Below are positions 1 through 64,000 of a stretch of 64,000 nt of DNA, in pieces. Position numbers and translations under genes: made by a program. The notes beneath the pieces are model-generated. The model was not told the DNA's origin. It saw only the letters and a list, made by a program, of their open reading frames with translations, and ran no database searches. The stretch is from Styela clava (Eukaryota), in NCBI RefSeq assembly GCF_964204865.1, contig NC_135259.1:17670001-17734000 (forward strand), in the 5' to 3' direction. Numbering within the stretch: the first letter of the stretch is position 1; each line of letters starts with the position of its first letter.

Positions 1-585
1 AGTGATAGAGGAGTATTCAAACAATCCAGTTTGGGAAAAGCGTTGTACACTGGCCAACTCTCACTCCCACCTGATTCTCCATTCCCATCATCTGAAACTG
101 AACAAACTTTTCCCTACTTTTTCATTGCAGATCAGGCATTCCAGTTATCCAGAAGGATAATGAAACCTTATCCACAACGAGGGCTTACTTCTGACAAAAG
201 AATATATAATTATCACATGTCACGTGGGCGGCGCATTATTGAGTGTGCATTTGGAATGATGTGCGCAAAGTGGGGAGTATTGAATACTGCTATGAAGTGC
301 ATAGACATGAACAAAGCTGTGTCAATTGTTTGTGCAACATGTATACTGCACAACTTTGTCAGAATTTTAGAAGGAAAGCCAATGGAAAAGTTTGTTGAAT
401 TCATTTCCAAAAAAAGTTCAGATATTCCCTCTCAACAATTGCTAGGTAGTATGCCAGAAAATGGAAATCGTCCAGCAAATGAAGTATTAAGAATACGCGA
501 CAACATTTGTGAATATTTTATGGGAGTTGGCAGTGTTCCGTGGCAGACACAATCTGCTTTGGGGCATATGGGAGACCAAAAATAA
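1..585 (+). CDS. PIF/Harbinger transposase (DDE_Tnp_4, HARBI1/ALP1-like), C-terminal part; starts upstream of the window
   Basis: Frame is open from base 1 (SDRGVFKQSSLGKALY). Harbinger motifs are present: FIADQAFQL, MKPYP, YNYHMSRGRRIIECAFG and CILHNF. Confidence 0.93.
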   Translation, partial: SDRGVFKQSSLGKALYTGQLSLPPDSPFPSSETEQTFPYFFIADQAFQLSRRIMKPYPQRGLTSDKRIYNYHMSRGRRIIECAFGMMCAKWGVLNTAMKCIDMNKAVSIVCATCILHNFVRILEGKPMEKFVEFISKKSSDIPSQQLLGSMPENGNRPANEVLRIRDNICEYFMGVGSVPWQTQSALGHMGDQK

Positions 586-1377
586 GCTGGAACTACTATA
601 GGTATACTTCTGACACCAACAAACTGATCAAAATGCTTCTTTGCAGTCGAATGCTATAATACTGAGGCTGATATCAATGTGCTAATGCCCACAGCTTAAT
701 GCATACCAACATGATACTCTGAGATGACCAAACTTAAATAATTTACCAATTCCCAATACATCTGCAGGAAAATATCTTCTATGGGGTCACGCTGAACAGA
801 ACAAGCGTATATACGCTGGACTGATTTTATTTATATTTAAGAGGCTGGGGTAAAGACTGCTTTGAATAGTTTTTACAACTGGCAGAAAATGCGCTTGCAT
901 ACGTCCAAACAAACTTTGTTTAATTTGTTCAATTTTACAAAAGCGTCAGAAACCAGTACCTATATGCATTTACTTCGACATATACAAAATAAATGAAAAT
1001 AGTATCTCTCATTCTGATGTTTATTTATATTGATAGTTTTTACCAGAAGCCAGATTGAAATAAGAATAGTTCGTAATCCAGCAATGTTAATTTGGCATGA
1101 TCTAATCACAGTCAACCTGCAGTATAGGTATACAATCACTGTCGCTATCTTCCACATTTTCTGTAATTAACTCTAAGATCCTCTTTTTAAATTTCAACTT
1201 TTTCTCTTTATCAAAGCTTTTCATATCTGGCAAAATAGAGATCAGAAAATTAATCGGGGTTATTCCTTTCCAATCCTCTCTTGCTTTTAGGTAACTTATT
1301 ATTGCTTTATCAATATTTGATGCTTTGCTCTCAACCGGAACCCTCTTGACGAGCCTTCTTTTCTCTCTAGCATCACC

Positions 1378-2078
1378 TGTGGGATAAGTACGCGTAGGGT
1401 ACGGTACCTAATGTGTCCCACTGCGACTCAAAGATACAGGGTAACTGGAGACGCGTCCTGTCCCTTGGGTCCCCAAATAATGTCTTCAATCTATGCACCA
1501 ACTGACCAACACACACTGCAACCTTTACACCAACAATTCCGTAGACTTGTGTTGAAAGAAACTTTATTATCTTGTTTAAACACATCTAATGTCGACGTCA
1601 GTGATAACAGTGTTAGGGTTAGTGTCGGCGTTAGTGTTAGTGATAAATTGACTGTTTTTGACAAGGACTCAAAGAACAGCCATAAGTATGCTAGAATACA
1701 AATAAAAACAATAAGCGACATATACGATACAACAAAATACAGCAATCCTCACAACCTATCGGACAATATATGGATAAACATATTAATATCAATTCTAGAA
1801 TTCCTACCTGATAATCATTTAGTAATATAACCAGAAAAATAGTAAAACCTATAAACTATAAAATCTGCAGTCGTGCAGAATCCTCCCTAATAAGCAAAGC
1901 GCAACGAGCGTCTACCTCGTGGCAAGGAAAGTTCTAGAAGGCCGTAAAGCGCGGGGGAATAAGTGACTATTACGTCACAGTAAAGATGGGCAATGTAAAC
2001 TCATAAAGTGTGACTAACTTAAGGTGCTTACAGTGAAGGACTCAAGGTTCCATAAAATGCATGCAAACATTTCTTACA
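1378..2078 (-). repeat. BEL 3' LTR (701 bp)
   Basis: Differs from the 5' LTR by a 12-bp indel (AGTGTCGGCGTT near 1621) and about 4 substitutions seen by eye. Confidence 0.96.
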
Positions 2079-2382
2079 TACCGGCCCCGAAAATTATATG
2101 AAATGTTATATCGATAACAAGGAAAATGATTTTCAAAAACAAGAAAGGTTTGCTTGACTTCCAAAAACAATTGAAAGGATAAACACAGTAACAAACCAAT
2201 AAAGATAGCGAAATTGTCAATGCAAGACCCCAAAAAATAAAAAGGGTGGGTAAAACCAAAAAATTATCTCCCTCAAAAATAATTCAAAAATAGACACCTA
2301 ATATTCCCATAGTGAGAATGTATGCTATGTATGTGTAACTGTGGTGTGGTTGCTATTGCTATATATGTAGTGTGTAAATGTA

Positions 2383-5300
2383 TCAAACAGCTTCTAGTAG
2401 ACAAAGCTTCCTTATGTCACGCACATATGTTGAATTGGATGTGCGCACCTTCACTCGTCTGACAACCCCTTGATCATCGGGGTATGTTTCTTCTACAATT
2501 GCCTTGGGCCAACATCCTCTTGGTGAATTGTCATCGTACACCAGCACAAGATCTCCAACTTGAAAGTTGCGTTGAATATTGAGCCACTTCTGTCGGCACT
2601 GTAATTGGGGAAGATATTCTTTTGTCCAACGCTGCCAAAATAAATCGAGTAATCGTTGAACATGTCTGTATCCTCTTCTATATTCATCCGTTCGAAAGAA
2701 CACATCAGGTGGTAAAGACGGTTCTAATCTGTTTATCAAAATTGAATTGGGAGAAAGGGCATTCAAGTCCTTCGGATCATCACTCAGTGGTGTGAGTGGT
2801 CTATCGTTGAGAATTTCCTCCACTCCTGTAAGAAGAGACCATAATGAGTAGTCATTGAGAGACTGGCCATCCAAAAGAGCTCGGAGAATTCTTTTCACCT
2901 CTCGTACCATTCTTTCCACCACTCCATTTTGGTGACTAGAAAGAGGAGGCGAAAAATGCCATTGTATACCCTTTTGAGATAGAGATGTGTCAATCAGTTT
3001 GGAATTCCATTTGTTGATACCATCTGCAATAGCTTTGCTTCCAGCCACCAAGTTGGATCCATTGTCTGAATATACATGAGCAGGTTTCCCACGTCTAGAT
3101 GTAAACCTGAAGAAAGCTTGCAGGAATGCTGAAGTATCCAAAGATTCCACAACTTCGATATGAATGGCCCTTGTAGCCATGCATGAAAATATACAGCCAT
3201 ATCGTTTATGTTCGCTTCGCCCCAATTTGACTTTCACAGGGCCAAACAGATCAACTGCAGTGTAGAAAAATGGTGGGTTACCTGCAGTAACACGAGAAAA
3301 TGGTAGATCTGCCATCCACTGCTCTCCTACTTTTGCAGAACGTCTGTTGCAAGCAACACAGTCACGAACAACCTTGGCAACAGCAGATTGTCCCTTCAAA
3401 ATCCAATATTTGCCACGAACAGAGGAAAGTGTGTGTAATGTACCAGAATGTCCAGTCATTTCATGATGTTTGGTAATAATCAGTTTTGTCACATGATGGT
3501 ATGGTGGAAGAATAATCGGATGCTTCTGATCAACTGGTAAACCGGAGTTTCGAAGTCGTCCACCTACACGCAGGATTCCATCTTGTACAAAAGGGTTGCA
3601 TTTGAGAAGTGTTTTCGAAAATTGTGTTTTGAGATTCTTTTAGTTCTGTATATTGGATGGTGCCTCGTCTGCACCTGTATTATCTTTGAAATATTTGAGC
3701 TCCTCTGAGAGGGATGATTGTTGTACTAGTTTCATAATTTCTTTGGTGGCGTAATCTAATTCCTCCACAGATAAAAATCCCAAAGTTGGTGAATTGTCAG
3801 AATGTGAGAATTTCCAAGTTGCATATGTACGAAATCGTAGTAGCCATGCAACAGCTCTACGTAGCTTTTCGAATGATGAGTAACGCAATAACAGTTCATG
3901 TAATGGAGAAGAATCTGTGAGATCTTTCATAGGTTCAGTATAATGAACTTTCATCTCCGAAGCAAGTTGTGGGTCGCATGGGACTTCATGAATCCCATCA
4001 TCAACCACGATCCATGCATCTTCACTTCCCCATATAAATTGTGGGCCTTTGAACCAAATACCAGCCTTGTTTAGTTTATCTGGCATTAGACCACGAGAAG
4101 CAATGTCGGCTGGATTCAGCTTAGATTCGACATGGTGCCATTGATGTGGTTTTGACAAGAGATGAATTGTGTTTATTCTGTTGGCCACAAATGTCTTGAA
4201 GCGTTCAGAACGATTATTGATCATCTGGATAACTGACATGGAATCTGACCAATATATAACACCGTCAACTGTATGGTCCAGTTCTTGTAAAATTGAATTG
4301 GCAAGCTCAGCAGCCACAACTGCAGCGATGAGTTCCAATCGTGGAATAGTCAGTGGCTGCTTAGGAGTTACTCTAGCGACTCCCCTGACAAAGGAACAAT
4401 GAACTTCAACTTTGTCGCCAGTAAGTCGTAAGTAAGCTGATGCTCCATAGCCAGATGTGCTGCCATCACAAAAACAATGTAATTGGATATTGTTGCTTTT
4501 GAACTCTTGTGGTTTGTAACATCGAGGGTTCGCCAGGCCATTCAATGCATGTAATTTATCGATTCATTTTTCCCAACGGTCCTTTAGTAAACCAGTAATG
4601 GGGTCATCCCATGAGTATCCTTCAATACAAAGATCCTGCAGAATTCGCTTGGCAGGTAAGATGAATGGTTGAACAAAACCCAAAGGATCAAAGATTTGAC
4701 TCACCATTGAAAGAATGCTATTTCGAGTGAGCGCCTTTGGTTCAATGTTGACGTATACTACAGATTCATCAGTGTGCATGTTCCATTGTACACCTAGGGT
4801 GCGACTGAGTGAATTACTTTCAAGATTGAGGTCTTTGATTGCAGGAGCACGATCACTTTCTGGAACTGATTGCAGAACATTGATATCATTGCTCATAAAT
4901 TTGGTGAGGTGAAATCCTCCAGTTGCCAATAATTCAGTGAGCTGTTTGATTAGTCTTACAGCATCTGATGGATCATCGACAGATTTCAGTCCATCATCGA
5001 CATAAAAATTGCGCATAACTGTGCGTACTGTCATTTCATCTGCATTCGACAGATTGTCTGCGGCTACTTTGTGTAGCGCAAATGTGTCAACAGAAGGTGA
5101 TGAAGTGTTCCCAAAGTTGTGGGACAACATTTTAAAGTCAATAGGAACACTATCCAAATTATGGTCCTTCCACCATAGGAACCGCTGAGCATCTGTGTCC
5201 TCAGGTGAAACTTTAATTCTGTGGAACATTTCTTTTATGTCACAAACAAATGCAGTCAATTCTTGCCTGAATCGAATGAGCACTCCTGTTAGCATGTTGT

Positions 5301-8300
5301 TCTTGTCAGGACCAGAAAGCAAATTTTTATTCAATGAAGTTCCTTTACACTCAGCAGAACTGTCAAAAACAACTCTAAATTTAGATTGGTGTGTGGCATG
5401 ATGTGGAATGTACTATGTTTTATTTGTGGGTGTGAGTGCATGTGATGGGATTACTTCGGCGTAACCATTCTGAATATAACCCTCAATTTTATCTCTATAT
5501 TTCTGAAATAATTCAGGGTCCCCCATGAATTTACGTTTCAAATACACTAGTCGCTTCTCAGCGATATTACGGTTATAGGGAAGGCTAACAGTGTCTGACT
5601 TCCATGGAAGTCCAATTTGAAACCGACCATCAACCTTGGTCACAGTTTGGTTCATAAAATCAAGTGCCCTTCTATCATCTTGGAATGGCTGAGTAATACA
5701 TGGGTTAGCATTAACATCAGCAAAATCATGAGCACACATATGACAAATAGGTTCATTAAAACTAGAAAAATCAGTAAAATTACAATCAATTGGGTGTATA
5801 GTATTCAAATAATTGACCTCTGCATTGGTCTCTGCAATGCTTACATCTGGGCCAGTAAGGGCCCAACCTAGGATAGTGTGTAATGCAGTGGGGGATCCAG
5901 CTGCACCCACCCGGGTTTCGGTAATTGGGTAACGACCCAGGACATCAGCCCCAATAAGCAAATCGATCGGTTTATCCAATAGGGGAAAATCTAGGTCCCG
6001 TAGGTGAGGATAACGCTGTGTGGCCTCAGTGTTTGGTATCGAATCTCGTACATCAGGTATCGAGTCAAATGTCAAGGCATGGTGAACATCAACGGTCTGG
6101 GGTTCATGGACACCCCTGATAGTAAATGAAACTTTCATGCCATCATGAAGTTTTGGACCAGTGACAGTCCGTATTGTACATCTCTCTGGCTCTCCATTGA
6201 GAGCTAAATCCCTAGCTAATTTAGTGGAACACAAGGATCTAGTTGCCCCATAATCTAGGAAGGCATATGTCAATGACTTATGGTTCGAATCACAAACTTT
6301 CACCTCAACAGGGACAACCATGAGCCTAACAAAACAATCAGTATCACAAAAGTTGACAACATTGGCAAAATAAGAACTTACATTTGTTGAATTGACCTTA
6401 CTATTAGTGTCCGTGGGTATATTTCCGGTCACAGGTGATCGTGGCCTGGTTGGCATTTCATTCTGATGAAGTAGTGTGTGGTGCTTCCGTGTACACCCAT
6501 CAGCTTGGCAACGTTTCTGAGACGGACATTCCTTGACGATGTGTCCGGATCTCATGCAGTTGAAGCATAAATTGTTCTCTCGAATGAAATCACGACGATG
6601 TTGCAGGTCATATTGTTTGAATGTTGCGCAACGATATAAAGGGTGATCGTTCTTGCAACATAAACATAAAGTTTGTGGGTGCTTTTGGCTAGCACCATGG
6701 GCTTGTTGTCTTCCATTGTAATGTGTTGGTTTGTAAGCAGGTGATGAATTCCTCTTCTGTTATGTTGAAGAACTGATTGTAGAATAGGCAGACATTTTCC
6801 CAAAGCGAGATTTAAAATTTTGTACTGCCCTGGGCTTGTTGTCATTTTCTGCCATTAAACGTCCATAAAAATTATTACTGAGATGGGCTCTCAGTTCAAC
6901 AAATTCCAATAAATGAGTGAATGAAGGAATCGGATGATTCTTCCAAGAAGTGTCATGTACATAATCTGCTTGTAATGTTGGTGGTAAACGACGAAATATA
7001 TCTTTGAGATAAGCTTGTGCATCCAGCATTTGTTCAGCTTTCCACTGTGTCAGAATAATAAAACAGTTTCTCATCTGAGACGCAAGTCGACACAGTGCTT
7101 TAGTATCATTGGCTCTTATCCTAGGTCCTTCTGTCAGTTGGCGGATGTGAGCGTCAATGACTAGTGTACGATTTCCAAATCGATACAGTAAGGTGTCTCG
7201 TGCTGCTTGATATCCTTCGCTTGGAGAATCGACAATTACAAGATGCTTAATAGCATCCTTGGCCTCACCAGAGCACATCTGTATAAGTTGAGCTAATTTC
7301 ACCGCAGGTTCATAGGCGTGATGACCAATGATGTTGTCAAATCCACGCATGAATGCATGATAGCTTTTTGGGTCACCATCAAATGTTATGGGGTCAAGTT
7401 TAGGCAGTGTGAAGCCTTGTTTCATGGTGTTTGCCAAAACATACAAATCATCTCTGCTGGGATAATTATGATCCAATTGTTGAGATGGATATTCCGGGAG
7501 TACTGAAGTGTGAGGATCAGGTCTTGAAATTACTGGTGGTAGTGCAGTATTAGGAGGAAGATAGGATCTTGAAGGCGGTGGCATCCAACAGTCATCTCTG
7601 GCCATTGATGACATAATGGGTCGGGTAGGAAAGGTACGAAGGGGCTCAGGATAAGTCACAGGGCAAAAAATTTGTGGGTAGGTAAAAGTTGGTTCACAAA
7701 TAGCAGGATACGAAAATGATGTGCCTATAGATGCCGGCCCTATTGGGGGATATGCAGGTAACGTATTATCATGGTAACTTGATGAGACGGTGGGATATGA
7801 CAAATTCCTTCTTGCAGTTTGGTGAGATAACGCCGGCGTCACAGCAGGCAAATTTTGCAATGGTGCAATATTATAGTGGATAGCTGAAGATACAACTGGT
7901 AAGGTGCCAATGTTAATTCCAATTCTATGAAGCTGTTGGCTCCTACTGATAACAGAAGTCGAATTACACAACGTAAGCTCCGTAATACTAGCAGAAGGCA
8001 TTGTAATAGCCATACCTGTAGAAGTGTCAATTGCTGAGCTGAGAATGTCAGTTATTCCACCTCCTGTTGAAACTTGAACAGAAGGTTGCATGACGTTACA
8101 AGAATATTCCGGAACATAATTTCGCAAATTCAACGCTGGGGGTGGTTCAAACAGTGTTTCGTCAAGAGCTTGTACTTCAATCAATGAACTTCTTGACGAT
8201 TTTGTGCTACTGGATTGTGATAGAATTTTGGCACGTTGCTGCTTATAATACGCTTTATTGATTTTAAGTTGCAGCTGGGCTTCTTCTAATTCTTCAGCTG

Positions 8301-8763
8301 CCTCAAGCTCCAGTAATCTAGCTTTTGTGGAAGAAGTGGTGCTACTAGTCTTTGAGTGCGAATGTTTAGATTTTTTTGTGCTAGCTTGGGACTCATCACT
8401 AGCAAGGCATTCTTGTTGATAATGTCGATATTTCATATTACATGAATTTTTCATATCATTTAGCCGAGTTAAATACTGTGAAGCGTTTTGAATATTCATG
8501 ACATCAGATTCTGTTGTTGCTGAATGCAAAGTAATGTAATTGTTCAAATATTCCTCCCAAGTAGCCACTGCACTATCCAGTCTATCTTTTGCAGCAACTA
8601 CATTTTTTCGATTATTTGGAATATTCATCAGTCTATCAAGACTGGTAAGTAATGTAGTGATGTTCCGATCATGAACGAGTCGAATTGATTCCAGTGTCTG
8701 GATTTCCAATGCTGTGCTGGTGTGAGACACAGCAGATTGAAGAATTTCATCATTTAAAGCCAT
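2383..8763 (-). pseudogene. BEL/Pao gag-pol polyprotein in a single frame with four in-frame stops
   Basis: ORFs 6760-8763, 5413-6555, 4564-5334, 3640-4545 and 2383-3492 share one frame. Motifs: DUF1759-like FDGDPKSY; three knuckles (CLCCKNDHPLYRC, CFNCMRSGHIVKEC, CQADGCTRKHHTLLH); protease AFLDYGAT; RT YVDD; RNase H HCFCDGS/TIPRLEL; integrase HHCC, DLFGP and SDNGSN. Confidence 0.95.
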
Positions 8764-8780
8764 CAGTCAATTTATTTCGA

Positions 8781-9469
8781 TGTGGGATAAGTACGCGTAG
8801 GGTACGGTACCTAATGTGTCCCACTGCGACTCAAAGATACAGGGTAACTGGAGACGCGTCCTGTCCCTTGGGTCCCCAAATAATGTCTTCAATCTATGCA
8901 CCAACTGACCAACACACACTGCAACCTTTACACCAACAATTCCGTAGACTTGTGTTGAAAGAAACTTTATTATCTTGTTTAAACACATCTAATGTTGACG
9001 TCAGTGATAACAGTGTTAGGGTTAGTGTTAGTGATAAATTGACTGTTTTTGACAAGGACTCAAAGAACAGCCATAAGTATGCTAGAATACAAATAAAAAC
9101 AATAAGCGACATATACGATACAACAAAATACAGCAATCCTCACAACCTATCGGACAATATATGGATAAACATATTAATATCAATTCTAGAATTCCTACCT
9201 GATAATCATTTAGTAATATAACCAGAAAAATAGTAAAACCTATAAACTATAAAATCTGCAGTCGTGCAGAATCCTCCCTAATAAGCTAAGCGCAACAAGC
9301 GTCTATCTCGTGGCAAGGAAAGTTCTAGAAGGCCGTAAAGCGCGGGGGAATAAGTGACTATTACGTCACAGTAAAGATGGGCAATGTAAACTCATAAAGT
9401 GTGACTAACTTAAGGTGCTTACAGTGAAGGACTCAAGGTTCCATAAAATGCATGCAAACATTTCTTACA
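8781..9469 (-). repeat. BEL 5' LTR (689 bp)
   Basis: Direct repeat of 1378-2078 with termini TGTGGG...CTTACA. Confidence 0.96.
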
Positions 9470-10598
9470 TCACCCTCTTGTACAATATCACTTGCACTCA
9501 ATGAACTTCCTTCAAAGCTTTGGTCTGACGATTCATTCTCTGCGGTTTCATAATCGGGACATTCAATAACTTCTAAATCTAAATTCTCTCTCTGTGCCCT
9601 CGATTTTAAATGTGGCATAACAAATCCCATATATTCATGCAAGTAATAGGGTTTCTTTGCTATCGTGCCTGATCCTGACGGTGGTTGGTCACGCAGATTT
9701 TTCATCAGAGCTGTCCTGAGCTTCTTCCATGTCTCCTTGCAGTTATCCACTGAAATAATTATCATCTTATAATAAATTGAAAACTTTTGATAAGCCAATC
9801 ACAAGAAAAATAAAAGAAATTTTATCCTCAACTAAAGGTATTGATAGAGTTGCATGCTAAGGGGTATTTGATATGAATTTGCAGTTGGCCACAGACCCAG
9901 AAAAAGTCAACGTTTGAGGAAATTTGGCAAAGTGGAAAAGAACTACATACATACATTTTAGGAGAAAAACAAACAGGTGCGTAGATAGTTTGTCAACAAA
10001 TGGGATATGCCACATCTTTGTACAGAGAATATGTATCTTGTATACTATGTGCAATACTAACTGGTTTCATTCACTTCTTCTGCTACTGTTTTCCAAATTA
10101 ACATCTGCACATTTCTGTCCATGTATGCCGGGTTACACACATCGTAAATCTCAGAGTGTCGCTCAATAGCTTGCAACAGAAGGATGTTTTTATTTGCATC
10201 ATGTGACCGTTTCATTTTAAGATGACGGATTATGACACGTAAAAAGTTACACACAGTGTTTGGTTGTTGTGACATTATTAGTTTAATAATAAGCCAAAAA
10301 TTTGCCCCTGAATTTTTTTCTTATTAGCTTCTATACGTACAGTTCAGTATGTATAATTTAGATTGTATACCGGTACTGTATCCAATGATACGGTATGTCA
10401 GTATGTGTGACACCGGTACCAAAACACTGAAACATTGTTTTGGACTTTCAGAATCAGTTGTTCCCCAAAATACCGTAAACTGATGAACATGCACCGGTAC
10501 CTACCGCTATGATTTCATCATCTTGTCACCCAACAGTTAGAATAGGATTTACATATTTATACCGAGGAAGCGAAAATTAAAATGAAATACGGTACCGG

Positions 10599-12776
10599 TA
10601 TAGCAACTAACCCCCAAATGTACTCCATTTCATGTTAAAAATATGAAAACAAAGTTAATTTTCCCCAAGATTCGAACAAAGACTTTCGTAGGAATCAAAT
10701 TACACCAGTTTAAGAAACATAACATGTTCCACCCAGTCATTATCAAATTAAAATTTATATTCTCAAGACTTCTGGCACTGATTGAAATAATTATCTCTAA
10801 GTTCTCATCCGTACGATGTACCTAATTACCCTTGTTGAGATAATAGGAATTTCTGTTTATAACGTAAATCACGAGCTCACGTTTACAGCATTTAATTAGA
10901 AGTATGATAGACGTATAAATACGACTCCGATATCTTTCGAGAGAGGGAAGACGATGTAAACCATTCTAAGCTAGTCTGGATAAATGTTATAAAATTTATA
11001 TTCTGTGTATCGTGGAAATCTGAGAATAAAATCAAACAGAGTTTTCTCAACATATATGCTATAAATGGTGACAAAGCCGACTTGAATTAATCTTCTGAAA
11101 CGGACCAGATCAACGGACAACAACCAGGACAGGCAACAATTTGACGGAATCAACCAAAAAGCTGACCAAGCGAAAGCTTTCAATAAGTGCCGAGAAACCG
11201 TCTCTACAAAACGTGCGAACTTACGAACGTCGGGGAGATTCAAATTGCCTGGAACAACGATTGAAGTATCAAATTGCTGACAAGCCGAAATATTCAAAAA
11301 CATTATGAAAAGACAATAATCTCAATTGAAAACAGTTGAACTATGGTAACGGACTCTGGAAACGTTGAAATCATGAATATGGACTGTATTGAACATCGAT
11401 CGAAATGAACTCTTTTAGAACAAGATATATGTTCGAGGTGAAAAACCTAATCAAAAACGAACTGTTGAAAACAATGAACTATATGGACTGTTTTACGGTA
11501 AATCACGCGCTCTATTCCGAACAAGAGAGGAATTGTCGCGCGTACCCAATCGATATACAGATCAGGAGGATGTAAATCTACAATTTGTTTCATGATTTGC
11601 AGGTTTTTCTCCTCATTGAGACAGACATTTTTCATTCTTCCACTAATACTAAGGTAAAGTACTTCTTTTTCTCCTTATATAAACATGGCGTTTTATTCGG
11701 TTTTCAATTTTTATAAATTAATTAATGGTAACAACTTTGAATATTCTAATTTCAAATACCTTTCAAGAGATTTATATTATTGAATATTTGTGGTTAGCAT
11801 TCCTTTTCGATTAAATAGATTTCGTTAGAATTAAAATGCTTTCTAAAAGTAGATTCGAGCGAGTCATACTTTTAATTATTTACAAAGCCGTCATATAGAA
11901 CGGTTAAATAATAAGCTCGTTAAACAAAAATTGTATCCAAAAGCGTTATTTTTTCAAAAAAGTCCTGAGATGGCATAAACTTAAAAATGCGTTTTTTCTT
12001 CCCGACATGGGACAAGCATATATTGACCAACTAGGTCTACAAAATCGTAACAATGCGATAAAGCGAGTATAAGTATTTTAACTTAGCGAAATACATTAAA
12101 TTGAAAATATGTTTTAACCGTCCAAACCAAAATTTTTAAAATAAAAATACGCCATCCTTCTGTAATTCTACTTTACAACCTTTACCCTTTTCTATAAATT
12201 CTTCTTTGCTTCAATGTCTTGTCTCATAGTAGATCATATACATATAAATATTTTTTTTTGACCTATATCATTAATTTTAGCATTGTGTATTGTATTTTTC
12301 TATATATTTTCAATTTATTAGAGTTGCCAAATCTTTAAACTTCCAGTTAGTAAGATGGGGAGATAATATAGCAACTAACCCCCAAATGTACTCCATTTCA
12401 TGTTAAAAATATGAAAACAAAGTTAATTTTCCCCAAGATTCGAACAAAGACTTTCGTAGGAATCAAATTACACCAGTTTAAGAAACATAACATGTTCCAC
12501 CCAGTCATTATCAAATTAAAATTTATATTCTCAAGACTTCTGGCACTGATTGAAATAATTATCTCTAAGTTCTCATCCGTACGATGTACCTAATTACCCT
12601 TGTTGAGATAATAGGAATTTCTGTTTATAACGTAAATCACGAGCTCACGTTTACAGCATTTAATTAGAAGTATGATAGACGTATAAATACGACTCCGATA
12701 TCTTTCGAGAGAGGGAAGACGATGTAAACCATTCTAAGCTAGTCTGGATAAATGTTATAAAATTTATATTCTGTGT
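10599..12776 (+). mobile_element. Putative non-autonomous LTR-like element with 410-bp direct repeats (10599-11008 and 12367-12776)
   Basis: The repeats look identical by eye. The left copy is bounded by TATAGCA...TGCTATA (ending 11063) and followed by a PBS-like TGGTGAC at 11066. A purine tract AAGATGGGGAGA lies just before the right copy. No recognisable coding sequence inside. Confidence 0.6.
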
Positions 12777-13489
12777 GTTGTGGAAATATACGAATAAAAA
12801 CATATAGAGATTTTGAACGCATCTTCATTCACGTGGGCGCTGAAGCTGAAGGGTGAACGGGTGACTTACAAGTCAGAGACAATCTACAAATTAGCAATAT
12901 ACGGTAACATAACATTCATCTAACAACCATTTATGCAATACCGGTTCCCGGCTCAACTGATATAAACTACCTAGCCTCAGTTTATGTACCGGTACCGTAT
13001 TTTTCACTTTGTCCAACTGCCCTGATTGCTATTACCGGTTTAACTTCACCATACGAACCACAAAGCAATGTCACAAAACTAAATAAACTGTTAATTCTAA
13101 ATTAACTCTTCACAACCGTCAACAAGATAACGCAAACAGCTGAAAACGCAGCTATGGCGAGTTTCCCCGCAAGGCAATTATCGCGCGCTAGCAATAAAAA
13201 TAGAACATGATGTATTGCTCGAAAAAAAAAACAGCAATAAATTCACTCAAAATATTGCCTAAATTCACGAAACAATAAAGTCTCACGTGTGGTGTCGCTT
13301 AAGCTAACGTAAAATCAGGTCAACTTTACGTTAGTAGAGTAGAGTGGTAGACTAACGTAAAGTAAAATTACCAAAGGATAAAAAATAATTTGTAAAAAGC
13401 AGAGAAAAGTTGTAATTCCTGTGCGGCACACCTGGCATCGTCTCGCGGCACACCGGTGCGCCGCGGCACACCGGTTGCGGAGCACTGGT

Positions 13490-13855
13490 ATAGCATAGTG
13501 CCAAAATTTTTTCAATAAATTTTTTGAACGCCAGGAATCTTCATTACCGTAGAGTCCGCTAACAAGTATGGATACTGGGTGACATAAAAGCGAGGACCAC
13601 ATATAGGAGAGATAAGTTCACTTGGTAAGTTAGGAGTTGACAGTGAGATAGCTTAACACTGTTCTGCTTTTAGAGTGACTGAGTGGAGTCCGGCTACCGT
13701 AAATAAGGTTCCGTTAAAAGTGTCATTCGTTGAACGTTTAAATAGCATTTCAGAGAAACTTCAATACTGTTACAAAGCGTCAGTAGATTAACGTTTAAAT
13801 AGCATTTTTAACCGTAATTCCAATGCTATTAAAAGGCGTCAGTCGTTCAACCTAG
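13490..13855 (+). repeat. Dispersed direct repeat, second copy at about 30245-30603
   Basis: Shared ACCGTAGAGTCCGCTA..CAAGTATG..GTGACATAAAAG and internal AAATAGCATT/TACTGTTA units. Confidence 0.75.
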
Positions 13856-14405
13856 AACTCTTAATACTGACCAAAGTATAAAATATAGAATGGTTTTTCT
13901 CTCAACCAAGTTTATTGATACACACGTTCATCCAGAGAAAAATTGACACGTTCATTCGTTTGAATATTTAAACATATAAAGTCATCTACAAGCTATACTA
14001 TAGTGAATTACAAACAAAGATCATATTATACATTTAATTGAAAAAAATGTGCTTATTGCTACAGCAAGAACAGCGTGGACAAATCATTTTAGAATATATA
14101 CCCATTTTGAATCCACGCGACTTCAAGTGTCCATATTTTTGGGCAAAATTTAGTCACAATATGTCTCATATTGAAAGTAGGCAAGTCAGTTTATTGGGGT
14201 TAAAATGATTGGCGTTCAGGTAATTGCAATGACAAAATTTATAAGAAACAACCTTTTTACGACGAAAGCATACATGTGTTAAATATACAATAAGTACCAT
14301 TTAAGTTATGCTAGAATTGAAATTCAAATTTTGTAAAATGTAGATATCGAAGTATAGATTTTACCTAAATTAATTAGTTGTAAATTAAAAAAAAAATTCG
14401 ATCAA

Positions 14406-17177
14406 TTAGTTGTAACTTATCGGTAGATATAGTTGCGACGGCCTTATCGCCATTTCGGTCTGGACGATTTTCCATCCGTTGCAAGCATCCCATGAGACAC
14501 GGTCTGGACCATCTTCGTCAACGACGTCATCTTCCGGCAATGGGAACATTGTAACTCCATATAACTTTCCATTCAAGTTGAAATCAGTGCAGCGATTAAA
14601 CCACCAGCCACCGCCGTAAGATTTTGCGCAATTTCCATCTCTCCACCGGTCGTTGTCACTATCACGTGCCGTGAACTCCATGTCATTGTGCATGGCAGCA
14701 AAATCAACACTTGCTTGATCAGGAGTTGGAGTTATCCTCAGTTTGAAATTTTCCTTTTCGTCACCGATGGAAAATTGGCTGTAAATAAAGGTAATCAAAA
14801 TGTTAAAAGATTATATCAAAATATTTTAACCATAAAATAATTATGAACTGATTATACAATAACTGTACGTATAGCGTCATTGAAAGCCGTTGCAATTTTT
14901 CTAAGTCTGTGACAGAGGTAAATACCGAAAGAACAGTATGCTTCGTTTAAACTGGATTTAAAAAGAGGAAATGAATAAAATTAGCAGTAATCAATAATTT
15001 GAGACCCATGGGACTTAGGTAATACCTCTAGAACAGGGTTGGGAAACTACTTTTCTGCATGGGTCAGTTACAGATAATAGACTTCATTACTGGGTCGGAG
15101 GCTCAGAACTCAATACGAAACTATGAATACAACACTGAATGAAACACTTCGGAGGGTCGGATTCGGCCCACGGGCCGTAACTTGTCCACCCCTGATCTAG
15201 ATTGACAATTGAATTGAGTGAACAGATGTTTTTTCGGTACTCCCGAAGTATGTGAACCAAGATGGCGGACACCGCAACATAGTATGTGTACCAGGTTAGG
15301 GTTAGGCCATAATTTTATTCCAATTTTCCATTACGAGCTCGAGGACTAGTAAAGTGACTACCGTAGTATTTTATACCTCTAATTATGGCCTAACCCTAAC
15401 CTGGTACACATACTACATTTCGGTGTCCGACATCTTGGTTCACATACTTCGGGAGTACCGAAAAGACATAGATTAAGTCGATGTTTAATTAAAAATTGAA
15501 CCACCAAATATCAGCGTTAACTTACTCAAAATAAGTCGTGAATTTTCGTCCATCCGCTAATTTTACAGTGATTCTCAGTTCATGTGGAACAGTACCGGTG
15601 AAATGACGAATTGCTTTCAAACCTAGAAGCAAGATGATAACTTAATTGCATTAAAGTTGATTTATTGTTTTATACCAGTGGTTCCCAATCTTTTTTCTTC
15701 CGTGGCCCATTTTAATTGCACGAAAATTCTGTGACCCATTCACACTTTTTCATGCAAGGGGAATACTACAAGGCAAGCAAAAAACTGTGTCCGCAAAAAT
15801 GAACACTTTAGAATGAAAATTACCGCTCAGTAACATAAAACAGTATTATCGTTCATTGCCACCACAATCAGAATTTGTATTTGAATATAGTGAATCGAAT
15901 TTTCCAACAACTCTTGCAATTTTAAATAGGTTTATGGCGCACCTGGAAGTTTTGCTGTGGGTCATGGCTCACTGGTTGAGAACCGGGGTTTTATTCAGAA
16001 AAATTATAAATTATTGAACAGAACAATTTATAAAATGGATCCTTACCCATCCAATAGTCTCCCGTTGGCATCCCAAATCCACTGATGTAACTTCTCAAAT
16101 CTCTGTCGAACGATTCCATGTCGAGGTATCGGCGCTGGATAATCTGATGGATAATAAATAAATCATATATATATCGTGAAAATTCTGAAGAGTAAAGCAC
16201 ATGGAAGGAAAATACAAACGAAGAAAAAGAGAGGGGGGTTGAAAATCTCTACGAAGTATGACATACCATCCATCCGCCTTCACTTTCTCTACCGCTGCAG
16301 TCACAATAAAGCCATGTTCCTTTTGAATATGCTACACTCGGCTTCTTGTAGTCAAAAAATGCCGTTCTGCCTCGTGTTGCCATTCCAATTGGGTCGTTAT
16401 TAGCATTAGTCGTCTTTGAACAAACGTCCATGCAATCAAGAGGAGCGACTAAAGTTACATATTTATAATAAATTAGCAAAAATCATAAATGTGCACTTTA
16501 TGCCACGACCACTGGCTTTTATGTAGCAAATGGTGTAAAAAAAGCTTGTAGTGTATCTTGGTTCATATCAATATTTTAACATTATTTTAATTCACCACAC
16601 CTGATTTTTTGCATTTTCCTCCTCGGTTGTGTAGAAATGCCATGGAAACACTGCCGTCAGGATTAACTCTGGATTGTGGTGTTACACATCTCAAATCTTT
16701 TTCACAATCTCCCTCCATATTGAAGTCGCCACCGCATGTTTCACCTTTTTGCTTGGCACATCTATTACAGCAGCTGAACAAAATCAAAATATAAGTTTAT
16801 GATTTAAAGAAACACGTACTTTGATGGAGTTTAATGCAATGTTGTTCAAAAAAATTGTTTACAATAGCAAATGTTTTTTTTTTGTCCAAAAAATATATTC
16901 GATTGGGCCAGTTTATATCGCAGGATTCAAATTCTAAAAAACACTCATTATTTCCATAGAAGTATAGAGATGCTGTGTAAATGCGTCAGGAATACACTCA
17001 CGGACAAAGTCCTGGTGCTTCGGATCCGGGGCAGTTTAGTTTTGGACATTCTCTTTTAACTTTAACTTCTATCCCTTCAGGATTGATCATAAGTTCTTCA
17101 CAGGGAAAACAAGTCAGCGTGTTTGCTGAGTGAAAGAAAGTCAAACCAAGCAATATAGTCACTCCGATAAGGTTCAT
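14406..17177 (-). CDS. Secreted IGFBP-N-domain plus fibrinogen C-terminal (FReD) protein, copy A; intact, 365 aa, 6 coding exons
   Basis: Exons: 17177-17002, 16773-16601, 16448-16267, 16143-16047, 15622-15526, 14778-14406. All introns are GT-AG with consistent phases, total 1098 nt. Signal peptide MNLIGVTILLGLTFFHSANT. 12-Cys IGFBP pattern (CFPC...GLCPCCNRCAKQKGETCGG...C...LRC...GKC). FReD motifs: PLDC, YCD, GGWMIIQRR, GFG, DYWMG, HNDMEFTARDSDND, NCA..YGGGWWFNRC..NLNG, EMAIRP. Confidence 0.92.
15033..15194. mobile_element. hAT-Charlie-type MITE in intron 5 of copy A
   Basis: CAGGGTTGG...CCACCCCTG termini flanked by CTCTAGAA and ATCTAGAT, matching the NTCTAGAN target consensus. Confidence 0.75.
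15236..15459. mobile_element. Palindromic MITE, probably Merlin-like; relatives at 18816-19029, 22587-22696, 29681-29891 and 46022-46251
   Basis: Near-perfect TIRs of about 90 bp (GGTACTCCCGAAGTATGTGAACCAAGATG...). Absent from the equivalent intron of copy B. Confidence 0.8.
15676..15988. mobile_element. hAT-type MITE in intron 4 of copy A; a related truncated copy starts at 25121 in intron 5 of copy B
   Basis: CAGTGGTTCCCAA...GGTTGAGAACC termini. Intron 4 is 424 nt in copy A but 99 nt in copy B. Confidence 0.72.
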
Positions 17178-20100
17178 GATGTATGTATTTTTGAACTGTT
17201 AAAATAATAAGCATGGGTTACTCAAAACATGTGGCGGGACAGGCTAGGCAATTTTATTCTATAACTTTCTTCCTAAAGTTTCCAACAATCCTGGTGACGC
17301 TCGTAATTGATTTCCTATCTACCTTGGCGTGTGCAATTGATTATAAACATAACTCATTGTCACTGTTTCCTAGAGCAAGTTTCTTTTGTTCTACAAACAA
17401 CTTTATAAAAGGACAGCATAAATTTAGTAACCACAGTGCTAGTGCGATGTTGCAACTGTGATTGAAGCAGTTTAATCTTGTTCATTTATACACAAATTGT
17501 GTCTTAATTTCTCCCATCTACTTGCGCTTTGTGTACAATTATTGCAAAATATTTGTTAGCCGCAGGTCATGTCTGCTTCGTTGAGCTAAGCTGACATTTA
17601 GCGTATGTTTTAAAAATATACTTGATTCAAATTTATATTTCCAGTTTAAATGTTTTCTGAAAAATATTTTCTATTAATAAGTGGACATATATTTTTTTTT
17701 ACATTTGAGCTACGTCAAGCAAATTAGTCCACTTCACTTCTTCTGTTAATATAAATTCCGGGTAAATACCGAAAAAAATGACGTTGATTAAATGAAAACG
17801 TGAACGAATTTATTTTATTCGTAATAAAAACAATAATAAAATGAAATCGATTGCGAATGGAAACTGGAAGCATTGTGTTCGTGATAGTAATAACTAACTG
17901 CGCTAGTTGGCCCTATCTTTAATTAAGTAAGATAACCGTCCAATCTCAACCTAAAAAATACCACAAGTGAAGCTTTCATATTCGTATATGTGATTAAAAT
18001 TATAGCAAGATTAATCCTTCACCCGTCACTCGATTGCATCAAAAATTAAAATGGAATTGAAGCATCAAAAACAAAATTTTAGCGTGGATTTTAAATCGGA
18101 TTATATTTTCAATAATTTGGAATTAATGAGGGACTCATGCGTGCTAGAATACCTGTATAGCTTCCAGTTATAGTCTATTTATTATACAGATTTAGACTGC
18201 ATTTAAAATTAAAAAAAATGCATTTAACACATTTCTCAGCTAATTAGCGATTTAGTTTTCCAAATTTTAATCAATTCAATGAATATAAAAAAGTGTGACA
18301 GATATGCTATGAAATATGATTTATTTTCAGTGAAGAGAATGCAGATATTGTTTTGCAACTGTTTACGTGCAATGTTATTTATTTCTCCCAAACTACGCCG
18401 TATAGTCATCAATATCAGTCCCTTAGGTGTAATTTGGAATATTTTTGAAACTTGTTTGTTATTTGGAACCGGCAGTTATGACGAAGTAAAAAATTCTTGA
18501 ATCAGGATAAAAAGTTTGCGTCACGATTTTTCTTTGAACAAATCAAATTGTCTACTTAAATACAATAATTTCATTCCAGAACCGGGGATGATTAACAGTC
18601 GTGAAACAGTTGTTTTTGTTTTATTTATTATATTTCCTACTGGTTAAAAACAAAATTTTAAAAGATCAGTGACCAAAAGCACGATAGTATGACGTATGAT
18701 AGTGTTTTTTTAAAATAATTTTAATTTCTATTAAATAAATAATTATTTATACAGAGGATTGATTGGAAAAATGCCCGGAATGACAAACACACCTTTTAGA
18801 GGTCAATGTAGTATTGGTACTCCCGTAGCATGTGTACCGCAGGATAGAGTTAGGCCATAACTTTATTCCGATTTTCCTTATTTTAGTTCTATTACGAGTT
18901 CGGGGACTGTATGTGTTAGCCAAGTGAATATACCCCCTGCCCGTTGGTTTCAGTCCCTTCACACAACTTGATGTAAAGTGGGCGAACAAAATTAGATACC
19001 TCCATATTGGAACACACGCTTCTGGAGCACTGCAATATTTATAACACGATGCATCAATTAACAGAGATTCTTGAGAAAACATTTGTTTACATGAATGAAT
19101 TACATATGATGAAACTTGTGATTGCTTTCTGAAATGTCATAAACCAGATAATGTTGAATAATAATAAACACTTGGTTTGAACTTGAAATTGCGTCATTTA
19201 TTGTTGCTTTGAGCAGGAGTTTATATGAACTTCGATAGTATTTTAAGGCTCAAACGATCCCTCCAAGTAGGGGACTTTTTTAGTTCTATGGAGACGTCAG
19301 AACAAGTTAGTTTTGAATATTTGATTCATAGTTTTCTTCTAGCTTCACGCTTTGGAAGTTACCCATCACTGTGAATTCTGCAGTTACCACAAACTACACA
19401 TCCACCATGTTTGAAAGCACATATATATATACTAATTTTAATATAGTTCATATATACCGACGATATAACAAAAGAACTGGTTACAGAATCAGAAAAGCAG
19501 AATGGACTCACATAAATTATAAAATCTAGATGATCTGGGACAAAAAGCCTGGTAAGCGTTATTCCACTATAGAAAATATGTTACAGCAAGAGGTCCGGCA
19601 CAAAGATCGAGTACATCTTGACCTCGATTCATTAAGTTTAATGTAATTTCCAATAATGCAATGATATTAATTGAAGATATTGGTATGTATTTAAACCAAA
19701 TGCATCGCCCAATATAACTAGCATGCGGTTCAAAATAAGTACACAGACCGCTATAATTGCCTTTGACCTAATGCAAAATTACGCGGAAGAGTTCTCAGTA
19801 ATACGTCTTCAATAGGACATACTAAAATGCGTTCGAATTTGTCAGAGTTGACTTTTAAAAAATCGAGTCTTTCAAACGAAGTTCATGGTAGCGGCAAGCG
19901 GTAAAGATAAATTAGTAGCATTGTCCACGGACGTATTCAAAACACTATATTAGAAGATATTAAACTTTAAATTTTTGCATAATCTTATGAATGCAAACTT
20001 TTATAATGGACACCTGCTACTTTTCATATCGGCATTTTGCTGCAACTACCTTGAAATAGGACGTTTAAACGAAGTTTGAAACTATCTATCTTTTACCAAC

Positions 20101-20250
20101 ATTTTACATCTGTCTTGGCAGTATTTATTCTCAACTAAATCCTGATTCATCCTAAACAGTTCAAAGACGTGTTTTCAAAATATTTATATTAAATAAATTT
20201 GGGTCAATATAAAAACAACATTACTATATGTATATTATAACAATATCATG

Positions 20251-21228
20251 CAGGGTGTTAAAAAATGAACGCCAAATTAACAGAAGTTAAGATGAAATAC
20301 TAATTAGAACATATACCGACTGATACCTTTTTAACTGAATTGAAATACGATGAAATGCCATTCAAACATTTCACGACAGACGCTTTTCAACAGTAACTTT
20401 TTAAACGTTACCATGACGAAAAATTTTACCTTAATTTTGCGTAACTTTTTTTAACAACCTGTGTAATATTGTGGGTGATTGGCAGATATGGTACAAAACG
20501 TCGGATTGCCATTCCGGTCTGCACGATTCTTTACTTTTTAAAACAAGAATCCCATGTGACACAGTCTGGGCCAATTTCATCGTTCATGATCTTTTCCGAT
20601 AGTCGGTAAGTCTCGAATTCCGTATAGCATTATATTCAAGTTGTACTCAAAGTGTGATGTTTTCATGTGACGAACAGAGTTTAGTCTTTTTTAGGTTATT
20701 TATTATAAGTGAGTGCGTGACCTTGCTTTGAGTAGCATTCCAAATACATACCATACATACTTTACCAAATACATATTCGGACTGTAGAGAGGTTTGTGAA
20801 AGTAAGATGAAAGCTCTATTGAATAGATCGCCTTCATTGGAGGGGTAACATACTTGTAAGGCAGAACGATTGAACGATAAGATTGAATATGAACTGAACG
20901 CGTAGAATACAGAATATATATGTATGTGTTCAAGCAAAAAGCAATATCTATTTCTGCCTATTTTAAAAAGCTTTATATGTGCGATGCACTCTTATTCATA
21001 CGGGAGATGAGATTAGCTACAAATGCGCCTACTTAAAAATATACAGGGTGTCCATGAAATCTTGACATTTTGCAAAATCGATACCATAAATCGCTTTGGC
21101 CCTCACAGATGTATTCAATGGAGTAAAAATACTTAAACAATTACTGATTAAAATACAACAAACCTGAATAAAATATATTGGGAACTGACTGCATAACAAA
21201 ATTGTGAAGGGACTTTTTGGACACTCTG
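20251..21228. mobile_element. Two Tc1/mariner-like MITEs (20251-20461 and 21044-21228) in the intergenic spacer
   Basis: Inverted termini CAGGGTGTTAAAAAA...TTTTTTAACAACCTG and TA-CAGGGTGTCCA...TGGACACTCTG. Confidence 0.6.
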
Positions 21229-23624
21229 TTAATATGAAACGAAAGACGATAAATGAGTGAAAATTTAGTTCTCAGTGAGCTGAGCCGTGATGTTTTTATT
21301 GACTGCATTTTAACTCATTTTTTTCACTTTAATACTTTATTATGAAGTTTAATGATTATCAAATAAAAAATATTATGAACAAAAAAAAAATTAACAAAAA
21401 CTGTTTTACGACTGTTAATCATCCCCGATTAAAGAATGAAATTAATTATTGTTTTTTAAGTCAACAATTTGATATTTTCAATAAAAAATTGTGACGCAAA
21501 CTTTTTATTATGAATATTACTTCGTCATAACTGCCGGTTCCAAATAATATACAGTTTCAAAATATTTTAAAATACGCCTAATAAGGGACTAATATTGATG
21601 ACTATACGACGTAGTTTGGGAGAAATGAATTGTACGTAACAATGACGTAAACTGTTGAAAAACAATATCTGCATTATCTTCGTTAAAAAGTATTCATATT
21701 TTATAGTATTTTCATTGAATTGATTAAAATCTGGAAGAATAAATTGCTAAGTGTTGAATGCGTTTTTTAAAAGTAATAAATGCCGACTATCAGATATATC
21801 ATAAATAGACTATAATTAAAAGCCACATAGGCATTCTAGCATATGCATGAATCTCTCATTAATTCTAAATTGTCGAAATGGTAATACGATTTCGAATTCA
21901 TGTTGAAATTTAGTTTTTGATGCTTTAATTATCTTTTAATTTTTGATGCAATCGAGTGACAGGCGGAAGGTAATCCTGACATGATTTCAATCACGTATAC
22001 GAATACGAAAGTTGCTTTCCTTGCGTTGTTTTTTAATTAAGTCAAAATCTTCACTTATTAGAGTACAGAGCCAACTAGCGCAGTCATTCCTATCACGTAC
22101 ATATTTTCGTAGTCGTCATATTTTTCGTAGTTTTATTTTATTTTTTCGGCATCTACCGGGAGTCGGTATAAACGGAAGACACGTAGTAAATTATTGATAG
22201 CCTTGACTACTTGCTGTTAACCTTCCCTAATTTGTATGACGTAGCTCAAGGGTAGAAAAGATTATTCATGATTCACTCAATAATAGAAACGATTTTTCAG
22301 AAGAAAACTTTCAAACTGAAGATTTAAATTTCACTTCGTCATAACTGCCGGTTCCAAATAATGAACAAATTTGAAAAATATTCTCAATGACGTCTAAGGG
22401 ACGGATATGGGAGAAATGAATTGTACGTACGATTGCACTTAAACAGTTGCAAATCAATATCTGCATTATCTTCGTTAAAAATTATCCATATTTTATAGCA
22501 CAACTTTATTATATTCATTGAATTGATTGAAATATGAAAAAAACAAGCTGTTAATTAGCTGAGAAATGTGTTAAATACGTTTTTTTGGTACTCTTGAAGT
22601 ATGCGCACCAAGATGTCGCATAACCTGAAACCTCTCCTGGTACACAACCTGAGTTCAGGTTGTGCGCTATCTTGGTGCGCATACTTCTGGAGGTCCCGTT
22701 TGTTAATAATACCAAATGCGGACTATGTGCTATATCATAAATAGACTGAATTAAAAACTATATAGGCATTTTAGCATACAATGATTAAAAGCTATATAGG
22801 CATTCTAGCATACAATTATATATAATTAAAAGTCGCATAGGCATCTTCGAAGCAATCGACTTACAGACGAAGGGTTAATCTTGACATGATTTTAATCACG
22901 TATACGGAGTGTGCTTCAATTTTGTTAAAAATAGACGGGTGTTTTACTTATTTAAAGATAGGATTAAAAGCCATGGTTTTAATCACGACATCGAATACAA
23001 AAGTTGTTTCCCTGTGATATTTGTCAAGTTAAATTGGACTGGTGTCTTACCTATTTAGATACAGAGTCAATTAGCGCAGTTATTCCTATCACGTACACAA
23101 TGCTTCCAGTTTCAAAGATAAAAAGATTATTTTTGATTCACTTATTATTAGAAACTTTTTTTCTCAAAACTTTCCAACTGGAGATATAAATTTTAATAAA
23201 GTTTATTTTTAAACGATCGACTATTTTCATTTTAGTTCAACAAAGCAAACATGTCTTGCGGCTAATAAATATTTTGCAATAATTGAGTACGAAGGGCAAG
23301 TTGATGAGAGAAATGAAGACACACTTTTTGTATAAATGAACAAGATTAAACTGCTTCAATCACAGTTGCAACATCGCACTAACACTGTGGTTACTAAACT
23401 TATGCTGTTCTTGTATAAAGTTGTTGGTATAACAAAAAGTTGAGTTATAGGTTATGGCTACAACCAATTGCACACGCAAGGATAGATATGATGAATTACG
23501 GGCGTAACAAGGGTTGTTAGAAACAATTGGAAAAAAATTATAGAATATTATTGCCTAGCCCGCCCCGCCATATGTTTTAAGTAACTGATAATTAATTTTT
23601 TAACAGTTTGAAAATACATACATC

Positions 23625-25761
23625 ATGAACATTATCGGAGTGACTATATTGCTTGGTTTGACTTTGTTTCACTCAGCAAACACGCTGCGTTGTCTTCCCT
23701 GTTATCAACTTGTGCTCGATCCTGAGGGAAAAGAAGTTAAAGTTAAAAGAGAATGTCCAAAACTAAACTGCCCCGGAACCGAAGCACCAGACGTTTGTCA
23801 GTAAGTGCATTCCTGACGCATTTATACTACACCTCTACTCTTAAAGGAATAATAAACTTTTTCTTGCGATATAAACAAGGACAAGCGAAAATATTTTTTG
23901 AACAAAAACCGATTTGCTATTGTAAACAGTTTTTATTTTATTTTCATTACATTAGACTTCAGCAAAGTATGTGTTGTCCTAAATTTCAAGCTTTTTTTTG
24001 TTCGATTTTGTTCAGCTGTTGTAATAGATGTGCTAAACAAAAAGATGAAACATGCGGTGGTGACTTCAATATGAATGGAGATTGTGAAAAAGATTTGAGA
24101 TGTGTAACACTACAAACCAGGTACAATCCCGACGGCAGTTTTTTCCTAGCACCTCCAAACAACCGAGGAGGAAAATGCAAAGATTCAGGTTAGATGACAT
24201 AAAATAACGAAATGAACCAAGATACACTACAATTTTTTTTTCACCATTTGCTATATAAAAGTTAGTGGTCGTCGCAAATAATGCACCTTTATGCTTGTTG
24301 CTTATTTATATAAAATTGTAATTTTAGCTGCTCCTCTTGATTGCATGGAAGTTTGTTCAAAGACGACTAATGCCAATAACGACCCAATTGGAATGGCAAC
24401 ACGAGGTAGAACGGCATTTTTTGACTACAAAAAGCCGAGTGAATCCTATTCACAGGGAACGTGGTTTTATTGTGATTGCAGCGATGGAGAAAGTGGAGAT
24501 GGATGATGGATGGTATGTCATACTTCATACAGTTTTTCGACCCTTTCCCGTTTCCTTGTTTGTATTTTTCCTATTATTTGCTTTCTTTTTCACACTTTTC
24601 ACGAGATTCGATTTATTTTTTATCCATCAGGTTATCCAGCGCCATCATCTAGACATGCAAGCATTCGACAGAGATTTGAGAAGTTACATCAATGGATTTG
24701 GGATGCCAACGGCAGACTATTGGATGGGTAAGGATACATTTTATCAATTATGTTATTAATTTATAATACTTCTGTATAGAACAATAAATCAACTTTGATG
24801 CAATTAAATCACCATCTTGCTTTTAGGTTTGAAAGCAATTCGCCATTTCACCAGTACTGTTCCACATGAACTGAGAATCACTATAAAATTAGTGGATGGA
24901 CGACAATTCACGACTTATTTTGAGTAAGTTAACGCTTAATATATAATTTTTCAAAAATAATTGAACATTGAAGTAATTTATGACTTTTTGTGGAAAAAAC
25001 ATCTTTTTATTCAATTCAATTGTCTATCTAAATTCTAGATGTAAAGTCTAATTCACTCTCATTGGTGTCAAATTATTATTTCCTTCTATTTCTAATCATT
25101 CGCTCCCGCTAAATCTAGATCAGGGGTTCTCAACCTTTTTCCTTATGTGGCTCCCTTTCGTTGCACAAAATTTTCATGATTCATTGACTTTTTATGCAAG
25201 CACTACAAAAAAAGCAAACAAATATGCTCGCAAAAATGGACACTTTTATTTCACTAATAAAAATATAATAACCCCTCAGTTGCCACTAAACAATATATTG
25301 TATATCAATTTGGATGAGCATGTATTATTATACAATCAGTTTAGGGATAAGGTATCTTGACGCAATCGTTCAATGTTTTATTTAAATTTATTTACAGCCA
25401 ATTCACCATTGGTGACGAAAAGGAAAACTTCAAACTGAGGGTAACTCCAACTACTGATCAAACAAGTGTTGATTTTGCTGCCATGCACAATGGCATGGAG
25501 TTCACAGCGCGTGATAGTGACAACGACCGCTGGAGGGATGGAAATTGTGCAAAATCGTACGGCGGTGGTTGGTGGTTCAATCGCTGCACTGATTTCAACT
25601 TGAATGGAAAACTCTATGGAATACCAATGTTCATAAAGGACGTCGGTGACGAGGATGGTCCAGACCGTATCACATGGGATGCTTGCAAAGGAAGGAAAAT
25701 CATCCAGACCGAAATGGCGATAAGGCCGTCTCTACGATATCCACCAATCTTATACAACTAA
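23625..25761 (+). pseudogene. IGFBP-N plus FReD gene, copy B; in-frame TGA at 24504-24506 (pseudogene or truncated product)
   Basis: Exons 23625-23800, 24016-24188, 24328-24512, 24631-24727, 24827-24923 and 25398-25761 mirror copy A with all splice sites intact. Exon 3 is 3 nt longer: GGA TGA TGG ATG versus GGA TGG ATG in copy A. Confidence 0.88.
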
Positions 25762-28700
25762 CTTTACTACAATAGTCAAAATCCATACTTGGATATCTAT
25801 ATTTTTACAAAATTTAGGTTTAAAACAAGAATAAGTTAAATGGTTTATTTAAATGTATGCTTTTGTTATAAAAGTGTATTTTTTTACCCATTGTCATTCC
25901 CTGGACGCCCATCATTTTAATCCCAATAAACTACTACTACCAATCATTTACAAATTACTTGAAACGATAATTAAAATCCATACTTCGATATCTACATTTC
26001 ACAAAATTCAAGTTTCAAATTTGAGTATAAGGTAAATGTTGTTAAATGGTATATTTAAAACATGTATGCTTTTGTTGCTATTGTGTATTTTCTTATTATC
26101 GCCATTTCCTGACCGCCGATCATCATTTATTTACCCCCGATAAATTACCTTGCCTACTTTCAAATTGAGACATCTCGTGTCTAATTTTAGCCTAAAAATT
26201 TGAACACTCTAAGGATATATATTCTAAAATGATTTTCGTCCGTTGTCCTTGAATTGTAGCAATACGCAACACTTGTATCAAATGTGGTACAGATGATCTT
26301 TGTTTATAAGTGACTTTAGTATAGCTTTTATAGAATAGATTTTATAGTTTAAACTTTCAATCGAATCGCCCGGAGGCAATTTTTCTCTGTATATCGTGTA
26401 TATCAATAAACTTGAGTATAATATTATTCTATATTTTGTTCTTTGGTCAGTTTTGAGAGTTCTTTCGAATGGATTTCAGATTATATAATAGCACATACCA
26501 TGGTCGGCATTATATTTGATTATCAAAAATACAATTTGGAAGAGAAATAAAACTGGTTTAACTGGCTATTTTAGAATCCAAATAAATGAGTGAACATACA
26601 TCAATCAATTTTACTTTGGTCGCTTTTACATAAAACATAACGATACAAAATAAACTACAAAGTTATTATTCAGAAGTAGGGCTGTCCAAAATCGAATTTT
26701 TTTTTATTTGAATCGAATATTTTCGCCGAATCGAACCGAATATTATTGCGCAATTGTAAATCTGTCTCTATCATACAATAACCGCCTGCCTTACAATGTT
26801 GTAGTAACGTATGTGCAGGTAAATCTCACTTACTGCTGGTATTTTGCAATACTATGTTTTCAGATTTATGAAATGAGATCACATGCTTGTATGAACTGGT
26901 CAAAAAAATGAGAGGACTTCAAAACTAGGGTTTCGAAAACTGTTGAGTGTTGATAGTAAAAATTACACTATTCACAAATTGCATTCTCAATTTTAATGTA
27001 TTCAGTTTTAATAGGTCATGTAAGTAAAGCATGTAGATGCTATTTTAATCCTATCATCACCAGTCTTTTTTTTTTGTGTAATTTTCAGCAAAATGTTAAC
27101 AACCATTAAAATAGATAAACTGTTGCTCAAATTCAAAATTGCATTTAACAAATTTGAAGCTAGTTTGATGACAATATTATTTGATAACTATAATATTGTT
27201 AGTCTACGACAGCCATCAAAATGCAAGAGTGCAATTATTTGTCTTGGTAAATGGATGGATAATACAGTATTGCCATCATACGATATTACAAATTACATTG
27301 AAAGAAGGTATTGCCATCATAAGGATCCCACAATACCTGTTTCTGCTTTGAGTTGCCTGTACCATGTTCCTATGATAACTAACTCAATAGCTTCAAATCG
27401 ATTTTATTTATAGAACTATTGTTTTCTAAGATACTAAATTGCCCTTTTCTCCTTGTTCTCTCTCAAAAACGTCATTGCCGACCATTGTAGAATTTGTGTG
27501 TAGTGGAGCATGTCTCACTGAACCCCGGTTCATTGTTCACCATAGCAAAAAAAAATATTTCAGACCATCCCACGTCGAGATCAGGAAAACACATGTAATC
27601 ACCAACATTATGAATATTTCCCATTGGAGTAGAACTAAAAAATACTATACAGTGGTTTGTTCTCTGGGAAAGCCTGAAGTAGAAAAAAGAAAAAAGATTG
27701 ATATGGCAAGATTTTAGTTTGAACCTTCCGAAACTAGTTTCATCTCATTGCTTGCGTCGCTATGCACTGCCGCTGGCGATTTGCAGGGATGTTGTAACTT
27801 GCCGAAAGGCGGATTCAAATATCGACCGCGAAACTGATTCCGAATATAGCATGAGTGTGAGAGATGTTTTTTCCACTGTGCCTCATGTCCCACCTTCCCC
27901 TACATACGTAGGCTACTTAGCACCCATGCATTTATCAATGTAGAATGAAAATTACTTCTCGCGATTGTACAGTGTTCAGGACAAAGTGAGATGAACAACA
28001 CTAAAATTGCCAGAACCGCTAAAAACAATTATTAGATTAAACGAGGACAAGTCGGTGGAAGCCCAGAATCCCCGCTTATACTTAAGGTGGCCCGAACTCC
28101 AGCAACACGTTATCATCCACGCAAAATTGCACCTAAAACGACGGCGACCCTAGTAGTGTGCCTTCCACCTGAAGTCCGGATTGATATTTGTTTCCATGTC
28201 ATCAGCGAAAAACGCGCCGTCGTTGAGAAATTTCTAGTTTTTTGCCGTTATCTCGTAAACTATCTCAAAAATTGCAATCCCAAGATATCTACCTACGCAG
28301 TAGTGTGAATACTCTTTTTATTCAGCCAATTTTATCTCGGTTATTCATATAAATTAGAAGAAGTGTTAGGAATTTTAGTAAACATGATTAATTATTTGGC
28401 CCGACTGAAGGCGCCGAACGGGTGACAACTACGTCAATTTAGTCCCGTTTCATACAAGTAAATCCCACTTTGCCACGAACAAACCGTGCATAGAATTGCC
28501 TATTTTTCAATACTCTTGGGGGCTTCTATTTAATGCGCTTCGCTGTCGTCCGGAGTGTTACTGGATTTTCCGAGCGTCAGTTTTGTTTGTATGTACATTC
28601 GTCCGATCAAATAGCAAATTCCCCGTTTCTACGCTATCTGCCGAAGTTAGAATGGTTCGCAGCCGTAATCTGACGCGGCAAGTTCCCCACACGAGATTTT

Positions 28701-31556
28701 CCGTTCTCTAACAAAGTAAAAAGCATTTGCCTTCGTTCCGGCCATCAATAGCTCTGCCAATGCTGGCGGGTCGCACCAGCTTGTCACGCCTCAGCCTAAG
28801 TCATCATGAAACTGATTGGATCAATATGCCATTCATACGTATGAAACTCTCAACTTCATGTACTAAACATGTTACCACAAACACAGCTTCTGCGTGTTTT
28901 TTCTGTCAAATATTGCGGATAAATTTTAGTGTCCACTTTACGGATAATGCAGATGCATTAGGTGGGGAAGTCATATATTATTTAGCTACACGTATTAATA
29001 AGTATAACTAGTAAGAGCAAATTTTTCTGGTCAGTATAAATCTGGCAAGGTAGAATCGAAAGTTAATAACTCTTTCCTTGTAATTAATGTATCGGCGAGG
29101 TCGTAGACCAGTGGTTCTTAAACTTTTTGAGCCGCGCCCCCCTTTGAAAAATTTTATGAACTTCGCGCCCCCCTTTTTGCTTTGGAAAAATGGGCAGGTT
29201 GGTTTATAGTAAGATGGCGCTGTAAGAGTGTTTGTCTAAGATTGCGCAGGCATAGAACGTATCGGGGTACAATTTTGCCTTTCACTGTCGTATGTATGAA
29301 GCCATACACAAATCATCATACTGGGCATCATACATTCTCGTTTTCCCGCTCAGTTTGCAATACCTAGTGAAGTCAACTTAAATTTTACGTAAAATTAAAC
29401 ACGCAATAAACATATGCTCTTTGCGCTTTAAGGTATTTTCTTGCATATACGTTTACGACACGTAAAATTTCAATCGTTTACTTCGCTATTGAGCAATGCA
29501 AAAATAATTCATTTAAAACCTTCGAATAGGACAGCTGGGGTTCAAGATGGATTGAGCCTGATAAATATGCTAGATTGATCCACCATTTTCTACACATCTT
29601 GTACTGGGCGAACTTAACATTTTTATTATGTATTAAATTTTTTTGTAAATTTCGAAATCAATATGGTTACCAAAAAATTGAGTACTCAAGTAGTATGTGT
29701 ACCAGGTTATGGTAAAGCCATAACTTTATTCCAATCTTCCTTGTTTTAGTTCTTCTAAGAGTTCGGGGACTGTCTGTGTTAGCCAAGTGAATATACTCCA
29801 TGCTCATAGGTTTCAGTCTCTTTACACAACTTGATGCAAAATAGACAAACAAAATTAGTAATCGCCATATTGATACACTTTTTTCTGGAACGCCCAAAAT
29901 TGTTCCTTCAAGGATCAAGGCTCCGCGCACTTGATTTTTACATTTATTTGAGCTCTGCGTATTAGTCACCCGGCGAAGAACACATACGAATTAGTTTTGT
30001 CAAGTTCTATTATCTGAATGTGACGGCGGATAGACATAATGACTTTGTTGTAAGATGTTGAGCAGGAATGACAAACCAAAAAATCGTTAGGCCACGCATT
30101 GTAGCGGTACTTATGCCTGTTAGTTTGAATATAGAGACGAGCACAGGTGTCGGACTTATTGTATAGCCTACGTCTCACGATAATTAAAGAATAGTATCAC
30201 ACCTATAAAAAGTCTATTATATTGCGTCCAGTTCGTGAGTATAACCTAGTACCAAAATTATTTTAATAAAATTTTCAAATATCAGAAACCTCCGTAGAAA
30301 ATCACCGTAGAGTCCGCTATACAAGTATGAATACTGGTGACATAAAAGGCAAAATTACATAGAAGAGAGCTAAGTGCAGTAGTAAGTTAATATGAAGCTT
30401 AAAACTGTTTTGCTGCTGCAGTGACTGAGTGGGATATAGCTGCCTTAAATAGGGCACTGTTAAAAAAGTCAGTTGAAGTACGTTTGAATATCATTCTACA
30501 GTAACTTCAATACTGTTAAAAGGTGACAGTAGTTGAACGCTCAAATAGCATTTCACCGTAAATTTTTAATAATATCAAAAGGCGTCAGTTGTTGAACGTA
30601 GAATGTAGAATACCTATTTTTTTGCGATCTTGCGAATTTGTTATCGCCGTTAAAAAAATTCTACTATCTGCTATAAATTTCCAGAAACAACTTACAACTT
30701 ACAACTTAATTTAGTACTTATTAATAATATCTTTAAATTATATTAGTAAATCAAAAATACATATATATTCATCGCCCTGCTTTATTAATAATATTATTGT
30801 GATCGTTTTAATCTGCGGTTGTGTTGACGAAATAAAAGAAATACTACTCAGAAAATATTATGACAATCCGTGGACACAGAAATACGTGGTAAAGTGGCCG
30901 AATATATTTTGTTCTGATTTGTAATTTTGTGAATTTGACAAATCTGAGCTGTTCGTACAACACCTACGGCAGTACTGTGGGTACCAATATGGAGGCAGTA
31001 AAGCAAAGAATCCTAAGGAAAGAGAAGGGAAATGCCCTGGTGTTTTCCGTTTTATTTTTAGTATTTTGTATTGCCGCCTTTCAATTTAGAAAATATAGGT
31101 TGCCATCATTGACACCCACCAGAAAAAAAAATATTCCCCGTTGTTCTAACTCGCGAGAAACACCACCCAGGTATCTATTGACGCGTGTGCCGAATCGTGT
31201 TCTCGTCGGCAATCCACAGGTGTGAAATTCCATCGTTTAATTAGGCGACGCGCAAGTGACCTGTCGTCACCTGTTACCAAAACTTTCGAATAGTAAATTG
31301 CTATTCTAATAGTTGAATATTCGAATATATGCACAACCCTATACAATGACCAGTAATATTTGACTCGATTAATGTTATCTGAATAAACTTGCTTTTTATG
31401 TGTTATGTAAATTTTAACGTAAATCGTAACTTGGCTGATAGTTAGTTTCGCAAAAACGTTTACGGCCCGCAGTGAATTTCTGGCTCGTTGCGGACTCAAA
31501 CTCTCTGCGGTCTCGTTTTAGACCGCGGACTCGGGTTGGGAAACAGTGGCTTAAAC

Positions 31557-32735
31557 CAGGGGTGTCAAACTCGTGGGTTTTCAAGAGCCGCATGCATTTT
31601 GGGAATTGTGCAAAGGGCCGCAAACAGTTTTTGATATATTTTGATCCTGTATACTTTAAGCATATTTTCAGATAGGCGTAGTTTGTGACATATATTGTGA
31701 TGCAATTAAAAAGCAGAATGAAGTTTTGTTATTTTCTTAAATTTCAAATGCCATTTAAATAATAATTATTGCATTTCACTATTATTGCAATTTTCTGTAA
31801 TAATTACAAAAAAAAAAACATGTACAACTATCCAAAACACTCATGAACAAAATTTTGGCAAGGAAAGCATAATACATACACAAAAAATGTCTTAATCTAA
31901 ATATATGAACCTTGAATTTATAAAAATACTACAGAATAAACTCACTGTTTTTATTACATATGTCTTGGCGTTCTGCATCAATTTTGTGCCACAAGCTTAC
32001 TAATATCAGACAGAAATGATTTTACAGTACCAACTCTAATTAACGAGCTCACATGATCATCGGTTAATCTGGATCGTTCAGAATGTTTGCTTAATTTCAG
32101 TAATGCAAAAATATTACGTTCATCATTTCATGTATAGATCAGTAAACAAACAAATGACTGACTTTTCGGCCACACATTTCCCGCCACGTTTCCTACCATT
32201 ACGTGACGTAGGATCGCTTGAGTTATGACTGATATTGATTTTCAGTAACTAGGTAGTTGTATAATTATAATAATATACAAACACAAAAAAATTTCTGTTT
32301 GAAGTTGATCTTTAAATTTGTCATATTGACTTCTGAGCTTATTCTGATAATGGCTAATTATATCGTATTCTTTCATTGTACTAATAGAAATGTGACAAAT
32401 TGAACAAAGTGCTTTAGAATTTCAAGAAATGCAGAAATATAGCGACTCCCATTTTTTTTAAAAAACACCACTTTCTTCTTGTACTTTGCGTTTCATTTAA
32501 TCCCAGAAGTGTTCTTTTCTTTCAAGTTTTAGCTCAAGGCGTAAGCATATTTGGGTATTGTAATTTTCCAAAACTACTTTCAATAATTGTCTTTTTCTGT
32601 GTGAATAACCAATTTCACTTTAAAAGTTTTGAAAAATGTATTACATTTACATAACAAAAAACTTTCAAAATTTTACAATTATGGTTAGGCGTTCGGGGGC
32701 CGCATTGGAGGTTCTCTTCATGGGAGGCACCCCTG
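31557..32735 (-). mobile_element. Internally deleted hAT-Charlie/SPIN (GTF2IRD2/EPM2AIP1-like) transposon
   Basis: CAGGGGTG...CACCCCTG termini. Minus-strand N-terminal remnant MKRKVQEESGVF..WESLYFC..KALCSICHISISTMKEYDIISHY. C-terminal remnant FALLKLSKHSERSRLTDDHVSSLIR. Confidence 0.85.
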
Positions 32736-33576
32736 GTTTAGACTATAACGTAGTCATTTTTAATTGTAGCAATTGCCGTTTGTCTTAGCGTCTGAAACAA
32801 TTTGTCTTGATGTTTTGAAAATAAGTTTTATTATATCGAAAGTGTAAGTGAAATATTGATTTATATACATATTGAATGCATGAGATACTACAGAATCCTA
32901 CTGAGAATTTGCAATATTTCAGGGCTATTCGATTTCAAAATAGTATTGAGTTTGATTGCTACGGTAAAGGGTGGGCTATACCAAAATCTAAATCCATTGA
33001 CGACACAAAGGCTTTTTGCCACGAGGGCATCATTAGCCTAGAATATTTATCAGCAATATTTTTCTTCTATTAACCTATCCTTGCATTTCGGAAAAACTGC
33101 CACGCAACAGTTTGTTGTTCTCAGGTCGATTCCTATCGCTGGCATAATTTTGTTCGGTTATAGTAAATTCATATGTAAAATAAACGCTGAAATAAACGTT
33201 GCACTAAACATTATTGATATAAGACGAGTTGTAATGGGTTTTCTGAAGGTCGCCTTGCAAATATGAGGCGATATAAAACTTAACCCTGCCGATTCACATG
33301 CTAAAATGCACCTATGTGTCAGCGCCTGCGTATTGTAATAGCGGGTACAGATAATTTATACGTCATTACATAATCGTTTTCCATCTAAAACTCTTTTTAT
33401 TGAAAATGAATATACATTTATAGTTGTGATACCAAACAAGAAAAATGGATCAATTTTAGGCCATTACACAATTAATAGTTATTGTATTTATGTCTATATT
33501 AGCCTATATTTTCTTTGTGCTATTTTCCGTTATTTGACTCCTATTATGCTAATAGCATTGTCGGTGAACTGAGCTA

Positions 33577-36500
33577 CACTGTTAAAAATTTTTACATGGA
33601 ATTCCATGGCAGCAATTTTTATGGTATTTTCCGCTTAAAATTACTCAATTTGCCTTGTAAAAATTACAGGACAATCCCGTTTTCACAGCCCAAATTGCAG
33701 GGAATTCCTAATAATATTTATCTGACTTTCCGAGCTGATTTCACCTTAATTCCAAGTGAATCCGACCTGCTTTTCCCTGTAGAAAGTACACGACTTGCAT
33801 GTATACTTGACATGGATGTTCGTGTAAAATGCGTGATAGAATTTCGCTGTATATTCAGTTACATGGAATTCCGTGGCAGCAATTTAAACTTGGAATTCCG
33901 TGTATTCTCTAAGTAACACCCAATCTTATGACAGATTAACTAAAACAAACTTAGAGAAGTTTATTCTCAAAAACGAATCACCAAAAAATTGAACATAAAA
34001 ATCACAGGCACAGACAGGGGTGTGGTGACGACCCCAAAACTTTCAATATGTATTTAAGTGATTTTTGGGCATATTTTCCATCACTATATATGTCATCGAA
34101 ATAACAAATTTCTCAGCATGCGCCAAGACTTAAGACAATTTACAAATACGACCATGAACTCAAGCTAGAAATCCTAATATTTGACCCCCATCCCCCCAAA
34201 AATATATTGTTTCCGGCTTCCAATTGGTTACCGTCCAAATCTGAAGAACAGTACATTATATTAATCAAGTTTGATTTTAAAAATTAGTGGATTTCCCAAA
34301 ATCAGGTTTTCGTGGAAAATTTTAACAAAAAACAGCCAAAAATTTTTATTTTAATATAGTCTGAAGCGATTTTCTAGTGTTTTGATACTCCATAGCCGTA
34401 TTCGTTGCATTCTAAGTAAATATCTTGAATAATTCAATACCAAAATATGTTGAATAACTTTTTGGCAAGCAAAAAGACTGAAAATTAATCAAAAAAAATT
34501 TCCAACAAGTCGATTGAGGTACTAATATAAAATAATAATAATAATATTTTAACAAAAAACAGCCCAAAATTTTCATTTTAATATAGTCTGGAGCGATTTT
34601 CTAGTGTTTTGATACTCCAGAGCCGTATTCGTTGCATTCTAAGTAAATACCTCGAATAATTTAATACCAAAATATGTTGAATAACTTTTTGGCAAGCAAA
34701 AAGACTGAAAATTAATCAAAAAAAAAAATCGATCGAAGTCGATTGAGGTACTAATATACATAGTCACCCATCACTCGCTCATTGTACCGCCATTGATAAT
34801 GGACGTTCACAAATTCAATATGCATATTGAATACGTTAATGTCCTTTACAAATGACAGTACTATGAGCGAAGAATGGGTGACTGCATATGAGGACTTACT
34901 TGTGAAATCTACTTGGACTATAGTTCAAAATCTAGAAAAATACAACTTGTTCGATCGATTTTGATTTTTTTTTATTCAAGATGTCTTACATCGAATACAA
35001 AGAATATAACTATGAAATATCAAAACCCTAGAGAAGAATCGCACCAGACTATTACAATGAAAGTTTTCAAAACGATTTTAGGGAAATCCCCCATTTTCCC
35101 AAAATCAAACTTTGAAAAGAAAAAAATGTGATTTCCTTAATGTAAGCTAACAGGGAAACTAGGTAAAAAACTGTGAGTTTTTTCGTTACACAGTGTATTC
35201 GAAATTATATATAGTGAGTTCGCATATTTTAACAGTTGCATATTTTTTTCCGTAACCTCCGAACCTTCGGGTTGATCTCATGTCGAATTTTCTTTTCTTC
35301 AATTTTACTGTCTGCTCACCAAAATATCTGAAAAGAAAAGAGGGTGTTGACAACCCCATTATATCAAATACAGAGTTAGAGAAACACGCACATCTGGTCT
35401 GTTTTTTAACTCCATATAAAGTTCTAGTATAATGCTTGCTATTCAGCACAACTAATAATCCTCCACAGCAGTCAAGTTAGAATCTGAGTAGTTGTATGCA
35501 AAAAATATATTTACTTACCACCATTAAGTTGTCATAAAATGCTCAATAGAAGTTGTTTCAACCTACCTTTGAATGAACTCAAGAATGACAGCAGTCTTCT
35601 TTGGGTACACCAAAGGCAAAAATATGCCATGAATGGTATTCCATTAAAAAATCCTTCACTGTTGCCAATATTATCCTCTCAATAGACACATAGTAGGAAT
35701 ATTAGAATGTCAGAGAACCGCCTGTAAAAAGGAAAGTGTACTTAGCTCAAACTCAAAGCCTACATATTTAAAGAGACTTACAACGCAGTGGTATTGGCAA
35801 ACATCAAGATAAGATAGTGGATCGTTTTGCTTAATGAAAAGGAAAACCACAGTGTGAACAGCAAAAAATGAGTCTCGAGTGTATAACATGAGAAATCATA
35901 ATTCTACTTGCGGACGAGCACGAGCACGTGAGAGGTAAATTTAAAACAGGTCTTATTCATCATTGCTCAAATTTGGCCGAAGCTAACACAATTGGCAAGT
36001 TCATTAATGGTAATATTAGAGATTTAGGAAACATAATATCGAAGTTATATGCTTTGTGAGTGTCTCACTTGATTTTTTGTTTACTACTGTACATATGGTA
36101 AAAGCACTTCTCTCTGTAATCCACTACGTAGACATGCATTATTGGTAACACCTACCTGCAGACATTGATCGATTTTTCGTCGATGTTATTGAGCAACTCA
36201 TTCTGCTCTGCCTTGTAGGTGAAATGTTCATCTAAAAATCCACTCTAAAATAGGAAGGGCCACCCTGTCTGAAGGTCTGCAATCGGCAAATTGTTACAGT
36301 ATTGATATCAAGTCTGTGTTCCGTGTGATGCTTTCATCATAGAGTATCTCCCGCAATAACATCATCTTTTACTGATTTCTTATAAGTCTACTCTAATTGT
36401 AACATGCTCTAATAATCAAATTGACATGCTTGACAATCATTCTAGAAGTTTGAAAAGATTTCTGACAAGTTGTTGATAAACAATTTAAGGCCTATAAGTC

Positions 36501-36905
36501 ATCTTAACTTTCTGACAATATATAGGCCTAGCTATCACATAGTTCGGTAATATACCGGTATCGCCTACCAATCAGTATAACTCAAATCTACTACATTGAT
36601 CAACTTCCTCAATGAAACAGAAGAACTCGCCTTCCTGGTCAATGGCGGATCGCGGTTCGTGACAGTCAGTCGCTTTATCGCTTGCCGCATACGTTTTGGC
36701 GGGGGAAAATAGGCGTCTGTGATTGGTTTGTTTAAAAACGAGAGAATACAGTAGCCAATAGAAAAGCAAAAGAGATGACGTACAGTGAAATTCCATCGTT
36801 CTTCCAGGAATTTCCAGTATATTTTACGGCGTCACAAAAACAGGGAAGTGAAATGTATATTTAACTGCAATTTCCTTGTTAAAGCTACGAAAATTTTTAA
36901 CAGTG
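33577..36905. mobile_element. CMC/EnSpm-type non-autonomous DNA transposon
   Basis: TIRs CACTGTTAAAAATTTT...AAAATTTTTAACAGTG, each flanked by TA. A decayed minus-strand exon at about 35570-35720 reads ..VYPKKTAVILEFIQR, resembling the accessory ORF of animal EnSpm elements. Confidence 0.75.
34319..34758 (+). repeat. Tandem duplication, unit about 227 bp (34319-34529 and 34546-34758)
   Basis: Near-identical copies ATTTTAACAAAAAACAGCC...GATTGAGGTACTAATATA. Confidence 0.9.
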
Positions 36906-38555
36906 TATAGCTGATGGCATACCCCCACCAAAACAAAAATCCACGAAATAATTTTCTTGTGAAAGACTTTGCGTGGGCGGGGAAGTGAGCAGGGTTGCGT
37001 ATTTCGAACAGAATGAAATGAGTAAATTATTGGACGAGGTGAATTCCCAAATGTTTTTTTTTATTGAAGCCATATTTTTTAAACGCGATTCGACATATGA
37101 CTATTTTCTGAGTTGTTTTTTTATTGTGTGTGAACGCTCAGTATTCTGTCTGAGTGATGTATTCTATGTTATCAGTAGTTCATGAGTTGGCAGGACCTAT
37201 TACAACAAAAAGTCGCATAAAATTACATATCTCTCATTGACTCCCAAGTATTCGAGATTCGATTCGAACAAAAAAATTGATTAAATTCTGAAATCATCAG
37301 GTATTCAAAAATGCCCAGCCATTTAAAGTTGATATGGGCTAGTATAGATATAAGTACAATAACTTTGCCTGGGCGGCGCAGTGAGGAGCGTACCCATCGT
37401 ATGTTTTGTTAGACTCAAACTCATAAAACTATTTAAAGATACAGATATAAATGAAACCATTATTTGAATGCTCAACAGTATTGATTGCCCATCCTACCAT
37501 CCTACCGTAGTTCCATAACTGTTCACTACATTTTGAGACTCAAATATTATATTACAATAACTGACTTCAAATCATTTAAATCATTTCAAAAAATTCTTTT
37601 TTATTAATTCTACCATTGAATGCAAGAATATTTTAATACGCCTTTCGAAAAGCTATTAAAATTTGCAGCTTCATAATTTAATAATTGTCTAGTACTCAAA
37701 ATAGCCATCTACTCGACTTGGTTGTTACAAATGGCAAGAGACTTGGCTCGCCAATTCCTAAAGCTTAAAGCCAATGGAGATTCATTACGGCCACTGTCCA
37801 CTATCTGCTTTCTCGTGATGTTATTCCATAATAGTTTATTCGCCTGTATAGCCAGGCTATCCAAACGCTCTGGAGATTTTATGTACACAGCAGTATGTTC
37901 TGACAATGAATATGTCATTTGTCATTTAGGATTTAGTGTACATGAGACCTGTAAGTTATAAAATGAGTAGTGCTTATTATTTATTCTGTAAATAAAAATG
38001 TTCCTCGCGCAACCATTTGCTATCTAAAATACCTGGCGAGGACTGCCGATATTGTTTTATGTAAGAGTATTCTTATAAATTATGTGTCGTAAATTAACCA
38101 CAAATCAGTAAACTGATTCAAGTTTTATGATCGTGCTTGGTTTGCACTGAGTGGAAGGCCCTCGTGGAATGAAATTTATTATTTGTGGCGGAAAGGTATA
38201 TTTACGAATGTGTAATATATCAATTCGTACGGTCGGGGTTTAATTCGGAATGTGTGGATCTGTTGATTAAAAAATCAATATATTTCAAAGTTTCAAGTTG
38301 TTGCCAAATATACTTCGTGACCAGCCTACTATCTGACTGCAACGTTATATTATATGCATTTGTAAAAAAGGTAAAACGATAGATTGAATTTGACAGAAAT
38401 GGCCGAATTTATTCTGACGTCACATTGCATTTCGTGGAAACCAATCGAGCAACACAGTGAATGTTACACGTGATTATAAGTACAAAAATGACATCATCTT
38501 ATGATGTCACAAATTTTTAATTGACAACCACCCCTGTTCTTGTCTAAATATTGTG

Positions 38556-40510
38556 TTAACCTCTTGAACCCTGCTGGCCGGTTTACCGGCCAGCCCGAGT
38601 TTGCTCTCTCACCCTGCTTGTCGGTTTACCGGCCAGTTTATCGCGTGAAAATAAATCAACTTTATTCCCTCATACCTCAAGAACCACAATAGATATTTAA
38701 GTAAGTCTTATACTGAATGAAAGCTGGTCATTAGAACTATCTACACCTCAAATATTGCTGCTATATTTTCCAATTATCTGAGGATAATTGGCAAAAAATA
38801 GTGTGTAAAATTATTTGATGAAAACAAAAAGTAATATCAAAAATTGACTATTTCCTGCCTGAAAAACCTAATATACAATCGACAATATTTCTAGAGAATT
38901 TGAATAGCTTTTTAAAGACGTATCCAAAACGATTTTACGATGAGCCATTCAAATTTCATGGCCAAATATGTTTGAATTTCTGTAGATTCAACAGCGACGC
39001 TGCGTCAAAATGACGTTCTCATTGAAGCGAGGCTACGTCTCGTCACGCACAACTTTACGTATATTACGGAAATGCAACAAAGCGTGACGATATCCGCAAT
39101 AACGTTACGTCGAAATGTTATTTTTATAAATGTCCGCAGAAAGTAATCAATTAACCCGATTCTACGCATTCAAAATTCGCACTACGCTTTGACTGCCCGC
39201 TCAAGCCCCATTAAGTTGTGGTTACATATACGCAATATGAACAAGATTTTGATTTTATTAGCAATAACGGAACAATAAAGACCATGAAAAATGTATGTGC
39301 ATAAAAGACTGCTTGCTAAAAATTTTAAATTGAATATTCCCCTTTGTTGTGCTCGGAACAATGAAGAACATGAAAATATTATGCAGATAAAACACACCTA
39401 AATTCAATATTGCACTTTGTTGTGCCAGTCATACCAATGGTTGTTGGTTTCGTTACCTATGCGTAGGTACTCTTTACAGTATTTGCATTTATATACTGTC
39501 TTGCATCGTTTCGGCAAGCCTTTGTCTTTAGCAGCTGGATTGGCTTTTTTGACCATATAATATTGTAATTGTAAATTTCGCTGCATACGACGCATCTATT
39601 ATTAGAACTGGCGTTTTGTGGGTGATATATGTCGTGTCGTACGTTTAGTTGCAGTCTTTTTATATCTGTTAAATCTTCTTGTGGTTGCACAATCTTGCAT
39701 TTTTTCGTCAACATCTTGCCTTTTCCAGCGAGATCTTCAAATAGTTGTTCCAGCCATTTATAATGCCTCCTGCACTTTTGTAAGCGTGTCAACTGGTCGT
39801 TTTTATCAGTATACCTCCCATGAATGAATTATAGGCTTTCACTGCTGCCTGGCATGTTATTTCGTGTGTTTCGTTGGTGCTTCAATCCATACAGGGTTAA
39901 AATCATATCGAAACTCGGCGACCGATGTCCCGCTGAGAACGTCGTCGTAAAAGTTATCTTACGCATTTTGCCACGCAACACGTTTCGAACGTACGTATCA
40001 ACATCTTCATGACGTTAGTCACGTGATCGGCTTTTGCGTAGCTGCGTAATCAGTGCGTCATGGCCGCTTATCGAAGTTGTTCACCCGGCACACTGATACA
40101 CAATTGGATATTTAAATATAAAATTGGTTATACAGCAGCCACAATAATAATTCGAATATCAACAAAAAGCTCATAAAGAACTCTTTATGAACATCAATTA
40201 TTGGCATTATATTTTGTACCAAAATAACAAAATTTGGAGCCATACCTCACCCACATGCAGAAAAAACACTGTTAGATTAGAGTCAATTTTATTAATTTTG
40301 ACAAAATATATTTCGAAATGGGAAATACATTCTGAATGCACGATAAAATTTCCATTCGATTGAAATGCCACACAACCTGCTACCTATAATTGGTAAGAAG
40401 TTATAGGCGTGCCAAATAGCCAGTATTTAGACCTATTTTATTGTTCTATCAATACGGCGCCGCGAACCTTCAGGGTGAGCGAGTAACTTCGCTCAGAGCC
40501 GTCAGAGAAT
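38556..40510 (-). mobile_element. piggyBac transposon remnant, internally deleted
   Basis: TTAA-CCTCTTGAACCCTG left end, with an inverted subterminal match near 40470-40500. Minus-strand remnants AVKAYNSFMGG..DKNDQL (third catalytic Asp region) and the Cys-rich tail RCVVC...KTVYKCKYCKEYL...WYDWH. Right end is approximate. Confidence 0.8.
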
Positions 40511-42099
40511 GGTCTGATTTTTATGGCTTGGATATGGTTTGATTTATATCGCGCCTTCAACAATCAAACATGGTTGGACCCACATTGTGTTCAAATATCT
40601 ATTAGTGTTGATTATCATTCGGCCTTTAAATTAAAACGCACTTTATGCAACCATTTGGTATTTTAATCTTGAGTGTGTTTTCATAAATTATTATGGATCA
40701 TAAAGTGACCACCGATCGTTTAATCGTATGTTTTTTAATCGCGCTTAGTTTGCTCTGAGGAAAATATTCGTGTAAATTCAGCGCGTAATTAAATTTTATG
40801 ATTTGTGACACACAATATATCAATCGTTTCCTTTCTGGTTCAAAAAAGTGGATCTGAATAAAAATCATTTTAATTTTTCTGGAAGATGTTGTTATGACTG
40901 TGACGTATGACTGTGTGATGGCCAAGCAATAAATGTTTGTCAAAAATAAATTTATTCATGGATAATATATATTCATACATATACGTATAACAAATTCCCT
41001 ATCTCGGAAAATGTTTTGTATTGTGTTTATGTTTCATTCTGACTGAAAAGACATATATACATTCGGTGAACCTTTTACGTAGTATTCTGCAATTTTGAAT
41101 ATCTATCTATATCTTCAAGGCCATCAGGCGCAACTTTTCAAAATTCATTTAACAGGAAGGCATTAACAATATTTCTCATGTAGCGACTTTTCTTAGGGTT
41201 TTCCCACCCTTTAATAAAAAAAATGCAGTATCCTTTTAAAAATAAATATACTGTGAAGACGTTAGTTTAAAATCGTGTAACTGCCCTACTTTAATGAAAC
41301 CTCACATTTAATATTATTGGAGAATATCATATTGCCATTCCCTTTTTTATTGGTGTCCCTCATTTGTGGAAAAAAAAAATGAGAAATGAAGTCAGATCAT
41401 AATTTATGTCTTTCTTAAATGAACTTGTTTGTCATCTAGGATTTAGTGTATTTGAGTCAAAGGATTCAAAAATACATCTAAATTGGTCGCCATGGCGATC
41501 TGAAAATCATGTAGTTGTTGCCCAACTGACCGTTTAAAATCGCGTCACCGTCGGCCTAAAGTGGACTAACTAAGTAAGGGTAGTAGTGGCTGTTTCGTCT
41601 CCGTCTTTACCTGGTTTTACTTTGAAATGCTGAAAGTTTCTCGCGCATTCGCAACTCGCCACGGCGAAACCATTGGGAACCCTTACATTGCACCGTTTTT
41701 CTTTATCAATTGAACCCTTTCATTTTTCGGTGTTCCGCGAGGTGATATAAAAAGTGTAAGTGGTAAACTGAAAAAGGGAAACTCAGTAATATAAGATATA
41801 GTCACGTAGGGAAAAACAAAATATTTATCATCTATTACCTGAACGAAATATGCGATGCGGTAACTTACCAGAACCATACCTGTACGCCTGATATTCGATC
41901 GCGGGAACGCCTGAAATGATTTAAAAACAGTGTTCTATAATTTTGACGTCACAATCACTAACGCTTAGACTTATCTTGATACATTTTGGCGAAACATCAC
42001 TGTCCATCGGCTAAATGCTTGATTGAAACATCAGCGCAACAGTTATTACAATATAAAATTTTATAATTTTGCACATCCCTAAACGTGTCGTTAGAAGTG

Positions 42100-42344
42100 A
42101 ATTTTCAGTAAACAGAAAGGTTGGTGATGAGCACAGACAATTTCAAAAAACTGGGAAATGCAATATTTTTTTTTGAGCATATGAGCATCCCGATATGTTT
42201 TATCTGCACAGTTAAAGTTGCAGTGCACAAAAAATACAATTTAAACAAGTTGCTAAGCTTTTATTGTGAAAAAACCTGATGCGTCCCGGGCTCATCAAGA
42301 CTCTGCCCCAGCGGCCCTCAAGTAAATTAAGTTTGAGACCCCTG
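42100..42344 (+). mobile_element. hAT-Charlie/SPIN fragment
   Basis: Frameshifted remnant RKVGDEHRQFQ..WEMQYFF..PICFICTVKVAVHKKYNL. Ends GTTTGAGACCCCTG followed by ATCTAGAA. Confidence 0.7.
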
Positions 42345-42351
42345 ATCTAGA

Positions 42352-42961
42352 AGCAAGCTGTAACCGACACCCTACGACAGGGGTCGGCAACCTACGGCCC
42401 GCGACGCTTCACTGAATTATAGTAAAAAAACAGTCGTTTTGACGATTATATTCTTTACGTAATAGAATTTGTTGTGAGACATGTACAGACTAAATTATAT
42501 TATAACCTAAAAAGTATATAATTCACAATTACTCGTTTAATGAGCCCATAATTCAATTATAATTAGACAAATGGCAACAAAACGCAGAAAAGTTGATGCT
42601 AAATGCAAAACGTTCAATAATGCCGAAAATATTCGAACGGGATATTTTGAAAAGCAATTAGGAACTATATCTATGTGTTATTCGAGAGATGTATCACTGC
42701 TTAATTTTTATTATTATAAAAAGTAACATCCGCTCGGTTTCCAACTCTCTAAAAATATGTGCGGCCCGCCAATGACTTTCAACCCTTAATTTTTGCCCGC
42801 GAGCGACAAAAGGTTGCCGAACCTCGCCCTACGGAATCCAACAAACCTCTGGCACATAACAATCCCAGGCGGAATTGAACCTACGACCCTATGAGGGGTA
42901 ATCTGAGGTGCGATGGTAAGCGTATTTCTAAAGCTTAGCGGCGTGCGCCATTCGCCGCGCC
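42352..42961 (-). mobile_element. tRNA-derived SINE interrupted by the hAT MITE
   Basis: Minus-strand head GGCGCGGCGAATGGCGCA (A-box-like) and GGTTCAATTCC (B-box), with extended spacing and no clean cloverleaf. Confidence 0.6.
42378..42826 (+). mobile_element. hAT MITE inserted into a SINE; same family as 46700-47126
   Basis: CAGGGGTCGGCAACCT...AGGTTGCCGA termini with flanks CCCTACGA and CCCTACGG. Retains the MATKRRKVDAK transposase start. Confidence 0.8.
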
Positions 42962-44376
42962 TGAGATTAGTTAATGTGCGCTCGATGTCATAGCTGCGTC
43001 AAGCATCCAGAAAATAAAATGCATCATAAAAGGTTATATTTTCCCGGGAAGAGGGGATAACAGGCTAATTTTTAAGGTGTTTCGAAAACGCTTTCTTATT
43101 CACATATGTACTCGGATACGACGATTTCAAACCGCCAAGATGTCGTGAACTTAAGAGTTGTCTCTTATGGTCGTACCTGTATCATGGTCGCTTTTTACCA
43201 AGCGATTAAAAGTATTTTGAGGCTTTATTCTAGCCACTTAGCTAATGCATTGCTAATATACTGGGCTAACATTAGCAAAGTTTTTCAATGCAGTCAGAAC
43301 GGGTGTGTGATTGTATGTCAGAGATTGACTCTAAATCTTAACATTATGAGTTGTTGTCATCGGTTTGCAGTCGTCTTGACAAGTCATTTTTATATACTTC
43401 GCATAGAACCGAGAATAAAGCTGGGGTATTATGCCTCGAACTTTTGGGTTTGGCGGATAATTTACTGGAAGCTAGAAATTATGACGGTTACAAGTAGTGT
43501 GGAGCAAATACCGACTACCATTCACATTCGGTAAATTAAGTTTTGTGATCATGCGTCAGAAGCGTGATCGGCTTGTAGCGATTCAGAGATAACCAGGAGT
43601 AATCGGAGTAATTATTTGATTACAAATGATTACTTAGTGTTTTCGTCAAATATTTCGCGCGGAAGCCACGAGCGACATCGCATCAGTCGCAACAGTGTGC
43701 GGATAAATGTTGTTGTAGGATGATCAATGGATTTTCTTGTTACCTTCGGAGCAATATTCAGGTGAGTGAAATGTACTTGATAACCCATGCTTTTACTGAT
43801 GTTATATTATTTTCCTCTTTCGATAGTAAAAAAATTGGAATTTGTAACCTAATACGTAAAAATAAATCGGATCACAGAAATAAGTTATTGTTTTGTGATT
43901 TATAAGTCTCATAGTTTGAAATCACAAACTCCTCTCGTTTTTTTGAATCAAATACAAATTCAACAAAAGTTTCATCCATGAGTAGCGGAGAATACGAAGT
44001 TGATAGATTTCACGGCTTATTCAATTCAAGGTCCGATTATTACAAATAGAATCGATCAATCATATATATACTGTAGAGTGTAGAACGCTCTGAATAATTC
44101 TCAAAGTTTGTCTTGTTTTCATTTACTCAACGCTCCACCATGTTAGTTTTATTGGAACAGCTCTGCTGTTTTGTCATTGAGATTTTCGATATTATCGGTT
44201 GTCGCCCGTTATCCTTGCGGGCGCTCCAGAAGTGTGTGTAACCAATGATCGCGTCGTTGCGCACGTAACATACCAGTCTCTCACGATTCTTTTAGTTTGG
44301 TACAATTAGCCTCGTATCAAAATTAAATTTAACCGCAATCTCAACAAATTCCTTGAAAAGTTATTTTTATCTAAAA

Positions 44377-45840
44377 CATAGGTTCTCAAAGTGCTCCGTA
44401 CGGATCCCCAGGGCTCCGCGAGAGAAACCCAGGGGCTCCGCAAGCTATTCGATTACTTTTCAAAATACTGACTTGGCTGATTGTATAACTGTTCAAAGAA
44501 GCAATAACAGCTTCGATAAAATCTGACAACAATATAGCCTCGAAATATGACAAAGAGGCGGAATTAAAAAATGACATTATTTGTAAGCAGGAGCACAGCC
44601 AGGATTCTTAAGAGTGGTTCAAAATTGGAATCGGAAATTTCCGCAAAACATTCGCGATTAAAAAAAACGGATAACGAGATTTCTGTTGCGTAAAATATTC
44701 AATCCATGACCGACGCGAGCATTTACCGTGTCTCGTCGTTATAATGTAATTGTGCTCATCGTTACTCACGTTTGATTCGAGATTACAATTACGATTACTA
44801 AAATGAAAGAATACTATTCTAAAATAACATAGAATACGTGATGAACTGAGTCGTATTTTTGCGATCTTGGGCTTTGTCAAACTTGATTCGTTCTTTCGCA
44901 CTTGAGATTATATTTAAGCAAGATATCACCGTTTAAAGAATCACATAAAGTCTGGGCAAAATACGAACAATCAAAATTTATTTTATTGCATTCGGCTTCG
45001 TCGGTAGTTTCAGAATATAAAAAAGGTATATCGCGGATCGCGCGTACAATCGATTGCGTGCGGCTCCGTCCGTAGTTTCAAAATGGGAAAAAAGGTACAT
45101 CGCGCGGACAATTGACAGTGTTTCGATTTCGCAGTTACTACGATGAAAACCTAACATAACACCAAATTTTGTGATTGACAATGGCTATAAAACCGTTTTC
45201 AATCTAAGGTGAGTCTGCTGAAACCAAACGTGTGATCTCCCATATTAAGTTTTAATATTTTAGAATGCCTATTTTCAATCAAGAATTTCGAGTTGCCGAT
45301 TTACCTCTTTACTAATTATTATTTTCAGCATTTCGTCGCCGACGATTATAAAATGTTTACATATTTTTCACATTGAACTCATAATTCCCCACGAGAACAA
45401 AAAAGCAATTAACTTCGTCATTGTGTAACAATACATGTATATGCCGAGGGAAATTTTTTATTTATGGAGAATAAACACCGACGTAAAGATGTTTAAAGGT
45501 TCAAAAATACGCCATGCTGAGGAAAAAATCGGCGATTGTAACAAAATGCAATCGCGCACATTATTAGCGGCCTTTTAAGTCTTCCAAAAATGTAAAAAGG
45601 GAAAAGATTTGACCCCTAATTCATTAGTATTTTTGCCAAGTGTCAAATTTACAGCTCTAGTATATATAATTTATGTTTGAAATTTAGATTTATTTATGGC
45701 TTGTGTGACTTATGAAGTACATTTAACTTGCTCAGAAATATTATTCTGAAAGTAAAAATTTTAACATTTATTTTGGGGCTCCGTGAATAATAGTCAACAT
45801 TTTCAAAGGCTCCGCAACACCAAAAGTTTGAGAACCCCTG
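44377..45840. mobile_element. hAT element with a perfect 8-bp TSD, probably carrying a nested TTAA-flanked insertion (about 44608-45578)
   Basis: CATAGGTTCTCAAA...TTTGAGAACCCCTG termini. TSD ATCTAAAA at 44369-44376 and 45841-45848. Confidence 0.8.
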
Positions 45841-46021
45841 ATCTAAAACATCAAAATTTAGTTTCAGTTTGGTTGTGGAAGTATCAGGTGGGCCATATTG
45901 AATCAAACAACGGTCGGACTTGGACCGCGGGCCGTACTTTGCCCATGTATGACTATATCAATACCAAAACAACGCAACGAAAACAATTTGAACGTAATAC
46001 TGGAAGTATGTCTCTACGCTA

Positions 46022-46251
46022 GGGGCTCCCGAAGTATGCGAACCAAGATGGCGGACATCGGAATGTAATATGTGTACTAGGTTAAGGTCAGGCCATAATT
46101 TTAGGTATAAATACTACGGGAGGCTCTTGGCTAGTCTTCGAACTGATAATAGGACTAAAATTAGGAAAATTGGAAAAAAATTATGGCCTAACCTGTTACC
46201 CATGTTACGTTCCGATGTCCGCCATCTTGGTTCACATACTTCGGGAGCACC
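46022..46251. mobile_element. Merlin-like palindromic MITE
   Basis: Long TIRs with GG...CC ends. Perfect 8-bp TSD CTACGCTA at 46014-46021 and 46252-46259. Confidence 0.82.
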
Positions 46252-46299
46252 CTACGCTATCTATACATGACAAGCTTGATATAAATTCTTAAGGATAAG

Positions 46300-47360
46300 A
46301 CGAACCTCAAGTATAACGCCAAGGTTTTTTGTAACTTCGTGATATTTTATTTATTGTACATAAATTTAGTTCAGTAGTAACAGGCAGGAATCATAGTGTT
46401 ATGCGAAAGCTTAATATCAATATCTTTGCTTTTTAGAAATATGAAATATGGAGTTAAAAGGAAATAAACGAAATTGAGGAGATCTACAATACAGGTAAAC
46501 AATATTTTGAATATTTTAGTTGACTTTTAGATATTCATTGATTTCCGTAAACAAATGTGACAATTCCACACATTAGTGACTGGAAATGATTTGTCTTTCT
46601 ATATCTACGAACCTCAAGTATACAGCCAAGGCCAAAAGCCAATTTTTTTAAAATTTGTGATATTTTATCTATTGTATATAGATTTAGTTTAGTTTAGTAC
46701 AACCTCCGGCCCGCGGAGCACTATAATCGGGCCGGCGACGCTTCACTAGATTATAGTAACAAAACATCCGATTGGCCAAAAAATTCTTTATACTAAATTA
46801 TATTATAACCTAACAAATATATATTTCACAATTACTTGTTTAATGAGAATATAATTTGATTATAATTAAGCAAATGGCAACAAAACGCAGAAAAGTTGAT
46901 GCTAAGTTCAAAGGCTTCAATGACGCTGAAAATATTCAAATGGAATTTTATGAGATGCAATGAAGAAATAAATCTATGTTCTATTCGAGAGATGTATCAC
47001 TGCTTGATTTTTATTATAAAAAGTACCATCCGTTCTGTTTTTTAACTTTCTAAAAATATGTGCGGCCCGCCAATGACTTTCAATCTTAATTTTTGCCCGC
47101 GAGCGACAAAAGGTTGCCGACTCCTGGTTTAGTACTATCAGACAGGAATCATAGTGTTATGCGAAAGCTTATTATCAATAATATCTTTGCATTTTAGATG
47201 CAGAAATATGAAATATGGAATTAAAAAGAAATAGACGAAATTGAGGAGATCTACAATACAGGTAAACAATGTTTAAATATTTCAGTTGATTTTAGATATT
47301 CATTGATTTCCGTAAACAAATGTGACAATTCTACACATTAGTGACTGGAAATGATTTGTC
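46300..47360 (+). repeat. Tandem duplication (about 300-bp unit); the second unit carries a hAT MITE at 46700-47126
   Basis: Units start ACGAACCTCAAGTATA at 46300 and 46607. The MITE is flanked by TSD GTTTAGTA and the first unit shows the empty site. Confidence 0.85.
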
Positions 47361-50190
47361 ATATATTCCATAAAACATTGCGTACTTTAATTCCTTAGTA
47401 TTTGTCAATTAAATCACTAAATTTACTAGAGAAGCAGTTTTTTTTCTCAAATTGCTTTATATTTTTAGATGAAAATAGCGAGAAGAAATGAAAGTAAAGG
47501 TTTCACTTGCAGATTGCATAATAAGGTACAATATAATAAACTAACACATCTTTCTAAATAAGTAATATATGTAGTTTTTGGTGTCATAAATCATTTTTCC
47601 TGTTTGCTTTTTCGTTTTGAAGTATCGAAGACGCCTGTTATAGAGATATGCTTTATCGAAATAGGTAATCGCGGGAGACGTTGTGATTACCACAAATAGT
47701 AAAATTTCATTCAATGTATGTCCGATGACCATGCCCCGTTAAGAGCAATTCGGGTAAATCTGATGAGCCACAAACTGTAGATCAGTCAGAGTACCATTTT
47801 ATATACCGGTGCGTGAATCCAATTACAGATACTGACGTGGCAATATTTACCGTTTTATATCTGTAGTTCCTTTCTCATTGATATCATTGTCCGTAATAAA
47901 TCTGCATAGCATTTTGGTTCAATCAAATCCGTTTTTACCCCAAAAGGTAGATCACGCGGGCGTACAATACTAGATGAGTGAATGCGACAAAGCGTATCAA
48001 TGTATCCGTGGATCTACCATAGTCGAACTTCCCGTATCGTCACTAAAATAAAATTAAATATATAATAACGTTACTATATAAATCATATACATCCAATTTT
48101 CAAAGTATATCAATATAACCGTAAATCCCACATAGTGTGTATATATCCCCCTTTCCACCTTGTTAGCAGTCATAGTTATCGTCCCATTAATATTCATAAG
48201 CTGTATCATATCTGTATAAGATGTATCGGATATCAGCAATATAGATACTTATATCGGTATGGACTAAATGTAGAACCAATATTTCTGATACATTTGGGTT
48301 TTAATTTGATCCAAGAGCATTTAAAAAAGAAGTTAAAATATGGATGTTGAAATTATTTTTTTTTGCGTGGAGTTATCATGTTCGTGGTATCTGTTGCCTC
48401 CTTAATTTTGAGCCATTTTCGTCCCCACCCATGAGTGTAGAAACAGGATTCTGACTAAAGATGTACCAATGTATCGTTATCGACAATATCGGCCAATTTT
48501 TCTGTATTGGTATTTGTATCGGATAAATTTGGACCTGATATTTTCAATTTATTTAGCTTTTCATTTTGATTCAGAATCATTTGAAAAATAAGTTAGAATA
48601 CTGATGTTGAAATATTTGCTCGAGGTATTGTGTTCGCGGTATTTGTCTCATTAACTCTGAGCCACACTCGATTACGCCCCAGCGATAAGAAACTGGAATG
48701 AAATTCTGGTCCGTTTTTATATATCTGCCAAACTAGCTTTATATAACTAGCCAAACCAATTTTTATATTGCGTTTTTATGCGTAATAACTTGAAATAACA
48801 AAAAACATTAGCTATGATTGAAAGGCTGTATGTAGTCGAATACATAAATACATTAATTCAGAAAAGATTATGCTTTAATTAAGCTTATGCTAAAACATAG
48901 ACCAACTAGAAAGGTAAATAGGTTTAGCCACCCAATAAGGCAACCCAAAAAAATCAATTTGTAATATAGGCTCTGAAAATCGTTTTATTAGCCTGAAAAT
49001 CCGGTTGGATGCAACTAGCTTACACTACATATCTGTTTTACAGAACACTGCTTGTTTCGACAGTTTTTCATTGCATCAAAAGATAAAGATCGAAGATACG
49101 AATAAGCTAACGAAACCAAAGAATGATCAACAAGTAAATTGTATTTAAATTTTTCATTTGAATTTTCGATATCCAGTGAGACGACCACGTCTATAACTCT
49201 GTTTTATTCTGTATGCCCATATTTATTCTTACCACTTGAGTCACTAGTGAGCAACTGTGTAACTTTCTCTTTTAGCTGGTTTGTCAGACTGCCGGCAGTG
49301 TGAAATTTCCTCTGTGTTTTGGGTTATTATTATAGTGTTTTCGTGCCGTTAATCTGTGTAATTCTTGTTGTGAAATGATATTAGTAGTACAGGTTTACTA
49401 GTTCTCCAGTTTGGCATAGTTCTGTTCACTAGTTAGCTGGTATTTAACACTTCCGTAACTAGTCTATTTTCGCAGTTTATTTCCTGTGTGATTTCTATGC
49501 GTATTTCCATGTATATTACGTGTTTGTCGATAAGATAGGATTTGTGTTGTATCTTTAGTGTCATACTAGTTATTCTTATGTATATCTAGGTATGTTTTAC
49601 CCGGTTTTTAGTATCCCATTATAAGTAAATAGTTCATGACTGTGACGTCATAGACCAATTCCGTATCTTGTGTTACGTATGTATCCTACGGTATTTGTAC
49701 TGTGTTTTTATTTGTTTATTGTATTTCTTATTGGAGTATTTGGTTGTATTAAGATGTATAATTAATCTAGTTAGTTAACTTAGTTACTCTGCTATAATTG
49801 GAACCGCAAGAAGATTGTTTTTGAACGACATCTATTGCAACTTCAGTGTCCGATAAGCTGGCAGAAAGAACCTGAGTGGTGATATCAATTTTGGTACGCC
49901 ACACCAGTAACAGTAATTACGGACCGACAGTAGTTTGTCGTATATTCCAGAGATGTGAAAAAACCTTATTGACAGTTCATTGGTATATTGTAAATTTTCA
50001 AAATTGCGCAATTTTAAACTGGCTGACATATTATGGCTAATATTTGGAATTTATAAAATTGAATGACTACAGTACCCGACTACCAAAGTTATTTTAAAAG
50101 TAGCTTACATGTGTGTTTCTATGTGTCTTTCCCACTCTTCAGTGGGCAAGATATCACACTTTGAGGATTGCTGTCACAAAGTTGCGATAC

Positions 50191-50550
50191 TACCGTGTTT
50201 TCCCGAAAATAAGACTTACCCCGAAAAATGAGACCTAGGCTGGATTTTTAAAGTGATTTTACTATAAATAAGCCCTCCCCATAAAATAAGACCTAGTCAA
50301 TAACGAGACATTTTTTTAACTAGTTGGTAGTAAGAAATCGCTCCTAAGCGTTTTCATTTGTTTTGCAGTTGTCTTGGATATAAAACGTGTTATTTATAAG
50401 TAAATGGATACCGGTATTCATAGTTTGTATATTCCATAATCTCGCAATTCTCTACTTTGTAAGCTTGTTTTCGGTAAATGAAAATATAATGCATTCCCCT
50501 AAAATAAGCCCTAGTGTCCAGAAGAAAATTGAAGTAAGATAGGGTCCATA
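50191..50550. mobile_element. pogo/Tigger-like MITE fragment
   Basis: TA-CCGTGTTTTCCCGAAAATAAGAC start with repeated AAAATAAGAC/AAAATAAGCC units. Confidence 0.55.
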
Positions 50551-50694
50551 CGTCCTCCTTTTGTCTTGAAAATTTTACGTTCTGCGAGGACGTTCCCTTT
50601 TTCGTGAGATTGAATATTTAATAAGAGCCCCTTTTTCGTGAGATTGAATATTTAATATTCTCTTATGTGTTTGTGATGTGTTAAATAAGCAACT

Positions 50695-53600
50695 TGTAAA
50701 CCTAAATAGAAACTTTGACTAGAAACTTTATCATTACGCATATGACAAGCAATGCAATGCACCCTGGCGTTGTCCAACTTATATTAACAGTAAACATAGA
50801 AAGCACCGCACAGTGGAACAGTTACAATAAGACTACAAGGATTACCATGGGTGGCGCTATAGGGTTTATTACGTCATATCGTAACATCCCCCTTTTCATA
50901 AAAAGTACTAACACATTAATGTTCACGGCCCGTATCTACCAGGAGTACGAATGATTCTAGTTCGTGTTCTGCGTTGTCTGAAATTCGGAGTTACCGGTCG
51001 CTCACTCGATTCCGTTTCATCTGAACGAGGGGTTTCAGAATTGTTCGCTCTATTTGACGTTAGTTGTGGCTCTGCATGCGAAGATGGTTCTTGTTTTATT
51101 TCCTTCTTGTCATCGTATGTTGGTCTTAAAAAACCCATCTATTTCACATGTAGTCTCTTCCATCGATATTAACGCGATATGACAATTGCTCAGTACGAGC
51201 ACTTTTTGCCCTTTGTGAAGCTTCGAAAGTTGTTTTGTGCCACGATCGTAATATTTCTTAGATCTTGCACGTCTCTGCTCAATTTTCGATTTGACATTTT
51301 TCTCAACTTTCGACGCGAGCAGTTTATTCGATATTGGAAGAAAACATCTTGTGCGACGGCACTTTAGCATTTGACTAGAACTGTCCATACCATCTGTTGG
51401 CGTATTTCTCCATTCGAGTGTAGTTTTTTATACATCTGAACAGTCACTTCGTGCCTTTTTAATCAGATTCTTTGCTTTCTTGACGGCTGATTCGGCTTTA
51501 CCGTTCGACTTGCTATGCAGAATTCCCAACTTCTGGCAAATTCTTGAAATTTAGCATTTGCAAATTGTGGACCATTGTCGGAGATCACTGTATCTGGTTT
51601 GCCATGTCTGCTGAAAATCTTCTTACAGCATCTGATTGCCGATCTCGCAGTTGCGTTATTCAGTTCGTCGAGTTCCCAGAAATCAGTAATTAAATATTGC
51701 TTGTTAAATACAGTAAATAAATCCAGGACTATTTTACATCATGGCTGGTTAAGGATTTCACTGCTTATTAACGGTTCTAGTTGATGGTCTCGTCACGCGC
51801 ATGTTCCATACATACACTACACTGACCAATATAGTCTCGGATTTCTTGGCTCATTCGAGGCCAAAATACTATATCTCGGGCCTTTTTCAAGCACGATTTT
51901 AATACCCATTTGACATTCATGAATGCGTTTAAGCATTTCCGGCCTCATTGTCTTAGGAATTACTATTCTATGGCTTTTGTAAAAAACATTGTTTTGGTAG
52001 CAAAGTTCATCTCTATAATTCAAGAAGTCTTTCAGGCAATCATAGACTTCTCTTTTTGTTTCTGGCCAGCCAACTTTTTTTAAGCATTTGCAATTGCTTA
52101 TAATTCTGAATCTGTTTTGGTCGTTCATCTGTGCAATATGCATAATCGGCAAAATTCATCTTGTTTAATTCATTCCTAAAGTTTTTTCTTCGCTAATTTG
52201 AAAAATTTCAAAACTGTCTTTTGCGGGTTGTAGTATATTATCATTTGTGCACAACCTAGAGAATGTATCTGCTATATGCATTTCTCTTCCAGGCTTGTAC
52301 TGGACTTTTAAATTGTACTTTTGCAGTCTAAGCGGCATTTGCTGTAATCGTTTGGGTGCTGCTAACAAGGATTTCCGAAAAATAGCATCAATCGTTTTTT
52401 GTGATCACTTTTCGACCAAAAATATGATGATCAAATCGTTCGCATCCAAACACGATTGCCAACCATTCTTTTTCAATTTGTGCGTAACGTCGCTCTGTTG
52501 TCGTTAACGAACACGGGGCAAAAGTAACAGGCTTACCTTCTTGTAACAGAGTTGCCCCTAATGCGACTTCACTCGCATCATATTGTAAGGTTACCTCTTT
52601 TGAAATATCATAATATTGAAGAACTGGTGCAGTTGTTGCTAACGTTGTGATATTTTCAAACGCATCATCATGTTCTCTCAGCCATTTCCACTTAACATCT
52701 CTGTACGTCAATCTACGAAGAGGCTCACAAAATTCTGATAGGTGTGAAAGAAATTTAGCAAGATAATTAACAGATCCTACAACACATTCTACCTGTTGTA
52801 CATTTATTGGTTTGGGAATTTTTATAACACCTTGAATCTTCCGTGGATCTGGTAGAAGACCTTTATCAGTAATAAATGACCTAGATATGGAACGGATTTT
52901 AGTTTGAACTTGATTTTACTTTTGTTCAATTTCGAATTTCTGATCCTTGCCCTTTTAAAGACTTTTATTACCTTCTGATCATGATCTCTTACCGCTTTTT
53001 CATATGTTTCCACTTCCAGCAACAAGTATATCATCGGCAATACATCGTATATCTTCGAGACCTTCCAGAACTTCATTCAGTCGCCTCAAAAATTCTTCCG
53101 GAGCTATTGAATTTCCAAACGGCATGCGTTTCCATCTGTATTTAGAAAATGGAGTTATAAAAGTAGTTAAATAGCTACTTTGTTTGTAACGCTTGGTTTG
53201 CCAGAATCCATCTTTCGCATCAAAAACAGAAAAAAACTTTTGCATTAGCTAAATCAGGTAAAACATCTTCTATGTTTGGAATAGGATAATGAGAATGTCT
53301 TAAAGCATTATTTAGGTATTTTGTGTCCAAGCATATCCGCAATTTACCAGTTTTTTTTTAACTGCTACCATATCGCTAATCCAGTCGGTAGGTGTGGTAA
53401 GTATATCAATTAGTAAGTTTTTTCATAAGATCATTGCGCATTGCAAAGGCAATTCTACGAGGTTCATGCTTTACTGGTAGAGCTTTGGTATCTATTTCTA
53501 GATGATAATTCTACGAGGTTGATGCTTTACTGGTAGAGCTTTGGTATCTATTTCTAGATGATATTCTCCCCGAAAACAACCTAGACCTTCAAAAACATCA

Positions 53601-54617
53601 GCGTACTTTTCTGAAATATCATCAACAGTTAAATGGTTTTCATGATGTTTGGCTACAATAGATTGTACAGTACCTTGACTTTGAGGTACATTGACCTGCA
53701 AAAGTTCCAACTCTTCAAGTCTGAGCTGAAAGCAACGAATGTGGGCCTCTTTCCACGACAATGAAAGACAAATTGTAATTCTTACCGTTGTGTTGGCATG
53801 GAAAGTTATATTGACCAAGCGGCTTCAGCAAGCTACCATCATAAAACTTCAGCGTTGCACTACTTTCTTGTAAAGCTAAAGTTTTTGTGCCTGGAACCTT
53901 ACAACAATCATTGAAGCTTATCACATTACTGGTTTAGCCGCTATTGAGCATACATTTCAACAAAACTGGTTTTGACCACCTTTCGCATTTAATTTCAAAT
54001 TAACAAACCAGCGAACACCTTTAGACTGAATACTTCCAACAGTCTCAAAATAATAATTTGAGTCGCTTGATTTATTTGCATAATATAGGAGAGTAGAGGT
54101 TTCGATTAGTTTGTTTACAAACAGCAGCAAAGTGATTTTTTTTATGGCAAGCGTTACACAACACACCATATGCAGGGCAGAATCGAGCCCCCTTTCTGTG
54201 ACTTCTGCCACAATATTTGCACGTTATATTTGCTGAAAGATTAATTGGCTGCCGCATTTTTGTCTATTTCCACAGCCAAGGGTGCGGGAATCCTATTTGT
54301 GACAATTGAACAGGAAATATAAACGTACCTTGTCGAAGTAAGACTTACTAATACACTTCATTCCATATGTGTCACAGCTTCTTCATCGAGTCCAGCGCTT
54401 ATTGTTGATCCGTCACCGCTTCTGACACCATGTTTCGTTTTCTATCTAGCTTTACGGGTTCTCAACACATGACTCGACATCACCAACTTATATCAACAGT
54501 AAACATAGAAAGCACGCACAGTAGGACAGTTACAATAAGACTACCACGTTTTACAAGGATAACCAAGGACATGAAACATGGGTGGCGCTATAGGGTATAT
54601 TACGTCATATCGCAACA
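50695..54617 (-). mobile_element. Degenerate Ty3/Gypsy LTR retrotransposon (Mag/K02A2.6-like)
   Basis: 5' LTR 54431-54617 is followed by PBS TGGTGTCAGAAGCGG (tRNA-Leu-like). PPT GAAAAGGGGGA precedes the 3' LTR (about 50695-50886). Broken remnants: knuckle CKYCGRSH..CPAYGVLCNACHKKNHFAAVC, RT FDAKDGFWQ/RMPFG/IADDILV, RNase H DASEVALGA..YAQIEKE, integrase ISDNGPQF. Most of gag is deleted. Confidence 0.92.
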
Positions 54618-57600
54618 ACTGGGGTTCGTCAAAAGTCCCCTGAAACATTTCTATTACCCAGCCTACTAATTGAGAAAATAAATCAAAATTACGATACTTC
54701 ATCGAAGATATAAAATCCTGAGATTAATTAGCTTAAATAGCTTAGCTGGTTGTAGCTTTACTGGACATGTCAATGACTTTTATGTCTTGATCGCTCGCGG
54801 GAAGCGGGTCAAAACGGGGGTTTTGTTGGGCGTTTGCGAGGTTGCGGGTCAATCAGGTCACGCCGCGTGTTTTTGAGTTTTAGATGTCGTTTAACGGCGT
54901 TTCCGGGACGGGTGAGCGATGGTCCGAGCACTGGAAATGTTTCAGGTAAATTTGGCGGTGGGGACAGCGACCCCCCAAACTGTGATGATAAAACGCGTGC
55001 CAGATTTCACCAGGGTTGTTTGAGACACACCACAAACGTTAGGATAGAATAAATCGCTAGTATATAAACGAAAAGCAATACAGTGCTACAGAAAACCTCG
55101 CAAGTGGGTAGTTTCGATGTATGTGAGCGCGGATTAAAAATTCTTCTGGCGCGACGACGCGCCCCGCGTAATAACAACCCCGACGACATCTAATATTTAA
55201 AACCACTTTAATAAACCACTCTACTTTTCCCTCGCGGGTAACGTAGCGACCCCCTCTGGATTTCTTTGCACTTCCTTAATAACAAATATCGTCACAGATG
55301 TTGCACGCTTTAGAAGTTTTAGATGCTTCCTGCTTTGAGCACAAAATATCTTAGGTTGTTATGTTTTAGATTTTTGCGTGCGCAACACCTTATTCTAATA
55401 ATTTAATAAAGTTTCCTATATCATTATATCAAGATTTGATGTAAACACAAGCTTCCGCGGGCAATCAGCAGTTTTTTTAAGCGTAACGGTATCTTGAAGA
55501 TGTGATACGTAGTCTACATGTTTTGGTACGAAAATGCGCGTTTTGTAACATTCCTACTGGATAAGCTTGGAAAGTCGCCGTACCATTGTCGTTAACCTGA
55601 TAGGTCTACAAGTACTGGTAACTAACCGCGCAAGATTTCCCGGGAATTGATATTAAAATATTTCGATTATCTCGCCGTGTCTATATATTTCCGCATAGCT
55701 CTCTTGTTATCGGTTAGCCTATATTTCAACCGAAATTAAAAACCAATACCTTCGAGTTCTTTGTTATTTCACCAGACATCGTATATGAACGGTTTATAGC
55801 GTTACCAGTCCTTCTCTTTATAAAGCGCTCTTGCCCGCTACTGACAACCTGCATATTTTCGCCCGTTTTACGTGTTACGTCCACAATGCATTTGCATTGA
55901 GATTGTCAGCAAAGAAGGAAGCGTTCGGACTTAGAAGGGGTTGTCGACACCTGATGTATGTGTTGGTTGATCGGCATAATCTTGACTTTTGAGGCTAAAT
56001 AATTTAATGACTAGGTTAGGCAATTCCGGATAGCGGCTAGCGCTGACCAGGATGTATTTGTCCCGAGTTTTGCGATAATTCAATGGTGGCGATGATTAGA
56101 GCCTTTCAGCTCTGAAGGTAGACGACGCAAATTTTCTCGTGATTTTGCACGCAAATAATACGTGGTTATTGCATATTGTAAGAAATGTTCCCTCATTTCA
56201 ATTATGGGCACTAGGTTATGTTCCAGAAAAGTGTTTCATAATATCCATTTTTGACAATCATGCCAGCCTTGCGATAATCGTTTAATTTTATAAGAGTAGT
56301 ACATTCATATCCGGTTAAATGAAGTGATTAATATCCAAAAATTTGATACTAATAATTAACTCCATGTATTATTCCCATGGTTTATACATGACGAGTTCCA
56401 AATATATATTCTATTGAGCCAACTTGGCTGTATATTCTGACCAATAATCTGGCATCTGTAAATTCTCCCACACGCCGCTCTGTTCTTTTCGTGGTTTTAG
56501 TGAGCGCACCTCTGTTTTTTAAGCTTCGGAATTTGTCAATTTGTAAGTCATATATTTATGTTTGTTTTTATTTATTTAGCTAATATTTGGAGGAATGATC
56601 ATAAATTAGATTAAATTGTGTGTCATAACTGGAATTACTGCGATAATGCAATAAAGTCATAGCAACAAATGTTGGATGAACGCTTTGGGATCGGGCTTTT
56701 TAAGTATTTCTGGTGTTACTCGCACATTGGATCACACGATATCACTCCAAATCATAATTAGGTGATAGCACGGCTTATTACCTACACATATAATTAAAGG
56801 TTGAAACATTGCACGAAGCTCTAAAAATGGATATAGTGTCAAATAAAATACTATCATAGAGCGTTTCTTGTGCCATTGTTTCCCGCCAAAAAAGCGGTTT
56901 TGTCGGTGGTGAGAACCACTGATGTAATGGTACCGAGAAAATTTGCTACTTATTTGTCAGTCAGCGTAACCACTCAGTAGCTAGGAAAACTAATGTCACT
57001 CTATTTTAGTTGTTAAATCGAGCGTTCGAGATTAGTGTAATTGCCATCCAAACATCGACGTTCTAATTCAAAGGTTGAAATTGCAGCCCGAGAACTAATT
57101 TTTGTGGCCTTCGAATGTCCCGACTTTTAATGCATAAAACAAATTTGTTATAAATTTATTATTGTCTCGACATTGACATATTTTTCACTGGTAACAAGTG
57201 CTGCTGTAAAGCGCTTTTGTAGTTAGTAGCGTTAGCGGCATGTTGTTTACTTGATGTTGGCTGCGCTCATTAGTGGAGTTTATTTTGCATTTCAAAATTA
57301 TGAAAACGTTCGGGCACGAACGGAAATTTGTTACGAGGGCCGTGTTTGGACGGAAATTTTTTCTCTTGCTGCGCCACTGCTCATCTATGCCATAGTGAAA
57401 ACGTGCAATGTGCACGTCGGAAACGCCTATTAATGTGAGCTGCTCTGTCTAAAATGCATTGCACTGAGAAATAATTGCGTACTCGCTTGTCATATTGTCA
57501 TTTGGACGACGTACTGCGGGGCAACCTAGTTGCCAATTGATTTCAACGCTTTGGCCATGGCAAAGAAACGAAACTTCATTTCAAATATTGGTTAAAAGTA

Positions 57601-59301
57601 AATAAAAACAGTGTATTGTTTGATAGAGTACATATATTAAAAAAGAATAGAAGGTGCGAGTGCACCATAATTTGAAGTTTATTGTTGCAATTGTCGCATG
57701 TGGAAAAATTTTTGACCCGCACTTGGTAAATGTATATATTGATCAGATTTTATTGCTACTGTTGTCAACTAACTACTAGTGCAAAATGTGAATATGTATA
57801 CTTGAAAAGGAACTAGCAAATGTAATCTTAAGAATGTATCATTCGTTTGAATAAAAAATATTTTATTTTTCCATTTTTAAAGTAGCAAACAATGAAAATT
57901 GGAAAAATTTGAGAAACTGTTAAAATGTTTGATATATAGCTTCTTTGCAAATGGTTAAAATCGTTACTACCATTCTGCTGTGACACATTTTACGCTCTTT
58001 TACTTCATCGTTCGTCTTTTTCCAATACAAATAAAATTTGCCTGAGTTTTATAAAAAGATTACGAAAATATCTAACGATCTGTATACTTCGGAAAACTAT
58101 TTCAAATAAGTTGTCAACTAATCGTTGCTAGAATTATTTTTAGCATTTCATGTTGTTACGAGCAAGTAGCAAAATTGATATCATAAAATTGAATTCTGAA
58201 ATCAACTACAAGATTCTAATTCAGATAATTTTACATTTTTACTATGAGATTCTTTTTTCTGTACCACTGTCGAGCAGCATTCTCTGTAAAATATAACCTC
58301 AAACCTTGATGGTGACATAGTTAGCCCAATTGCATTGATTGCAAATCAAAATTGGAAGCAATTGGCTCACACCACATAATGTCACAATTACATTTATTTT
58401 CAGCTTTCTGAAAACACTACTTGAAAGTCGGCGGGGCAATTTATCATTGCATTGAAAAATGCGACAATGCCAATGGCCTGGCATTGCATCACTAAGTGAG
58501 CTTGAAGCCTATCCAAAGAGTCAAGTAAGTAATGAAATCTTTTGAATCTGTGAATATGGATTTAACGTATCATATAAAATTGATATATTCAATTAAACTC
58601 TGCGACTCAGAAACATTAGAGATTTTTGAATGATGCAGTTTTGACATATAATTCAGATGTATGTTATTTCGAAATGTCGCGTTATGTAGTAGTTAGTGCA
58701 TAAGAAAACGTTAAATCTGAATATAATCAGTTACAAATTAACGCCCGACCATTAACTAGACATGAAAGCACTGAAGGTACGTTTTTTTCGAGATCTATTT
58801 AAGAAACCTGTAATGAGTAATTAAAACGCAAGTCTTCATTGACATTGTATGCTGTAAAAGATTTCAGGTGCTGATGCATATATTTGAGTTAGCTTACACT
58901 CTTAATAGAATGTAGAAAAAATAGTTTTAAACTTTGAAGAAGCGCATAATATAAAATAGCATCGACAAAAGTTGTTACCTTGAGACTGTTAGAAGTATTC
59001 TCTTTTATAATTTAAATATTCTCTGTTCTAATTTTTTACCTTTGTCAATAAAAGGAAGCATGGTACTTCGAGCAAATAATATGAATAATTTTTTTTTTCA
59101 AATATTGGAGCATCGTAAAATAAAAAATTTGAAAATATATTTATCGACATTTTAGGAGCAGCGTACAAAAAATTGGGATTGAATAATTTGACAATATCTG
59201 ACAAGTTGTGTAGAATAGCTTTTTTCGCAAACCTATGTGGTGCGTACAGGAGAGCTGAAGCTTTCGCATTAATGGCAAAAAAAATTTTCATAGTGTGATT
59301 A

Positions 59302-59547
59302 TTATACAAGCCCACCGATTCCGCTTCTTCCGGAAAAACGCTCGGCGGTGTCTTTGAAACCAGATGTTGGAATACTACGCAGTGCATTTCTTTGAACGAG
59401 ATTGGTCATGTGACTACCAATGACATCGATGAATTGTGACCATAGTGCGTGATTATCTAGTGCTAGTTCGACAGGTCTTTGTTCTCTTCGTAATGAACTT
59501 TTTGGAGTCATTCGAAAAGTTCTGATATTTTGTTTAGTAATGGCCAT
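59302..59547 (-). CDS. Candidate small ORF (81 aa) of unknown function
   Basis: Strong start context AAAAAATAATGG, double TAA TAA stop, higher GC than its flanks and not within a recognised repeat. Confidence 0.3.
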   Translation of the reverse strand: MAITKQNIRTFRMTPKSSLRREQRPVELALDNHALWSQFIDVIGSHMTNLVQRNALRSIPTSGFKDTAERFSGRSGIGGLV

Positions 59548-61350
59548 TATTTTTTGAATTAGAAGTAACTTTCAGCAGCATCTCACAGATTTGCAAAATC
59601 CCAAAACACGTATGTCGTGTTAACAGCTATTTTATTTTATCAGCAAATGCACATGGCGTTTCCCGAAATTTAACGATCATTGATATTCGAGTGGGGGTGG
59701 ATAAAATCAATTTTTTTTTTTTAATTGGATATTTTTAATGTATACCGGATAACAAATATTTTTTATACACAACAGGAGTCTAAAACGTAGATCGAAACAT
59801 TAAAAATCGGCAATAAAGCCTTTTTTTTGGTCAATTTCGTTGTGATCGCTAATTGTTTTTGTCATCTCAATCGTTTCGGCGGCAATATGCTGTATTTGGC
59901 AATCTATATTCCCACACTTTTTTTTTTTGCAAGTATGAATTCTTGTCGATCGACGGAGAGCAAAGTTCTATTTTTGGCGTTTACCCGTGCACTCACATCG
60001 GCGACAGCTGTAATTTTATACCCAAATTAACATTTGCGTTGACTTGATATCACCTATCAACGTTTATAAATTTACTGCACCAATTTCAAGCGAATAGTAA
60101 TATTATTATCAATACCGGGATGCAGATATTTAATAGAGATGATAATCAACTTTATTATGCTTTTCTATGGTGCCTGTAATATTTCATAGATAAATCTTGC
60201 AAATCTGCGATTGTGTCAATCCTGAATGTTGATTTTAAATAGTGATTAAATATTTCGGCATAACGGCATTTCTGCGTGGTCATAAGGCAAGATGACCTTA
60301 ATAAACAGCAACAGCGTCAAGCGTGGCTGAGTAAAAAGTTCACATTTTCGAAACATTACTTGGTCAAGAAAGGGAGGGATCACTAAGGAGCTAATTAAAA
60401 GTACATTGGAAGGATATGACTTGTCATTTTTTTTTCTGGATATAGCTTATACGTGTTAAATACCACGTATGATCTGTCGGAAGCGCTAATCCAACTTTTA
60501 ATTTTCGATAATCAATTTTTTTAATACGCTGGTCATGCATGAAACTGCTAGTAAAATGCTGCCACTCGTACGTAGTTTAAAATCTGGGATATTTATCGTT
60601 ATGTTTAGTCGTCACCCCTGTTTTGTTTTATTTTTAAATTTGTTTGTTCTACCTTGAAGTTTTGTTTCTACTTGACTTTTTGTTCTGTATGGCATCACTT
60701 TGGCGCAATTTATTTACGACTGAATTTAAATTGTGTTTTAGAATAACTTATTTTCTGTTTGTTGGTTTTCAAACTTCACAAACCCGGGACGCAATTACTA
60801 TTAAAAATACGAGCAATGAAGCACGGAAAAAGAATTTGATTTTATTGCAATTGGAACAAACAAATAAGAGTTTTACATGTCATGCATGACAAACCGGTGC
60901 TACATGTGAGACTTGTGCACATGAAGGAATATATATCGCGACAGGGTGTCTGATATCTGATAATGCGTACTTCTCTTCAACATTAATTTCCAGGATTTCG
61001 GGTTGATGCGGTCGATTAAAAATTATTTATAAAATGGATTGTTATTTCGCGACACACCTTCTACGACAATCATTACTTTATTTTCAAATTCACGTATAAT
61101 TTTTTTTAAATCATCAAAGAATTTCGTGTACCATCGCAAAAAAATAACCTTCGGTGTTATCATTCATATTGGCGTAATTGTAATATATGAAAACGTCGCT
61201 AATCGTTGGTAGTAACTAATATCAATTCCTGTATGTATCAATCGTTGTCTTGTTAGGTGGAAGGAGTGAAACAAATGTGCACGGCTATGCCGTTTACGCC
61301 AAGGAGTACGCTTCGCAACTGCTACCGGTGAATTCGCTATGTGTTTGAAC

Positions 61351-61891
61351 CAGTGGTTCTAACCTTTTTTGCATTATTTACCCCTTTACCAAACAAAATT
61401 TTTTGATTTACCCCTTATTTCACCATTGGTGATCATTTACAGTTACAGACAGTGTTGGATGGGAAAGTGACGTGAGGAGGTAATAATTGAAGTGGGAAGG
61501 AGAGAGTGTTGGAATCGGAGAGTGGATTGGGGGTAGAATAGAGGGGGAATTTTAAATATTTGGATCTTGAAAGCTACCCTTCTTTTATTTTCAAAAAATT
61601 TCCTACGCTGCTTTTGCGACAATCCGCAGTCGGCCTCGATAACAGTTGCCAGAACCACCTTCGGCAAGAGTCGCGATATTGTGATGCAATAATAGGCTAA
61701 TACACATCGGTCATGGGCTAATGCATATTTCTCGCAAGTTATCCTCTCAATAACACAATGTTTCTCGTACCAAAACAAGCAAATAGGTGCGGTGTTTGTT
61801 TTCCAAATTTTTTTTTTTACAATAACCAGATTTTCCCTTAAGAATGACAAAATTTACCCCCTGTATATTCACTCCAGGTTAAGAACTGCTG
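61351..61891. mobile_element. hAT MITE with a probable nested retroposon fragment (about 61440-61780)
   Basis: CAGTGGTTCTAACC...GGTTAAGAACTGCTG termini with a perfect TSD GTTTGAAC on both sides. Confidence 0.82.
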
Positions 61892-63269
61892 GTTTGAACG
61901 AAACTCGGATAACAGAAAGGCTCCGCTTTAATTTGCAATATTACCTGAAAGAGCGCTTTTGCGTGTATCCATGCTGTTTGGATTGAAACCCTCTTCCAGC
62001 TATTGACCCAATTTATTTGACATGGTCTTTTTAAAGTTATTTTTTTTTGTCAACCACTAAATCCTAAAGCTTCTCCTATGGATTTTTAGAAGCGTGTGCT
62101 AGAGTTCTATTCAGCAATATATCTTTAAAACACACTCCGAAAAAAAATTCTCAAATTTCTAAAAAAAAAATTGGATCTTGAGAAATTCTGTGTACAGTAG
62201 AGGGTTAATGATTAATTCCTAATTAATTAATTTTTTTTTCAACGTTTTCATCTAGTTTTTCCTAACACAACATTACCGAAACGCCTATTATAGCATAAAT
62301 GGTTATTACTCTGAAATTCACAATTGTATTTACAGGTGTATCAAGTTCAAGGCTAAAATTACTAATTTTGATGACGTCACAGCTCTCATTATTACTGCAC
62401 AGACCACCCCCAACGCAAAAAAATTAAATTTTTTCGACGGAAATGCGCGTAGAACGGCGTAAACAATCCCATACGCGCATTTACGCGTTAAAATTACCAT
62501 TAATTTTACGATTTTTTTTCAACTACAAAAAATCTCCATACTTCTGCCAACTATGGAGCAGTCGAAATCATATTTATTAAAACAACACAGCGCCAGGGAT
62601 AGTATATATGACTGAAAATACATGCTAAACCAACAATAAGTCATTACAAAGGAGTATTTCCTGTCTGAGCTGAGTCACATTTTTCAGACATCTGACAGGT
62701 GATTTTGAAATCCACGCTATTTATAGAATTCGCACTTTGCGTCACGGCTGGAAGGTTCTATCGCTTCTCTCATATCAGGCGATAACGTCAACAAAGAGCT
62801 AAGAGCGATGTTAACAGTAGTTTACCTAGCACAAAATTAAGCGTGAATATTCTCTCATATGAGCTTAGCTGCTGTAAAAGGGTTTTAACATAAAAGCTAA
62901 GGCGCCTAACGTGGTACAATCGGTCAAAGCACTTCTTTCAACTGTGAAGCACTTTCGCACTTATAATTCCCGTAAGTAAACACTGGTATGCATCGTTTTC
63001 TTTTGTATTACATTATCATAATAAATGCGAAATAAAAATGAGTTCAAATGGGTTCGACTCCCATAAGTACCGATTGTGTCATCGTATAAAATCTCATGTA
63101 ATAAGTCCATTGTTAGGGCTCTGGAAATTATCGAATACCTGATGATTTAGAATCGAATCAAATAATTTTTTCGAATTACTTGGGAGACATATAATTGTAT
63201 GCAACTTATTTATTGTAATTGGTTCTGACAACAAATGGATTACAAAAACATAAAATACATCACTTAGAC

Positions 63270-63484
63270 CAAAGCTGCGCAAACCGCGGGCCGCATGCGG
63301 CCCGCTGGACTGTTTTTTGCGGCCCGCTCTATAAGTTCGTAAGCAGACTCATGTTTTTACGATGTTGTATTTCGGTATATAGGCTCAAGTATGTTTCGTG
63401 ATTTTGGTGTGAGCATTCCTGCCATCTATCTACATTCAAATGGCGGTTCATATTATTACGTATGTGTCAAGGTTTGCACCCCGG
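63270..63484. mobile_element. Degenerate hAT-Charlie MITE
   Basis: GCAAACCGCGGGCCGCATGCGGCCCG subterminal motif and an AGGTTTGCACCCC end. Confidence 0.55.
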
Positions 63485-64000
63485 TGGACATCGACGTCAG
63501 TTTTTTTTTTATTTCTCGCAGAACTGTGCGTTCTGTTCAAGGAACTCGAAGGATATTGTGCGATTATTGAACACAAACGCTGAGCGCAAGTATAGGAATG
63601 AATTTCCTAAACTTGCAAATTAATTTCATTCTGATTGTTTTCTTGCGTGTCTGCTTTGATCGTGTTTATCGCCAACGTAAAATAGAAAGTCAGCATTATC
63701 TTTGGTACTGGTCCCGGGACTCGTTGTCCTTTTATGTTCGTATTTTTTTTTATCTAATGCTTGCGCTAAATAGGATTTCGGAAATGTCGTCCCTGCGTGT
63801 CCGTCAATAATGCTGATGAAACTGAGGTAATTGCATTGCTGCATATTGGTCACAAATCAGTATATATACGCTATTCGTCCAGAAATCTTTGTAATGTTAC
63901 TTCAGTATTGGTGTTTCAAAACGACCCACTCCCGTACATTATGCTCATTTGAACATTGAGGCAGTTTCACAGCTACTGAAAATGAATGAATAAAAACACT

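What the first reader, a model, noticed from the sequence alone, without database searches (positions are those of the whole stretch)
16601..17177. Paralogue divergence concentrates as amino-acid changes in two IGFBP-domain loops
Seen: the mature N-terminus is TCFPCEELMINPEGI in A and RCLPCYQLVLDPEGK in B (8 replaced codons, 2 silent). The last inter-Cys loop is PQSRVNPDGSVSMAFLHN in A and LQTRYNPDGSFFLAPPNN in B. The signal peptide, all cysteines and most of the FReD core are nearly invariant. Inference: diversifying selection on a recognition surface, like a variable domain of an immune, allorecognition or gamete-recognition protein.
Basis: partly seen in the sequence, partly recalled or inferred. 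Interest (0 to 1): 0.7.

Follow-up and report, generated by a model that had tools for sequence, protein, structure and literature searches.

The report
Retuned loops in sea-squirt gene cluster
Two neighbouring copies of a sea-squirt gene for a predicted secreted protein differ most in two short loops of its front domain; in the few animals sampled these differences are fixed between copies, not variable between individuals, and they likely come from one old burst of selection that would have retuned what one copy binds.

Summary
In detail: copies A (17177-14406, minus strand) and B (23625-25761, plus strand) are six-exon genes for a signal peptide, an IGFBP-fold domain and a fibrinogen-C domain. 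They differ at 17 of 32 loop codons against 49 of 330 elsewhere. They belong to an eight-copy tandem cluster (four A, four B); NCBI labels identical proteins Styela clava. A narrower signal remains on the B stem: loop dN/dS 2.6-4, 17 replacement to 2 silent fixed changes, P between 0 and 0.13 after correcting for window choice. It fades when Cys-bounded loops are used. The loops hardly vary between gene versions or RNA samples, and no PKD1-like partner was found on the contig, so allorecognition or Themis-type roles are unlikely. Best reading: episodic retuning after duplication (0.5) against relaxed hairpins (0.33).

The parts
17002..17177 (-). Copy A (A3) exon 1: signal peptide (1-21) and first half of the IGFBP-fold domain
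   Evidence: join 17002/16773 seen in RNA contigs of 4 of 4 runs; spliced product equals P0004
17070..17114 (-). Copy A segment 1 (codons 22-36), start of mature protein and first strand and turn of a predicted beta-hairpin insertion
16601..16773 (-). Copy A exon 2: second half of the IGFBP-fold domain
   Evidence: (IGFBP E 9e-4)
16629..16679 (-). Copy A segment 2 (codons 91-107), loop between the last two cysteines
14406..16448 (-). Copy A exons 3-6 (16448-16267, 16143-16047, 15622-15526, 14778-14406): fibrinogen C-terminal domain, open frame, 365 aa in all
   Evidence: PF00147 E 3e-35
23625..23800 (+). Copy B (B3) exon 1; segment 1 at 23688-23732
   Evidence: (join 23800/24016, GT..AG, in 3 of 4 runs)
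24016..24188 (+). Copy B exon 2; segment 2 at 24110-24160
24504..24506 (+). In-frame TGA near the end of B exon 3, from a 3-base insertion relative to the other copies; truncates B at 175 aa in this haplotype
   Evidence: P0011 is the 175-aa product; RNA contigs of 4 of 4 runs show the form without it
24328..25761 (+). Copy B exons 3-6 (24328-24512, 24631-24727, 24827-24923, 25398-25761): fibrinogen C-terminal domain

Best explanation
A and B are head-to-head duplicates of a predicted secreted IGFBP-fold plus fibrinogen-C protein, and the loop differences were fixed once on the B lineage, likely by a short episode of positive selection that would have changed what the front domain binds, after which the new loops were kept. 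Shown: gene structure, splicing, eight-copy cluster, fold of the front domain, placement of about 12 of the 17 replacements on or next to the B stem, purifying selection on the loops on other branches, and constancy of each loop type across copies and samples. Inferred: that selection rather than relaxed constraint drove the burst (borderline statistics), and that the segments form a binding surface (by position they correspond to the N-terminal 'thumb' and the last inter-Cys loop that line the ligand cleft of vertebrate IGFBPs; B gains aromatic residues and loses acidic ones there). Also inferred: that the protein is an innate-immune or mucosal recognition molecule whose fibrinogen domain works as a lectin-like or oligomerising module (about even odds; no ligand or tissue data). 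B has since been lost by four separate lesions in this haplotype, as in birth-and-death gene families.
For: Fixed A/B differences: loops 17 replacement to 2 silent, whole exons 1-2 23:3, FReD 25:15 (Fisher 0.037 and 0.025). Region-by-branch codon model: loop dN/dS 3.97 on the B stem (p 0.002 against 1), 0.55 elsewhere (below 1, p 0.003), rest of gene 0.56 on the B stem; 3.4 (p 0.013) when double-base changes are allowed. Branch-site test on the B stem p 0.0105, not on A2+A3 (p 1.0) or A1+A4 (p 0.21). Simulations that re-pick the two best windows reach the observed statistic in 0, 0.7, 4.3 and 2.5% of 600 runs under four nulls. Intron and upstream branch length for the same edge 0.11 per site predicts 8 changes, 17 seen (P 0.004, uncorrected). 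Segment 1 is identical in B1-B4 though B4 flanks differ by about 10-15%, and the open 362-aa B protein P0014 differs from B2 at 1 of 32 loop codons. Fold: SIBD-1 Z 8.5, rmsd 2.3, 73 aligned; IGFBP-4 Z 7.1. Counting from the last cysteine, A residues 103 and 106 match IGFBP-4 Leu69 and Leu72, named as cleft residues in PMC3356058 (passages).
Against: No positive-selection class in site models. With a free synonymous rate in the loops p is 0.057. Against the full-fit statistic 9.3 the corrected P is 0.02-0.13. Dropping the two double-base codons 27 and 95 lowers the statistic to 5.9, under every 95% null threshold (7.8-14.0). Loops defined by cysteines instead of by the data give dN/dS 1.9, p 0.23; the whole N-domain gives 2dL 0.9. 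Local 17:2 is not different from the site ratio (p 0.13). The five top branch-site codons are all double-base codons and only 2 of 5 lie in the loops, the known false-positive pattern (10.1101/165969, listing and start of abstract); four branch tests were run. Introns 1-2 suggest a locally longer edge (0.13-0.14; P 0.02-0.04). The loops vary in length and sequence across the whole family. The codon models are my own code, with 8 sequences and likely gene conversion. Solvent exposure was not computed.
Confidence: 0.5

Rival explanations
1. Relaxed constraint: both segments are insertion-tolerant surface hairpins of a disulfide-locked domain; after duplication B drifted there at dN/dS near 1, and chance, a few multi-base mutations and the choice of the two best windows make it look higher.
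For: Loop lengths and sequences vary across 13 paralogous exons and 77 homologues while cysteines stay; segment 2 has pLDDT about 70; about a third of all sites fit dN/dS 1; Cys-bounded loops p 0.23; 17 or more replacements in two best windows arise in 14-29% of 110 runs under clustered neutral nulls.
Against: The loops are below 1 on all other branches and unchanged among B1-B4 and P0014; window-corrected P mostly under 0.05.
Confidence: 0.33
2. B's exons 1-2 were copied in by gene conversion from an older, more divergent paralogue or allele, so the local branch is simply longer than the gene-wide one.
For: Trees differ between gene parts and B's N-domain is closer to the C18 copy (dS 0.56) than its FReD is (1.03); introns 1-2 give a slightly longer edge; B1-B3 are homogenised over exon 1 to intron 2 (4-5 differences in 800 bases against about 2.6% in flanks); this null gave the weakest rejection (4-12%).
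Against: Only 3 silent fixed differences in exons 1-2 against 23 replacements; a longer branch should raise both; introns are at most 1.3 times longer, and at that length the statistic is still 9.8.
Confidence: 0.08
3. Ongoing diversifying or balancing selection at a self/non-self or gamete-recognition locus.
For: Secreted fibrinogen-domain protein in an ascidian, like v-Themis (PMC8849226, passages); a distant paralogue on C18 lies about 2.5 kb from the likely 5' end of a PKD1-like gene.
Against: 0 differences in the two segments in 3 of 3 version pairs (A1, A4, C18) and 1 in B; 39 of 40 listed RNA variants are known paralogue differences (18 rows not shown); site models negative; no REJ (0 of 9 matches) or PKD-channel (0 of 7) match on C13; the C18 neighbour is head-to-head, not nested.
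Confidence: 0.05
4. Neutral decay of a dead copy B.
For: All 4 of 4 B copies in this haplotype are broken.
Against: The lesions differ between copies and postdate the shared loops; FReD dN/dS A3/B3 is 0.36; an open 362-aa B protein is on record and spliced B transcripts without the stop are in 4 of 4 runs laid.
Confidence: 0.03

Closest known systems
Single IGF-binding-domain proteins (SIBD-1, PDB 3ZXB/3ZXC), IGFBP7 and HtrA1 N-domains (PF00219)
   Same: 12-cysteine pattern and fold; stand-alone relatives of the same domain in this genome are named SIBD-like by NCBI.
   Different: Fused to a fibrinogen-C domain; a 10-12-residue hairpin insertion between Cys2 and Cys3; no GCGCC motif; glycine at the place of IGFBP-4 Val48; Pfam score under the cut-off (23-27 against 28 bits).
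Invertebrate fibrinogen-related proteins (ficolins, tachylectin-5, snail FREPs, angiopoietin-like FReDs; PF00147)
   Same: C-terminal FReD, secreted by prediction, tandem expansion with gains and losses; at least 150 FReD exon matches in this genome.
   Different: Front module is an IGFBP-fold domain, not collagen, coiled coil or immunoglobulin (the FREP layout is recalled, from no call); of the 150 best front-domain hits only 2 carry a FReD and both are labelled S. clava.
Ciona v-Themis-A/B/B2 self-sterility ligands
   Same: Ascidian secreted fibrinogen-like proteins (PMC8849226, PMC7018956; passages).
   Different: v-Themis is polymorphic along its whole length and sits in the first intron of a PKD1-like s-Themis gene; here variation is between paralogues and no such host gene was found on C13.
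Ascidian VCBPs (variable-region chitin-binding proteins)
   Same: Two-module secreted recognition design with a front binding domain (PMC5465252, passages); a model for how it may work.
   Different: No immunoglobulin or chitin-binding domain; no homology shown.

Membership tests
IGFBP N-domain fold (PF00219 / SIBD) | 12 cysteines in IGFBP spacing and the IGFBP fold | tested here: met
   SIBD-1 E 4e-4; Z 8.5, rmsd 2.3, 73 aligned
IGFBP N-domain fold (PF00219 / SIBD) | Pfam gathering score 28 bits | tested here: inconclusive
   23.2 (P0004) and 26.5 (P0014) bits, E 1e-4 and 1e-5; the distant paralogue P0019 passes with 32.1
Canonical IGFBP-1 to -6 | GCGCC motif, Val48-type cleft residue, structured IGFBP C-domain | tested here: not met
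   motif and Val position differ and the C-terminal part is a FReD (features from PMC3356058)
Canonical IGFBP-1 to -6 | Binds insulin-like peptides | not testable with these tools
   no binding data; no complex job was run
Fibrinogen-related domain proteins (PF00147) | Fibrinogen C-terminal globular domain over cut-off | tested here: met
   122.7 and 128.5 bits against 22; 68 PDB sequences matched
Ficolins | Collagen-like stalk before the FReD (recalled; also seen in the Atlas ficolin cluster) | tested here: not met
   no collagen family; the front part is the IGFBP-fold domain
Ficolins | Acetyl-group binding site and calcium-dependent sugar binding | not tested
   full-length model failed (pLDDT 33); site residues not aligned to a ficolin in any call
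v-Themis self-sterility ligands | [quoted passage not shown] | tested here: not met
   0 of 9 REJ and 0 of 7 PKD-channel matches lie on C13 (only best candidates scored)
v-Themis self-sterility ligands | High allelic polymorphism along the protein | tested here: not met
   2-5 differences in 363-365 aa between versions, none in the two segments; RNA variants are paralogue differences; small sample
v-Themis self-sterility ligands | Ovary expression, vitelline-coat location | not testable with these tools
   runs carry no tissue label

The most novel reading that the evidence does not exclude
A lineage-specific family of secreted ascidian recognition proteins in which an IGFBP-fold domain has been turned into a tunable binding head on a fibrinogen lectin module; duplicates acquire distinct specificities by selected changes around the ancestral IGF cleft, and one specificity class (B) now segregates as a null haplotype, being open in some animals and broken in all four copies in others.
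Probability: 0.25. Interest if true: 0.7.

Novelty: new variant of a known kind. Interest (0 to 1): 0.4.

Why it matters
Both domains are well known, but this pairing was not found outside proteins labelled S. clava nor in print in the searches made. If the B burst is adaptive, it points to the IGFBP fold serving as an evolvable binding head in invertebrate chordates and names about a dozen residues that can be tested by loop swaps. It is not a new allorecognition system, and accelerated loops after duplication are a common pattern, which limits the surprise.

Tried and rejected
Full-length fold from 8 close sequences failed (pLDDT 33) and was not used. Site models M2a and M8 found nothing. 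Themis-type nesting was checked and rejected for C13; the PKD1-like gene on C18 is beside, not around, a distant paralogue. Recoding of TGA was considered and dropped: the stops replace different residues in different copies and other samples have the open form. No run is on record as RNA; the runs laid are called transcripts only because their contigs join exons at the predicted introns, and depth was not used to rank genes; tissue is unknown. The Atlas gave only FReD clusters, scores under 0.9; it gave no result for the front domain alone. Paper searches: 'fibrinogen+IGFBP+ascidian' 3 irrelevant papers, 'Styela clava+fibrinogen' 15 listings, none on this gene by title or abstract start, 'fibrinogen-related+IGFBP domain+invertebrate' 0, four-term tunicate search 0, SIBD search listings only; subscription journals and supplements were not seen. 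Earlier findings of the scan: 0 in 3 look-ups. B4 was left out of the codon models (frameshifted), so they use 8 of 9 close copies. Only the best 150 of 530 front-domain hits could be checked for a FReD. No complex prediction was run: no candidate ligand was in hand.

Full report
What is there. The window holds an inverted duplication with two six-exon genes head to head: A on the minus strand (17177-14406, 365 aa, open) and B on the plus strand (23625-25761). Each codes for a predicted signal peptide, a 95-residue domain with 12 cysteines and a fibrinogen C-terminal domain (PF00147 123-129 bits; PF00219 23-27 bits, under its cut-off of 28). NCBI labels the identical proteins Styela clava. Contigs of public runs join the exons at the predicted introns for both types, so both are transcribed in some samples; tissue is not known.

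The observation. Corrected for picking windows the clustering is modest (two best windows P 0.024-0.113 over four widths; not significant for the pair A1/B1), but the same segments are also enriched in A against the C18 copy, which does not involve B (p 0.005 and 0.0007). The FReD is less constant than stated (40 of 246 codons), and B has an in-frame TGA at 24504-24506.

The family. A search of the genome gave 22 matches to exon 2. Eight six-exon copies lie at C13:17.60-17.81 Mb and one at C18:10.61 Mb. The four A-type copies and the C18 copy are open; all four B-type copies are broken, each differently: B1 a stop at codon 42 and loss of Cys88, B2 a stop at codon 176, B3 (window) a 3-base insertion giving a stop at the same place, B4 several lesions. 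B is not a long-dead gene: a 362-aa open B protein is on record (P0014), and contigs of 4 of 4 runs laid show the exon 3 end without the stop (3 as joints, 1 as a loose end). More distant relatives are two further IGFBP-FReD genes on C18, stand-alone front-domain genes on C13 and front-domain genes followed by vWA-like exons on C4 (the vWA label is my reading of the sequence, from no family scan). Among the best 150 of 530 profile hits in 1.84 billion representatives only 2 carry a FReD, both labelled S. clava.

With 8 of the 9 close copies (B4 left out; stops masked) my own codon models found no class above 1: M1a/M2a 2dL 0.0, M7/M8 p 0.64, M8a/M8 p 0.47; about a third of sites fit dN/dS 1. 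Pairwise loop dN/dS is 1.26 for A3/B3, 0.23-0.39 among A copies and 0.51-0.81 against C18. So there is no family-wide diversifying selection. Nor is there allelic hypervariability: two NCBI versions of the same gene models (inferred to come from different animals) differ at 2-5 of 363-365 residues, none in the two segments, in 3 of 3 pairs, and open B differs from B2 at 1 of 32 loop codons. Of 40 listed RNA variants over A exons 1-2, 39 are known paralogue differences and one sits beside an alignment gap in a B-type codon; 18 rows were not shown. The sample is small (7 runs laid, two protein versions).

What remains. The excess sits on the B stem. Fixed differences between all A and all B copies are 17 replacement to 2 silent in the loops, 23:3 in exons 1-2 and 25:15 in the FReD (Fisher 0.037, 0.025). 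A region-by-branch model gives loop dN/dS 3.97 on the B stem (p 0.002), 0.55 on other branches (below 1, p 0.003) and 0.56 for the rest of the gene on the B stem; freeing the loops' synonymous rate gives 2.61, p 0.057. The branch-site test is positive on the B stem only (p 0.0105; four tests run). Simulations that re-pick the best two windows put the observed statistic at 0, 0.7, 4.3 and 2.5% of 600 runs under four nulls, or 2-13% against the more conservative full-fit value (pilot). Allowing double-base changes keeps dN/dS 3.4 (p 0.013 nominal). Against it: the five top branch-site codons are all double-base codons, 2 of 5 in the loops, a known source of false positives (10.1101/165969, seen as listing and start of abstract); without codons 27 and 95 the statistic falls below all null thresholds; cysteine-bounded loops give 1.9, p 0.23; introns 1-2 suggest an edge up to 1.3 times longer than the gene-wide one; trees differ along the gene, so conversion is likely. 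The evidence is suggestive, not decisive.

Structure and mechanism. A model of the B front domain from 77 sequences is confident over residues 21-90 (block pLDDT 92-97) and less so over 91-110 (about 70); segment 1 includes a beta-hairpin (strands 27-31, 37-41). It matches spider SIBD-1 best (Foldseek E 4e-4; Z 8.5, rmsd 2.3, 73 aligned), then IGFBP-4 and IGFBP7. Both loops are the length-variable parts of the family, which by itself predicts tolerance. But in IGFBP-4 the ligand cleft is lined by Val48, Leu69 and Leu72 and closed by the N-terminal 'thumb' (PMC3356058, passages); counting from the last cysteine in the alignment, residues 103 and 106 here match Leu69 and Leu72, and residue 22 lies in the thumb position. 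B changes T22R, E27Y, E28Q, V95Y, V101F, S102F, L106P and H107N: segment 1 goes from net charge -2 or -3 to 0 and the domain from 2-3 to 5 aromatics. That fits a change of binding partner (inference). Val48 is glycine here, so IGF binding itself is not expected (inference). I could not read model coordinates, so surface exposure and the closeness of the two segments are untested.

Comparison. It is not a canonical IGFBP, not a ficolin and not v-Themis: v-Themis is polymorphic throughout and nested in a PKD1-like gene (PMC8849226, PMC7018956; passages), whereas none of 9 REJ and 7 PKD-channel matches lies on C13. It most likely works like other two-module secreted recognition proteins of ascidians (VCBPs, ficolins; PMC5465252, passages), in a family that gains and loses copies; that role is inferred from architecture alone.

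Verdict. Observation confirmed; interpretation partly supported. Episodic selection on the B lineage 0.5, relaxed hairpins 0.33, conversion from an older donor 0.08, ongoing allorecognition-type diversification 0.05, decay 0.03. The domain pairing looks undescribed in the searches made; the evolutionary pattern is a familiar one. Interest 0.4.

Noticed in passing
window 24498-24512; G000:C13:17660630-17660643; G000:C13:17800360-17800375: Three of four B copies are damaged at the same short repeat at the end of exon 3 (B2 point stop, B3 3-base insertion, B4 deletion into intron 3); B2 and B3 would give the same 175-aa product, essentially a free front domain like the stand-alone genes. Mutation hot spot or repeated loss of the FReD; the B4 lesion is also in an older protein version (P0015).
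   Followed up: partly
G000:C18:10420781-10462650 (L063-L066, L058) and 10465000-10474100: A PKD1-like gene (FN3, PAN, REJ, PKD-channel matches) appears to start about 2.5 kb from, and head to head with, a distant IGFBP-FReD paralogue; a loose echo of the s-Themis/v-Themis linkage but not nested; the 5' exon is my guess from a signal-like ORF.
   Followed up: partly
G000:C13:7.52-7.65 Mb (L010-L015, L020-L022); G000:C4:19.54-19.57 Mb (L016, L018): The same front domain occurs as duplicated stand-alone 106-120 aa genes and in front of vWA-like exons; a small shuffled module family.
   Followed up: partly
window 23600-24400: B1, B2 and B3 differ at only 4-5 of 800 bases over exon 1 to intron 2 against about 2.6% in the flanks, suggesting recent gene conversion of the front-domain part.
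   Followed up: partly
window 16267-16370 (codons 145-179): Among A copies the main variable patch is not in the front domain but at the start of the FReD (8 of 15 codons at 145-159, scan P 0.009 for A3/A1).
   Followed up: no
window 1378-9311: LTR retrotransposon of Pao/BEL type with 98-100% identical terminal repeats and ORFs interrupted by stops.
   Followed up: no
G000:C13:17737000-17769300 (L031-L034): About 32 kb array of a 306-base tandem repeat splits the gene cluster just beyond the window.
   Followed up: no
window 20505-20581 (G000:C13:17690505-17690581); also C13:17644948, 17803987, 17816376-17818871: Exon-6 fragments of further degraded copies lie between the A and B genes and beyond A4.
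   Followed up: no
window 15213-15482: A 270-base element with about 100-base inverted ends sits in intron 5 of copy A, with relatives at 46022-46251; looks like a MITE.
   Followed up: no

Follow-up and report, generated by a model that had tools for sequence, protein, structure and literature searches.

Proteins with a fibrinogen-related domain (FReD) are a main route by which the recognition molecules of invertebrates are diversified. Snail FREPs and other shuffled FReD proteins join the FReD head to a different N-terminal module (IgSF, EGF or PAN) and form clustered, fast-evolving families, and the angiopoietin-like proteins have an N-terminal coiled-coil; angiopoietin-like and tenascin FReDs dock on cell-surface or matrix partners. 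In classical IGFBPs an N-terminal Cys-rich domain (Pfam PF00219) is followed by a linker and a thyroglobulin type-1 C-domain. The 12-Cys module stands alone in spider SIBD-1 and the crustacean SIBDs and is accompanied by Kazal and Ig domains in IGFBP7; sequestration of insulin-like peptides has been reported for IGFBP7 and for further single-domain IGFBP-related proteins. Ficolins have a collagen stalk and FIBCD1 a membrane anchor, ficolins and tachylectin-5A being soluble and FIBCD1 a plasma-membrane protein (PMC3908420).

The family described here was found in a 64,000-nucleotide stretch of the Styela clava genome (the window). It resembles the snail FREPs and similar families in its FReD head, different N-terminal module and clustered, fast-evolving genes, but its partner module is an IGFBP-N. 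Neither the collagen stalk of ficolins nor the membrane anchor of FIBCD1 is present, nor the linker and C-domain of the classical IGFBPs, and where angiopoietin-like proteins have a coiled-coil the Styela proteins have a leader and a Cys-rich module (the N-terminal 117 residues). The preferred reading, given a probability of roughly 0.55, is that one gene of the window, copy A, is an intact, selectively constrained member of a Styela clava-specific two-domain family (12-Cys IGFBP-N type plus FReD) whose product would act as a soluble recognition or bridging protein.

Copy A lies on the minus strand and comprises six exons, all introns being GT-AG, with a total of 1095 nt or 365 codons (Table 1). 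Exons 1 and 2 encode a hydrophobic leader and 12 Cys (5 + 7) and exons 3–6 encode the FReD. Exon 1 closes in intron phase 2, directly before the CC motif, and its peptide is an exact match to residues 1–58 of the RefSeq protein XP_077973585.1 (365 aa; hereafter P0269), which contains all six copy A exon peptides, exact and in order. Intron 2 is in phase 1, with 349 nt of coding sequence before it, and is placed at the domain boundary, where the interval between the final Cys of the N-module and the opening Cys of the FReD is only eight residues long. No Pfam match to a coiled-coil or collagen was obtained in the copy A protein. The sequence-only reading had proposed just this arrangement, a signal peptide, a 12-Cys IGFBP-N domain and a FReD meeting at a phase-1 intron without a coiled-coil or collagen linker, and the RefSeq protein bears it out. 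Exons were searched singly, and full-length analyses used P0269. The RefSeq name of the product, ‘angiopoietin-related protein 7-like’, reflects FReD similarity only. Exon 5 is covered by no ORF of at least 40 aa in the ORF list.

Table 1. Features of the locus, in window coordinates.
Feature	Position	Strand	Remarks
Copy A exon 1	17002..17177	-	start codon, signal-peptide-like leader, Cys 1-5 of IGFBP-N-like module
Copy A exon 2	16601..16773	-	Cys 6-12 of IGFBP-N-like module; ends in phase-1 intron
Copy A exon 3	16267..16448	-	FReD start (A subdomain), 4 Cys
Copy A exon 4	16047..16143	-	FReD
Copy A exon 5	15526..15622	-	FReD
Copy A exon 6 and stop	14406..14778	-	FReD P subdomain; coding 14778-14409, stop 14408-14406
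Copy B	23625-25761	+	exon layout like copy A; head-to-head with copy A
Copy B exon 1	23625..23800	+	
Copy B exon 2	24016..24188	+	
Copy B exon 3	24328..24512	+	3 nt longer than copy A exon 3
Copy B in-frame TGA	24504..24506	+	in exon 3, two codons before the exon 3 donor
Copy B exon 4	24631..24727	+	
Copy B exon 5	24827..24923	+	
Copy B exon 6 and stop	25398..25761	+	
Inverted duplication, left arm	14121..18629		copy A and ~1.4 kb upstream of it
Inverted duplication, right arm	21381..26213		copy B and its upstream region
FReD C-terminal exon relic	20468..20608	-	internal stop; in the A-B spacer; tblastn 51% identity over 47 residues, E 5e-8

The two copies lie in the arms of an inverted duplication, within which 17 arm pairs are 77–93% complementary. 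The locus had been described as a head-to-head pair of fusion genes; the orientation and the intact copy A hold, but not the second fusion gene, because copy B is interrupted by an in-frame TGA in exon 3 and so encodes no fusion in this assembly. Indeed, RefSeq represents copy B as two short proteins of 175 and 177 aa, the former of which (P0274) terminates exactly at the TGA. Recoding of this codon was considered and rejected, as nothing speaks in its favour and the other B-type copies bear different lesions.

Pfam matches were to IGFBP and Fibrinogen_C alone, with no thyroglobulin type-1 domain. The proposed Pfam search of the 365-aa protein succeeded for the FReD half (see below), but the IGFBP profile scored 23.2 bits (E 1.1e-4), below the curated cut-off of 28, and copy A exon 2 alone scored 20.9 bits. 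The N-terminal product of copy B reaches 28.2 bits, and the paralogues P0152 and P0027, whose N-modules are homologous to that of copy A as judged from their alignment, score 33.0 and 32.1 bits with full profile coverage. The three best PDB matches of an exon-2 profile are to IGFBP7 (E 0.0015) and spider SIBD-1 (E 0.01), and the 12 Cys residues are invariant in all nine family proteins aligned. The Styela module shares these 12 Cys and a CC-x-x-C-…-C-G-G core with IGFBP7, SIBD-1 and the crustacean SIBDs, and belongs with the N-terminal Cys-rich domain family (PF00219) of the classical IGFBPs. However, the GCGCC motif of the latter is replaced by CPCC in A-type proteins, and IGF binding is at most putative; across the family the core reads CGCC in P0152 and P0027 and CPCC or CHCC in A/B-type proteins. 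The Cys11-Cys12 loop, which carries IGF contacts in IGFBPs, differs among family members in both length and sequence, between subfamilies as well as between copies A and B. AlphaFold2 modelling of the N-module was unreliable (pLDDT 39.9 for P0274 with a 10-sequence alignment, and 40–73 in a second model). Neither model contains a helix of four or more residues in the mature module (residues 21–117), the only helix before residue 120 being residues 6–11, within the leader, in one of the two. The nearest language-model clusters of the module are of the IGFBP/SIBD type (score ~0.8), which is a lead only.

The identity of the C-terminal domain is clear. P0269 scores 122.7 bits against Pfam Fibrinogen_C (PF00147; cut-off 22), and copy A exon 6 alone scores 67.6 bits (1.8e-18). 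The AlphaFold2 model has a pLDDT above 85 across most of the FReD, and Foldseek aligned it to ANGPTL2, FIBCD1, M-ficolin and Ang-2 with target-normalised TM scores of 0.81–0.87. Among solved FReDs, those of the angiopoietin-like proteins are closest to it by sequence (E ~1e-25) and by fold. Ficolins, tachylectin-5A and FIBCD1 have in common with the Styela family the fold of the FReD, the Asp residues that bind calcium and the disulfide next to them. Residues D281, D283 and D285 (calcium site as defined in PMC3908420) and the C292-C305 pair, all encoded in copy A exon 6, are invariant in the family and are kept in 20–22 of 23 outgroup FReDs; the calcium-site loop is one residue longer than that of ficolin-2. 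The same exon encodes an extra Cys341 and an acidic 12-residue loop insert, which distinguishes A-type proteins from ficolins, tachylectin-5A and FIBCD1.

The S1 acetyl pocket of FIBCD1 comprises Tyr405, His415, Tyr431, Ala432 and Trp443/Tyr (PMC3908420), and this pocket, as found in ficolins, tachylectin-5A and FIBCD1, is not conserved in the Styela family. The sole residue kept is the Tyr at Cys+4, which is confined to three subfamilies (A, B and P0002). An invariant Thr306 replaces the His that follows the second Cys (His415), Arg335 replaces the Gly of the G-I-x-W motif, and the aromatic Trp/Tyr position is occupied by Cys341 or falls in a gap; the equivalents of Tyr431 and Ala432 are less certain, as the alignment crosses an insertion. 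With these residues largely replaced, lectin activity of the known type is not predicted. The earlier suggestion that insulin-like-peptide binding is coupled to acetyl-sugar recognition consequently finds no specific sequence support, the pocket being replaced and the Cys11-Cys12 loop variable. No oligomerisation element is evident in the family proteins.

Including the A/B pair, a 215-kb cluster contains four pairs of this kind, with four intact A-type copies and four B-type copies, all of the latter damaged in this assembly. With three further family genes on a different chromosome, there are ~11 loci overall. The IGFBP exon 2 and the last FReD exon lie on the same strand, ~2–5 kb apart, at 10 loci, and this arrangement is degraded at the eleventh (L005). 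Publicly available RefSeq models with automatic names already exist for the proteins, and for two paralogues both Pfam domains are already present in precomputed annotation, so the gene is not unannotated. Protein clusters holding family proteins contain NCBI or UniRef records only, with no transcript-derived members.

Half of the copies are pseudogenes, and retention of intron 2 in copy A would stop the frame four codons past exon 2, so that a stand-alone SIBD-like product is possible. This raises the question of whether an SIBD-like gene and a headless FReD gene have been merged by gene predictors and no fused protein exists, a non-functional juxtaposition that the remaining evidence makes exceedingly improbable. 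Exon order, spacing and the phase-1 boundary intron are constant at ~11 loci and in all subfamilies, even between paralogues only ~37% identical, and FReD exon 3, whose acceptor is in the matching phase, lacks a start codon and a leader. Moreover, in all family members the N-module is accompanied by the clade-specific FReD features (the extra Cys pair, Thr306 and Arg335). Purifying selection acts on both domains: comparison of copy A with L008 gave dN/dS values of 0.20 for the N-module and 0.17 for the FReD at a dS of ~1, which likewise argues against a juxtaposition and for the constrained two-domain gene.

In the comparison of copy A with copy B, dN/dS is raised to 0.87 in the N-module. v-Themis is a fibrinogen-like egg-coat protein used in ascidian self-incompatibility, and a clustered, fast-diverging family could serve as a gamete or allorecognition ligand in a similar self/non-self role. 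The raised N-module ratio is in keeping with this, as is an intact B-type protein (P0277) in an older RefSeq release, which, set against the broken B-type copies here, suggests presence/absence polymorphism; fibrinogen-like ligands are also described in reviews of ascidian fertilisation (PMC9265791, PMC8849226). Such a role is nonetheless very doubtful, since A-type copies are under purifying selection (dN/dS 0.2–0.5), no polycystin-type receptor gene encloses them and no hypervariable region has been demonstrated.

Within the collections searched, the family appears to be confined to Styela clava, no full-length relative having been found outside this species; the proposal of a lineage-specific family agrees with this and with the ~11 loci. 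Word-indexed searches with the N-module alone returned Styela proteins only, or nothing, which is weak evidence, since an index of this kind relies on words in common. A protein-cluster atlas search showed no large cluster combining the two domains, and none of 81 other nearest FReD representatives scanned contained an IGFBP-N, the partners among the nearest FReD relatives being PAN, Ig, EGF and collagen. Nor did the literature searched yield a paper describing an IGFBP + FReD protein, as the first reading had supposed.

The chromosome of the window also carries stand-alone SIBD-like genes of two exons, in which a phase-2 intron directly precedes CC and the reading frame closes four codons beyond the last Cys. 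The two-exon layout of the N-module is that of these genes, which suggests a gene fusion, and the exon shuffling originally proposed gains support from the shared phase-2 intron and from the position of the stop in the stand-alone genes. Most likely, a two-exon SIBD-like gene was read through into FReD exons, a phase-1 splice donor taking the place of its stop a few codons after the last Cys. Duplication of this fusion would then have given the inverted head-to-head pair, and the pair copied four times, with the B-type members now decaying.

The product would, in the preferred reading, be a presumably secreted, soluble recognition or bridging protein. Its FReD may bind a target through the calcium-stabilised P subdomain and not through the canonical ficolin-type acetyl pocket, and the IGFBP-type module, which would replace the usual collagen or coiled-coil stalk, may provide a further surface for protein binding, its partner being a host receptor, an effector or an insulin-like peptide. 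The analysis bears directly on the identity, structure, origin and constraint of the family, whereas secretion, ligand and role are inferred. A different reading, in which the protein is a matricellular growth-factor regulator and not an immune lectin, would have the N-module sequester insulin-like peptides while the FReD docks on a cell-surface or matrix partner. It accords with the N-module matching IGFBP7 best among PDB sequences, with the unconserved acetyl pocket and with the closest solved FReDs by sequence and fold, which are angiopoietin-related proteins 2, 4 and 6 and Ang-1/2 and not only ficolins. Ascidian FReD proteins with developmental roles are also on record, including a notochord fibrinogen-like protein interacting with Notch (Yamada et al. 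2009, as cited in PMC11988888). This role is unlikely, however, given that the Cys11-Cys12 loop is so variable, that a tandem, fast-turnover cluster with pseudogenes would be unusual for a core endocrine regulator, and that urochordates are reported to have one conventional IGFBP already (PMC11925022). More speculative, and highly unlikely, is that the family is a chordate invention in which a surface-recognition domain is physically coupled to a module that binds insulin-like peptides, the FReD target (microbe, tunic, gamete or damaged self) setting growth-factor availability locally; recognition would in that case be tied directly, at the molecular level, to insulin-type signalling.

As judged from sequence, the IGFBP/FReD family is a well-defined candidate and not a functional discovery. 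A new partner module alters how a FReD head is presented or what it signals to, and no description was found in the literature searched of an architecture in which an IGFBP-type cap stands where the collagen or coiled-coil stalk would be. The family occurs in a tunicate, and tunicates are the sister group of vertebrates. A single genome still shows the likely donor genes together with every stage of duplication and decay, which makes for a clean natural example of domain shuffling, and the four near-identical intact genes offer a tractable system for the role of an IGFBP-type module outside the IGF axis.

Two loci of the family required separate consideration. L003, a near-identical copy 48 kb away, was examined as a possible uncollapsed haplotype, but the greater divergence of its B-type partner (FReD dS 0.088), the different pair spacing (25.6 kb versus 11.0 kb) and the separate RefSeq proteins speak against this; it is provisionally treated as a paralogue. 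At L005 intron 3 is absent, and RNA-mediated intron loss was rejected because the junction retains intron-end bases, which is read as a genomic deletion in a pseudogene.

The window covers C13:17,670,001-17,734,000 of the sea squirt Styela clava. The minus-strand member of the head-to-head pair (copy A) has a coding sum of 1095 nt, or 365 codons, which is the length that had been read from the sequence alone. The introns following exons 1 to 5 lie in phases 2, 1, 0, 1 and 2. A hydrophobic leader and then 12 cysteines (5 + 7) come from exons 1 and 2, and a fibrinogen-related domain (FReD) comes from exons 3 to 6; the intron dividing the two parts is in phase 1. The arrangement originally described, in which a leader and a 12-Cys module (the N-module) meet a FReD at a phase-1 intron, thus holds in the copy A exons, and only eight residues separate the last N-module Cys from the first FReD Cys. 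The exons were searched one by one, and all six exon peptides are found exactly, at residues 1, 60, 118, 178, 211 and 243, in the 365-aa RefSeq protein XP_077973585.1 (P0269; 'angiopoietin-related protein 7-like'). This public protein was used for every full-length analysis.

A pyrimidine-rich tract ending AACAG, located 18 nt 5' of the ATG, is kept in both copies. Splicing of an intron in the 5' UTR could use it as an acceptor, as could trans-splicing of a spliced leader, a common process among tunicates. Within copy A, intron 5 contains a 102-nt inverted repeat (66-nt spacer, 89% complementary) that looks like a miniature transposon insertion; intron 5 of copy B is 273 nt shorter.

Coordinates of features in the window and of related B-type copies (window positions unless prefixed C13)
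Feature	Position	Strand	Remarks
Copy A gene	17177 (ATG) to 14408-14406 (stop)	minus	six exons, GT-AG introns
Inverted repeat	15213-15482		inside copy A intron 5
AACAG tract, copy A	17178-17205
Relic of FReD last exon	20468-20608		fragment between copies A and B
AACAG tract, copy B	23597-23624
Copy B (B-type)	23625-25761	plus	six-exon layout as in copy A
In-frame TGA of copy B	24504-24506	plus	exon 3, two codons 5' of donor; arises from 3-nt insertion
B-type copy, locus L004			TGG to TGA at neighbouring Trp codon
B-type copy, locus L002			stop in exon 1 and Cys-to-Tyr change
B-type copy, locus L005	C13:17,797,300-17,803,300		several stops and a deletion
Pao/BEL-type element	2383-8763	minus
Broken ORFs	51817-53818	minus

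The C-terminal domain of copy A is unambiguously a FReD. P0269 scores 122.7 bits against Pfam Fibrinogen_C, the AF2 model has a pLDDT above 85 across most of the domain, and Foldseek aligns this model with ANGPTL2, FIBCD1, M-ficolin and angiopoietin-2 at target-normalised TM values of 0.81-0.87. For the N-module, the IGFBP domain proposed in the sequence-only reading gains support at the level of the family, in which all 12 cysteines are invariant across nine proteins and the distant paralogues P0152 and P0027 cover the entire Pfam IGFBP profile (33.0 and 32.1 bits, respectively), but copy A itself falls below the cut-off of 28 (23.2 bits). The N-terminal product of copy B scores 28.2 bits. 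Moreover, when a profile of exon-2 peptides was compared with the PDB, the three best matches were to IGFBP7 (E 0.0015) and the spider single IGFBP-domain protein SIBD-1 (E about 0.01). Judged on these sequence comparisons, the N-module of copy A is IGFBP-N-like.

Copies A and B face each other across 6.4 kb and, each with about 1.4 kb of upstream sequence, form an inverted duplication whose arms are 77-93% identical. The description of a gene pair encoding fusion proteins applies to copy A but not to copy B, in which exon 3 exceeds that of copy A by 3 nt and contains an in-frame TGA. As a result RefSeq splits copy B into two proteins, one of 175 residues that ends at the TGA and one of 177 residues that starts at a Met in exon 4.

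A family census, in which exons 6 and 2 served as genome queries and the fetched loci were then analysed, placed four head-to-head pairs inside 215 kb of C13 (17.60-17.82 Mb). The A-type copies are intact in all four, each with a 365-aa RefSeq model, and the B-type copies are damaged in all four, by lesions that differ. The B-type genes may nevertheless be polymorphic rather than uniformly dead, since an intact B-type protein (P0277, 362 aa) is present in an older version of the RefSeq annotation. At the L005 pseudogene most of intron 3 is deleted (around 3060-3064, locus coordinates), leaving exons 3 and 4 contiguous, and RefSeq reads through the joint as a 240-aa protein. Three further relatives lie on another chromosome, C18: P0002 (363 aa) is the closer one, and the paralogues P0152 and P0027 are about 37% identical. 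All three share the architecture of copy A, with a boundary intron in phase 1. The S. clava FReD repertoire is very large: the last FReD exon has at least 143 matches across the genome, which fall in many tandem clusters (C19 5.3-6.9 Mb, C10 7.9-8.0 Mb, C6 23.1-23.3 Mb and C13 19.7-19.9 Mb).

In exon-by-exon Nei-Gojobori estimates between copy A and the C18 gene, the N-module has a dN/dS of 0.20 and the FReD one of 0.17, with dS about 1; among the A-type copies the values are 0.2-0.5. These coding-sequence ratios indicate that selection has retained both halves within a single lineage. Between copies A and B the N-module value is 0.87.

The architecture is real and constrained, its likely origin is still visible in the genome, and it is apparently specific to Styela. 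In a full HMMER search with exon 6 over 1.84 billion representatives, just two proteins fell below 1e-30, each from S. clava, and the next best match was 42% identical. An IGFBP match was present in two of the 83 nearest FReD representatives, both from Styela, and when a full-length family member was used as the query of a word-indexed search, full-length coverage was confined to S. clava, in keeping with the lineage-specific family first suggested. The family proteins are already public as automatically named models, and precomputed annotation of two of them includes both Pfam domains; the literature searched held no paper on an IGFBP + FReD protein, just as the first reading had recognised none. 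The architecture is thus present in automated annotation, but the literature searched does not describe it.

Genes in which a leader and a single IGFBP-type module stand alone form a cluster at C13:7.52-7.64 Mb and occur at further loci. In the one gene examined at base level, the first exon ends in phase 2 immediately 5' of the CC motif, exactly as in copy A, and exon 2 stops four codons past the last Cys. The phase-1 donor of copy A lies in the same place as the region of this stop, and with the intron after exon 2 retained the copy A frame stops four codons on. This correspondence supports the exon shuffling proposed earlier. In the simplest history, a SIBD-like two-exon gene would have read through into FReD exons to give the fusion, and the N-module probably derives from the stand-alone genes of loci L011 and L012. 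The L011/L012 cluster (C13:7,520,000-7,645,000) comprises predicted two-exon genes for secreted single IGFBP-domain proteins, and its matches recur at offsets of 71-74 kb, seemingly as two copies of a segment of about 72 kb.

In IGFBPs the Cys11-Cys12 loop carries contacts to IGF; in the proteins of this family, no other part varies as much as this loop of the N-module. The FReD retains the Asp residues of the calcium site, together with the disulfide next to them. In contrast to FIBCD1, TL5A and the ficolins, for which the acetyl pocket residues have been defined (PMC3908420), the family does not keep this pocket: an invariant Thr replaces the His that follows the second Cys, an invariant Arg stands in place of the Gly in the G-I-x-W motif, and at the aromatic position there is a Cys or a gap. 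The A-type proteins have an extra acidic 12-residue loop in the FReD, and a seventh FReD Cys (C341) gives the A, B and P0002 subfamilies an odd cysteine count, which might allow covalent dimers. The best reading of function is of a secreted protein for recognition or bridging, whose ligand would be other than the classical acetyl group; its rivals are a growth-factor-regulating role and a gamete or allorecognition role.

The window also contains a Pao/BEL-type LTR retrotransposon whose long open frames match Pfam Peptidase_A17, the zinc-binding and core domains of integrase, DUF1759 and DUF5641, and broken ORFs that, with translations judged by eye, resemble remnants of a retrotransposon polymerase/RNase H.
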